The notes below the pieces were generated by a model, which did no database searches, was not told where the DNA came from, and saw only the letters and a program-made list of their open reading frames with translations. Below are positions 1-64,000 of a stretch of 64,000 nucleotides of DNA, piece after piece. This DNA comes from Eledone cirrhosa (lineage: Eukaryota): contig OZ024750.1 in the NCBI GenBank assembly GCA_964016885.1, positions 25,978,001 to 26,042,000 of the forward strand, in the 5' to 3' direction. The stretch's first letter is position 1; each line of letters starts with the position of its first letter. The position numbers and the translations under genes were made by a program.

Positions 1-1417
<1,417 letters not shown>

Positions 1418-1418
1418 T

Positions 1419-1585
1419 AACGTAGGAGGTGTGGTACGGAACCAGATGGACCATAATGCACCAGAGTACTCAATACTTAGGGTAGTAGAGTGGGTAATAG
1501 GAAAATGTTTAAGCCGTTTCGACGGCTGTTTCTGGACTCCGTCGAAACGGCTTTAGCTCTGCCGTCGGGGTTAAACATTTTCCTA
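1419..1585. mobile_element. Short (TA)n-flanked PLE-end-like repeat with internal hairpin
   Basis: Copy at 63281-63455; related inverted pieces at 3060-3143 and 45495-45563; hairpin aagccgtttcgacgg...ccgtcgaaacggctt. Confidence 0.5.
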
Positions 1586-1589
1586 TATA

Positions 1590-1632
<43 letters not shown>

Positions 1633-1694
1633 GAAGAGAGAAAGTGGGTAGGACAGAGAGAGAGTAAGAAATGTGTTTGTGAGTTTGGTACCCG

Positions 1695-1702
1695 TCTATC
1701 TG

Positions 1703-1775
<73 letters not shown>
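1695..1775 (+). repeat. (TATC)n microsatellite; empty paralog of the LINE-filled site at 21648-30788
   Basis: Flanks aaatgaagagagaaag...cgtctatc and ctccaacagggggct match the flanks at 21580-21650 and 30785-30801. Confidence 0.9.
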
Positions 1776-1875
1776 TTCTCCAACAGGGGGCTGAATCACA
1801 CGGCCCCGCAAACTACTTTTCTATGGCCCTTGGTAGAACCAATATTTCAGATTCCATTATAACTGGTGAAAATAA

Positions 1876-2090
1876 GGCGGTGAGCTGGTGGAATCGTTAG
1901 CACATCTGGCGAAATACTTAGCGGTACTTCTTCGTGTTTACGTTGTTTGTTCAAATTCCGCCGATCTCATCTTTGGCTTTCATCCTTTTGGGGTCGATAA
2001 TCTAAGTACCAGTTGTGAACTGGGATCGATGTAAGCGACTGGACTCTAAACCCCAAATTTCCTGCCTTGTGCCTATAGTAGAAATAATTG
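1876..2090 (+). mobile_element. tRNA-derived SINE with Deu/Nin-like central domain
   Basis: ggcggtgagctggtggaatcg (A-box-like), gttcaaattcc (B-box-like), tttcatccttttggggtcgata...aagtaccag; five copies in window. Confidence 0.7.
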
Positions 2091-2255
2091 TAACTCGTGA
2101 AAATCATCACCCACCACAACGTTTGGCCCACTGTGCCTCTCCTCCAGGACGTAATGGCCGTTTTATGCCCTTGAGTTTGAGAGTCCTCTTCTACACACAC
2201 ACACTCATATATATGCATCCACTTTACTTTTTTTCTGTATCTGGACTAGGCCCAT

Positions 2256-2445
2256 GCTGTAGCATCAGCTTGGTAAGTTATGGGGACGTCAACAAACCAA
2301 CAAGCATTGGTGGGAGGGCAAACACAAACGCAAAGACACACACAGGCATATATATATATATACGACGAGCTCTGTTAGTTTCGCTCTATCAAATCTCCCC
2401 ACAGGGTTTGGTCAGCCCGGGCAGTGTGACTGAACCCGGAAACAT
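2256..2445 (-). mobile_element. Degenerate SINE (second family)
   Basis: Paralog of 31250-31478; body resembles an abundant octopus SINE (recognised from memory). Confidence 0.5.
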
Positions 2446-2711
2446 GTGTATATCGTATTAAATTAACAATGAAAATAAAAACAACAAAGTCAAGTTACTT
2501 TATAACTTCGTTGTTTTTAATTTGTTGTTTTTATTTTCATTGTTAATTTAATAAATAATATCTGACGCTGTATCTAAAGAATTAATTCAGCGAAACAGAG
2601 AACTTCACTATGGGTTTTACTTGATAAGATTGAGTTTTATGTACGGTAGGGACTCTACTACCAGAGGTAGACCACACTAAAAAGGGAAAAAGAATTATAT
2701 ATATGTGTGTA

Positions 2712-2771
<60 letters not shown>

Positions 2772-2855
2772 GTAGGTCCCGGGTTGAGTCGGGGATAACC
2801 ACAGTAAGTAAGGTACTCAATAAATGGCAGAGTAAAATTTTTTTATTTTATAGAA

Positions 2856-2910
2856 GGAGCTTCTACAGGACTAGTACTGTTTCATTCAGATGAAATCTTC
2901 AGGAAGCTCC
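2856..2910 (-). ncRNA. Type-I hammerhead ribozyme, one arm of a palindrome
   Basis: Minus strand: ggagcttc-CTGAAGA-t ttca tc tgaa t-GAAACAG-tactagtc-CTGTA-gaagctcc; 8-bp stem I, 4-bp stem III, GUA site. Confidence 0.85.
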
Positions 2911-2956
2911 TGAAGATTTCATCTGAATGAAACAGTACTAGTCCTGTAGAAGCTCC
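2910..2956 (+). ncRNA. Inverted second copy of the same hammerhead; 5' stem I strand imperfect
   Basis: CTGAAGA 2910-2916 ... GAAACAG tactagtc CTGTA gaagctcc. Confidence 0.65.
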
Positions 2957-2977
2957 TTCTATAAAAAAAAAAAAATA

Positions 2978-3028
<51 letters not shown>

Positions 3029-3140
3029 AACTAGTAAGACCCCTGGGGTCTTACTAGTTCCTATTACCCACTCTACTACCTCAAGTATTGAGTACTTTGG
3101 TGCGTTATGGTCCACCTGGTTCCTTACCACATTTCCTTCG

Positions 3141-3203
<63 letters not shown>

Positions 3204-3509
3204 TACATTTACGTATGTGTATAACTATACATTTATATATATGTATGTAAGCATGCATTTATGTTTAAGTGTGTGTATATGTGAGTTGATTTATATTGTT
3301 TTGGGTATGGAGAAAATTTTGACTCCAGATTTTATTACCTAGGGAGATTAACTACAACAGATGTTCCTCCTCATCAAACACCAACGCCGGCCTGTATCTA
3401 GTATACATGTGTATGTATGTATGTATGTATGTATGTATGTATGTATGTATGTATGTATGTATGTATGTATGTATGTATGTATGTTTGTATGTATGTATGT
3501 ATGTATGTA

Positions 3510-4113
3510 TCAGTCACCAGTTGGTGCTACTGGTAACATGTATCCCAGTACAACCTGTCTTATGGTCGGGTTGTTGGCGACTAAACTGGCAACCCCACCA
3601 AGGTCTCTTGGTGAGGAGGGTGACTTTGGACTTCCTGCAGGACTAAAAACAACCCTGTCAAAGGGCAAAGGCGCTCTTAAGAGTCAATGAGCATCCAAAA
3701 TCACCGGGAGAGATGAGCCCTTAGCCTTTGTCAAGGCAGAATTCTAGGAGAAAGAAAACTCTGATATAACACCTGCAACCCTGATGGTATCCAATGATGT
3801 TGACTTGTTCTTCTTTTTGGTAAATATCATCTTGGTTAAGAGAGTGGGACTGGCTTTGTGCAGTGCCTTTGCTCACTATAAAAGCTTCACAGCACAGGGA
3901 TTGCTTTATATCTGGAGACCTCTCTGCACTTGTCGTCGCATGGTACCATGGGTCCAGCACTATGTGTCAATAATTGTCAAAAGTGTAGTGTTTGTACCAG
4001 AGTTTTCAAGTCGCTGGCTGGACTAAAAAGTCACACTCGTTCAGCGCATCGTAGGGGTTCTCCTACATGGATATAAAGTAGTGGCCGTACTCGAAAACGA
4101 GTTGGCAGCCACC
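3510..4113 (+). mobile_element. ~600-bp non-coding repeat between (TATG)n tracts, likely non-autonomous LINE derivative
   Basis: Three copies (3510-4113 +, 11645-12250 -, 31705-32277 +); ggcagaattctaggagaaagaaaactctga resembles RTE-type 5' UTRs; ends in (ATGT)n. Confidence 0.5.
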
Positions 4114-4189
4114 ATGTATGTATCTATGTATGTATGTATGTATGTATGTATGTATGCGTGTGTATGTTCGTATGTATGTATAAGTATTT

Positions 4190-4575
4190 ACCCACACCTT
4201 TCATCACCATTGCTTCTTTTACTTGCCATTTCTGTTGGTGTTGTTCTTGTAACTGTTGTCATAGTTGTGTAGCCCTTATTTTCATTTTCTTTGATTTCTT
4301 TCGTTTTTTTCGTTTATCTCTCTAAGGTATTCGTTGACAAGCTACTTTTATTTATTTTTTTCGCTTTCTTCATTCAAATGCATCCACACAGGCTGTCTCA
4401 GAGACGTACAAATATGGCTTATAAATTTACCAAAGTAAAGAGCCTTCCAGCGCTCCAAAAGCTTCAAACGCCCCCTAACGACCCTTGCTCCCTAACGACC
4501 CCTTGCTCCCAAACGCCCCTCCTGGAACTCCGAAACGGCCTCGGGAGTTAATATGCCTCCCGTTGAGAACCTTTT
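4190..4575. mobile_element. MITE/hAT-like non-autonomous DNA transposon end
   Basis: Terminus gttgagaacc; related ends at 11233 (aaatgttctcaactgggggcatatg), 20105 (aaggttctcaacc) and 32690 (ttgagaacctttg). Confidence 0.45.
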
Positions 4576-5912
4576 GGTTTAGACAGATAGCATATTAGAT
4601 TGTATAATAAAAATCATCGATTTGGCTGAAGACCAAACAATTCCAATGGGGATGTAATTGTTTAAAACTAACGCAGGATAAACATATAATTTGAGCACAA
4701 TTCAAAGACACATACTTTAGGGCGACCTAGATGTAAATATATCAAGGTCACTACTCATAGAAAGTTTGTCAGGGACGAAAGAATGGAAGTGAAGTTTCTA
4801 CTGAATGAGATATAAACTGTGTATGTGAAAGGATATATGTCATTACAACATGTCATTCAGAAAAGCTCGTACCGCCTCTGCTAACCAAAACCTTTCGGAA
4901 ATTAAATAATATCCTAATTAGGAAGAAACCAAATGTAATATTTTATTATAGCTTTTCACTACTACATTAGTCCATCTCAAACCCCTCTGGAGATAATTTC
5001 CTGTTTAATAACTGTATAATTTACTGAAGTTGGGGTCTACTAATTGTATCCCTTTTCTGTTGTTGTTTAGGGTGAGGTCAGTCATAACTAAGGACACCTA
5101 TCATCAAAAACATTTCAGTCATCACAATACTAACATTTAGATGCCTTACGAACAACATTATGTGTTTTTGACTGCTTTCTTTAGCAGTTCGAGCGGCTAT
5201 AAAGAAATTGTCCGTTCCCACTTTTAATAAATATGTTAACCATTCAAATAACTTTCTAACAAATAAATACGCAGAACCAATTAGATATACCCAGATCTCA
5301 GACATTTGTATCTGTCAGGTTTTGACTCATACAAGACACTCAAATACATTTACCTCATGCATTATCCTTATTCAATAGATCATGTTATTGACATTATCTC
5401 AATAACTATATATTTTCCAAACCCAGTTAAAATAAAATTTAAAATATGGGATAACACTCAATCTGATGAAGTCTAAGCCAAGTAACATCAAATATATTAT
5501 CCAGAAATCTAATTATATAAGAAGATTAACAATTTTTTAAACAGTTACCAATTTGCATCTGCACTGATGCAAAGGCATATTGCGTAAGGCATATTGCCTA
5601 TAAGAAATATGACTTACATGGCCACAATAATATAAACTAGCATGACATATGTATTGAGAAACCGAACCGATTTGCAATACAAGACTGTTACTTATTCTAT
5701 CGACTATTCAGTAGCGGTGAAAATCACATTCGTATCAGAACATAAATGAGTGAAAATAAATGACACAAGAACATATTTTATATTGGTTAAAATAATTATC
5801 TTACCTAGGTTAATTGTTTCAATTATATAAGAATGGAGGAATTAGATTGTTCGATGAGAATATCTCTCTGGAAATGACTAATGATACCAGAAGTTGTCTT
5901 CGGTTAGAAATA

Positions 5913-6088
5913 AATAATTGTTTCTACCTTTGGCACAAGGCCAGCAATTACCTAGTGCATTACTGGTACTTTATTTTATCGACCCCGTAAGGATGAAAGG
6001 CAAAGTTAACCCCAGCGGGATTTGAATTCAGATCATAAAGGGCCGTAACTCTTTGCTGCAAAGAATGGCGCCCGACCCTATACCGATA
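5913..6088 (-). mobile_element. SINE (Deu/Nin-like family), decayed
   Basis: Reverse complement of the 1876-2090 family: ctggtactttattttatcgaccccgtaaggatgaaagg. Confidence 0.65.
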
Positions 6089-6384
6089 ATGTGTTATAAA
6101 TATGACTGAATATGAGATTGTGATCAAGTCGTCATTCCGTCGTCAATTATTCTTATTTTGTTAAGTACAATGTTATTTAATAATTTTTTAATTTCCTTTA
6201 GCTGTAATAAAATTAATAATTAATTTGTAATTTAACTGTAACATCTTTTTTTTTTTGTCTTAACCTGAAAAACAGTTCTCCACACTATATTCTAGTTCTC
6301 ACTTTTACCACTCACTTGTTCAAAATATAGCTCCTATGGCAGTGGAAAAAACTACAAAGGACACATAAGTAGAGAGACTGGAAA

Positions 6385-6690
6385 ATACAGTGGAAAAGAC
6401 AGAGGAAAAGACAGTGGAAAAGACAAAGGAAAAGACAGTGGAAAAGACAACAAAAGACACATACGTAAAATCAGCGAAAAAACCTGTGGAAAAGACAGCG
6501 GAAAAGACAGTGGAAAAGACAAAGGAAAAGACAGTGGAAAAGACAAAGGAAAAGACAGTGGAAAAGACAAAGGAAAAGACAGTGGAAAAGACAAAGGAAA
6601 AGACAAAGGAAAAGACAGTGGAAAAGACAGTGAAAAAGACAAAGGAAAAGACAAAGGAAAAGACAAAGGAAAAGAGAGCGGAAAGGACAG
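6385..6690 (+). repeat. 12-bp minisatellite GAAAAGACAGTG/GAAAAGACAAAG (reads EKTV/EKTK)
   Basis: About 20 units, frame-preserving. Confidence 0.9.
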
Positions 6691-7008
6691 AGAAGAAAAA
6701 TCTGGAAAGAAGGGAAATTAGACCACCTAAAAGATATTTCTAAAGATACAGGTGAGTTGATTGTTTTATTAACTGTTGAATGTCTATACTTAGTTTAATA
6801 AAACTGTAATATTCTCGAAAACCAAAGAAATTTTATACATACATATATATAAAAAAGAGTCAGGACCCCGACGGCTGAGCTCCGGACGTTTCGACAGCTA
6901 AATCCGAACTAAGCCACCAATATTAGAACGTGTCTGTGTGTGTGTGTGTGTGCGTGTGTGTGTGTACGTTTGTGTGTGTGTATGTGTGTGTGTGTGTGTG
7001 TGTGTGCA

Positions 7009-7054
<46 letters not shown>

Positions 7055-7240
7055 CGTGTGTGTGTCTGCGTGTCTGTGTGTGTGCGTGTATGTTTATTTA
7101 TACATTTATATAAACTAACACACTTTAAAATATTAATAAGAAAATATATGATCATGTGACTACCTGGTTGAGTTTGTTTTGTTTGGGAAGTCTGAATTTC
7201 ATGATGGGTGCATTTCGATATATTGGGTCCTACATCTATC

Positions 7241-7425
7241 TCCCACACACTGTTGACATGAAATAGCCATCTGTACATTGAGGATTTTGTTATAAATTTT
7301 ATTCTGTTATATTTTATTTTTATATTTTGTTATTGCCTCCTCCTTATTGAGGACGCCATGTTTTGTAAACTCCTCCCATTGTACATGTCCCACTTTTGAT
7401 GCCCTGGTGGCAAATAAAAGAAACA
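7241..7425 (+). mobile_element. Diverged 3'-UTR fragment of the (TATC)n-associated LINE group
   Basis: tgtcccacttttgatgccctggtggcaaataaaagaaa followed by degenerate tatc; matches the conserved 3' terminus. Confidence 0.55.
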
Positions 7426-7459
7426 TATATTTATATGTATCTATATCTCTTCAAATAAT

Positions 7460-7645
7460 TGTTTCTACTTTTGGCACAAGGCCAGCAAATACCCAGTACA
7501 TTACTGGTACTTTATTTTATCGACCTCGTAAGGATGAAAGTCAAAGTTAACCTAGGCGGGATTTGAACACAGATCATAAAGGGCCGAAACTCTTTGCTGC
7601 AAAACATGGTGTCCGACCATCTACTGATACTGCCAATCCACCGCC
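7460..7645 (-). mobile_element. SINE (Deu/Nin-like family) with 19-bp target site duplication
   Basis: TSD ctatatctcttcaaataat at 7441-7459 and 7646-7664. Confidence 0.75.
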
Positions 7646-7734
7646 CTATATCTCTTCAAATAATAAACGCAACACATATATCTCTGTGTATCTATTTAGC
7701 TGCAGTTCATTCATCCATTTTCTTACTATCTATC

Positions 7735-8265
7735 TTTCCTTGAAAGGTCGAGCGGAGGTGGCGAAGACTTACATAGCGAATTTCTGTTTTCCTCTGTATA
7801 GTGGCTATGGTAAAAGAGGTTATATGGTGGACAAGATGGAGAGGGCTGAGGACAGATGCCTTTCACTCCGGACAATTCATTCCCTTCTTTAGGTACCACT
7901 TTAGAAGGAAAATCAGAGTGGAGAGAAAGGCACTGCACCCCAGTAAATTTACTGGAATGTGGGTGAATGAAGCAAAAGTGGCCCGAGAGATTGGGCCTTC
8001 TCTGTATATAAACCTGTAGGTTGAAGAAGAGAGCAAAAGAAAGAATGGAGCACTTGCACAACACGCTCCTGGAGTTGAGGGTTGTTCAATCTACGGGGTA
8101 TAAAGTAATCCATTTGTAACGCCCCCCCCCCACCCCTGTTGGGGATTTTAATTTTTGAATTTGTGAATTTGTTAAATTTTTTTTTACACTTTCGTATGTA
8201 AAATCCCCAACGTATGTCCTTGTATTGTCCCCTTTTCTTGTGCGCACTTGTGGAAAATAAGGAAA
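7735..8265 (+). mobile_element. Tx1-clade LINE, 5'-truncated and internally deleted (subfamily B-like)
   Basis: SLKGRAEVA joined to MVKEVIWWTR...GPSLYINL; ends gtggaaaataaggaaa(tcta)n. Confidence 0.85.
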
Positions 8266-8270
8266 TCTAT

Positions 8271-8321
<51 letters not shown>

Positions 8322-8325
<4 letters not shown>

Positions 8326-9040
8326 CCAGTTCGAGACAAGCTCTACAGACATGGGCGCCCGGGCAGGGACCCTGCAAAAAAGATCTGTCCGAGGTGCGTG
8401 CGAGACGAAGAAACCGTCGCGCACGCATTCATACACTGCCCGGGCGTCACTGACCTGTGGGGCTATGTAGAACGACTATTGTCGCGGGTGGGACCGATCC
8501 AGTTGACCACCGAGTCCATTGTCATGATCAAACCGCCACCCTCCTTCAAAAACGAAGGAGAGGCGGTTTTCCTTTGTGTGATAGCTATGGCGAAAGAGGT
8601 TGTATGGTGGACAAGGTTGAAAGGGCTGAGGTCAGACACCTTTCTCTCCGGCCAACAACTGATTCTTTTTTTCAAATACCACTTTGGAAGAAGAATCAGG
8701 ATGGAGAGAGAGGTGCTGTACCCCAGCAAGTTTTATGAAAGGTGGGTGAAAGTGGCGAGAATGGCCCGAGTGAATGGGCCTTCTCTCTATATCAGCCTGT
8801 AGGTTGAGGAAAAGTAGGAGGAGAGGAAAGGAGTACAAGCTCTTCGTACTCCTGGAGATGAGGGTTGCACATTTTTTTCGGGGGTATGTGTTACCCATAT
8901 AAACTGTCTCCCTCTATTGGGGAAAATCGACTAACTTTTAAATTCCATCTGTGATAACATTTTACACGTTTTTATTGTATGTAAACTTCCCCCTTTGTAT
9001 TTGTCCCCTTCTTTTGTGCCCCTGTGGCTAATAAAGAAAT
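8322..9040 (+). mobile_element. Tx1-clade LINE, 5'-truncated copy (subfamily A)
   Basis: Near-identical to 28823-29541; flanked by (TATC)n on both sides. Confidence 0.95.
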
Positions 9041-9123
9041 ATATCTATCTATCTATCTATCGCTTTACCTATCTACCTATATATCTATCTATCTATCTAC
9101 CTATCTACCAATCTATCTATATT

Positions 9124-9440
9124 ACCGCAGCAAATTTAATAAAAGGTGGGTGAATGTTGCAAAGATTGCCCGAGTGGTTGGGCCTTCTCTCTATATAAGC
9201 CTCTAGGTTGAGGAAAAAGAGGAAGAGAGGAAGCGAGTACTCACTCTTGGTGCTCCTGGAGATGAGGGTTGTACATTTTTTCGGGGTGTGTACAACCGTG
9301 AAACACCTCCCCCCTATTGTTATTTGGATTTCAATTGTTATTTGTTGTTTTATTAATAGTTTTATTTTCATATACCTGTATGTAAACTCCCGATTTGTAT
9401 TTGTCCCCTTCTTTTGTGCCCTTGTGGCTAATAAAGTAAT
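9124..9440 (+). mobile_element. Tx1-clade LINE 3' fragment (subfamily C)
   Basis: KFNKRWVNVAKIARVVGPSLYISL*, distinct 3' UTR, same terminal motif. Confidence 0.85.
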
Positions 9441-11227
9441 TTATCTATATGTCTGTCCTGTTAGTCCGTACGTCCTTCCGTCCATTCGTCCATCCATCCA
9501 TCCCGGCTTTTTAGTGTATTGTTTATTGTCAATTACGTGCGTTGACGCTGTTAAATTAAATTTACGTAAATTCAAAAAGATTGCAAGGCACACAATGGAC
9601 CGATTAATCTTATGTCCACTAATAAATGCCGAAATATCTTACATCTTTACTGTTTTTTAAAAAGTAGGAAATATTGGTCGATAGACTACAATAGGCACGC
9701 CTAGCTAAAACAACATTATTTTATAATCTTCTCTACCTTCGCTCACTTCTCAATTTCATTTCCTTCTCTACATTTGTTTTGACTCTCACATTTCCTCTTT
9801 CTTTTTTTCTGACCCATCACGCCTTTCTTAACATCACGCCCCTCTCTTAGTCTTTGTGTGACTACTTCATTGGTTGTCTTGCAAACCTGTAACTAACTAC
9901 TTAGAATAAGCATGACATCTTCAGCTACATCTGTATATATCTGTTACTAAATCACATAAGAGAGACGAAATGTGGCTCGAGATTAGTGAGATAAAATCTC
10001 TTGTGGTGGTACCATTTGAAATAGTATAACTGTTTATACATTTTTGTGGGTTGCTCAGATGTCTAGCCACCCTATATAAGACCCGAATGTTATTGAACAT
10101 GATTGAACATTTTTGGACAAAGGTTTCAGTGTGAGAATAACATGATAGCTTGCCGTGTTCGTTTCAGGATCATCTTCTAATTCCACTGACTTCATAGTTC
10201 CACTGACTTTCAAGGAGGGCAAAGATAAAATATCTCCCATTGGAAACTTTTAGCTCGACAAAGCAGAACTATACAATGTACGTCAACTTTTGGAAGACTA
10301 TATTTTCTCTTAGGGCTTACTTTTGACTCATGTTTTCTTTTAATCATTACAGGCTTTCGATAGAAGAATATAGACGACTACAGTTTTCCGGCTGGATGAG
10401 CTACAGATATCAAAGGAAGAGTTACTTGCAACTTTAATGTGTCGCATTTCTCTTTCTATGTTTATAATATTAATAATGGAAACTATCAATATTTTAAATC
10501 CATTAAACAATAAAAAAAGTTGAGGATCAGATTCTCACATTTTTTTTTCCTTAAAAGATTGTCAAAATCAAAGAGAAATTCCCACATGACACTCTCGTCT
10601 GAATTTCTTGTTTGATGTTCAAGTTGAACATCTGTAAATCATTGTTAAAACATAACGGGATATAAAATTAGGTGGGCATTGTTCTGGACAGGAGACATTA
10701 TGGGGAAAGAACAATATTAAGAAGAAAAAAATATGAGAGTTGGCTAGGATACGAGGAATACGCATGAGGTGAAAAAGTTATGCAAATATCTAGAGCAGAA
10801 CAACAGATCATTATACTAGTGATGTAAATAGAAAGAAGAATAACAGACGGCAATTGATGTATTTTCTGGCTCTATATATGGAATTTAATGTGTGTGAAAC
10901 AATTTATTCCTGTGTTATTTCTTAGGTTTCATCAGATGTTCCAATATTTGTATCAATGTTGAAAGTCTTAAGTGTATGTTAATCATAATTAGAGAGTACA
11001 AGGTACGACATTGTGTAACAGATGTATGTAGTGACAGAATTGTTTTTTGGGGGGAGAACGTTATCCTCTTCATATTGACAGATGTTCCCCAAACCATGGA
11101 TTCACTTTATGTTGGTGTGAATTAATGGTATTGCGTACAAGTGACACATGTATGTGACAATCTAAGCAGGAGTAAAGTGTAGCAAATTTTGAGTTGCATT
11201 GTGCCTCATTAGAGGCAATAACAATGT

Positions 11228-12270
11228 AGAGCAAATGTTCTCAACTGGGGGCATATGACCCCGGGGGCGTTTCGTAGCTCCAGGGGGGGGGGGGGCGTTT
11301 TGGAGCAAGGGTGCGTGGGGAGAGGTGTTTGAAGATATAGGGGGCGCTAGGCTATTTACTTAGGTAAATTTTATAAGCCATATTTTTACGTCTCTGAGAC
11401 AGCCAATCAGAATGCATTTGAATAAAGAAAACGAAGAAAATAAATAAAAGAATCTTGTCAACCAATTCCCTCGGGAGATAAATGAAAAACGAAAGAAATC
11501 AAAGAAAATGAAAATAAGGACAACGTCAACTTTTACAACAGTTACAAGAACAACAGAATCGACAAGAAAAAGAAGCAATGGTGATGAAAGGTGTGGGTGT
11601 ATACATATACATACATAGAATCATACAAACACATGCATACATACATGGTGGCTGCCAACTCGTTTTCGAGTACGGCCACTACTTTATATCCATGTAGGAG
11701 AATCCCTACCGATGCGCTGAACAAGTGTGACTTTTTAGTCCAGCCGGCGACTTGAAAACTCTGGCACAAACACTACACCTGTGACATTTATTGACACATA
11801 GTGCTGGGCCCATGGTGCCATGCGACAAGGGCAGAGAGATCTCCAGATATAATGCAATGCCTGTGCCGTGAAGCCTTTATAGTGAGCAAAGGCACTGTAC
11901 AAAGCCAGTCCCACTCTCTTAACCAAGATGATATTTACCAAAACGAAGAACAAGTCAACATCATTGGATACCATCAGGGTTGCAGGTGTTATATCAGAGT
12001 TTTCCTTCTAGAATTCTGCCTAGACAAAGGCTAAGGGGTCATCTCTCCCGGTGATTTTGGATGGCCATTGACTCTTAAGAGCTCCTTTGCCCTTTGACGG
12101 GTTTTGTTTTTAGTCCTGCAGGATGTCCAAAGTCACCCTCCTCACCAAGAAACCTTGGTGGGGTTACCAGTTTAGTCGCCAACGACCCGACCATGAGACA
12201 GGCTGTACTGGAATACATGTTACCAGTAGCACGAACTCGTGACCTGACATACATACATACATACATACAA
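11228..12270 (-). repeat. Inverted duplicate of ~3480-4585 (TATG element plus MITE end)
   Basis: Colinear reverse-complement match including the junction between the two repeats. Confidence 0.85.
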
Positions 12271-12380
12271 TGGCGACAATCGGACATGTGTAATTACGGC
12301 TTACATGAAGGCAACATACCATATATTGGAAAAAGTTGAGCTATATTACGCAGTAAGATTACATACAATAATTCTACATA

Positions 12381-12660
12381 AGTGTTTGAACTGTAAGTGT
12401 GTTGTAAAACACCTATTTATATGAACGATACATACACTTTAACATATAAATGCAACGTTGTTATATTACATTTATAAAGAAATATACAAGTAACGTTTTC
12501 GATTCAGAAACAAAACATAGGTGTTTGAAATGTGAATATGTTGTGAATAAGTTGTAGAATACCTATTTATATGAATGATACATAAACTTTAACATATAAA
12601 TACAGCGTTGTATATTCATAAAGAAATATACTAAGTAACGGTTCTTTTTGTTCTCGATTC
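12381..12660. repeat. Diverged tandem duplication, ~140-150 bp unit, 2 copies
   Basis: acctatttatatgaa.gatacata.actttaacatataaat occurs at 12411 and 12561. Confidence 0.7.
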
Positions 12661-12844
12661 AAACGATTCAAGAACAACGTTTAAAACACAGTTGTAGAAT
12701 TAAAAACTAACTGAAAAGAAATATTACCCAAGCTGTGAATAACTTTAAATTTGATTCTGACAGAACTTTGTCGAAACTTTTAAAGAAGATCATCGACTAT
12801 TTTGAAAAATAAATACGAAATATTAGTGAATAGACGAACTCATC

Positions 12845-14427
12845 ATGGCAAAATGTACAAGTCTCCTTCGACCAAATCGCAACTACAACCGTTGTATACA
12901 GTGAAGGTACGAGCTTAACCAAGAATTATATGAAGCATACAAACAATCTGAACCCCAAAAGTTCGGTTTTATGCAAAGGCTAAAAACTTTATGGAACTCC
13001 AAACACCCAGAATTAGACTTTTCTCCAAAGCATTTAAATGAACAGGCAAAACGTATCATTAGATGTAAATTGATACATCTAACGGAATTGTGTGATACTA
13101 CAAATACAGCCCTTGTAGACAACCACCCCACCTCCACTGACAGACAAAGAGAATGGCCAGCTAAATCTAACAGTGAACAGCTCACTAACAATTTTGCTGA
13201 AATCCATCCCACTTCCACTGAAGAACAGCGAGAAAGGTCAGCTAACTCTAGTAGTAATTGTCACCACATCAACAACGAGGCTGAAATTCATGACTCTACT
13301 GTACACACAGAACACCAAAAACTAGTGGACACCTTACAAGTGAAATGAGACGATATGTTTCAAGAGATACACAGTCTTAATGTGAGTGACAGACCATACA
13401 AGACCAGAACCAGTAAAGAACCCACTAAATTGGAATTGGAAGCGGTGAACGAAATAGCTGGTAATTATCTGAAGGTTATACGATCTAAAGGTGTAGAAAC
13501 GACATTTGAAACGCTTAATATTTTGTTATATGTTTCAGCTGTCACATTACTATCATATAACACACATCTAAAACTACGTAATCAAGATACAAACAAAAAG
13601 CCTGAACCAGCGTGGATGCGAAATTTAAAAAGCAAAATTTTGTCCCTAATACGAAGTATCTCACACATCGCAGTCGTTATGAAATGCAACATAGAGAGCA
13701 ACTTCACACGACACCAGGAAGACCTAAAAAAAGAGATAGAGAGACTATTTGGAGATACAAAATTTAAAACTTTGAACTCCAAATTACACCAGTTGAAACA
13801 ACAACTCACAGCTACAACAGAAAGACTAAAATATAAGTCAACAGCACATAAACGACAAGTACTAAATAGATTGTTTGCCAGAGATCCTAAATCAGTTTAT
13901 CGCAGCTTCGGTAGCTGCTGTTGAACGCATGACCAAGAACTGGTACACCGATTTGATCCTTAGAGGTGAGAAGGAGCAAGTTAAGACTGATAAGATACAT
14001 TACCTGACGGGCATCTTTCAGGGTGATAGCTTGTCAGTGCTACTCTTCGTTCTCTTACTAAATCCACTATCTTACCGACTCAGAAAACAAGGTGGACAAA
14101 GAAGTGGGTCCAGAAGTATCTCCCATCTTTTCTTTGTTGATGACCTGAAGTTGTATGGGCCAAATACCAATGACATCAAGAAACAATTGGACCTCATTAC
14201 ACAATTTTAAACACAGGAGTTTACAAATCCAGTATCCAAGATACACCTTTAGCTTCATACCCATCATTATTGGAGCTACGGGTTATATACCAACCCGCTT
14301 GGACCAAAGTATGGCTGAACTTGGATTTGCGGACAAAGAGCGCAGCTCCCTAATTCATAGTCTACAAATGGCTGCGATAGCTGGTACCTTCAAAATGTTC
14401 AAAACATTCTTGCGATTCAAGGGATGA
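12845..14427 (+). mobile_element. Decayed RLE-type non-LTR retrotransposon, R4/Dong-like, internally deleted
   Basis: GIFQGDSLSVLLFVLLLNPLS, ISHLFFVDDLKLY, LNRLFARDPKSVYR and C-terminal IPIIIGATGYIP...LQMAAIAGT. Confidence 0.8.
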
Positions 14428-14668
14428 CAATTTCTTTTCTTTTACAACCTTGCCACCAGTCAACGCGATCAGTCGCATATTTTGGCGTGGGAGGCTATTT
14501 ATTAAATTTAAGATGAATACTATCTCCGACAGTAATGCCACAACTACAGTCATGTTGAATAATTGGTTATTCTTCTAACTATATCTTCTGAAGACACCTT
14601 TTATTCGAATTCGTATAGATATCCGGATAATTACATAATTCATTTTACAAGGATTTGCTACAAACAGC

Positions 14669-15760
14669 ATGGCTGAACACAACATCCATAACAAAATTAT
14701 GGAAGTACCGAAGACAAATAACAAGGAAGGTAAACAAACTCTATTCAGTTGTAGCTACAGAAGAAACCGAAATTATAAATCGCATTTCTCTTGGAGTTGC
14801 GAACTTAATAATGATATATTTAATTGTTATAAAATGTCAAAAACCAATCCCTCCATTGGCTATATGAACAGAATGAAACTACACTGGGACGAAATACACC
14901 CAGAGCTAAATTATTTCCCAGCGAAACAATTACGCCAACAAGCGACGTTTGTTGAACGTAAAAATAAGATAAATATTATTAATTGTAAGTCCCCCACAAC
15001 AAACATGTTATCAACAGCACGTGCTACAGGTCGCCATGCTACTAGACTTCCTAGCAGCCAGGTCGAACAGCGCCTTGAAACAACTATGCCTGTAAGAAAT
15101 TTGACACCACCTGTACCATCTAAGTCTACCTGGAATGCTGAGGAAAACACTATCGATAATAATAATAATCGAAGAAATAATAATAATAATCGAAGAAATT
15201 TGACACCACGTGTACTATCCGAGTATACCTCGACTGTTGTGGAAAATACTATCGATAATGATAATAATCAAAAGTATAAACAATTGAAATATTCCCTCAA
15301 CGAAATCTTCCAGAGAGAAATTAATTCATGCATAAATATCTCTCTTGCTGAACGTATTAAAACGACAATGTTTCATAAAAAAACAAATAATGAAATATTA
15401 CGTATTGACGAAATAGGGGGTGAATATTTACGACGGATAAAAACCCCAACATTTTGGCAAATCAACGCCTGTTTATATGCCTTAGCAACGACAGTGAAGC
15501 ATTATCTTGGTGATAGCAGAGATATTAACAAGAACAGAACACCACCAAAAATACCATCATATATAACGAAAATAGAAAAAAAGATTGATGACCTACGAAA
15601 AAACATAGAATATGTGACAATGCTCCTTACATGCAAACAAACACACAAAAAACCTCACTCCTCACCAACAAAGAGTGAAAAATAAAATAGAGACGATGTT
15701 TGGTAACAGTAGAACCAGAACTCTCCAATAGAAGCTGATCACCATCAAACAAGAATTGAA
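14669..15760 (+). mobile_element. N-terminal part of a second R4/Dong-like element
   Basis: IGYMNRMKLHWDEIHPELNYFPAKQLRQQA aligns with GFMQRLKTLWNSKHPELDFSPKHLNEQA of the upstream element; INACLYALATTV aligns with LNILLYVSAVTL. Confidence 0.7.
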
Positions 15761-18000
15761 GTGAGGCCAGCATCAAGCGTTTTCGATACCGCGTAAATAC
15801 TAAACTAATCATGGGTGATGTCTCGGCCGCAGTCAGAGTGGTTGCCTCAGAGGACACTGTACTGCAATGCATCGAGGAGGTCATGGCTGCCCTGCGACTC
15901 AAACTCCCTGAGCCACCTGTTGACCTACCGCCACTCGATCCCCAGCTGCTCCTTGTGGCTTCCGTGTCTCATCAAGTCCTTCCCAGCTAGCAGCAGCGGA
16001 GGTGCTGGTGGGCTCCGACCTGGCCACCTCAAGGAGTTGCTCTCCCCTCTCTCCGCTGAGGCCGGCGGCCGCCTTCTGTGTGCATTTGTGTCACCAATAG
16101 GCGCCCTGGATGCTTACGCCTGAGGTTTCTTTTTTTTGGCTTGCCTGACCGCTCTCAGGAAGAAAGAGGGTTGCATACGCCCCATCGCTGTGGGTACTTT
16201 CTTCCGGAGGTTGGCTGCTAAGGTGGTCTCCAGGTCCATAACACCTGAACTGGATGAGGAGTTCAGTCCGGTGCATCAGGGTGTCGCCGTGTTCGTGGAT
16301 GTGAGAGGGCGCACATGCAACCAGGCAGTCTTCAACCGGAACCGGCATCCAGGGACTCCAGGCACCTCATTGTCAAGCTTGACATGAGGGACCATCTGCT
16401 TGATGCCTGTCTCAGCCGAACCCTCTCCGGCTACCCGCTGGCCTACCTATCATATGGATCCCCGAGCATGCTCCTTGCTGCTGATACGGTTATCTTCGGC
16501 GACTGGGGGCCTACAGGGTGACCCTTTGATCCCCCTCCTGTTTGCGCTTGGTATAAACCACATTGCCCGTAGTATCACGGCCCCTCTCAACGTTTGGTAC
16601 CTGGATGATGCTACCCTCGAAGAGCCCGTGGAGACTGTCTGCCACGACCTTCAATCGGTCTCCAGGTCAACTCGCCCAAGTCGGATGTGGTGACTTTCAG
16701 CCATGATGCTGAGAGCTTTGCAGCCTCCGTCGGGGACGTGCGGTCTATACTCCACCAGGTAGATGTGACCCCCAAAGAGGATGTCCTCATCCTCGGGTCA
16801 CCGATCCACCCGCCTACCATCCGCTCCACCATCAGATCCAGGCTCCAACAACTCATGACATTCACGAGCCGACTGTGCTTGATCGACGGCCACCCAGCTC
16901 TCTGTTGAGGAACTGCTTCGCCATGCGGAAGCTTCTCTACACCCTTCGCAGCGCTCGGTGCTACAGCCACGCATCTCTCCTCGCTGACATCGATACTTGT
17001 ATCCGAGCGGCAGCCGAAGAGATATGCAACGTCAGGTTTGTTCGACTTTGGATGCCAACAGGCCACTTTACTTGTCAGATATGGTGGCCTTGGCTTCCGG
17101 TCCCCGATCTCGCTGGCTTTGCCGGCGTTTCTTTCATCGGTAACCTCAAGCTGCGCCCTCATCAGCAGGGTTCTCCAAAACACAATGAATCCCTATATGA
17201 TCAAGGAACGTGACGCCGCCTGTGAGACGTGGGACCGGCTGGGACTTAGCCCAGTAGACGTCCCTCCTCCTTCTACCCCTTCTGTAGTAATGCTCCCCAA
17301 AAGCATTTGGGATGCCATCCAGTATAGCCTGGCCTCCGATAGGCTGATGCGCCAGCTCGACCAGTATAACCTTGCCTGTTTTCGCGCGGCCTCAAAAACA
17401 CACAGTGGTGCCTGGCTCCATACCTGGTTCTCCTTTCACACAGGCACGCATTTGGATAACGATAACCTGCGAATCTGCGTTTGCTTAAGCTTGGCCTCCG
17501 GTTCTGCGAGCCACAAAAATGTCGCTGTGGATGCATCATGGACTCTTTCGGCCTATACCCGCTTTCCTGTCACTACAGTGCCAGCCGCCTTCCATGCCAT
17601 GCTGCCCTCAACGAACTCATAAGGACTGGTTTGTACGCTGCAGGCTTCCCTCCCCAACTCGAGCCGGTGGGGCTGGACCGAGGGGACGACAAAAGGCCAG
17701 ATGGTATGACCATCTTCCCGTTCTGCGGAGGCAAAACCCTCGTCTGGGCTGCTAGGTACTGCTGCCCGTCGCTCTGAGGAGGCCAAACTCACCAAGTACC
17801 GGTCGCCCTCCGACAAAAGAAACTTCGGTGTCCTTGGCTCTAGTGCTACCTCTCTATTCACCACCATAGGCGGTGTGTGCCTCTCGAGTTGGAATGGCTC
17901 TTCCAGCACATCTCCGTTACCATCCTCCAGGGAAACGCCTTCTCCATTTTGTCCGTCGGGTCTGTGGAGGGCCAGCACTTGGGACCTCATTTGCTCACCA
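15761..18000 (+). mobile_element. Decayed CRE-clade non-LTR retrotransposon (RT + RLE)
   Basis: SSGGAGGLRPGHLKEL, LRKKEGCIRPIAVG..RRL, QGDPL.PLLF, WYLDD, GGLG, SGAWL, CRCG, RPDG across frameshifts; GC-rich island. Confidence 0.8.
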
Positions 18001-19599
18001 TACGGATTAAGACATATAACCTCTCTTTTTCTTTTATTTACTCTTTTTCAATTAAAAGGTTAGTCTTACATAATACTGAAGTAAAAAAAAACGCAAGCAA
18101 ATTATATAGTGAAATAGAACATGTGTAATCTACTGAAGTTTAGCACAAAGAATGTACACGTCGTCTTGAGACACTGAACGCTAACGATAATTCCGTTAGC
18201 ATCGTCGTGAAGAACGCCACTAAGACAAAATTTTCGGAGTTTTCCTCACTTTCGATTTATAATTTAACCCGGCTTGCAATGTCCTCCCTTTCTATTGCTG
18301 GATTTATTATATTATTAACATGGCAGGTCACTTTAGCAGCTGGTAAGATAATAACTGATTTGTTATTCTATTCACTTATTGAATACTTTGATTTCTTGTC
18401 TACGTCAAATATTTTTCTCATTTTCATTAATACTGTCATGTTGTCACCTGATCCTCCAACCTAACAGTATTGTTATACTTTGGGAGGGTCATGTTGCCAA
18501 TAAGAAACACACGCACCAGTTGCTTTCACTCCATTTTATTATAAATTAAATTTATAAATTTAAGAATTTATAAATTTCGGTTGGTTGGTTGTACAGTGTG
18601 ACTGGGGATTCTTCTCTTTGTTTGTGCCTCTCTCTATATATATGTTTGTGCCTCTTCTATATATATATGTCTCTTACTCCACTATATATATATATATATA
18701 TATTTGTGTCTGTGTGTGTGTGTGTGTGTGTGTGAGCATGTGTATGTACACATGTGTACATGTCATCATTATCATCATCATTTCACGTCCGCTTTCATCT
18801 GTAAGCAAGTTTTGCGTGAGTTACATAGAACAAATTAGTACTGAAGCGTGTCTTCTGACCAATCAGTCAGGCCAAGGTCACATCGAGTTGTTTTTGACAC
18901 AAACTGAAGGGTCCTACTCACCCTTTGTTTAGTAAGCTTTCTACGGCCGTATCCCTTTCTTACTACCAACTGCGTTGCAGCCTGTACTGATTGATTTTAT
19001 TGTGTAGATCAGCAGGGCTAAAGAGATTGTGTTTTTAAACAACTAAAGGTTTATCTCAATTCTTTTATGTATGGGATCTACAGCGGGTGAACTTCCACTC
19101 ACCAACCACTCTGGAGAGGTTGACCATAAATCAAACTGCAGAACCCTTCAAATGTGGAGAAGGGATAATAAGGGAGGGAGATAAGTATGAAGTTATAGGT
19201 ATGTGTGGGGGTTTGTTTGGCAAGACAATGAGTAAGGGGTAGCAGTTACTGATTAGTGTATGGGGTGTATTGGTGTGAGGGATGTGGTCAACATGGTGGA
19301 GGTTGTGGCGTGATGGAGAGATAAGAAGCGGGTTTAGGGATGAGTAAGAGTTAGGGATAGCTGATTAGTGTACTGGGAGTGGGGCATGTAGTGAAGGATG
19401 TGGTCGATAGTGATAGGGGTCGTGTTAGAGAGATGGGTAAGGGATAGTGAGAGATAAGGTTTGCTAATAGTGGTGGAGTGAACAATGGGGAGAGAAAGCA
19501 GCTACTATTGGCCAATGGTGAGGATATCTAAGGTGTCGAGTGTTTGAGTGGTTCTCGAGTGTATATGGGTAGTGGATGCCGCATTGGGGAGAACAGATT

Positions 19600-20060
19600 G
19601 GGAAAGTAATCATAGGAGGGAGGGTGTACTTCATGGATGGGTCAGGTCATATTTTATGATTCTGGTCGGGTCTTCATTAACACAGCATAGCGCCAGCCAC
19701 ATCTGCCACATCTCTTGTGAGTCCATCGATTTCACTTTGTGCACCTTATAGAACTCCTGCCCAGCCTTTTCTGGCATATCGAACACAGCCATCTCCCTGA
19801 TTGTATCCCCTTCTTGTCCTCTTTCGTGCTTAACCCTTTTGCCTCTGATGCGATTAGTTTTAGGCTTTTCAACTCTAAGTTCTTGCATGTTTGAAGTTTT
19901 GTCCTTTACCATCCTACGGATTCAGTTGAGGTACTCAGTACAGTTTCGAAATACTCAGTGAAGAACAGTGAAGAACAGTGATAAATAGGAGTGGAATAAG
20001 GACTGAGCCCTGGTGGACATCGAACTGCACTTCATCACTCTACTGGCATTCAGCTATTTT
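19600..20060 (-). mobile_element. RTE-type LINE remnant
   Basis: Minus strand near 19985-20030 reads QFDVHQGSVLIPLLF (RT motif). Confidence 0.55.
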
Positions 20061-20236
20061 ATACATTGCCCAAACTGCTTTCACAAGTCATTCATCTACA
20101 TGAAAGGTTCTCAACCCATTTCAGCCAAACGCCCCTTTTGCCCCTCGAAATCACGAAACGCCCCCTACCCTATTTTTCCATTTGTCAATATACTACTGAT
20201 TTTGATATCAGTAGATTACTGGGGCAAATCAAGTTA

Positions 20237-20732
20237 TGTTAGAATCTTTAAAATATACTCGTACGAATTAAATACAAAAAGTTTCAGTCCAAAATAAAAG
20301 CAAACTATTTTAAATTATATATTTTAGAAAAACAGACGTGAATGTTCCCAAAGATTTGATCTCAGTCGAAAAAACCTTTGTTGAAAAATTCTATATTTTA
20401 CTGTTAGCTGTTGTAATATTTTGAATGGATAGACAATTCTACAATTCAAACTGCAAAGTCAAAATACAAAAGATGCAAATTATGAAGAATTTCTTACCTT
20501 TCTCTGAAATCACAAACTCAGGGGGAAAATAGACCTTGCAAAATAAAATACCTCGTATCAAAATAAAATACTTAGTAGCAACGAATGAATTGAGAAGCTT
20601 GGTGACAGTGAGAAAGAAATATCTGTATTCCTTACATATATATACATAGATAGATACACACCCACCCATATAAACGCGCGCGCGCACACAGACACACACA
20701 CACACACACACAGACACACACACACACACACA

Positions 20733-20778
<46 letters not shown>

Positions 20779-20900
20779 CATACACATACACAAACTTCAG
20801 TGTGTGTGTGTGCCTTGGTTTTGGTACAGAAAGAATTTTGACTCCAGTTTTTATTGCCATGTCAAACGCCACTGCTCTTTTTAACGACGCCAAATAACAA
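20237..20900. repeat. Segmental paralog of 60140-60752
   Basis: Colinear diverged match (aaatactcgtacgaattaaatacaaaa ... ttttggtacagaaagaatttt). Confidence 0.85.
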
Positions 20901-20911
20901 GGCCATATATA

Positions 20912-21487
20912 TATTAATTTTTAATTTTTAAAATTTTCTTATTTTACGTCTTTCATATAATTGTTCTGCATCCCCCTGCATTGAACCACCTAGGTACTTT
21001 GACATAACTTATATATTTACTAGTATTAGTGTACATCTGTACGCATATGTTGGTAGATGTATCAATTCTCTATATTTATCTCCAAATTATTTGTTGAGCA
21101 AACTTGCCAAATCTACTGCTAATTCATTATAGTAGTAGTAGGCTCTTGTCATAATACCACCCCACTCCTAATTGACTAACCTCAGTGTCACGTGATTGAT
21201 ACTTTAGAATCCACCACTGACCAGAGATAGTGAACTTTTTCAGTGCTATGGAATTTTGTCCCCGCTAGCTTATTACATCCACTGAATAATTATTTTTATA
21301 TGGGTTCCTAGTGTCCGCGCATTGCCTGGGAACTTAGCTGAGAATAGACTCCCTGACGACGTAATGAATTCTCTATAGTTATATATATATTATATAACTA
21401 TATTTATCCCATTACAGAAACTAATTAGTTGGAGTGAAAATTTTAGTAAGTTAATTCTTAATTTTTAAAATTTTCTTATTTTACGTC

Positions 21488-21495
<8 letters not shown>
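20912..21495 (+). mobile_element. PLE pLTR-like fragment with ~45-bp terminal direct repeat, (TA)n-flanked
   Basis: ttaatttttaaaattttcttattttacgtctttcatata at ~20921 and ~21457; contains an HHR. Confidence 0.55.
21348..21435 (+). ncRNA. Type-I hammerhead ribozyme with long stem II
   Basis: actcc-CTGACGA-c gtaatg[...hairpin...]cattac a-GAAAC-taatta-GTT-ggagt. Confidence 0.8.
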
Positions 21496-21572
<77 letters not shown>

Positions 21573-21674
21573 TATATATAAATGAAGAGAGAAAGATGGA
21601 GGGACAGAGAGAGTAAGAAATGTGTATGTGTCTGTGTTTCGTACACGTCTATCTATCTATCTATCTATTTATCT

Positions 21675-21980
21675 AGAATTTACTGAAAGGTGGGCGAATG
21701 AAGTGAAAATGGCCCGAGTGATTGGGCCTTCTCTGTTTATAAGCCTGTAGGTTAAAGAAGAGAACAAAAGGAAGAAAGGAGAACTTGCACAATACGCTCC
21801 TGGAGTAGAGGGTTGTTCTATCGACGGGTATTAAACAACCCATTTGTGGCGCCTCCCCCTATTGGGGATTTCGATTGTTGTAATTATTTGTTTTATATTT
21901 TTTACACGACTGTATGTAAAATCCCCGGTATGTCTTTGTATTGTCCCCTTTTCTTGTGCGCCCTTGTGGCAAATATAGAA

Positions 21981-21981
<1 letters not shown>
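21675..21981 (+). mobile_element. Tx1-clade LINE 3' fragment (subfamily B)
   Basis: Matches 30460-30765; (TATC)n on both sides. Confidence 0.9.
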
Positions 21982-22051
<70 letters not shown>

Positions 22052-22053
<2 letters not shown>

Positions 22054-22090
22054 GTCCCCTTCTTTTGTGCCCCTGTGGCTAATAAAGAAA
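22052..22090 (+). mobile_element. 39-bp extreme 3' tip of Tx1-clade LINE (subfamily A)
   Basis: ttgtccccttcttttgtgcccctgtggctaataaagaaa between TATC repeats. Confidence 0.85.
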
Positions 22091-22100
22091 TATATCTATC

Positions 22101-23661
22101 TTACTGAAGGAATACGAAAGTCTCACAGGAGCGAAGCTGAACCGGGACAAGTCCATCGGTTTGCAACTCGGATCGTGGAGAGGCAGACCGATGCCTTCCG
22201 ATGGCGTCGTCGGACGCTGGACGGAAGGACCGGTAAAGCTGCTCGGGGTCTGGTTTGGTCCGGACCTCCAGGTGGAGAAGAACTGGAACGAAGTGACGGC
22301 CAAGGTGTTTGCACTCACCCAGAAGTGGGCCGAGTGTAAACTATCCTTGAAAGGTCGAGCGGAGGTGGCGAACACTTTTATAGCGTCCGCCATCTACTAC
22401 CGCTTGACCGTCGTGCCTTGTCCAGCCAAAACGCTCGCCAAAATGGAGCGCGCGCTGTTCCGATTCCTTTGGAAGAGGCGGGCTCCTTTGGTGAGAAGAT
22501 CCATCTGCTGCCAACACCCTTCTAACGGAGGGCTGGGGATGCCGTGGTTGACGATGCGCAAACACGCGCTCAGGCTGCGGCATCTCTACGTATTCCTCAC
22601 CGGACAACCGGTGTGGGCCCCGTTCGTGAGGCGAGCCTTCCCACGACTCGTCTCGCTGACCGAGCTGCAGTCCTGGGTCAAGAAAAGACCGAGGAAAATG
22701 AGCAACTGGCACATCGAATGTGCTCAGTCGCTCACAGCCCTCTGGCAGGCGGACCCGGCGATCAGTGGAGACTCCACTTCGTCATTCTATAGAGGGTTAG
22801 TCCGCAGCAAGTGCGACGACGCGCTCGGTGAAACTCTAGGCGTAGAGGAAGATGAACTGGCCAGTCTGTTCGGTAGGACCTTCCGCCCAGGACCGATGGA
22901 CAACTTCCAAAAGTCCCTTGCCTGGCAGTGCTACCGAGGAGCTCTACCAGTTCGAGACAAGCTCTACAGACATGGGCGCCCGGGCAGGGACCCTGCAAAA
23001 AAGATCTGTCCGAGGTGCGTGCGAGACGAAGAAACCGTCGCGCACGCATTCATACACTGCCCGGGCGTCACTGACCTGTGGGGCTATGTAGAACGACTAT
23101 TGTCGCGGGTGGGACCAGTCCAGTTGACCACCGAGTCCATTGTCACGATCAAACCGCCACCCTCCTTCAAAAACGAAGGAGAGGCGGTTTTCCTTTGTAT
23201 AATAGCTATGGCGAAAGAGGTTGTATGGTGGACAGGGTTGAAAGGGCTGAGGTCAGACACCTTTCTCTCCGGCTAACAACTGATTCTTTTTTTCAAATAC
23301 CACTTTGGAAGAAGAATCAAGATGGAGAGAGAGGTGCTGTACCCCAGCAAGTTTTATGAAAGGTGGGTGAAAATAGCGAGAATGGCCCGAGTGAATGGGC
23401 CTTCTCTCTATATCAGCCTGTAGGTTGAGGAAAAGGAGGAGGAGAGGAAAGGAGTACAAGCTCTTCGTACTCCTGGAGATGAGGGTTGCACATTTTTTTC
23501 GGGGGTCTGTGTTACCCATATAAACTGTCTCCCTCTATTGGGGAAAATCGACTAACTTTTAAATTCCATCTGTGATAACATTTTACACGTTTTTATTGTA
23601 TGTAAACTTCCCCCTTTGTATTTGTCCCCTTCTTTTGTGCCCCTGTGGCTAATAAAGAAAT
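22101..23661 (+). mobile_element. Tx1-clade LINE, 5'-truncated (subfamily A)
   Basis: Near-identical to 27981-29541; premature TAA at 23274-23276. Confidence 0.95.
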
Positions 23662-23915
23662 ATATCTATCTATCTATCTATCTATCTATCTCTCTATCAG
23701 TCGTGTGTCACTTCGCAGAGAAGTTTCCGTTAATTTATGTAAGGAAAAAACGTGAGTTTTTAGTTCAATTTTATATCATTGTGTAACTTGACCACCTGTC
23801 TGGACCTTCAGGTGGTGGGTCAACTCATTTTCGCCCCTTCAGGGGCGGAATATCCATTTAAAAAATGTTTCTCCATCGAATCTTGGAAAAAATATTGTAA
23901 AATTTTGATTACGTT

Positions 23916-25832
23916 ATGAACGCTGCGTCCAACGATAATGGTGGTGGAGAGGCAGTAAGACTACAAAGCTCGCAGTCAACAACGTCTTCTTCACTAGATA
24001 CTATAGAGATGGAAAGACAAAATGAAAATAAAAAAACGAATTCACATCCAAACAACACAAATGACACCAAACAGCTCAATGACAACAAAAATAACAGCAA
24101 AACCAATAATGATGATAAAAGCAACAATGATAACAACAACAAAGAAAAAAATAAAGACAACGCCAATAACACCAGCATCAAAGACAACAACAACACCAAG
24201 GAAAATACGGATGATACCAACATCGGTGACAACAAGAATAACAACAAGAATAACAAGAATAATGACAACACCACCAATACGGATTCCACAAAGAAACCAA
24301 AAATCTCCTTTGCGGAGAAAGTTCAAAAGAAAGAACAATTGATATATCTCGACATAACAAATGCTGAACACCTTTTAAAGGACGCTAAGAGATATGTCAC
24401 CTTCGAAAAAAATGGTGCTTTCAGCATCAATTCTCCGGTAGAAATTCGCAAGGAAACTGCTCTCAAAACGATAGTTTTTAGGACAGTTTCCAATTCTACC
24501 CGAAAACCAGTCCAATTGTCACAGAAAGATATTGAACTGGTTTTCAAAGATTCAATGAATGATATTGCATTCATTCAAAGAAGCAAACTTTTTGGGAGTA
24601 TTTCGGTACTGATGAAGGATCAATTGACGGCCCAAAATTACTCTGTGTCGCCAATTGTATCCAACCTGTACACCTTTTTCCCTACATACATGGGAAAAAG
24701 GACACAAAAGATCAGAATCACAAGTGTCACACCAAAGGTGAACATATGGTGGATACTGTGCGGCTTCATCAATTTTGATGAAGACAGAATACTGTCAGTA
24801 GGCAAGTCCCCCAGAGATGTATTCAATGGGACTAGCATTGAAGTTCTGGTGCAAATGAGCCCAGAGCGAATAGCTATGATCCCACAGCGTGTACTCCTGG
24901 ACGGACTTACCTACATAAACCTTTCGGTTGAGGGTAGGCGGCCTTCATGTTACCATTGCTTTAGCAGGGGTCACCTGAGGGCTTCCTGTCCTAAACTAAT
25001 GAACCAAAAAAAGGCTCTTCTGCCAACACCCATCAAAACAACACAACCACCAACACCACCACTACAACAACAACACCAACACACAAAAATAACCACAACA
25101 AACACAGTCCCACCCAACCTCACTCCACCTAAAACCACTGCAAAATCACATACAGACACAACAGCTCCCCAAGACATACCCCTCCCCAATCACACAGACG
25201 ATACAACAGATGAGGCTATCTCGCCATCACCCAGTGAAGACGAGGGAGAACCCCATCGCTCGAAAAGAAAGAAAAGACATCACAAAAGCAAAAAACCAGC
25301 AAACACTACCACAAACATACAACCACCAACACAAACAACAAAAATATCACAAACAAAACCCCCACCTCCTGAAAACAAAATACCTACAACAAAACGAAAG
25401 CACACACAAGAACTACAGACAAAAACAAACACAACACAAGAAAATTACACTTACACTTACATAAACACTGAAAACAAAACACTAATGGAGACCATTACGA
25501 ACGACCCTTCGGTTTTCACCGAAGGGAAAACTTTCGCCCACTCTATAAAAAATAGCAAAAAAATGAACCTAAAACTGATTAGGGTCCCTATACAAACTTA
25601 TAGGTCCCTAAAAGAAACATTTGAGAAGGATGTGGGGAATTCCTGCGTGAAACCACTCAACCGCGTCCTTCTCAAATGCCTCCCCACCCCAGACACCCCC
25701 ATCCCACCAGACCCCACCCCACCAAACATCTGCGTCCCCACCCCGCCGGAAACCACCACCCATCCAGACAACCCCTCCAACACCCCCATGGAAATCGTGC
25801 GGCCTGGTCCCCAGGAGGCGAAGGGTGAGTGA
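23916..25832 (+). CDS. LINE ORF1, nucleic-acid-binding gag-like protein (638 aa)
   Basis: CCHC knuckle CYHCFSRGHLRASC; Asn-rich N-terminus; Pro/Thr-rich C-terminal half. Confidence 0.9.
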   Translation: MNAASNDNGGGEAVRLQSSQSTTSSSLDTIEMERQNENKKTNSHPNNTNDTKQLNDNKNNSKTNNDDKSNNDNNNKEKNKDNANNTSIKDNNNTKENTDDTNIGDNKNNNKNNKNNDNTTNTDSTKKPKISFAEKVQKKEQLIYLDITNAEHLLKDAKRYVTFEKNGAFSINSPVEIRKETALKTIVFRTVSNSTRKPVQLSQKDIELVFKDSMNDIAFIQRSKLFGSISVLMKDQLTAQNYSVSPIVSNLYTFFPTYMGKRTQKIRITSVTPKVNIWWILCGFINFDEDRILSVGKSPRDVFNGTSIEVLVQMSPERIAMIPQRVLLDGLTYINLSVEGRRPSCYHCFSRGHLRASCPKLMNQKKALLPTPIKTTQPPTPPLQQQHQHTKITTTNTVPPNLTPPKTTAKSHTDTTAPQDIPLPNHTDDTTDEAISPSPSEDEGEPHRSKRKKRHHKSKKPANTTTNIQPPTQTTKISQTKPPPPENKIPTTKRKHTQELQTKTNTTQENYTYTYINTENKTLMETITNDPSVFTEGKTFAHSIKNSKKMNLKLIRVPIQTYRSLKETFEKDVGNSCVKPLNRVLLKCLPTPDTPIPPDPTPPNICVPTPPETTTHPDNPSNTPMEIVRPGPQEAKGE

Positions 25833-25865
25833 TCTCTTTTCCTCTTTTAACTTTTCAGCACCAAC

Positions 25866-28800
25866 ATGGCCAATATAAGAGTTGGATGTGTGAACGTACG
25901 CGGCCTGGGGATGCCCTGGAAACAGGGCAAACTCTTAAACGACCTCAGGTCGCACAGTTTGGATGTGGTAGCCATTTGCGAGTCCAGGATCCACGGCGAG
26001 CGACAGCTGGCCCCCATCTTCGATGACTTTGAGATCTACGCATCTCTCTGTCAACCGGGGGGTGGGGGCGGAGTTGCCGTTTTGCTGCGGAAACACCTGG
26101 GCCTCGTAACACAGACGGTACATCTGGACCCGGGGGGTCGACTGGTGGTCCTAGACGTTGACGGTAGTGAAGGTGGAGCGTTCAGGCTGGTGGCCGCATA
26201 TGCCCCATCCGGGACACCGCGGCCAGACTTCTTCAAACGTCTAGAGACTTTTCTGGGAACGTCCCGCTCCTTGCTTTTAGTGGGGGACTGGAATGGAATC
26301 CTAGATGCACGTTGGGACTATGTGGGAGCATGTCCCGATAAAGGGGGGTGTAACAGCCTCAAACAGTTAATCGACCGATTTGACCTGGCCGATAGATATC
26401 GACTAGATTTTCCGACTGCGCCACTGTGGACGTGGAGTAATCGTAGCGGAACATCTAGATCGTACCTAGATAGGGTTCTAGTTAGAAATAAGGATAGGGA
26501 CATGTTAAGCTGTCCACAAATGTTCATGGTTGCCTATTCAGATCACAAACTAGTGACCTGCATGGCCAACCTTGATAGAACCCATAGACAAGGACCCGGC
26601 TACTGGAAGCTGAACTTGTCGTTACCGACAAGCAAAGCCTACAGTAGACGGATTAGGACTTTAGTTAAACAGCACTTGACAGGGGCCATTGTCAACAACA
26701 GATGGTGGTACTCTCTCAAGAGGGCAGTTAGATTAGACTCGATAGTTTTTAGTAAAGAATTAGCGTTAGATAGAAATAGAACCGAGAAGGAACTGGTAGA
26801 TAAAGTAGAAGAGGCAATTAGAAGTGGCAACGTAGCCAGCGTGCTAGCAACGAGAACGGCCTTGGACCAGTTCTTCGACGCAAAGCACGAGGGCTGCGTT
26901 GTCAGAAGCAAAATACGTGCTCTGGGAAACGAGGGAGCCAAAGCTGTTAGCTGGGCCCGAGTGACGGAGGCAAAAAGTGGCAACAAGTCCACGATTCGGT
27001 CTTTGAAGGACCAAAACGGATGCGTGATACGTGAGCCGAAGCAGATGTGTGCGGCTTTTCAGCGGCACTTTGCTCGGCTGTTCGGGGGGAGCGGCGCGCC
27101 GGGAGAGGCTATGGATTTCGGTCCATACCTCGACGGCCTACCGCGACTCTCGGACAGCGAGGCGAAGTTCTGCGAAAAGCCGATTTCAGCCACTGAGATA
27201 GGGGACGCGCTGAGCCAATGCGGCAAACGCAAATCTCCAGGTCTCGACGGTCTACCCTACGAATTTTACGTAGCAATGCCGGACTTATTCTCCGGTCTCC
27301 TGGAAGCGGTCTACTGCAACTGGCAACAGAACGGGAGAATTCCCAGTTCTGTAACCGGCGGCGTGGTCACACTAATCAGGAAGGACGAGAATAAGGGGGA
27401 TGACATAGGCAACTTCCGGCCCATAACTCTGCTAAACACAGAATTACAGATTTTGGCCAAGGTGTTGGCAAAGAGGCTGGCGCTTGTCGTCGAGAACCTG
27501 GTGGGAGAAGCGCAGACATGCGCGATCCCGACCAGGTCCATACACGACAACCTCCACCTCATGCGATACATCATAGAGAGGGTAGGGTGTAAACCCGGCT
27601 TCGGTGGGGCCCTGATCAACTTGGATCAGTCTAAGGCTTTCGATAGGGTTGACCATCGTTACCTGGATGCGGTGCTCGAGGCGGCAGGCTTCGGACCCGT
27701 GTTCAGGGGCTGGATTGCTGCAATGCACAACAGCAACATCTGCTCAAGGGTCAAGGTGAACGGTTACCTCTCGGAGCCGTTCCATATTACGCGATCCATT
27801 CGACAGGGATGCCCTCTCTCCTCCCTTCTGTACGTACTGACTCTCGAGCCACTACTGCGGAAGCTGGAGCTATTGCAGGGCATCCCTCTGGAACCGGGAC
27901 TGCGGAAAGCGGCGTCGGCCTACGCCGACGACGTGACAGTAATGGTGTCGAGCGCCTCGCAAATCGAGAAAGTCGGCACCTTACTAAAGGAATACGAAAG
28001 TCTCACAGGAGCGAAGCTGAGCCGGGACAAGTCCATCGGTTTGCAACTCGGATCGTGGAGAGGCAGACCGATGCCTTCCGATGGCGTCGTCGGACGCTTG
28101 ACGGAAGGACCGGTAAAGCTGCTCGGGGTCTGGTTTGGTCCGGACCTCCAGGTGGAGAAGAACTGGAACGAAGTGACGGCCAAGGTGTTTGCACTCACCC
28201 AGAAGTGGGCCGAGTGCAAACTATCCTTGAAAGGTCGAGCGGAGGTGGCGAACACTTTTATAGCGTCCGCCATCTACTACCGCTTGACCGTCGTGCCTTG
28301 TCCAGCCAAAACGCTCGCCAAAATGGAGCGCGCCCTCTTCCGATTCCTTTGGAAGAGGCGGGCTCCTTTGGTAAGAAGATCCATCTGCTGCCAACACCCT
28401 TCTAACGGAGGGCTGGGGATGCCGTGGTTGACGATGCGCAAACACGCGCTCAGGCTGCGGCATCTCTACGTATTCCTCACCGGACAACCGGTGTGGGCCC
28501 CGTTCGTGAGGCGAGCCTTCCCACGACTCGTCTCACTGACCGAGCTGCAGTCCTGGGTCAAGCAGAGACCGAGGAAAATGGGCGACTGGCACATCGAATG
28601 TGCTCAGGCGCTCACAGCCCTCTGGCAGGCGGACCCGGCGATCAGTGGAGACTCCACTTCGTCATTCTATAGAGGGTTGGTCCGCAGCAAGTGCGACGAC
28701 GCGCTCGGTGAAACTCTAGGCGTGGAGGAAGATGAACTGGCCAGTCTGTTCGGTAGGACCTTCCGCCCGGGACCGATGGACAACTTCCAAAAGTCCCTGG

Positions 28801-29303
28801 CCTGGCAGTGCTACCGAGGAGCTCTACCAGTTCGAGACAAGCTCTACAGACATGGGCGCCCGGGCAGGGACCCTGCAAAAAAGATCTGTCCGAGGTGCGT
28901 GCGAGACGAAGAAACCGTCGCGCACGCATTCATACACTGCCCGGGCGTCACTGACCTGTGGGGATATGTAGAACGACTATTGTCGCGGGTGGGACCAATC
29001 CAGTTGACCACCGAGTCCATTGTCATGATCAAACCGCCACCCTCCTTCAAAAACGAAGGAGACGCGGTTTTCCTTTTTGTGATAGCTATGGCGAAAGAGA
29101 TTGTATGGTGGACAAGGTTGAAAGGGCTGAGGTCAGACACCTTTCTCTCCGGCCAACAACTGATTCTTTTTTTCAAATACCACTTTGGAAGAAGAATCAG
29201 GGTGGAGAGAGAGGTGCTGTACCCCAGCAAGTTTTATGAAAGGTGGGTGAAAGTGGCGAGAATGGCCCGAGTGAATGGGCCTTCTCTCTATATCAGCCTG
29301 TAG
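25866..29303 (+). CDS. LINE ORF2: APE endonuclease + reverse transcriptase + C-terminal Zn finger (1145 aa)
   Basis: APE motifs CVNVRG, ICES, GDWN, YLDRVL, SDH; GPGYWKLN; RT motifs KSPGLDG, FRPITLLN, DQSKAFDRV, RQGCPLS, YADD, LLGV; CPRC..ETVAHAFIHC. Confidence 0.97.
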   Translation: MANIRVGCVNVRGLGMPWKQGKLLNDLRSHSLDVVAICESRIHGERQLAPIFDDFEIYASLCQPGGGGGVAVLLRKHLGLVTQTVHLDPGGRLVVLDVDGSEGGAFRLVAAYAPSGTPRPDFFKRLETFLGTSRSLLLVGDWNGILDARWDYVGACPDKGGCNSLKQLIDRFDLADRYRLDFPTAPLWTWSNRSGTSRSYLDRVLVRNKDRDMLSCPQMFMVAYSDHKLVTCMANLDRTHRQGPGYWKLNLSLPTSKAYSRRIRTLVKQHLTGAIVNNRWWYSLKRAVRLDSIVFSKELALDRNRTEKELVDKVEEAIRSGNVASVLATRTALDQFFDAKHEGCVVRSKIRALGNEGAKAVSWARVTEAKSGNKSTIRSLKDQNGCVIREPKQMCAAFQRHFARLFGGSGAPGEAMDFGPYLDGLPRLSDSEAKFCEKPISATEIGDALSQCGKRKSPGLDGLPYEFYVAMPDLFSGLLEAVYCNWQQNGRIPSSVTGGVVTLIRKDENKGDDIGNFRPITLLNTELQILAKVLAKRLALVVENLVGEAQTCAIPTRSIHDNLHLMRYIIERVGCKPGFGGALINLDQSKAFDRVDHRYLDAVLEAAGFGPVFRGWIAAMHNSNICSRVKVNGYLSEPFHITRSIRQGCPLSSLLYVLTLEPLLRKLELLQGIPLEPGLRKAASAYADDVTVMVSSASQIEKVGTLLKEYESLTGAKLSRDKSIGLQLGSWRGRPMPSDGVVGRLTEGPVKLLGVWFGPDLQVEKNWNEVTAKVFALTQKWAECKLSLKGRAEVANTFIASAIYYRLTVVPCPAKTLAKMERALFRFLWKRRAPLVRRSICCQHPSNGGLGMPWLTMRKHALRLRHLYVFLTGQPVWAPFVRRAFPRLVSLTELQSWVKQRPRKMGDWHIECAQALTALWQADPAISGDSTSSFYRGLVRSKCDDALGETLGVEEDELASLFGRTFRPGPMDNFQKSLAWQCYRGALPVRDKLYRHGRPGRDPAKKICPRCVRDEETVAHAFIHCPGVTDLWGYVERLLSRVGPIQLTTESIVMIKPPPSFKNEGDAVFLFVIAMAKEIVWWTRLKGLRSDTFLSGQQLILFFKYHFGRRIRVEREVLYPSKFYERWVKVARMARVNGPSLYISL

Positions 29304-29542
29304 ATTGAGGAAAAGGAGGAGGAGAGAAAAGGAGTACAAGCTCTTCGTACTCCTGGAGATGAGGGTTGCACATTTTTTTCGGGGGTATGTGTTACCCATA
29401 TAAACTGTCTCCCTCTATTGGGGAAAATCGACTAACTTTTAAATTCCATCTGTGATAACATTTTACACGTTTTTATTGTATGTAAACTTCCCCCTTTGTA
29501 TTTGTCCCCTTCTTTTGTGCCCCTATGGCTAATAAAGAAATA

Positions 29543-29575
<33 letters not shown>

Positions 29576-30765
29576 GTGGAAGAAGCAGGCTCCGCTGGTG
29601 AGGATATCCGCCTGCTGTCAGCACCCCTCCAACGGAGGCTGGGAATGCCGCGGCTGATGATGCGCAAACATGCGCTGAGGCTGCAGCATCTCCAGGTATT
29701 CCTCACCGACCCCCAACCGGTGTGGGCACCATTTGTGAGCAGGCTTTCCCACAGCTCGTCTCGCTGACGAAGCTGCAGTCCTGGGTGAAGAAAAGACCGA
29801 AAACGATGGGCGCCTGGCACATTGAATGCGCTCAGGCGCTCACAGTCCTCTGGCAAGCGGGCGCAGCAATCAGTGGAGACTCCACTTCGACATTCTATAG
29901 AGGGTTTGTACCTTACAAGGGCGACGGCGTGCTCGGAGAGATTCTGGGCGTCGAAGAAGATGAGCTCGCCAGTCTGTTTGGTAGGACTTTCCGCCCGTGA
30001 CCTATGGATAACGTCCAGAGGTCCCTGGCCTGGCAGTGCTACCGAGGAGGTCTACTGGTTCCTGACAAGTCCTACAGGTACGGACGCCCCGGCAGGGATC
30101 CTTCCAAGAGGACGTGTCCAAGATGCGCACAGGACATTGAAACAGTCCTGCACGCAATTGTACACTGCCCGAGCCTAACCGACTTGTGGAACTATGCAGA
30201 ACAACTGCTGTCGCGTATGGGACAAATCCAGTTGACTGCCGAGTCCATAGTATGGATCAAACCGCCAGCCTCTTTCAAAAACGAAAGAGAGACGGTTTTC
30301 CTCTGTACGGTGACTATGGTCATAGAAGTTATATGGTGGACGAGGTTGAGAGGACTCAGGACAGATGCCTTTCTCTCCGGACAACAATTGATTCCGTTCT
30401 TTAAGTATCACTTTAGAAGGAGAATCAGGGTGGAGAGAGAGGCACTGCACCACAGTAAGTTTACTGAAAGGTGGGTGAATGAAGCGAAAATGGCCCGAGT
30501 GATTGGGCCTTCTCTGTTTATAAGCCTGTAGGTTGAAGAAGAGAGCAAAAGGAAGAAAGGAGAACTTGCACAACACGCTACTGGAGTTGAGGGTTGTTCT
30601 ATCGACGGAGTATTAAATAACCCATCTGTGGCCCCTCGCCCCTATTGGGGATTTCGATTGTTGTAATTGTTTGTTTTTATATTTGTTACACGACTATGTA
30701 AAATCCCGGGCATGTCTTTGTATTGTCCCCTTTTCTTGTGCGCCCTTGTGGCTAATAAAAAAAAA
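29576..30765 (+). mobile_element. Tx1-clade LINE, 5'-truncated, decayed (subfamily B)
   Basis: Diverged ORF2 C-terminus (MDNVQRSLAWQCYRG...CPRC...GPSLFISL) with frameshifts and stop; TATC both sides. Confidence 0.92.
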
Positions 30766-30883
30766 TCTATCTATCTATCTGTCTATCTCCAACAGGGGGC
30801 TCAAACATTCGGCCCACGAACTAATTTTCTGTGGCCGGTGGTAGAACCAATATTTCATATTGCATTATAACTGGTGAAAATAA

Positions 30884-31100
30884 GGCGGTGAGCTGGTGGA
30901 ATCGTTAGCACATCTGCCGAAATGCTTAACGGTACTTCATCCGTTTTTACGTTCTGAGTTCAAATTCCGCCGATCTCAACTTTGCTTTTCATCCTTTTGG
31001 GATCAATGAATTAAGTACCAGTTGTGAACTAGGATCGATGTAATCGACTGAACCCTAAACGCCAAATTTCATGCCTTGTTCCCATAGTAGAAATGATTAT
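30884..31100 (+). mobile_element. SINE (Deu/Nin-like family), paralog of 1876-2090
   Basis: Same sequence and same flanks. Confidence 0.7.
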
Positions 31101-31249
31101 AACAGGTGAAAATCTTCACCCACCACCACGTTTGGCCCACTGTGCCTCCCCCAGGACGTAATGGCCCTGTTGTGTCCTTGAGTTTGAGACCCCTCTTCTA
31201 CACACACATATACATACTTTACTTTTTTTCTGTCTCTGAACTACGCCCG

Positions 31250-31475
31250 TGCTGGAGCATCACCTTGGTAAGTTATTGGGACATCAAGAAACCAACAAGC
31301 ATTGGTGGGAGGGCAAACACAAACGCAAAGACACACACAGACATATATACATATATACGACGGGCTTCTTTTAGTTTCGGTTTATCAAATCCACTCACAG
31401 GGCTTCGGTCGGGCCGGGCAGTGGGACTGAACCTGGAAATATGTGGCCGGAAACAAGCCTCTTGTCACACTTCGC

Positions 31476-31478
<3 letters not shown>
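31250..31478 (-). mobile_element. SINE (second family)
   Basis: tatacgacgggcttcttttagtttcggtttatcaaatccactcacagggcttcggtcgg; paralog of 2256-2445. Confidence 0.55.
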
Positions 31479-31524
<46 letters not shown>

Positions 31525-31563
31525 CATATATATATATGTGTGTGTGTGTAAAATATATATTAT

Positions 31564-31623
<60 letters not shown>

Positions 31624-31704
31624 TTACACACATAAATATAAATGCATGTATGCATAGCTATATACATACGTAAATGTATGTATGTATATATGTCTGTATG
31701 TATG

Positions 31705-32277
31705 TCAGGTCACCAGTTCGTGCTACTGGTAACATGTATCCCAGTACAACCTGTCTCATGGTTGGGTCATTGGCGACTAAACTGGCAACCCCACCAAGGT
31801 TTCTTTGTGAGGAGAGTGACTTTGGACATCCTGCAGGACTAAAAACAAAACTTGTCAAAGGGCAAGGGAGCTCTTAAGAGTCAATGGCCATCCAAAATTA
31901 CCGGGAGAGATGACGCCTTAGCCTTTGTCAAGGCAGAATTCTAGGAGAAGGAAAACTCTGATATAACACCGGCAACTCTGATGGTATCCAATGATGTTGA
32001 TTGTTCTTCTTTTTGATAAATATCATCTTGGTTAAGAGAGTGGGACTGGCTTTGTGCAGTGCCTTTGCTCACTATAAAAGCTTCACGGCACAGGCATTGC
32101 TTTATATCTGGAGATCTCTCTGCACTTGTCGTCACATGGTAGCATGGGCCCAGCACTATGTGACAATAATTGTCACAAGTGTAGTGTTTGTACCAGAGTT
32201 TTCAAGTCGCTGGCTGGACTAAAAAGTCACACTCGTTCAGCGCATCGGTAGGGGTTCTCCTACGTGGATATAAAGTA
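31705..32277 (+). mobile_element. Third copy of the (TATG)n-flanked repeat, 3' end truncated
   Basis: Matches 3510-4079. Confidence 0.6.
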
Positions 32278-32320
32278 TATACATGTATGTATGTAGATTT
32301 ATATATATCTATATATGTAG

Positions 32321-32380
<60 letters not shown>

Positions 32381-32509
32381 TAAAATAACAGATTAAAGTT
32401 TAAGCAAAGAATCGCTGCTTTCCCCCTTAACGGGATCTTGGTTCTTATATATTTGATATATATCTTTCTTATCGAGCCCTCTTTGGATTTTAGTCTTCAA
32501 TATTATTAT

Positions 32510-32564
<55 letters not shown>

Positions 32565-32704
32565 TATATATATAAATCTACATACATACATATATATCAA
32601 TGTATGTAGATTTATATATATATAAACGCTTCCCTAATGTTCCCTTGCTCCGTAGATCCAAAACACCCCAGGGGTGCATATGCCCACCTTTGAGAACCTT
32701 TGAT

Positions 32705-34450
32705 CTACATCTAGCTCCCTAAGTGTCCACCATACAACGGAGAATGGGACCCTGTCAAAGGGTTCTCCTTGTCTACAAAATCTAGATACAATGGCTTACA
32801 CTTCGCTAAGTACCTCTCAAGCGTTCGTCGCACTATAAAGGGGGAATCAATGGCACTCTTCTTCTTCTTCTTCTTCTTCTTCTTCTTCTTCTTCTTCTTC
32901 TTCTTCTTCTTCTTCTTCTCCTTCTTGTTGCTAAAATGGTAGTGGATGGGGTAAGAGTCTTCAACCATTCCTTCCAGTGGGTTTGTCAGAAGCAACCGTC
33001 TCCAAATAATCCGGCTGGATCCCCAATCTAGACCAGATGTGCTCATGGATGTTATCCAATCATCTTGCGCGGTCTCTATCTCTGGGCTTCCTTCCGGTTG
33101 CGTTTACCCGTAAAATATTTCTAGAGATTTTTTCCCCGAGACATTCTAAACGCATAGATATAGTATCGTATCTGTAATCTCACAATTCGGAGAAGTAGCA
33201 ACTCTCCCTGGACGGAGACCTGATCTCCAAGCTACGCACCCTACTGAGTAACGTTACTCAAAATACCTTTTGGAGGAACCCCAATGCTGACGCTTGTATT
33301 GACGACCATATTCGTTTCGTCATTACCCAAGATTCATGACCATAATAAGTGTTGACACGAATACCGTACTGAAGATAACCAGTTTGGATTCTTCACCTAC
33401 ATCCCTTCTTCTGAATAACAACAGCTGAAGCTGGCGCATTACAGCACCTGCTCCTGCAATTCTTGCACTTAATTCAGCCTCATGAGTTTCATCACTTGTG
33501 AACATTGCCCCGAGATACATGAATTTCTCCACCTGTTTCAGTGGAACCCCATTCATATATAGATTGCAAGGCACAATATTCCTTGAGACGACGAGTATCT
33601 CAGTTTTCTCAGCATTGATTTACATTCCAGCCATGTAGAACTTGATATCAAACCTACAGAGTGCAATTTGGTGATTACCTTCTGCCGAATTAAGGAATAC
33701 CGAGTCGTCTGAAAATTCTAGCCGACTGATTTTACACTTGCCAGTCATGATACAACTTCTAGCCCGACTGCCCATGTCAATCATTTTCATGTAAATAATG
33801 AAACACGCATCCTTGGCAGAACCCGACTCCCATATTGAATGATTTCCATTTAGCACCATTTATCCAGTAGTAGTCCTGCCTAACATAAATTCAAACGTCA
33901 TCTTATCTACTTTGATTATCTCCCGGATTAATCATGCTATAACATTTTCAACAAATTTTATGATATGGTCAATCAACTTGATACTTCTATACTTCTTCTC
34001 TCTCATTGCCCTTGTAGAAGTTGACAATAACTTTGATGCACCAGTCATTGGATATGACACATTTCTGGTACTACTTGATTAACTATATGTCCGACTAGCA
34101 CATATCCTACAATGTCGGGTGCTTTTAGCATCTCAACAAATATACCAGATGGTCCAGTGGTCTTCTCTAGTTTCATGTCCCTAATTGCTTTATCTATGTC
34201 ATTGCTGTCAACTTCTTAGCTGATCCCTTAGTCAGATCTACATGTGGTAAGCCCTTACTGTCTCTTCGTTCAGTAGTCTCTCGTAGTAAGTACTTCTTTT
34301 CGGCATAAGACAGGGTAGGTGTTCTACTATCATTTCGACCATTTCACGATTTTCTCTAGCACACTCTCTTGCAATCCGATATACACCCGTCAGCTGTTCT
34401 ACGCGACGAAGAACATGAGCAACTGTTTTTATCCCTCTGCCCTTGCTAGG
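32705..34450 (-). mobile_element. Nested decayed RTE-type LINEs
   Basis: RRTLERYLAKCKPLYLDFVD (32711-32850); QVEKFMYLGAMFTSD...ELSARIAGA (33323-33574); inner copy ends in a (GAA)n tail. Confidence 0.7.
32857..32927. repeat. (TTC)n, probable tail of the minus-strand RTE
   Basis: About 23 units. Confidence 0.85.
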
Positions 34451-34861
34451 TATACCTAGTTAAACCTAATTAAGGAGATAATGGATGTAAGGGTGGGTAG
34501 GAAGACTGGACAAAAGAAAGAGAGGAGTCAAGCTGTTCAGGCTAGAAAGAAGTGGGGCTGATAGAATACTCGATGTAACGGCCGTATAGCTCAGGGGTAG
34601 GTGCAGTATACTGGGAGAAAATTTGAGCTTCGTGGTAGCTGACAAACAAGTCGGCGTATTTCGTGCACATTCAATTTACCATGGCTATCCCAGTAATTTG
34701 TTGGTAATACTTTCCCGAAATCGTTGAGGTTGAGAACAACTGAATCTTTTATCACCTCTTTAATCTTATAATAATTGATATGGTATATAATTGATACCTC
34801 ATTTATAACTGTATTTAATTAATGGTATCTTCAACATTGTCATGTATATTGATATTTTCTG

Positions 34862-34981
34862 AATGCCCAGCAGGAAAGTACGGTGAGTTTTTTCGATTGA
34901 CAAAAACAGTAAGTGTGACAAGCTAACTGGAAGGTATCCAGCTGGATGTGCTGCAGGTTATAGGGAAACAGCTGCAACGCA
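34862..34981 (+). pseudogene. Decayed EGF-like pseudo-exon
   Basis: ECPAGKYGE...[27 protein letters not shown] with deletion and frameshift; acceptor CAG>CTG; donor weak. Confidence 0.65.
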
Positions 34982-35007
34982 GTTATTTCCCAATGATGCT
35001 AAGTTTT

Positions 35008-35133
<126 letters not shown>

Positions 35134-35468
35134 GGGTAACAGATTATTGTTATAAGTAGTCCACTTAAGTGTAGTCCAGTTATGGTACTCCGAGTAGTGG
35201 ATGATATCAACGCTTGGCTAAGTTTGACTCAACAAGTCGTTTCCATAGTGATGCTGTGAGTACGCGGTAATTTATATGTTGTTAACACTTGGAGTAATGA
35301 TAAATCAGGAAAGAAGTTTGACACGGTTTGCTATACAAAAAAGGTTTTTAATCTCATTGCTGACACTTGTTTCTCTGTACTGGTAGGTCTAGAGATCAGA
35401 ACAATAACAACAATACTAACAATGCTAGCAATAAATTATTTGAAATAAACACAACATCAATCTAGGTG

Positions 35469-35541
<73 letters not shown>

Positions 35542-35559
35542 TGAGGGAGAATAAGAAAA

Positions 35560-35890
35560 TGCGAAGTAGTTTCAGATGTTAAAGTCCTTTAATGATAATG
35601 TTGTGATATATCTTTCAATGACGACAGTGGCCACACGCTTCCGTGTACCCAGTGCCATGACATCATCAGACAGCTTCTTACTTAATGAGGTTATGTTCCC
35701 GAGGCAATCCAAATTGAATCGACAAGGGAACGGACAAAGCCAGTGTTCTTGAATCCTTCCCCCGATCCCTTGTGTGTCCCAATTCACCTTCACCGGTTTG
35801 CGCAGGGGCAAGTCGAAGGAAGTTGAGCATCCACCACCCGAAAACTCTACGAAACTCATCTAGGCAGGTCCCCTCACACCCCAACCATGT
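35560..35890 (-). mobile_element. PLE 3'/pLTR fragment, same family as 52908-53590 and 54917-55506
   Basis: Reverse-complement similarity; carries an HHR. Confidence 0.6.
35600..35674 (-). ncRNA. Type-I hammerhead, partly decayed
   Basis: gctgt-CTGATGA-[long stem II]-GAAAG-atat-ATC-acaac. Confidence 0.6.
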
Positions 35891-36608
35891 CTGTAATATG
35901 GTAAAAGAGTGGTAAATTAACGTGTTTTCTTATTTGTGGGATGACTCTATCCAACATTTTTTTGCTAATTATTCCAATATCAGATTTGGAGGGACATATA
36001 AGTCTTATAGAACGATTTGTTTATATATATATATTTTTTTTTAATATTCTTCTTTTTATTTCTAAATTTATAGATACATTTTTAAATAGGCAGTTTGTCT
36101 GACACCCGTAAATACTGACCCCCCCACCTACTTTCTGTATCTGGATCTAAATATATGTGGCAGTGCTTATGTGCGCGCCTTAATGTCCATATGCTTATGA
36201 TAATAATATATACACATATATGTGTGTGTGTGTGTGTGGGTGTGTGTGTGTGTATGTTCGTGGTTATGTGTATGTTTATGCGTATATGCGCGTGTGTGTG
36301 TGAATGTATGTTTATGTGTGTATATATGAATGTATATATGTTTATATACGTATATGTATTTTATCTGTAGATTATAAACATACAGAGACATTAGCCCTGA
36401 ATTTTTGTATTTACATACATTTTTTCGACATGTGTATGCATGTGAACATATATTTTTATGCATATCTGTGAACGAAGTTACTTACATATATACACACACC
36501 TAACTGTATTTTCTGGATATATTTTTTTGTGTATTTCATTGGTCAATTTGAACTCTGTTCCCAAACAGACCTGTAATTTTGAATTGTTGTTATTATCAAT
36601 AAATATAT

Positions 36609-36761
36609 TTCATTATTTCTGAAGACGGCATATATATGTGTTGGTATGTATATTAAATTTGATAGTTTGTATAATTTTGTATAATTTTGTACATAGATCT
36701 GTTGAATATGCATGCCAATTCTAACACATATATGTCCTAGAAACGATCGTTAAATAATGAA
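36609..36761 (+). ncRNA. Type-I hammerhead with ~114-nt stem-loop II
   Basis: ttcattattt-CTGAAGA-cggcatatatatgtgtt...aacacatatatgtccta-GAAAC-gatc-GTT-aaataatgaa; perfect 10-bp stem I. Confidence 0.8.
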
Positions 36762-36955
36762 CTTTTTTTGTTTAATATAAGGAACTGTTTCATTGTTTTA
36801 TTCATTATTTTTTTAATATTCTATCTTGACTCTGTATTCCGTTTATCTTTCACCGAAAGTGATTTTTGAATGCATCTCTTCTTTCCATGATATCCGGATT
36901 ACATTGAGTTCTTCATACGGATTGGACACTACCGTAAACGCTTGGTAGATTTATC

Positions 36956-37028
<73 letters not shown>

Positions 37029-37935
37029 ACTAGAAATTGGTTAACATATAAATAAACATGAATAATCACAGGAGATAATTTTTACAAGTGTGTAACCACA
37101 CATAGCTAGGTGGGTAACTAAATAAAGTTGACCAGAACTTCAAAAATAGATACCTTATAATATGATTAATCTTCCCTGTATATATTCCATTAAAGAAATA
37201 GATTTCACCAATTAATCGGATGGTAAACCACGGAAGTGAAGACTTGGATTTTCAACAAGGAAGAAATCTCAGCGATCCGTGTTTACACTTCAAGTTCAAA
37301 TCAGCGACTGGCCAGCAACACTTGGTATATCTACTAGACATACACACATCATACTAGCTTCGTCCCAGTGGCGTGGATAGGGTTATCGACAACTAGAAAC
37401 AGCAGTCGAGTCCTTTGATTTATCTTAATTTTGTATATATATATATATATATATATATAGTTAAAAGAATAGAGGTGTAACACACACGTTATTATATATT
37501 GGTAAACGGAATATAAAATGCTGACAAATTGTGTGCATGTGTTTGTGTGTGTGGAAATATGATGTTTAATATAGAAATCGCTACTACAGGACTACTTTTG
37601 AATGAAATAGTTCTAATAGTTCTAAATGTATGTATATATACGTACATATATATATACATGCTACTGTACGTCTGTATACATATATGCATGTACGTATACA
37701 TACTTATATTTAAGTATCAGCCGTACTAAGAGTGAGAAATGAAATTTCATTATTTCCATTTATTGTTTTCGGTACGCCCGGCCGACTAACTCACTCGATA
37801 TGCAAATTAGGTTGCTCAGTCGTTAATATGCATAAGGAAACTATATACTTTCAAAGGTTCAATCAACTGACAGGAAGGTATACGGTGCTGATGACAGATC
37901 AGAGCAAACAGCACGGACACTCTATCTCAAAATTA

Positions 37936-37972
37936 TTTTTGAAAAGCATTTAGAAATGCGCAACCGGTAAAA
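37936..37972 (+). ncRNA. Degenerate U3-A8 hammerhead
   Basis: ttt-TTGAAAA-gcatt taga aatgc-GCAAC-cg-GTA-aaa (GAAA>GCAA). Confidence 0.45.
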
Positions 37973-38093
37973 ACTTAAAAACTTAAAACCACAACTGAAT
38001 ACTAACCCATACAATCACTAATACTCTTTTATACCTAATTAAACCATTTTTCAACTGTGAACAATTTGTCAGCATTTTCTATTCCGTTTACCA

Positions 38094-38146
<53 letters not shown>

Positions 38147-38148
<2 letters not shown>

Positions 38149-38968
38149 AAGGCGGGTAAAATTCCCGAGATCCATGGACGAGTTCTCTCCAGCGGTCTCT
38201 GTCCCTCATTATCGCTGCCATATCCTGCATCGCCAACAGACCAGTGTCTGTCCTTAGGGCATCAACGTATGTTAACCTTGGTCTTCCTCTTCTTGTGTGT
38301 CCATGTAGGGGCTCCCAAAGGAGCACTGAGTGCAATGTCAACTCTGGATGTCGGTGAGCATGTCCAGCCAACCTCAGTCTCCTCTGTGTCACTTTTGAGC
38401 TGACTTTTGGGATGCTCCCATACAGCTCTGAGTTTTTCATCCTCAGTGTATACTGATTAATGTTCAGAGCCATCCTCAGCATTCTCGTGTAGCACCCATC
38501 CCCCATCTGAGTGAGTCTCTTGGTCAGTGTCCAAGTCTCAGACCCATACAGCAGCACAGACTCCACTACAGCAATGAAGAGGCGGATTTTCAGGTCTCTA
38601 CGAAGGTCCGACTTCCACACCGATCTCAAGCTGTGACACGCCGCCCAGGCCTTGCTCTTCCTCTCAACCACATCATCTTCCGTATTCCCAATCTTTGCTC
38701 CCAAATACAGGAAGTCCTCAACCAATTCCAGAGGCTTCCCGCCTACATTAGTGATCCCCTCTGGCTTCTCAACATTCTCTACCAGATATTTTGTTTTAGT
38801 CTCATTCATTCTCAGCCCCACACTCATCGAAACAGTCTCAACCTCCCGCATCAAATCCTCTGCCTCCTTCACTGTATTTGTCACCAAAACTATGTCGTCG
38901 GCAAATTCAGCATCCGATACCTTTTTCGCCCCAACTCTCCTGCTCTGAGCCGGTGCTACAGTAAAGCC
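38147..38968 (-). mobile_element. RTE-type LINE, 5'-truncated, open ORF2 C-terminus
   Basis: AEFADD, GLRMNETKTK, VEDFLYLG, VLLYGSETW, RRLRLAGH, RGRPRLTY; TAG immediately followed by (AT)n. Confidence 0.9.
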
Positions 38969-39253
38969 ATATATATACCCATATATATATACATATATAA
39001 TAACTAATAAATAGGGAGATGTTTAAATTATAGCAAGAAGTTTTGAAAGAGGATCAATATTACAGATATATTATCCATTATTTCAATTGACAAGGTATAT
39101 CATAAACTTGTTACATAATTACTATACACACACACACAGATATATATTTATATGTGTGTGTGGGGGGTGCGGGTGCGGGTGTGTATCTGCATGTGTGTGT
39201 GTGTGTGTGTGTGTAAATATGATGTTTAATATAAAATCTTATTTATATTTCAG

Positions 39254-39385
39254 ATTGCCCAGTAGGATGGTTTGGTGTTAATTGTGAAGGGGTATGCCAT
39301 TGTAAGAACAACAACAACTGTGACCATCGAAGTGGAAGATGTTCAGATAGATGTACTGCAGATTATGTTGGTTACAATTGCCAGG
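39254..39385 (+). CDS. EGF-like repeat exon 1 (132 bp, phase 1-1)
   Basis: tttcAG|..DCPVGWFGVNCEGVCHCKNNNNCDHRSGRCSDRCTADYVGYNCQ..|GTata. Confidence 0.8.
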
Positions 39386-39421
39386 GTATATCATAAACTT
39401 GTTACGTATTAACTATAATTA

Positions 39422-39509
<88 letters not shown>

Positions 39510-39983
39510 TCACACTCACACACATACAAACACACATACACACACACACTCACACACTCACACACTCACACACATTCATACATATATGTGTATCTGTTTC
39601 CGCGTGTATGTGTGTGTTTGTGCTTGTGTTTGTGTGCATGTGTTTGTGTGTGTGGAAATATGATGTTTAATATAGAAATCGCTACTACAGGACTACTTTT
39701 GAATGAAATAGTTCTAATAGTTCTAAATGTATATATATATATACGTATGTATATATACGTACATATATATATACATGTTACTGTACGTCTGTATACATAT
39801 ATGCATGTACGTATACATACTTATATTTAAGTATCAGCCGTACTAAGAGTGAGAAATGAAATTTCATTATTTCCATTTATTGTTTTCGGTACGCCCGGCC
39901 GACTAACTCACTCGATATGCAAATTAGGTTGCTCAGTCGTTAATATGCATAAGGAAACTATATACTTTCAAAGGTTCAATCAA

Positions 39984-40052
39984 CTGACAGGAAGGTATAC
40001 GGTGCTGATGACAGCTAATAAGCTAGAAACTAGTTCATCGTTCCTTTGTCAG
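39984..40052 (+). ncRNA. Intronic sense hammerhead, family S copy 1
   Basis: ctgacaggaa...cggtg-CTGATGA-c agct aata agct a-GAAAC-ta-GTT-catcg ttcc..tgtcag. Confidence 0.8.
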
Positions 40053-40296
40053 TGTTGAACAAAATGGCACAATGGTTGCCGAACACTGTACGGCTAATAA
40101 TTCTGGCTGTTTGTTTACAAACAAACCGTGCATTATAATAAATATTCGGTAAACCCATACGTACATATATTTATATGTGTGCATGTATGTATATAGATAC
40201 TACTGTACGTCTGTATACATATATATATGTACGTATGCATACTTATATTTAAGTATTAGCCGTACAAAGAGTGAGAAATGAAATTTCCTTTTTTCC

Positions 40297-40338
<42 letters not shown>

Positions 40339-40470
40339 GTAATCTGAGTTTTTCGAATATTAATAATAACATTCGATTCGGATGCAATTATGCAAACGCG
40401 CTTGAATTTTATAGCCTTGTCAGTAGAATGAACACTTCATTCTTGCTCCTGTGTTGGCATGCCGACAGAA

Positions 40471-40514
40471 CTGCAAACACTAATGTTTCTGGGTATCACC
40501 CTTCGTCAGTACAG
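40471..40514 (-). ncRNA. Intronic antisense hammerhead, family A copy 1
   Basis: ctgta-CTGACGA-a ggg tgata ccc a-GAAACA-ttag-TGTT-tgcag. Confidence 0.8.
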
Positions 40515-40667
40515 CCCGCTGTTCTCCTGGAACACCGCTATCTCTTTCTCTCTATCTCGTGTGTGTGGGTGTGTGGTGTGTGCAGGTGTGTGCGTGCTGC
40601 TGTGTGCGTTCATGTGTGTGTGTGTGTAAATATGATGTTTAATATAGACATTTTATATATATTTCAG

Positions 40668-40805
40668 AATGCCGAATAGGAAGGTTATTTGTTCTTAAGT
40701 GTAGTGAGACATGCCATTGTATCAATAACAAAAACTGTGACAATCGAAATGGAATTTGTTCAGATGGATGTATGCCAGGTTATGCTGGTGACAAATGCCA
40801 AAAAG
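40668..40805 (+). CDS. EGF-like repeat exon 2 (138 bp)
   Basis: ECRIGRLFVLKCSETCHCINNKNCDNRNGICSDGCMPGYAGDKCQK; AG/GT. Confidence 0.8.
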
Positions 40806-41000
40806 GTATATCATAAACTTGTTACATAATTACTATAATTCCTATATACACACACACACAGATATACATGTTTATGTGTGTGTTTGTGCGTGTTTGTGTG
40901 TGTGTGTGTGTGGGGGGGGGGGGTATCTGCATGTGTGTGTATGTGTGTGTGTGTGTGTGTAAATATTATGTTTAATATAGAAATCTTATATATATTTCAG

Positions 41001-41132
41001 GATGCCAGATAGGACGGTTTGGTGTTAATTGTAAAAGGGTATGCCATTGTAAGAACAACAACAACTGTGACCATCGAAGTGGAAGATGTTCAGATAGATG
41101 TACTGCAGATTATGTTGGTGACAATTGCCAAG
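41001..41132 (+). CDS. EGF-like repeat exon 3 (132 bp)
   Basis: GCQIGRFGVNCKRVCHCKNNNNCDHRSGRCSDRCTADYVGDNCQ; AG/GT. Confidence 0.8.
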
Positions 41133-41168
41133 GTATATCATAAACTTGTTACGTATTAACTATAATTA

Positions 41169-41269
<101 letters not shown>

Positions 41270-41760
41270 CACCCACCCACACACACACACACTCACACTC
41301 ACACACATACAAACACACATACACACACACACTCACACACTCACACACTCACACACATTCATACATATATGTGTATCTGTTTCCGCGTGTATGTGTGTGT
41401 TTGTGTTTGTGTGCATGTCTTTGTGTGTGTGGAAATATGATGTTTAATATAGAAATCGCTACTACAGGACTACTTTTGAATGAAATAGTTCTAATAGTTC
41501 TAAATGTATATATATATATACGTATGTATATATACGTACATATATATATACATGTTACTGTACGTCTGTATACATATATGCATGTACGTATACATACTTA
41601 TATTTAAGTATCAGCCGTAATAAGAGTGAGAAATGAAATTTCATTATTTCCATTTATTGTTTTCGGTACGCCCGGCCGACTAACTCACTCGATATGCAAA
41701 TTAGGTTGCTCAGTCGTTAATATGCATAAGGAAACTATATACTTTCAAAGGTTCAATCAA

Positions 41761-41829
41761 CTGACAGGAAGGTATACGGTGCTGATGACAGCTAATAAGC
41801 TAGAAACTAGTTCATCGTTCCTTTGTCAG
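41761..41829 (+). ncRNA. Intronic sense hammerhead, family S copy 2
   Basis: Identical to 39984-40052. Confidence 0.8.
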
Positions 41830-42236
41830 TGTTGAACAAAATGGCACAATGGTTGCCGAACACTGTACGGCTAATAATTCTGGCTGTTTGTTTACAAACA
41901 AACCGAGCATTATAATAAATATTCGGTAAACCCATACGTACATATATTTATATGTGTGCATGTATGTATATAGATACTACTGTACGTCTGTATACATATA
42001 TGTATGTACGTATGCATACTTATATTTAAGTATTAGCCATACAAAGAGTGAGAAATGAAATTTCCTTTTTTTCCATTTATATATATATATATATATATAT
42101 AAATGTAATCTGAGTTTTTCGAATATTAATAATAACATTCGATTCGGATGCAATTATGCAAACGCGCTTGAATTTTATAGCCTTGTCAGTAGAATGAACA
42201 CTTCATTCTTGCTCCTGTGTTGGCATGCCGACAGAA

Positions 42237-42280
42237 CTGCAAACACTAATGTTTCTGGGTATCACCCTTCGTCAGTACAG
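42237..42280 (-). ncRNA. Intronic antisense hammerhead, family A copy 2
   Basis: Identical to 40471-40514. Confidence 0.8.
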
Positions 42281-42433
42281 CCCGCTGTTCTCCTGGAACA
42301 CCGCTATCTCTTTCTCTCTATCTCGTGTGTGTGGGTGTGTGGTGTGTGCAGGTGTGTGCGTGCTGCTGTGTGCTTTCATGTGTGTGTGTGTGTAAATATG
42401 ATGTTTAATATAGACATTTTATATATATTTCAG

Positions 42434-42571
42434 AATGCCGAATAGGAAGGTTTTTTGCTCTTATGTGTAGAGAGATATGCCATTGTATCAATAACAAAAA
42501 CTGTGACAATCGAAATGGAATTTGTTCAGATGGATGTATGGCAGGTTATGCTGGTGACAAATGCCAAAAAG
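42434..42571 (+). CDS. EGF-like repeat exon 4 (138 bp)
   Basis: ECRIGRFFALMCREICHCINNKNCDNRNGICSDGCMAGYAGDKCQK; AG/GT. Confidence 0.8.
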
Positions 42572-42759
42572 GTATATCATAAACATGTTACATAATTACT
42601 ATAATTCCTATATACACACACACACAGATATACATGTTTATGTGTGTGTTTGTGCGTGTTTGTGTGTGTGTGGGTGGGGGGGGGGGTATCTGCATGTGTG
42701 TGTACGTGTGTGTGTGTGTAAATATGATGTTTAATATAGAAATCTTATATATATTTCAG

Positions 42760-42891
42760 GATGCCAGATAGGACGGTTTGGTATTGATTGTAAAGGGGTA
42801 TGCCATTGTAACTACCCCCTTAACTGCGACTTCCGTTCTGGAAGATGTTCAGATGGATGTACTACAGGTTATGTTGGTCACACTTGCCAAG
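42760..42891 (+). CDS. EGF-like repeat exon 5 (132 bp)
   Basis: GCQIGRFGIDCKGVCHCNYPLNCDFRSGRCSDGCTTGYVGHTCQ; AG/GT. Confidence 0.8.
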
Positions 42892-42927
42892 GTATATCAT
42901 AAACTTGTTACGTATTAACTATAATTA

Positions 42928-43009
<82 letters not shown>

Positions 43010-43493
43010 ACACACACACACACACACTCACACACATACAAACACACATACACACACACACTCACACACTCACACACTCACACACATTCATACATATATG
43101 TGTATCTGTTTCCGCGTGTATGTGTGTGTTTGTGCTTGTGTTTGTGTGCATGTGTTTGTGTGTGTGGAAATATGATGTTTAATATAGAAATCGCTACTAC
43201 AGGACTACTTTTGAATGAAATAGTTCTAATAGTTCTAAATGTATATATATATACGTATGTATATATACGTACATATATATATACATGCTACTGTACGTCT
43301 GTATACATATATGCATGTACGTATACGTACTTATATTTAAGTATCAGCCGTACTAAGAGTGAGAAATGAAATTTCATTATTTCCATTTATTGTTTTCGGT
43401 ACGCCTGGCCGACTAACTCACTCGATATGCAAATTAGGTTGCTTAGTCGTTAATATTCATAAGGAAACTATATACTTTCAAAGGTTCAATCAA

Positions 43494-43562
43494 CTGACAG
43501 GAAGGTATACGGTGCTGATGACAGCTAATAAGCTAGAAACTAGTTCATCGTTCCTTTGTCAG
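43494..43562 (+). ncRNA. Intronic sense hammerhead, family S copy 3
   Basis: Identical to 39984-40052. Confidence 0.8.
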
Positions 43563-43806
43563 TGTTGAACAAAATGGCACAATGGTTGCCGAACACTGTA
43601 CGGCTAATAATTCTGGCTGTTTGTTTACAAACAAACCGAGCATTATAATAAATATTCGGTAAACCCATACGTACATATATTTATATGTGTGCATGTATGT
43701 ATATAGATACTACTGTACGTCTGTATACATATATGTATGTACGTATGCATACTTATATTTAAGTATTAGCCGTACAAAGAGTGAGAAATGAAATTTCCTT
43801 TTTTCC

Positions 43807-43870
<64 letters not shown>

Positions 43871-44002
43871 GTAATCTGAGTTTTCCGAATATTAATAATA
43901 ACATTCGATTCGGATGCAATTATGCAAACGCGCTTGAATTTTATAGCCTTGTCAGTAGAATGAACACTTCATTCTTGCTCCTGTGTTGGCATGCCGACAG
44001 AA

Positions 44003-44046
44003 CTGCAAACACTAATGTTTCTGGGTATCACCCTTCGTCAGTACAG
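44003..44046 (-). ncRNA. Intronic antisense hammerhead, family A copy 3
   Basis: Identical to 40471-40514. Confidence 0.8.
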
Positions 44047-44195
44047 CCCGCTGTTCTCCTGGAACACCGCTATCTCTTTCTCTCTATCTCGTGTGTGTGG
44101 GTGTGTGGTGTGTGCAGGTGTGTGCGTGCTGGTGTGTGCGTTCATGTGTGTGTGTAAATATGATGTTTAATATAGACATTTTATATATATTTCAG

Positions 44196-44330
44196 TATGC
44201 GCAATAGGAAGGTTTGGTCTTAATTGTAGAAAGACATGCCATTGTATCAACAACTTTTTCTGTAACAAACGAAATGGAGATTGTTATGATGGATGTAGTG
44301 CAGGTTATGTTGGTGACAATTGCCAAGAAA
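44196..44330 (+). CDS. EGF-like repeat exon 6 (135 bp)
   Basis: VCAIGRFGLNCRKTCHCINNFFCNKRNGDCYDGCSAGYVGDNCQE; AG/GT. Confidence 0.8.
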
Positions 44331-44531
44331 GTATATCATAAACTTGTTACATAATTACTATAATTCCTATATACACACACACACAGATATATATGTTTAT
44401 GTGTGGGTTTGTGCGTGTTTGTGTGTGTGTGTGTGTGTGGGGTGGGGTGGGGGGGGTATCTGCATGTGTGTGTATGTGTGTGTGTGTGTGTAAATATGAT
44501 GTTTAATATAGAAATCTTACATATATTTCAG

Positions 44532-44687
44532 AATGCCAGTTAGGACGGTTTGGTATTGATTGTAAAGGGGTATGCCATTGTATCTACGTCTTTAACTGCG
44601 ACTACCGTTCTGGAATATGTACAGATGGATGTACTGCAGGTTATGTTGGTTATCCTTCAAGTTATGTTGGTTACATTTGCCAAGAAG
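44532..44687 (+). CDS. EGF-like repeat exon 7 (156 bp, in-frame 21-bp duplication)
   Basis: CQLGRFGIDCKGVCHCIYVFNCDYRSGICTDGCTAGYVGYPSSYVGYICQE; AG/GT. Confidence 0.78.
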
Positions 44688-44723
44688 GTATATCATAAAC
44701 TTGTTACGTATTTACTATAATTA

Positions 44724-44819
<96 letters not shown>

Positions 44820-45332
44820 ACACACTCACACACACACACACACATACACACACATACACACACGCACACACTCACATACTCACACACTTTCACACATATA
44901 TATATATATATATGTGTTTCCGTGTGTATGCGTGTGTTTGTGTGTGTGTGTGTGTATGTGTTTGTGTGTGTGTGCATGAGTTTGTCTGTGTGTGCATGTG
45001 TTTGTGTGCATGTGTTTAATATAGAAATCGCTTCTACAGGACTACTTTTGAATGAAATAGTTCTAATAGTTCTAAATGTATATATATATATATATATATT
45101 TCGTTTCTGAATTTGTTTAGCAAGATTCTTTATCTTATATATATATATATTTCAATTTAGTAGTCAGTTACAAATATTAAGCTCTAAGAAAATACTTCTG
45201 AGCATTACATTATAATTTAAAAAAATATATGATCAACACTACTGTGTTGTTTTTTTTCGAGAAAAAAAAAAAAAAAAAAAATTATTGTCATTTTGCAAAA
45301 AAAAACACAGTAGTGTTGATCATATATTTTTT

Positions 45333-45483
<151 letters not shown>

Positions 45484-45560
45484 ACATATAACATACTACC
45501 CTAAGTATTGAGTACTTTGGTGCGTTATGGTCCATCTTGTTCCTTACCACATTTCCTTCG

Positions 45561-45613
<53 letters not shown>

Positions 45614-45714
45614 TATTGACATTTCCGTTGGAAACAGAAAAGGTCATAGAAGTGAAGAGTGCTCTATGTAAGTATCAGAGCAAAATTTAATGTATAAAAA
45701 TCAATACAATATAA

Positions 45715-45787
45715 TTACCTCATTACCAGAGGTTTCCCGAATGAGTCGAATACGAAAGAAACGTCTTCATTCGTTCGTCAGACGAGG

Positions 45788-45790
<3 letters not shown>
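45715..45790 (-). ncRNA. Type-I hammerhead in a 180-bp (TA)n-flanked element (45611-45790)
   Basis: ttgcctcgt-CTGACGA-a cgaatga...tcattcg g-GAAACC-tct-GGTA-atgaggtaa; 9-bp stem I, GUA site. Confidence 0.85.
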
Positions 45791-45867
<77 letters not shown>

Positions 45868-45926
45868 ATATGCATATATTTATATATATATATATATATG
45901 TATATATTTATATATATATATATATA

Positions 45927-45958
<32 letters not shown>

Positions 45959-45966
45959 CTATCTAT

Positions 45967-46338
45967 CTAGGGCGGGTAAAATTCCCGAGATCCATGGACG
46001 AGTTCTCTCCATCGGTCTCTGACCCTCATTAGCGCTGCCATGTCCTGCGTCTCCAACAGGCCAGTGTCTGTCTTTAGGGCATCAACATACGTTAACCTTG
46101 GTCTTCCTCTTCCAGTGTGTCCATGTAGGGGCTCCGACAGGAGCACTGAGTGCAATGTCAACTCTGGATGTCGGTGAGCATGTCCAGCTAACCTCAGTCT
46201 TTTCTGTGTCACTTTTGAGCTGACTTTTGGGATGCTCCCATACATCTCTGAGTTTTTCACCCTCAGTGTATACTGATTAATGTTCAGAGCCATCCTCAGC
46301 ATTCTCGTGTAGCACCCATGCACCATCTGAGTGAGTTT
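45967..46338 (-). mobile_element. RTE-type LINE 3' fragment, same family as 38147-38968
   Basis: GCYTRMLRMAL...SREFYPP* then atag/(AT)n. Confidence 0.88.
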
Positions 46339-46339
46339 T

Positions 46340-46397
<58 letters not shown>

Positions 46398-46538
46398 GAG
46401 AGAGAGAGCAAGAATGAAGTGTTCATTCTACTGACATGGCTATAAAATTGAGGCTTGTTTGCATAATTGCAAACGAATCGAATGTTGTTATTAATATTCG
46501 AAAAACTCAGATTACATTTATATATATACATATATATA

Positions 46539-47319
46539 TGATAATAATGGAGCTGCGGCGTTGCAAATGGGATACATATGAAAAAGTGAGTCCTTCATCA
46601 GTGACCCTCCAACCGTCCTAGGCATTTCATCGCTTTAAGGGCCATATACCTCAGGTTGGTGCGAACAACGGCTAAAAAAAGTCGTTGGGACACGTAAATA
46701 AAGAGAACGTTAGGGTGAACAAACAAAATGGTTTAAGCAACAGAAAGTGAGAAGAAAGAGACAAGTCCCAGATTTCTATGAATATAAACTCGATAAAATC
46801 GTGAACTAGAGAATAAAGACCATCAAACGTGGTTGAAATGTGAGCAAGGAAGGAATTTCGCACAGGTCTAACGGGGGGAAGAAGAAGGGGTCTGGTCTGC
46901 GAATTCGGTAAACATAAGTTCTGTGAAGACGCAGACGAGAGAGAGAGAGAAAAAAAATTTCATACTGGCTTGGCCAAGAGTGCGTGAGAAAAGAAATCGG
47001 ACAGGTCAAGCGGGAAGAAAGAGGAGAGGAGGAGAGGCAGTGACAGGGTATGAGTGAGTGAAAGTTGAGGAAGAGGCTAACAGAGAGAGAGAGACTGCTA
47101 GAAAGGGTAAAGATACAAGGAGCGAAACAGACGGGTGGCAGCAGAGGAAAAAATATATGTGTAAATATGATAATAATGGAGCTGCCGCGTTGCAAATGGG
47201 ATACATATGAAAAAGTGAGTCCTTCATCAGTGACCCTCCAACCGTCCTAGGCATTTCATCGCTTTAAGGGCCATATACCTCAGGTTGGTGCGAACAACGG
47301 CTAAAAAAAGTCGTTGGGA
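46539..47319. mobile_element. ~780-bp element with near-identical 152-bp terminal direct repeats
   Basis: tgataataatggagctgc...gtcgttggga at 46539-46690 and 47168-47319; TA flanks; no coding capacity. Confidence 0.7.
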
Positions 47320-47480
47320 ATATATACATATATATATATATATTAGAAAGTGTTTTTTTTTTTACAAAATGATAAATAACCGAGGTGTCCTACACGAGTG
47401 AAAGTATAAAGAAAAAAAGATGAAATTGAAAATGCAACTGGAGTCTTATTTAAAAAAACATATATATATTTATTTGGTTC

Positions 47481-47516
47481 CTTTGCGCGTTTCGCAGTTC
47501 TTCTGCTTTTCAAAAG
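47481..47516 (-). ncRNA. Degenerate U3-A8 hammerhead
   Basis: ctt-TTGAAAA-gcag aagaa ctgc-GAAAC-gc-GCA-aag (GTA>GCA). Confidence 0.5.
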
Positions 47517-47772
47517 TACATACATATATGAATACGGACGTACAGTAGTATGTATATACATACATACATACGTACATACATATATGAATACAGACGTACA
47601 GTAGTATGTATATACATACATACATGCCCACATATATATATATATATATATAAATATATGTACGTATGGGTTTACCGAATATTCATTTTAATGCTCGGTT
47701 TGTTTGTAAACAAACAGCCCGAATTATTAGCCGTACAGTGTTCGGCAACCATGGTTCCCATTTTGTTCAACA

Positions 47773-47841
47773 CTGATAAAGGAACGATGAACTAGTTTCT
47801 AGCTTATTAGCTGTCATCAGCACTATCTACCTTCCTGTCAG
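47773..47841 (-). ncRNA. Family S hammerhead, inverted copy
   Basis: Core intact; stem I has mismatches. Confidence 0.7.
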
Positions 47842-48161
47842 TTGATTGAACGTTTGAAAGTATATACTTTCCTGATGCATATTAACGGCTGAGCAGCCTA
47901 ATTTGCATATCGAGTGAGTATATATATATATATGTGCATGTATGTACGATATACATACTACTGTACGTCTGTATACATACATGTATGTACGTATGCATAC
48001 TTATATTTAAGTATCAGCCGTACTAAGAGAGAGAAATGAAATTTCATTTTTCCATTTATCGTTTTCGGTCCGCCAGCCGACTAACTCACTCGATATGTAA
48101 ATTAGGCTTCTCAGTCGTTAATATGCATATGGAAAGTATATACTTTCAAACAGTCAATCAA

Positions 48162-48230
48162 CTGACATGAAAGTATACGGTGCTGATGACAGCTAATAAG
48201 CTAGAAACTAGTTCATCGTTCCTTTGTCAG
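48162..48230 (+). ncRNA. Family S hammerhead
   Basis: Core and proximal stems intact. Confidence 0.78.
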
Positions 48231-48378
48231 TGTTGAACAAAATGGCACAATGGTTGCCGAACACTGTACGGCTAATAATTCTGGCTGTTTGTTTACAAAC
48301 AAACCGAGCATTATAATAAATGTTCGGTAAACCCATACGTACATATATATATGTGTGCATGTATGTATATATATTCGT

Positions 48379-48492
48379 GGAGGCGCGTAGCTGAGTGGTT
48401 AGAGAATCGGATTCGCAATCGTGAGGTTGTGAGTTCGATTCCCGGACCAGGCGATGCGTTATGTCCTTGGGCAAGACACTTTATTTCACGTT
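48379..48492 (+). mobile_element. tRNA-derived SINE head (third family)
   Basis: A box tagctgagtgg, B box gagttcgattccc, then tgtccttgggcaagacactt; no acceptor stem. Confidence 0.75.
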
Positions 48493-48828
48493 TCTCCTTC
48501 TACCTGGAGCTGCGACCGATAGAGAGTATTAGCAATTAGAAAGATCAATGGAAACATCGTTTCCTCGGTCCGATTTGACACAAAAAAAAGTCGATCGACT
48601 GTCGATGTATATATATATACATACTATTGTACGTATGTAACCATAATGTATGTACGTATACATACTTATATTTAAGTATTAACCGTACTAAGAGTGAGAA
48701 ATGAAATTTCATTTTTTCCATTTAACTTTTTTGCTACGCACGGCCGACTAACTCACTCCATATGCAAATAAGGGTGCTCAGTAGTTAATATGCATAAGGA
48801 AACTATATACTTTCAAAGGTTCAATCAA

Positions 48829-48897
48829 CTGACAGGAAGCTATACGGTGCTGATGACAGCTAATAAGCTAGAAACTAGTTCATCGTTCCTTTGTCAG
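48829..48897 (+). ncRNA. Family S hammerhead
   Basis: Core and stems intact. Confidence 0.78.
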
Positions 48898-49260
48898 TGT
48901 TGAAAAAAATGGCACAATGGTTGCCGAACACTGTACGGCTAATAATTCTGGCTGTTTGTTTACAAACAAACCGAGCATTATAATAAATATTCGGTAAACC
49001 CATACGTACATATATTTATATGTGTGCATGTATGTATATACATACTACTGTACGTCTGTATACATATATGTATGTACGTATACATACTTATATTTAAGTA
49101 TCAGCCGTACTAACAGTGAGAAATGAAATTTTATTTTTCCATATATATATATATAAATGGAGAAATGAAATTTCATTTCTCACTCTTAGTACGGCTGATA
49201 CTTAAATATAAGTATGTATACGTACATACATATATGTATACACACACCCATACACACACC

Positions 49261-49356
<96 letters not shown>

Positions 49357-49945
49357 AATGTAATCTGAGTTTTTCGAATATTAATAATAACATTCGATTT
49401 GTTTGCAATTATGCAAACAAGCCTGAATTTTATTGCCATGTCAGTGGAATGAACACTTCATTCTTGCTCCTGTGATGGCCTGCGAACAGAACTGCAGACA
49501 CTAATATTTCTGGGTATCACCCTTCATCCTTCATATCCATGTTTGCGTATTTTTAGCTGTAATAATCTCCCGGTCTTCTTGCTTCTATTTCTATTTTCTT
49601 TTTTCCTTTCTCTTTCTCCTTCTTCATCTTTCTCTGCCTCTTTTTCTGTTTCCTTCTTCATCTTTCTTTCTTTTCTCTACCTTCACTATTTCTATCTCCC
49701 CTCTTTTATTTCTATCTGTATCTCTATTATTACTACTATTTTGATGTGATAGTTTGAACTCGTAAATTTGCCGGTTACGAATTTATTTGTATGTTCTTTC
49801 TCTCTTTCTTCTACCCCCCTCCCCTCCTTTCCATCTATACTCCTTCTTCTGTTTCTCTTTATATCTTTATTATTAATATTAATATTGATGTGGTAATTTA
49901 AATTTGTAAATTTACCGTTATGCATATTTCTTTTATTTTCTCTTG

Positions 49946-50047
49946 GTCTCTGACGAAATGATAGAGATAACATGTGTTTTAAATTGAGCGACACTGCTTT
50001 CTTTGTTTAGCAATTTTTAGACAACTCTATCATAGAATAAGTAAGAC
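49946..50047 (+). ncRNA. Degenerate hammerhead with long stem II
   Basis: gtct-CTGACGA-a atgatagag...ctctatcat a-GAATAA-GTA-agac; stem III damaged. Confidence 0.45.
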
Positions 50048-50244
50048 TGTAAGTAAATTTCCTTGTTTGTACTGTCGACCATGTTATTCAATTTTTCAAT
50101 TTTATTACTCAAAGATATACTTACACAGGAATATAAGTGAAGTCATAAACTCGTCATCCACGTAAACCTCTTGTTCAGTCTTTCAACGCCGTACGCTTAA
50201 ACTATTCACGATAAGAAGTTTTCACAACCTCTAATCGGATTACC

Positions 50245-50275
<31 letters not shown>

Positions 50276-50371
50276 TGAAGTGTTCATTCTACTGTCATGG
50301 CTATAAAATTGAGGCTTGTTTGCATAATTGCAAGCGAATCGAATGTTACTAATATTCGAAAAACTGTTATC

Positions 50372-50430
<59 letters not shown>

Positions 50431-50560
50431 TTGGAGCTCTGAAATAGCAATATATATATGGATGTATATATAATGTATTTTGCAATACACTTTATGCTTA
50501 ATTAAAAGCATTTTGAAGACCGTAAGCTATCGTTTTAAAGTAGTGACAAATTCACTCACT

Positions 50561-50657
50561 TTGATCTCAGCAAACAGGGGAGATAAGCCGACAATACATG
50601 TTTCGCTTTTGTTGAAGCTTATCAAGGCCAACTACCCCGCCTGTCTACTGAGATCAA
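50561..50657 (-). ncRNA. U3-A8 variant hammerhead, unit 1
   Basis: gcc-TTGATAA-gctt caacaa aagc-GAAACA-tgtat-TGTC-ggc; long stem I. Confidence 0.75.
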
Positions 50658-50878
50658 TGATGTTATATTCTTATAGAAATCTAGTAAATAATCAGGAGCT
50701 GATTATGCAGAGCGGTTGTTGGTCAGGCAGAAATTAAAAATTAGAATTGGAGCTCTGAAATAGCAATATATATATATGGATGTACATATAATGTATTTTG
50801 CAATACACTTTATGCTTAATTAAAAGCATTTTGAAGACCGTAAGCTATCGTTTTAAAGTAGTGACAAATTCACTCACT

Positions 50879-50975
50879 TTGATCTCAGCAAACAGGGGAG
50901 ATAAAACGACATGACATGTTTCGCTTTTGTTGAAGCTTATCAAGGCCAACTACCCCGCCTGTCTACTGAGATCAA
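50879..50975 (-). ncRNA. U3-A8 variant hammerhead, unit 2 (proximal stem I mutated)
   Basis: Same core; ggc>gtt after the cleavage site. Confidence 0.6.
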
Positions 50976-51194
50976 TGATGTTATATTCTTATAGAAATCT
51001 AGTAAATAATCAGGAGCTGATTATGCAGAGCGGTTGTTGGTCAGGCAGAAATTAAAAATTAGAATTGGAGCTCTGAAATAGCAATATATATATGGATGTG
51101 TATATAATGTATTTTGCAATACACTTTATGCTTAATTAAAAGCATTTTGAAGACCGTAAGCTATCGTTTTAAAGTAGTGACAAATTCACTCACT

Positions 51195-51291
51195 TTGATC
51201 TCAGCAAACAGGGGAGATAAGCCGACATGACATGTTTCGCTTTTGTTGAAGCTTATCAAGGCCAACTACCCCGCCTGTCTACTGAGATCAA
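51195..51291 (-). ncRNA. U3-A8 variant hammerhead, unit 3
   Basis: Intact, GUC site. Confidence 0.8.
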
Positions 51292-51577
51292 TGATGTTAT
51301 ATTCTTATAGAAATCTAGTAAATAATCAGGAGCTGATTATGCAGAGCGGTTGTTGGTCAGGCAGAAATTAAAAATTAGAATTGTAGCTCTGAAATAGCAA
51401 TATATATATGGATGTATATATAATGTATTTTGCAATACACTTTATGTTTAATTAAAAGCATTTTGAAGACCGTAAGCTATCGTTTTAAAGTAGTGACAAA
51501 TTCACTCACTGACCAACAACCGCTCTGCATAATCAGCTCCTAATTATTTACTAGATTTCTATAAGAATATAACATCA

Positions 51578-51674
51578 TTGATCTCAGTAGACAGGCGGGG
51601 TAGTTGGCCTTGATAAGCTTCAACAAAAGCGAAACATGTCATGTCGGCTTATCTCCCCTGTTTGCTGAGATCAA
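51578..51674 (+). ncRNA. U3-A8 variant hammerhead, inverted unit
   Basis: ttgatctcagtagacagg...gcc-TTGATAA(51610-51616)-gctt..aagc-GAAACAT-gtc-ATGTC-ggc...cctgtttgctgagatcaa. Confidence 0.8.
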
Positions 51675-51927
51675 AGTGAGTGAATTTGTCACTACTTTAA
51701 AACGATAGCTTACGGTCTTCAAAATGCTTTTAATTAAGCATAAAGTGTATTGCAAAATACATTATATATACATCCATATATATATATATATGTATGTATA
51801 TATTATATATATAGGATAACAGTTTATCGAATATTAATAACATTCGATTCGCTTGCAATTATGCAAACAAGCCTCAATTTTATAGCCATGACAGTAGAAT
51901 GAAGACTTCAATCTTGCTCCTGTGTTA

Positions 51928-51967
51928 GCAGACACTAATGTTTCTGGGTATCACCCTTCATCAGTGC
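51928..51967 (-). ncRNA. Family A hammerhead, shortened stem I
   Basis: gca-CTGATGA-agggtgataccca-GAAACA-ttag-TGTC-tgc. Confidence 0.65.
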
Positions 51968-52376
51968 AGTCCACTGTTCTTCTACAAAACCGTCAGAGCC
52001 AGTGAAAATATATACTATTTTCAAAAATACAGAGTGACTCATTGGCCTCATTTGCATATCAGTAGACTGGCCTGTCAGTTTCCTGTATACGAGAGATAAA
52101 TGGCCGACTTTGCCAAATTTAAATAAAAGAGACAATTTATATATACAAATATATACACAACAAAGCCTGCAGCTCCATTCTCCTACGCTGTCTCCTCTCC
52201 CTTTCTCTATGTCCCTCTTTCAATCTACTCTCTTACAACCACTATATCTCTCTCTCTATCTTTCACTCTCTGTCGTGTGTGTTGGTGTGTGGTGGGTGCA
52301 GGTGTGTGCGTGCATGTGTGTGTATGTGTGTGTGTGAAATATGATGTTTAATATAGAAATCTTATATATATTTCAG

Positions 52377-52511
52377 AATGCCGAATAGGAAAGTTTGGTG
52401 TTGATTGTAAAGAGACATGCCATTGTATCAACAACACAAACTGTGACCATCGAAATGGAAGTTGTTCAGATGGATGTACTGCAGGTCATACTGGTGACAA
52501 TTGCCAAGAAA
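52377..52511 (+). CDS. EGF-like repeat exon 8 (135 bp)
   Basis: ECRIGKFGVDCKETCHCINNTNCDHRNGSCSDGCTAGHTGDNCQE; AG/GT. Confidence 0.8.
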
Positions 52512-52681
52512 GTATATCATAAACTTGTTACATAATTACAATAATTACTATATACACACACACATATATATGTGTATGTGTGTGTGTGTGTGTGTGGGGG
52601 GGGGGGGGTACAGGTGTGTATGTGCATGTGTTTGTGTGTGTAAATATGATGTTTAATATAGAAATCTTATATATATTTCAG

Positions 52682-52816
52682 ATTGCCCAGTAGGATGGTT
52701 TGGTGTTAATTGTAAAGGGACATGCCATTGTAACGACAATATTAACTGTGACATCCTTAATGGAAGTTGTTCAGATGGATGTACTACAGGTTATGTTGGT
52801 GACAATTGCCAAGAAG
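52682..52816 (+). CDS. EGF-like repeat exon 9 (135 bp)
   Basis: CPVGWFGVNCKGTCHCNDNINCDILNGSCSDGCTTGYVGDNCQE; AG/GT. Confidence 0.8.
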
Positions 52817-52907
52817 GTATCTCATAAACTTGTTACGTATTTGCTACACACACACACACACACATACACACACACATTTACACACACACACACACACACT
52901 CACTTCA

Positions 52908-53589
52908 ATCTAGATTCTCACTTGTAAATTTTTGAATTTTTAATTTTTGATTCCTGACTATTGATTTTTAATTTTTAGTTTTAATTTCCAACTCTCATTC
53001 ATAATTTCCACTGTGAAACCATAATACCTAGAATTAAGTATATTTTCTCTTAGAGGTTGATGGTCAATGCTACTGTCCATCCTTAATGTAGGGTAGTATT
53101 GAGACCTATTGATACTCACACTCTCCCAACCCCACTAGCTTTCGGCTGACTGCCACTGACCGGGTGGCTAACAGTAAACCATATATTACAGGCCTGAATA
53201 GGTCTGTGTTTGTTTGGGAGGGGGAACGGCCTAGGCGAATTTCGTTGAATTCTGATGTAGCTGATGGTCAATCCTTCGGACCTGCGCCTGCGCAGACCGG
53301 TGGGGGTCAATTGGTACTCACAAGGGAAACGGACGAAGAACCCTAGAACACACACTTCGTCCGTTCCCATGTCGATTCAATTTGGATGGCCTCGGAAACA
53401 TAACCTGACGATGTCGCGGCACTGGCGCACGGAATAGTCTGTCCAATGTCGCCATTGAAATATGTATCACAGCATTATTATTAAAGGACTTTAACATCTG
53501 AAACTACTTATTCGATATTTACTCCGTCACTCCTATGTGGAATAAGTACGTTGAGTGCTTCAATTGAATTACATCAATATTTACCTTAA

Positions 53590-53590
<1 letters not shown>
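52908..53590 (+). mobile_element. PLE 3'/pLTR fragment in intron
   Basis: KPYITGLNR-like end, HHR at 53405-53473 (5' stem I strand deleted), ends in (TA)n. Confidence 0.55.
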
Positions 53591-53660
<70 letters not shown>

Positions 53661-53795
53661 AATGTAAATTGAGTTTTTTTTCGAATATTAATAGCATTCG
53701 ATTCGCTTGCAATTATGCAAACAAGCCTGAATTTTATAGCCATGTCAGTAGAATGAACACTTCATTCTTGCTCCTGTGTTGGCATGCGAAGAGAA

Positions 53796-53839
53796 CTGCA
53801 GACACTGATGTTTCTGGGATTCACCCTTCATCAGTACAG
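53796..53839 (-). ncRNA. Family A hammerhead
   Basis: ctgta-CTGATGA-a ggg tgaat ccc a-GAAACA-tcag-TGTC-tgcag; canonical GUC. Confidence 0.85.
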
Positions 53840-54297
53840 CCCACTGTTATCCTGTAACACCGTCAGAGCCAGTGAAAATATATACTATTTTCAAAAATAC
53901 ACAGTAACTCATCGGCCTAATTTGCATATCAGCAGACTGGCTGATCAGTCAGATCTGCATATTAGCCAGATTTGCAAATCAGCAGACTGGCCAGTCAGTT
54001 TCCTGTATACGAGCGTTAAATGGCCAACTTTGCCAAATTTAAATAAAAGAGACAATTTATATATACAAATTTATACACAACAAAGCCTGCAGCTCCATTC
54101 TTCTCTGCTGTCTACACTCCCTCTCTCTGTCCCTCTTTCAAGCTACTCTCTTACCACCACTATCTCTCTCTCTCTATCTTTCACTCTCTCTTGTGTGTGT
54201 GTGTGTGTGGGTTTGTGGTGGATGCAGGTGTGTATGTGCATGTGTGTGTGTGTGTGTAAGTATGATGTTTAATATAAAAATCTTATATATATTTCAG

Positions 54298-54432
54298 AAT
54301 GCCGAATAGGAAAGTTTGGTGTTAATTGTACAGGGACATGCCATTGTATCAACAACACAAACTGTGACCATCGAAATGGAAGATGTTCAGATGGATGTAC
54401 TGCAGGTCATACTGGTGACAATTGCCAAGAAG
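54298..54432 (+). CDS. EGF-like repeat exon 10 (135 bp)
   Basis: ECRIGKFGVNCTGTCHCINNTNCDHRNGRCSDGCTAGHTGDNCQE; AG/GT. Confidence 0.8.
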
Positions 54433-54617
54433 GTATATCATAAACTTGTTACATAATTACTATAATTACTCTATACACCCACACACATATATATGTGTAT
54501 GTGTGTGTTTGTGTGTGTTTGTATGTGTGTGTGTGTGTGGGGGGGGGGGCGATGTATGTGCATGAGTTTGTGTGTGTAAATATGATGTTTAATATAGAAA
54601 TGTTATATATATTTCAG

Positions 54618-54752
54618 ATTGCCCAGTAGGATGGTTTGGTGTTAATTGTACAGGGACATGCCATTGTAACGACAACATTAACTGTGACATCCTTAATGGA
54701 AGTTGTTCAGATGGATGTACTACAGGTTATGTTGATGACAATTGCCAAGAAG
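54618..54752 (+). CDS. EGF-like repeat exon 11 (135 bp)
   Basis: DCPVGWFGVNCTGTCHCNDNINCDILNGSCSDGCTTGYVDDNCQE; AG/GT. Confidence 0.8.
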
Positions 54753-54779
54753 GTATATCATAAACGTGTTACGTATTCG

Positions 54780-54913
<134 letters not shown>

Positions 54914-54916
54914 TCC

Positions 54917-55506
54917 AATCTAGATTCTCACTTGTAAATTTTTGAATTTCTAATTTTTTGATTCCTGATTTTTGATTTTTAATTTTTAGTTTTAATTTCC
55001 AACTCTCATTCATAATTTCCACTGTGAAACCATAATACCTAGAATTAAGTATATTTTCTCTTAGAGGTTGATGGTCAATTCTACTGTCCATCCTTATTGT
55101 AGGGTAGTATTGAGACCTATTGATACTCACCCTCTCCCAACCCCACTAGCTTTCGGCTGACTGCCACTGACGGAGTGGATAGCAGTAAACTATATATTAC
55201 AGGCCTGAATAGGTCATTGTTTGGTTGAGAGGGGGAACTGCCTAGGCGAATTTCGTTGAACTCTGAGGTAGCTGATGGTCAACTTCATTCGGACCTGCGC
55301 CTGCGCAGACCGGTGGGGGTGAATTGGTACTCACAAGGGAAACGGACGAAGAACCCAAGAACACACACTTCGTCCGTTACCATGTCGATTCAATTTGGAT
55401 TGCCTCGGAAACATAACCTTATTATTTAACAAGCTGTCTGACGATGTCGCGGCACTGGCGCACGGAACAGCCTGTCCACTCTCGCCATTGAAATATGTAT
55501 CACAGT
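54917..55506 (+). mobile_element. PLE 3'/pLTR fragment, duplicate of 52908-53473
   Basis: Colinear match; ends exactly at the HHR stem I. Confidence 0.55.
55433..55506 (+). ncRNA. Type-I hammerhead (sense, intronic)
   Basis: gctgt-CTGACGA-[45-nt stem-loop II]-GAAAT-atgt-ATC-acagt. Confidence 0.7.
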
Positions 55507-55562
55507 GGTGGTGGGATAATGGCAGGGTGTATTGGGCTGGGACAGGGGAGGAGAGAGTTAGT

Positions 55563-55581
55563 TAGGTAGTAGCAGTAGTAA

Positions 55582-55646
<65 letters not shown>
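55563..55646. repeat. (TAG)n microsatellite
   Basis: About 27 units. Confidence 0.9.
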
Positions 55647-55647
<1 letters not shown>

Positions 55648-56393
55648 CAGAAGAAATGGCATGCTGAGGTTTGATTTGTCGAATAGTCTATGGTGGTGTG
55701 AGGGGGTGGGCGTGAGGGAATTTGGGAGGTAGGGAGAGAGGGTCGCCGTCAAGATGGGTGACTGGATCGAAGCCAAATCAACTTTAGTGATTCATGGGCG
55801 AAGAGGGAACGGGAGCTAATGGGTGGCTTAGAGATAGATAGAGAGAGGGTAGCCATCATAGAGAGAGAGATAGAGAGGGGGTAGCCATCACAGAGAGAGA
55901 GGGTCGCCGCATGGCAAAATAGCCGATAGAATACATCAACAATAATATTAATAATAATAGCGTCATGGCCTGAAGCCTTCAAGATGGAAAAATAGACGGA
56001 GACGAGGAAATATAGACAGAGTCAGCATGGTAGTAGAATAACAAATTGGCTGTGAGGTAGGTAGCTAAATACCTTCGTAAAATTTGTATGGATGGATGAC
56101 TGGAACGAAGCCAAATCAACTCTAGTGATTCATTGCATATTTTGCATATTAGCAGACTGGCTGACATATACCAATATATACACAACAAAGCCTGCAGCTC
56201 CATACTCCTTCGCTGTCTCCTCTCCCTCTCTCTATGTCCCTCTTTCCATCTCCTTTCTTACAACTACTATCTCTTTCTCTCTATCTTTCACTCTCTCTTG
56301 TGTGTGGGGGTGCGGGTGTGTATGTGCATGTGTGTGTGTGTGTGTGTGTTTGTAAATATGATGTTTAATATAGAAATCTCACATATATTTCAG

Positions 56394-56528
56394 AATGCCG
56401 AATAGGAATGGTTGGTGTTAATTGTACAGGGACATGCCATTGTATCAAGAACATTAACTGTGACCATCGAAATGGAAGTTGTTCAGATGGATGTTCTGCA
56501 GGTTATACTGGTGACAATTGCCAAGAAG
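56394..56528 (+). CDS. EGF-like repeat exon 12 (135 bp)
   Basis: ECRIGMVGVNCTGTCHCIKNINCDHRNGSCSDGCSAGYTGDNCQE; AG/GT. Confidence 0.8.
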
Positions 56529-56708
56529 GTATATCATAAACTTGTTACATAATTACGATAATTACAAACACACACATATATATATGTGTGTGTTTGTGTG
56601 TGTTTGTGTATGGGGGGGGGGGGGTTGCAGATGCGGGTGTGTATGTGCATGTGCATGTGTTTGTGTGTAAATATGATGTTTAATATAGAAATCTTATATA
56701 TATTTCAG

Positions 56709-56854
56709 AATGCCGAATAGGAAAGTTTGGTCTCAATTGTAATAGGACATGCCATTGTATCAACAACACAAACTGTGACCATCGAAATGGAACATGTTCA
56801 GATGAAGCTACTGCAAGTCTTATTGGTAACAATTGCCTAGAAGGGATATCATAA
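56709..56854 (+). CDS. EGF-like repeat exon 13, putative terminal exon
   Basis: ECRIGKFGLNCNRTCHCINNTNCDHRNGTCSDEATASLIGNNCLEGIS*; donor GT>GG, reads through to TAA at 56852-56854. Confidence 0.65.
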
Positions 56855-56870
56855 ACTTGTTACGTATTTA

Positions 56871-56948
<78 letters not shown>

Positions 56949-57049
56949 CCACACACACACACACACATACACTCACACATACACACGCATACACTCACAC
57001 ACGCACAAACGCACACACGCATATATATTTTTTTTGGCCTGTCTATGTG

Positions 57050-57081
<32 letters not shown>

Positions 57082-57245
57082 CATGTGTTTGTGTGTTTGA
57101 TGTTTAATATAGAAATCAATTCTACTGGACTAGAATAGTTTTATCCAAAGAAAACATCATGAAATGGCTTTCCTGATGATTACGTTTGAATGAAATAGTT
57201 CTAATAGTTTTAAATGTATATATATATATATTCTATATATATATA

Positions 57246-59265
57246 GAACTGGTCATTCCGTATGGTCCACCTCGATGTAATATTATGGTGAGCACTCAAC
57301 GTAATGCAACTCAACTGTCTTCGTTTGTGTTGTTGGTGGTGCGAGTACGGAGTTAATTATTATAGAATAACAGGAGGCTGGACTGGTGTAATTCCTTGAA
57401 AGGTTTATTATACTATGATCATTTCAATGACAGGGTTCAGTATGAATCCGGTGACATCATCAGGTATTCAGAATATAACAAAGGAATATAATAGACAAAA
57501 TCCATGGGGCTGAAAATCAGAGACATGAGGACGACCGAACATTCAGGAGCTTCTACCTCGGTCGACCGCCCCCAATTGTTTCTATACAGATGAGAGACGT
57601 GTATTTACGCTTAAACAATGAATCAATCTGTTACAATTAATAATTTATGTCCGGTGTTACTACGTTAGCATAGCAAATTGCATTACTAATGATTTAGAAT
57701 AGTGATACTTTTACTATCATGAGTGTGAATTGCAGTTGTTGAAAGATGTAGTGAACAATTAAGTTGATATAATAGACTTAAACATGCTTACGTTCAATTA
57801 TATCATACCATATATAAACGCAAGCCTCTCCGAGATATTAACATACCAAGCAAGTTAGAGGTGTAATATCTTAGACGGTTATCATAAGACCATACGTTAG
57901 GAAGTACGTCTGTAGACGCATAGCCTAAAAAATACGCACGGGTGGGTATATTCATATATAAACATACGTACGCACGTGTTTGTACATCCTCCAATGCATA
58001 TACTCGTAAATATACGCAGATACATAGAATAAGTGTACATGCACACATGGTAATACGAGGTACGTAATATAGTTAGTACCAGTTATAAGACACAAACCGG
58101 TATTCACACGCAGTAGTGCATTTTGATAGAATTCTTTACATTTCCGGAAATATTCGTTGTTCGACCATATCTTAAAGAAGTGGAAAATTGTGAATTTTCC
58201 CTTCCCGCATGATGCGAAGTGTTCACTGCATGTGGTGTTTCTGACAGAGGGATCTCCAATTTATTTTTTATGGACCCGAACCCTATCATGTAGACCCGTT
58301 CTCAAATGTAGTATTCTTCACGTTGTGGGCAGGTCACACAATAAATTAAGGTTTTTGTTTTGCAATTCACGCTTGCCTTAAATTTGAAAATGTCATTTAT
58401 TCAAAAGGAGATTTGCCCTCTCTCTTCAATGAATAAACAAGTTCCGTATTAAGGGTTCCCGCATTTCTTAACTTGCATTGATTCATTGTCAGACGTAAAT
58501 TTCGCCTTAATAAACAGTATTTTTAAAGTTAGGTGCTTGGCGTCTACTATATAGTATTTGTGAGTCTTTTATGAGTGCTTTCATTTTGGAGGACTGCTTG
58601 AGAATCGGGAGATATTGTTTAGCGTCTTTCACGATGTTGAAGTTCCATGGATTGTAAGTGACGATAAAAGGGATAACTGCTTTTCCCCTTTTATTTTGTA
58701 GATTAATTTTCCCTCAGTTTTGTCACTGGGCTATTCTGGGCCTTGGAGATGGCCGTATTGATGAAGATCACCGGATAGTCTATTAAGGAGCTCTTTTAGT
58801 TCATATAATCTGTTTTCCTTTAGTGTGGTTTGTGTTTCTATGGTGCAATTGCGTTTTATCATATAAAAGGGAATGTACCTTTTGGTATGTGAGAGGTGTG
58901 CTGACCGGAAATTCAAGTACTGGTGTGTGTCTGTTCGTTTGTAAAATAGGTCTGTTTTTATATTTTCCCCTTCTTTAATGATAGTGATATCCCAAAACGG
59001 TCGTTCCTTTTTATTTCAATCCATGGTAAATTGTCTTGCTTCGTGAAGCCTGTTTATGATGAAATGGAATATTTGTAGGTCTCCTTGGCTTCTATTAAAG
59101 AAGATGAAGCAGTCGTCAAGGTAACATTTCCAGTTGTTATTAATGTAGCTGGCAAAGTCGTGACTGAAAGCTTCTTGCAGCTGGGAATATAATTTTACCT
59201 CTAGGTGACCCAAGACGAGTGTTACATATGTTGGGGCTACTTTGGTGCCCATGGGTGTTTCTGTT
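57246..59265 (-). mobile_element. Decayed Penelope-like element (Neptune-like), 5'-truncated
   Basis: [15 protein letters not shown]...WKCYLDDCF (59016-59252); YLNFRSAH..HTKR.IPF; GIY-YIG-like LIYCVTCPQREEYYI near 58300-58350; 3' pLTR with HHR ends at (TA)n. Confidence 0.8.
57410..57467 (-). ncRNA. Type-I hammerhead in the Neptune-like pLTR
   Basis: atac-CTGATGA-[stem II]-GAAAT-gatc-ATA-gtat; palindromic ATGATCAT. Confidence 0.7.
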
Positions 59266-59327
59266 GTGTATGTATGTATATATTCCTGCGATTGTCTGTT
59301 TTTTCTTTTTTGTTTTCTGTTATTCCG

Positions 59328-59442
<115 letters not shown>

Positions 59443-60791
59443 ATATTTTACCTTTGAACAGTATTACAAGGACTACATCCCGGTTATATCGCGATGATTT
59501 TATCGATTCCATTATTGTTACTTGTACTTGTGATTGCAGTGGTGTCGTACAGGTATGTGATTTCTTGTATCAATACAATTGTTAGAAGTAATTAGTGAAT
59601 TTCAATCTGTCTGATGTTTAGATTTAGAATCAATAAAATTGTATTTTTCTTTTATATTTCTATATTGTGTAATTGATCTCCATATGTTTCAGCGATGAGT
59701 TTTCAATATGAACACTTATTCTCCCAGTTAGGTTGTTCGGTGAATATTAATGACCACGTATAATATTAAATGTACTAATTGCAGTCGTTTGACTAATTAT
59801 TGCCTCATAATTTGACCAGGACATTTAAAAAATTTCTTTTCCACACAAACATAGTAATTGTGTTTGATAGGCTAAAACAAGCTTTGCCTTGATGTTATTT
59901 CAATAGAAATACATCAGGCATAAAGTTGGAAACTGTAAAGTATTACATCATGTTCTCAATATTGTGAATTTCCTATATATTTCATATTAGTATTTTATTG
60001 TTTTGACTAGAAATATTTTGATTAGCTAATTACATTTTCTATAGCCCAAGCAATATCAAGTTTATTTTTTATACCGTTACAAGTACAAAATGTCACGAGT
60101 CATAGGCATACTTATTGAAACAGTTCTATAATTGAGTCTAATATGTTAGAATCTTTTAAAAATATCCTTTAACAAATACTCGTACGAATTAAATACAAAA
60201 TTTTCAGTCGAAAACAAAAGCAAATTACTTCAAATTATATAATTTTGAAAAATAGACGTGAATGTTCTCAAAGACTTGACCTCAGTCGAATAATCTTTTT
60301 TTAATTTTTATTCTATATTTTACTGTTAGCTGTTGACATATTTTGAGTGGATAGACAATACTACAATTCAAACTGTAAAGTCAAAATATAAAAGATACAA
60401 AATGTGAAGGATTTCTTACCTTTCTCTGGAATCTCAAACTCAAGGGAAAAATAGTACCTTGCAAAATAGAGTGCTTCGATCACAAACTTAGTTGCAAAGA
60501 ATAAATTGAGATGCTTGGTGACAGTGAGCAAGAAAAATCTGTATCCCTTATATATATAGATAGATAGATAGACACGCACACACATGCACGCACACACGCA
60601 CACACACATACACGCACACACAAACTTGTGTGTGTGTGCGTGTGTGTGTGTGTGCCTTGTTTTTGGTACAGAAAGAATTTTTGTCTCCAGTTTATATTTC
60701 CGTATTGCCGGGTCAAGGCCACTGTTCTGTTCAACAACGTAAAATAACGCCATACAGACACGTATATATATATATATATATATACAGACAC

Positions 60792-60830
<39 letters not shown>

Positions 60831-60956
60831 CACGTATATATATATATATATATATACATATGTAGTGATAGAACACTGGAAGGTAATATCCGTAGTGGTT
60901 GAGCACTCTGTCCATGGGACGAGTTAGGTAGAAGTGGTTACACAACAGTTAGTTCA

Positions 60957-61005
60957 CCATACCGAGAACAATTGTTTCATCTTAGCGGATCCTCAGCTCG
61001 TAATG
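60957..61005 (-). ncRNA. Hammerhead in inverted pLTR
   Basis: cattacgag-CTGAGGA-tccgctaagat-GAAAC-aatt-GTT-ctcggtatgg. Confidence 0.7.
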
Positions 61006-63041
61006 AATATCGTTATACGTAACAGGAAGTACAACTGTACGAACGCGCATGCGCAGAAACGATCACTTCACACAGGCAATACTAAATTGCGTGTAGGAGG
61101 TGTGAGGGAGATAACTGCGAAACACCCTAGCACCTTTCAAACTCAACTTAGAAATGAAAGTAAGAAATTTAGGTCTTCTAATATCATTTTCATTCTTTCC
61201 GACAAAACTAATAATATTTACGAAGTCCACAACACCACTTTCCGCCACTTGGCCCATAACACTATTACTTCCAACAGCTAACCCTATGGCCTACCACGGC
61301 ATTAATACAGAAACCAAAGAACTTGCCGCCGCCCTTACGGTAGATAAGAAGCTACAATCTCTAGCTAAGCGGGAAGCGTTCCTCACCCTGAAAAATCACA
61401 AGGTAGACTTTACTTCTAACCCCACAATAAACCTGGCACGCACATATATGGGACTAGTCAGTAAGGCCATATTTAGAAACATAGTTAAGACCATTTGGAC
61501 CAAGTCCAACCTGTCCCAGGGGGAGAACAGCGACTCCGTAATTAAGTGGTTTAACTCCTTCAAATACAAAAAAGCGAAGTTCACACAGTTTGACATTGTT
61601 TATTTTTACCCGTCGATCTGAGAGACCCTGTTAAACAAAGCGTTGGACTTTGCTACCACTTACACTACCGTCGATGTTTTCGACAGGGAAATCATCGCTC
61701 ACTGCCGGAAAACCCTCCTCTTCAACAACGGATTAGCCTGGTCAAAGAAGTCAACAACTTCAGACCTATTCGACGTCTCAATGGGATCATTTGACAGTGC
61801 TGACGTATGCGACTTGGTTGTCCTATTTATTTAAGACATATTACACGGGAATATACCGCGACGATGGACTGACCGGTTTAAAAAAGACTTAGCTTCTAGC
61901 TTCAATGAGCTAGAACTGAGGATAACAGTAGCTACCAACCTCTCTAGCGTAGATTTCTTAGACATTAATTTAGACCTTCGCACACACACCTACAGACTCT
62001 TCCATAAACTAAACGAAAAACTCAATTACATACACAAGGACTCACGCCACCCTCCCACTATTTTTAGAAACTTCGTAAATAATATCAGTACTAGAATCTC
62101 AAACCTCTCCTCTAATAAGGCTATCCTTGACAGGGCGGCACGCTATTATAACACGGCGTTATCTAACAGCGGCTTCTCGCAACCTATCACTTACTCTCCC
62201 ACTAACAACAACATCAATAAGAAAAGAAAGCGTAACAATAGACAAACTATCTGGTTCTCTCCTCCCTTCTCACTCAACGTTGAAACCAATGTAGGCAAAA
62301 AATGTCTAGCCCTCTTAGATAGACATTTTCCCATAGGTCATAAATACTGCTCCATCTTTAACCGACACAAAGTAAAACTAGGATACTCCTGCGCTAAGAA
62401 CAACAAGGCCCACATCACCAACAGCCCTAAGAGAAACACCCTACCAGGGTGCTCTTGCCGTAAACCCGACGCTTGTCCTCTTCAACAGCAATCCAACACA
62501 CCCGCTGTGGTCACTTCCAACCGACCAAATCAACCACAGGAGGTCAAATGCTATGTGGGCATGGCGGAGGGCCGATTTAAGGACCGCTTCCTGAACCACA
62601 AGTCGACCTTCACGTACCCGGCTAGACGTTCATCCACGAAACTCGCTAGCCACGTATGGACCCTCAAGGACTCAAGTATAGACCACTCCATTCAATGGAA
62701 ATCCATCACTAAGTCTAAGCCATACGCAAGGGGCAATCCGTCGTGTGGATTATGTATTGATGGACGAATAAATATTCTAAAGAGATTACGCAATAGTGAT
62801 TGCCTAAACACGAGGAATGAATTCTTCACACATTGTCCACACGTCTGGAAACACCTCTTCCATAACTACAAATCTCCGGATTGAATTCCAACAGCATCCT
62901 AATTTTCTTAACTACAAAATTTCGTACTTTCGCAGTTATCTCCCTTACACCTCTCGCACGCAATTTAGTATTGCCTGTGAAGTGATCGTTTCTGTGTATG
63001 AGCGTTCGAACAGTTGTCCTTCCTGTTCCGTATAACTATGT

Positions 63042-63091
63042 CCATTACGAGCTGAGGATCCGTTAAGGTGAAACAATTGTTCACAGTATGG
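63042..63091 (+). ncRNA. Hammerhead in 3' pLTR, stem I mutated
   Basis: CTGAGGA 63052-63058, GAAAC aatt GTT cac. Confidence 0.6.
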
Positions 63092-63113
63092 TGAACTAAC
63101 TGTTGTGTAATCA

Positions 63114-63258
<145 letters not shown>

Positions 63259-63460
63259 GTATATATATATATATATATATAACGTAGGAGGTGTGGTACG
63301 GAATCAGATGGACCATAATGCACCAGATTACTCAATACTTGGGTAGTAGAGTGGGTAATAGGAAAATGTTTAATCCGTTTCGACGGCTGTTTCTGGACTC
63401 CAGAAATAGCCGTCGAAACGGCTTGAGCACTGCCGTCGGGGTTAAACATTTTCCTATATA

Positions 63461-63517
<57 letters not shown>

Positions 63518-63579
63518 GAAGAGAGAATGTGGGTAGGACAGAGAGAGAGTAAGAAATGTGTTAGTGTGTTTGCTACCCG

Positions 63580-63614
<35 letters not shown>

Positions 63615-63615
63615 C
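63580..63615 (+). repeat. (TATC)n; second empty paralog of the LINE target
   Basis: Same flanks as 1695-1775. Confidence 0.9.
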
Positions 63616-63712
63616 TCAAACAGGGGGCTGAATCACACGGCCCCGCAAACTACTTTTCTATGGCCCTTGGTAGAACCAATATTTCAGATTCCATTATAAC
63701 TGGTGAAAATAA

Positions 63713-63928
63713 GGCGGTGAGCTGGTGGAATCGTTAGCACATCTGGCGAAATACTTAGCGGTACTTCTTCCGTGTTAACGTTGTTAGTTCATATTCCGCC
63801 GATCTCAACTTTGCTTTTTATCCTTTTGGAGTCGATAATCTAAGTACCAGTTGTGAACTGGGATCGATGTAATCGACTGGACCGTAAACCCCAAATTTCC
63901 TGCCTTGTGTCTATAGTAGAAATAATTG
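63713..63928 (+). mobile_element. SINE (Deu/Nin-like family)
   Basis: Paralog of 1876-2090. Confidence 0.7.
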
Positions 63929-64000
63929 TAACTGGTGAAAATCATCACCCACCACAACATTTGGCCCACTGTGCCTCTCCTCCAGGACGTAATGGCCGTT

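Follow-up and report, generated by a model that had tools for sequence, protein, structure and literature searches.

A putatively Tx1-type, apparently young LINE with a strong but leaky preference for (TATC)n tracts in the genome of Eledone cirrhosa

Introduction

A 64,000-nt stretch of the Eledone cirrhosa genome (3.0 Gb; contig OZ024750.1, positions 25,978,001 to 26,042,000; hereafter the window) contains five LINE copies head to tail in one orientation, with TATC-phase sequence before and after each. The locus raises the question of whether the repeat is a target at which the element integrates or a tail that it brings along, and of how such an array is built. A first-pass annotation had read the element as a Tx1-clade LINE that targets (TATC)n and stacks there, and had asked for an RT phylogeny and a survey of the 5' flanks of genomic copies.

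Microsatellite targeting by Tx1 LINEs is already known for TC, TTC and TTCC/TTTC repeats (PMC4494074, PMC3812793). Kibi, at (TC)n, and Koshi, at (TTC)n, belong to the Tx1 clade of teleosts, and crocodilian Tx1 families prefer (TTCC)n or (TTTC)n (PMC4494074). Microsatellite targets are also described for R1-clade Waldo (ACAY) and Mino (AC), and for Dong (TAA), Togen (TG) and some HERO families (PMC3812793, PMC4640811). In SART1 and TRAS1, the choice of repeat lies with the endonuclease, and annealing of RNA to the target assists priming (PMC7265360). How APE-type LINEs choose microsatellites is described as not well understood (PMC3812793).

Results

The array and its growth

The five consecutive insertions listed in the first-pass annotation, with TATC on both sides and a common orientation, were all located, on the + strand (Table 1). 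A tblastn search of the window found three further copies in a second array that the annotation had not listed. Its statement that no window copy lies outside a TATC context held for 8/8 copies (five in the main array and three in the second). Both of the subfamilies that it had distinguished, A and B, occur in the array, but the lineages number at least four. Copy 1 has four additional bases, AGAA, at its 5' junction. Copy 3 is 97.8% identical to full-length copy 4 and has a premature stop at 23276.

Table 1. Features of the window (positions counted from its first nucleotide)
Feature	Position	Strand	Remark
Empty paralogous site, unbroken (TATC)n	1695..1775	+	
Second TATC-spaced array, three truncated copies	7735..9441 (7735-8265, 8322-9041, 9125-9441)	+	same lineage
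Left host flank	21581..21647	+	common to the empty paralogous sites and to other, filled duplicates along the contig
(TATC)n tract, 5' side of array	21648..21674	+	
Copy 1, subfamily B, 5'-truncated 3' fragment	21675..21983	+	present in duplicates L092-L095
(TATC)17 spacer	21984..22051	+	
Copy 2, subfamily A, reduced to its last 39-40 bp	22052..22091	+	absent from duplicates L092-L095
Short TATC spacer between copies 2 and 3	22092..22100	+	about two units (ATATATCTATCT), final bases common to copy 3
Copy 3, subfamily A, 5'-truncated, 1560 bp	22101..23662	+	absent from duplicates
(TATC)7 spacer and TCTCTATC leader	23663..23698	+	same leader in 27/30 full-length copies
Copy 4, full-length LINE of subfamily A, ORF1 and ORF2 open	23699..29540	+	absent from duplicates
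ORF1, 638 aa, with a single CCHC knuckle (residue 345)	23916..25832	+	within copy 4
ORF2, 1145 aa: APE endonuclease, RT (YADD at 686), zf-RVT	25866..29303	+	within copy 4
3' UTR ending AATAAA-GAAA-TA, joined straight to TATCT, without poly(A)	29304..29542	+	copy 4
(TATC)8 spacer	29543..29575	+	
Copy 5, subfamily B, 1190 bp, 5'-truncated, frameshifted	29576..30766	+	present in duplicates L092-L095
(TATC)n tract, 3' side of array	30767..30788	+	
Right host flank	30789..31445	+	common to the empty paralogous sites
Empty paralogous site, unbroken (TATC)n	63580..63615	+	

The flanks of the array recur at the two empty sites. The right flank was identical to the first and second of these at 263/307 and 264/304 positions, and the left flank at 55/69 and 53/69, in agreement with the earlier claim that the tract predates insertion and is a target. 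The empty sites are the more diverged segmental duplicates of the array site, and other duplicates are filled differently. Three of them (L092, L093 and L094) hold only copies 1 and 5, between which the window version has three A copies. The fourth (L095) holds a different set of five: two A copies lie upstream of copy 1, and the space between copies 1 and 5 is taken by a third subfamily. Since duplicates of one site hold zero, two, five and a different five copies, the array grew by separate insertions; the site gained its copies serially, which fits the stepwise head-to-tail growth proposed at first pass.

It is very improbable that the array arose at a single stroke, through tandem duplication or through template jumping of the reverse transcriptase between RNAs. 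The three A copies are adjacent and are all absent from L092-L094, and tandem full-length copies at other loci (L096, L098) are 99.5% alike, as such an event would have it; yet the divergence is 2.2% between A copies 3 and 4 and about 20% between B and A over the 3' 300 bp, and L095 acquired three other copies, which occupy two positions within the site. For the three A copies alone, a single event is conceivable.

The element and its relatives

The features of the L1 group are present in the element, namely an N-terminal APE, an RT and a C-terminal zinc-binding domain in ORF2 and a separate ORF1, and so is the TPRT signature of 5' truncation and target-site duplications. The APE of ORF2 has residues N10, E39, D141, N143, D202, D226 and H227. 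The catalytic residues of ORF2 align with those of human L1 ORF2p, which is its best solved relative (E 6e-116). The type I ORF1 of the Tx1 clade combines one or more RRM domains with a CCHC knuckle. Here the knuckle is present, and an RRM-like core is suggested by a feature match (0.90) to ZCCHC3 RNA-binding clusters; the single-sequence fold (pLDDT 37) was unusable. Folding of the 3' UTR gave no signal (z -0.39). An Inr/DPE promoter at the 5' end was weighed by eye and dropped.

A search of the genome with the 5' end returned 1051 candidates, the best 40 of which were 99-100% identical, and the C-terminal protein query from ORF2 returned 55,017, which are candidates and not a copy number. 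Full-length regions were 98.8-99.6% identical to copy 4; 11/14 keep the 1145-aa ORF2 and 8/14 keep both ORFs at full length. Judged by these identities, the TATC lineage is young. Seven organisms contain 0.28-0.81 of the sampled sequence words. Contigs of other organisms end at the repeat, and one contig only (run X9, another organism) has a TATC-spaced stack, in which a truncated copy stands behind a 3' end and a TATC spacer. Protein relatives were found at 37-44% identity, all without names. The metagenome relatives (71 loci) had best segments that were mostly 23-33% identical; none of the 13 reaching the ORF2 end had a TATC tail, which is uninformative.

In an RT tree of 35 rows, a subset of 73, the lineage formed a clade with four unnamed relatives of 37-41% identity (support 100/100). 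The clade lay inside a 22-row group (100/99) with Tx1-type proteins of fish, amphibians, cnidarians and lancelets, apart from vertebrate and plant L1; the Tx1 anchors of this group were inferred from ZCCHC3-type ORF1 domains and two fish accessions and are not named Repbase families. A union of the lineage with vertebrate L1 was rejected (p-AU 9e-5 under LG+G4, the group having been chosen after the earlier 73-row result was seen). Its union with a four-row fish set was also rejected. That set holds BAC82621 and BAD04856, which are probably deposits of the 2004 Kibi/Koshi study. The RT comparison, one of the checks asked for at first pass, supports a grouping with Tx1-type elements, as that annotation had it, and a position outside the fish group, the Tx1 anchors being inferred. 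Because the RT of this separate lineage did not join the fish set, which may represent Kibi and Koshi, repeat targeting here may have arisen apart from Kibi and Koshi.

Insertion sites in the genome

The 5' flanks were surveyed in truncated copies, which cannot carry the element's own leader. Four 3'-end searches were made and the best-scoring 30 loci of each were taken (120 loci, not random draws), selected by element sequence and not by flank. Excluded were two matches of window copy 4, four duplicates of the L061 event, two further duplicates, 12 and 15 loci with the junction outside the locus, and seven internal deletions; two of the 78 left are window copies. A TATC tract was found at 57/78 junctions (subfamily A, 28/38; B, 10/20; C, 19/20) and at least TATCT at 65/78. 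The GATA orientation was found at 0/78.

The background rate of TATC tracts was 0.22% of 56,920 positions and 0.43% of 318,720 positions (800 kb of arbitrary stretches). Those 800 kb contained 24 TATC tracts (counted at 12 bp or more), 60 ATT tracts and 1679 TA tracts. Because TATC tracts are so rare compared with (TA)n, the TATC context of the copies is not due to chance. For a control LINE (window 38147-38851), 0/26 junctions were in TATC or GATA and 19/26 adjoined (TA)n, with 4 of 30 loci unresolved. Pure runs of at least 12 nt were present at 46/73 junctions of the TATC element, compared with 126/3254 genomic TATCT words, indicating that the element reads more than one TATCT word.

Full-length copies were examined separately. 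From the best 40 matches listed, 30 loci were cut out (L001 being the window copy), and all 30 show TATC before the common start. The interruption TCTCTATC in the leader recurs identically in 27/30 of them and other subfamilies have other leaders, indicating that the 8-12 nt directly upstream of full-length copies probably belong to the element, as a TATC-like leader. Because the leader is probably element-derived, full-length flanks overstate the target; after a 12-nt leader was discounted, at least 8 nt of pure repeat remained in 27/30. L002 and L008 closely follow another copy. The upstream tract is absent from the full-length copy L028/L091.

The tract test failed at 21/78 truncated junctions. 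Three of these were further internal deletions, recognized by eye. About nine lay in interrupted tracts or at TATCT, whereas neither upstream TATC nor a visible duplication was present at some seven (L039, L057, L065, L067, L077, L088 and L127). Since these junctions failed and some sites share only TATCT, the specificity is leaky. The preference for TATC is strong and not strict: the targeting claimed at first pass stands as a bias toward tracts with a fixed orientation, but not as a rule.

Element junctions

At the 3' end, 108/112 copies had AATAAA, about six bases and then TATCT, and poly(A) was found at 0/112. The two bases before TATCT are specific to the subfamily. Target-site duplications, visible at interrupted or off-tract sites, are 10-20 bp long and begin at the TATCT directly after the element end. 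Microhomology on the 5' side accounts for up to 5 nt of the lengths, which were 12 bp (L034), 16 bp (L142 and L153), 17 bp (L119), 18 bp (L037) and 20 bp (L132 and L155). A single TATCT was enough for insertion at L037, L119 and L155; L037 and L119 are independent insertions into one and the same TATCT within another LINE. At L125, the first bases of an older, downstream element are repeated in the duplication, indicating insertion at the last unit of the tract, and the 3' tract is 85 nt long, indicating that tail-side repeat can be added. Reiterated units were found at L136 and L049.

TATC is both target and tail. The first-pass annotation had called it a target and not only a tail; the pre-existing target held. 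As tail and target overlap, the position of the nick cannot be fixed from the junctions.

Another copy preceded 18/78 truncated and 15/30 full-length copies, compared with 4/22 background tracts with a neighbouring copy (of these four, two were identified by motif and the others by eye; by Fisher's test, p was 0.77 for truncated and 0.023 for full-length copies). Given these rates, and since later insertions also create upstream neighbours, a special recognition of older copies was considered superfluous.

The tracts might also have accumulated passively. The element would then insert broadly and lay down a TATC tail, copies would survive in inert repeat DNA or attract others to it, and the 5' tracts would be duplicated or expanded tails, as has been suggested for Drosophila Waldo-A/B (PMC3812793). 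Tail-side growth does occur, since some 3' tracts exceed the duplication (L125, 85 nt; L077, 31 nt; L091), and the preceding copies counted above are of the kind that this explanation expects. However, 60/78 junctions have no upstream copy, the empty paralogues have long tracts, (TA)n is unused although its tracts outnumber those of TATC 70-fold, the orientation is absolute, and the bias is already present among copies that are 99% alike. Passive accumulation is largely refuted by these observations and is hardly tenable.

A sister family at (ATT)n

A sister family was first met in two of the first 20 arbitrary stretches, as a relative ending in (ATT)n. Its 3' end had 2026 candidates in the genome, the best 40 at 100%, by which measure this family is also young. 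The 3' ends run into ATT repeats at 30/30 loci. An ATT tract was present at 18/19 full-length 5' ends (two ATT subfamilies, the contribution of the family's own leader included), and TATC at 0/19; this sample consisted of full-length copies, the 13 partial matches being mostly internal breaks or other subfamilies. Such copies stack too. ORF2 of the sister is 71% identical to that of the window copy. Thirteen TATC-flanked and six ATT-flanked elements fell on two sides of an ORF2 tree, with FastTree support of 0.815 for the TATC side and 0.995 for the ATT side (with P0001).

The endonucleases of the two clades differ by rule at positions 47, 62, 63, 163, 184, 215 and 235, and by eye at 152 and 194. 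Positions 152-156 align to the L1 loop bearing R155, to which PMC1950540 gives a role in target reading; the same paper reports that a Tx1 loop grafted onto L1 did not transfer specificity. The residue differences amount to one contrast between two clades and are no proof of cause.

The choice of repeat might instead be programmed by the RNA tail. A loose endonuclease would cut at an ATA-type word found in TATC, ATT and TA repeats, the repeat at the RNA 3' end would select the nicks that can be primed, and the sisters would differ mainly by their tails. We judge this unlikely as the full account. It is consistent with the ATA common to both targets on the cut strand, with the near identity of the hairpin loop in the TATC and ATT families (WTWSNRSGTSRSY and WTWTNRIGSSRSY, respectively), which is linked to target reading in L1 (PMC1950540), and with off-tract sites that share just the five bases pairing with the tail; a link from tail to target has been proposed for RTE LINEs (PMC6007223). 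Against it, at least seven endonuclease positions separate the clades, some of them in predicted DNA-facing loops, though as a single clade contrast they are not independent evidence. Furthermore, five paired bases suffice to prime and yet tracts are strongly preferred. Among 242 3' ends, no TATC-subfamily end was followed by ATT and 0/44 ATT ends were followed by TATC.

Discussion

The most probable reading is of a young Tx1-type LINE that inserts preferentially into (TATC)n in one orientation, with a likely cut by its endonuclease in the GATA strand and likely annealing of the freed end to UAUCU repeats of the RNA, both of which probably contribute to target choice. The steps were reconstructed from the junction data and from what is known of TPRT in L1, R1 and SART1. 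Transcription would run past AATAAA into the flanking TATC, giving a read-through RNA with a few UAUC units at its end. The endonuclease would likely nick the GATA strand, and the exposed DNA end would likely pair with UAUCU at the RNA end and prime reverse transcription, which would begin in the repeat and not on poly(A). A second nick 10-20 bp downstream would produce the duplication, and slippage at priming would sometimes lengthen the tract. Each insertion would leave a tract on both sides, where later copies of any subfamily could stack. The self-growing array of the first-pass annotation agrees with the serial stacking seen at the duplicates, but the regeneration of the target at each insertion is reconstructed. 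The preference of the endonuclease for the GATA strand is putative, with RNA-DNA pairing as a live rival. The mechanism accounts for multi-kilobase LINE arrays that grow inside one microsatellite in the E. cirrhosa genome.

The TATC and ATT sisters likely offer a direct test of repeat choice. Both are young and intact, their ORF2 proteins are 71% identical, and their targets do not overlap, which allows a clean two-by-two swap of endonuclease and RNA tail; known pairs are far more diverged and do not lend themselves to such a swap. A bolder reading, which we regard as doubtful, is that a separate invertebrate Tx1 lineage split into two active sisters with disjoint (TATC)n and (ATT)n targets and a nearly shared endonuclease, the switch being made mainly by the repeat at the RNA end, so that the element would be an RNA-retargetable LINE building its own microsatellites.

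As they are described, Kibi and Koshi resemble the present element in being APE-type two-ORF LINEs with a fixed orientation at a microsatellite with a pyrimidine-rich strand (PMC4494074, PMC3812793). In contrast to their TC and TTC, the unit here is TATC (ATT in the sister) and the host is an invertebrate. The crocodilian Tx1 families, which are near Kibi and Koshi, share the preference for a tetranucleotide microsatellite. PMC4494074 regards a LINE as target-specific when one sequence type makes up more than 20% of its flanks, and the TATC lineage, like those families, exceeds this share (57/78 5' junctions and 108/112 3' ends). It differs from them in its unit, its youth (copies 99% alike) and its arrays of mixed subfamilies. 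Waldo, Mino, Dong, Togen and HERO likewise use a microsatellite as a safe, self-renewing target, and the TAA of Dong is the same repeat as that of the ATT sister (PMC3812793, PMC4640811). These elements belong to other clades, whereas the ORF2 described here is of the L1 group. SART1 and TRAS1 also insert into simple repeats, need several units and anneal RNA to the target at priming, which is only proposed here. Unlike these R1-clade telomeric elements, which keep a poly(A) tail (PMC7265360), the TATC copies lack poly(A).

Thirteen recently active L1-Tx1 families with 421 insertions are reported from O. vulgaris (PMC13282606), and an L1-Tx1 expansion from coleoids (PMC8967140). The available text of neither paper gives a target site for the octopus families, and that of PMC13282606 does not contain the word "target". 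The TATC LINE is probably the same as, or related to, L1-Tx1 families annotated in octopus genomes. In the openly available journal literature covered, no LINE targeting TATC or GATA was found, the targets described being TC, TTC, TTCC/TTTC, ACAY, AC, TAA and TG. The behaviour is a known one, and TATC is likely new among its targets.

Many genomes contain abundant GATA repeats, for the most part outside coding sequence, which makes a GATA-seeking LINE of interest as an insertion tool. In the E. cirrhosa genome, GATA markers often have LINE flanks and should be used with caution.

A source of TATC targets

Some targets of the TATC family (a young Tx1-type LINE inserting preferentially in (TATC)n tracts) are seeded by a second LINE, which we take to be RTE-like. 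At the sampled loci of this LINE, a (TA)n tract was present at 19 of 26 5' junctions, and 21 of 27 3' ends lay in (TA)n tracts. The terminus of 10 of the 27 copies was TAGATAGA, whose opposite strand reads TATC, indicating that this LINE provides targets. At locus L123, a TATC-family copy was inserted tail-to-tail into such an end. Ends of this type account for 2 of the 22 TATC tracts examined in arbitrary genome stretches.

Features of the window and of related loci (L-numbers)
Feature	Location	Strand	Remark
(TA)n-dwelling LINE, unrelated to TATC family	window 38147-38851; L242-L271	- (window copy)	weak Pfam DUF6451 match
LINE end of TAGATAGA type	window 45956-45967		unoccupied
Sister Tx1-type families in (ATT)n	L327:1620-7441; L292-L340, L353, L354, L358-L360
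Internally repeated units	window 39092-57240		1.7-2 kb
Two ORFs	window 13355-15685		189 and 338 aa
Tandem segmental duplication	window 1-2448, 21521-31445, 61786-64000; L092-L095

Unusual junctions and sister families

Tandem TATC-family copies shared an identical truncation point at L128 and were flanked on both sides by an identical short fragment at L117, suggesting a 5' joining step guided by homology with the older copy's duplicated initial bases. At L039 (500-600, element orientation), a telomere-type (CCCTAA)n run, not TATC, lies upstream of a 5'-truncated copy, even though this copy is internal to a chromosome-scale contig.

The (ATT)n sisters are intact, young and stacked, and for several copies the insertion site is a SINE-like repeat's ATT tail. 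The elements at L331, L354 and L358 and those at L284 and L334 have ORF2 and 3' ends in common but different 5' UTRs and ORF1s. The changeover is near the ORF1-ORF2 border, which suggests that subfamilies have exchanged 5' modules.

Other features of the window

The segmental duplication has a period of approximately 50 to 70 kb and extends at least to 26.39 Mb of the same contig; its copies are datable by their LINE insertions. Pfam gave no credible family for the two ORFs, which are probably another decayed retroelement.
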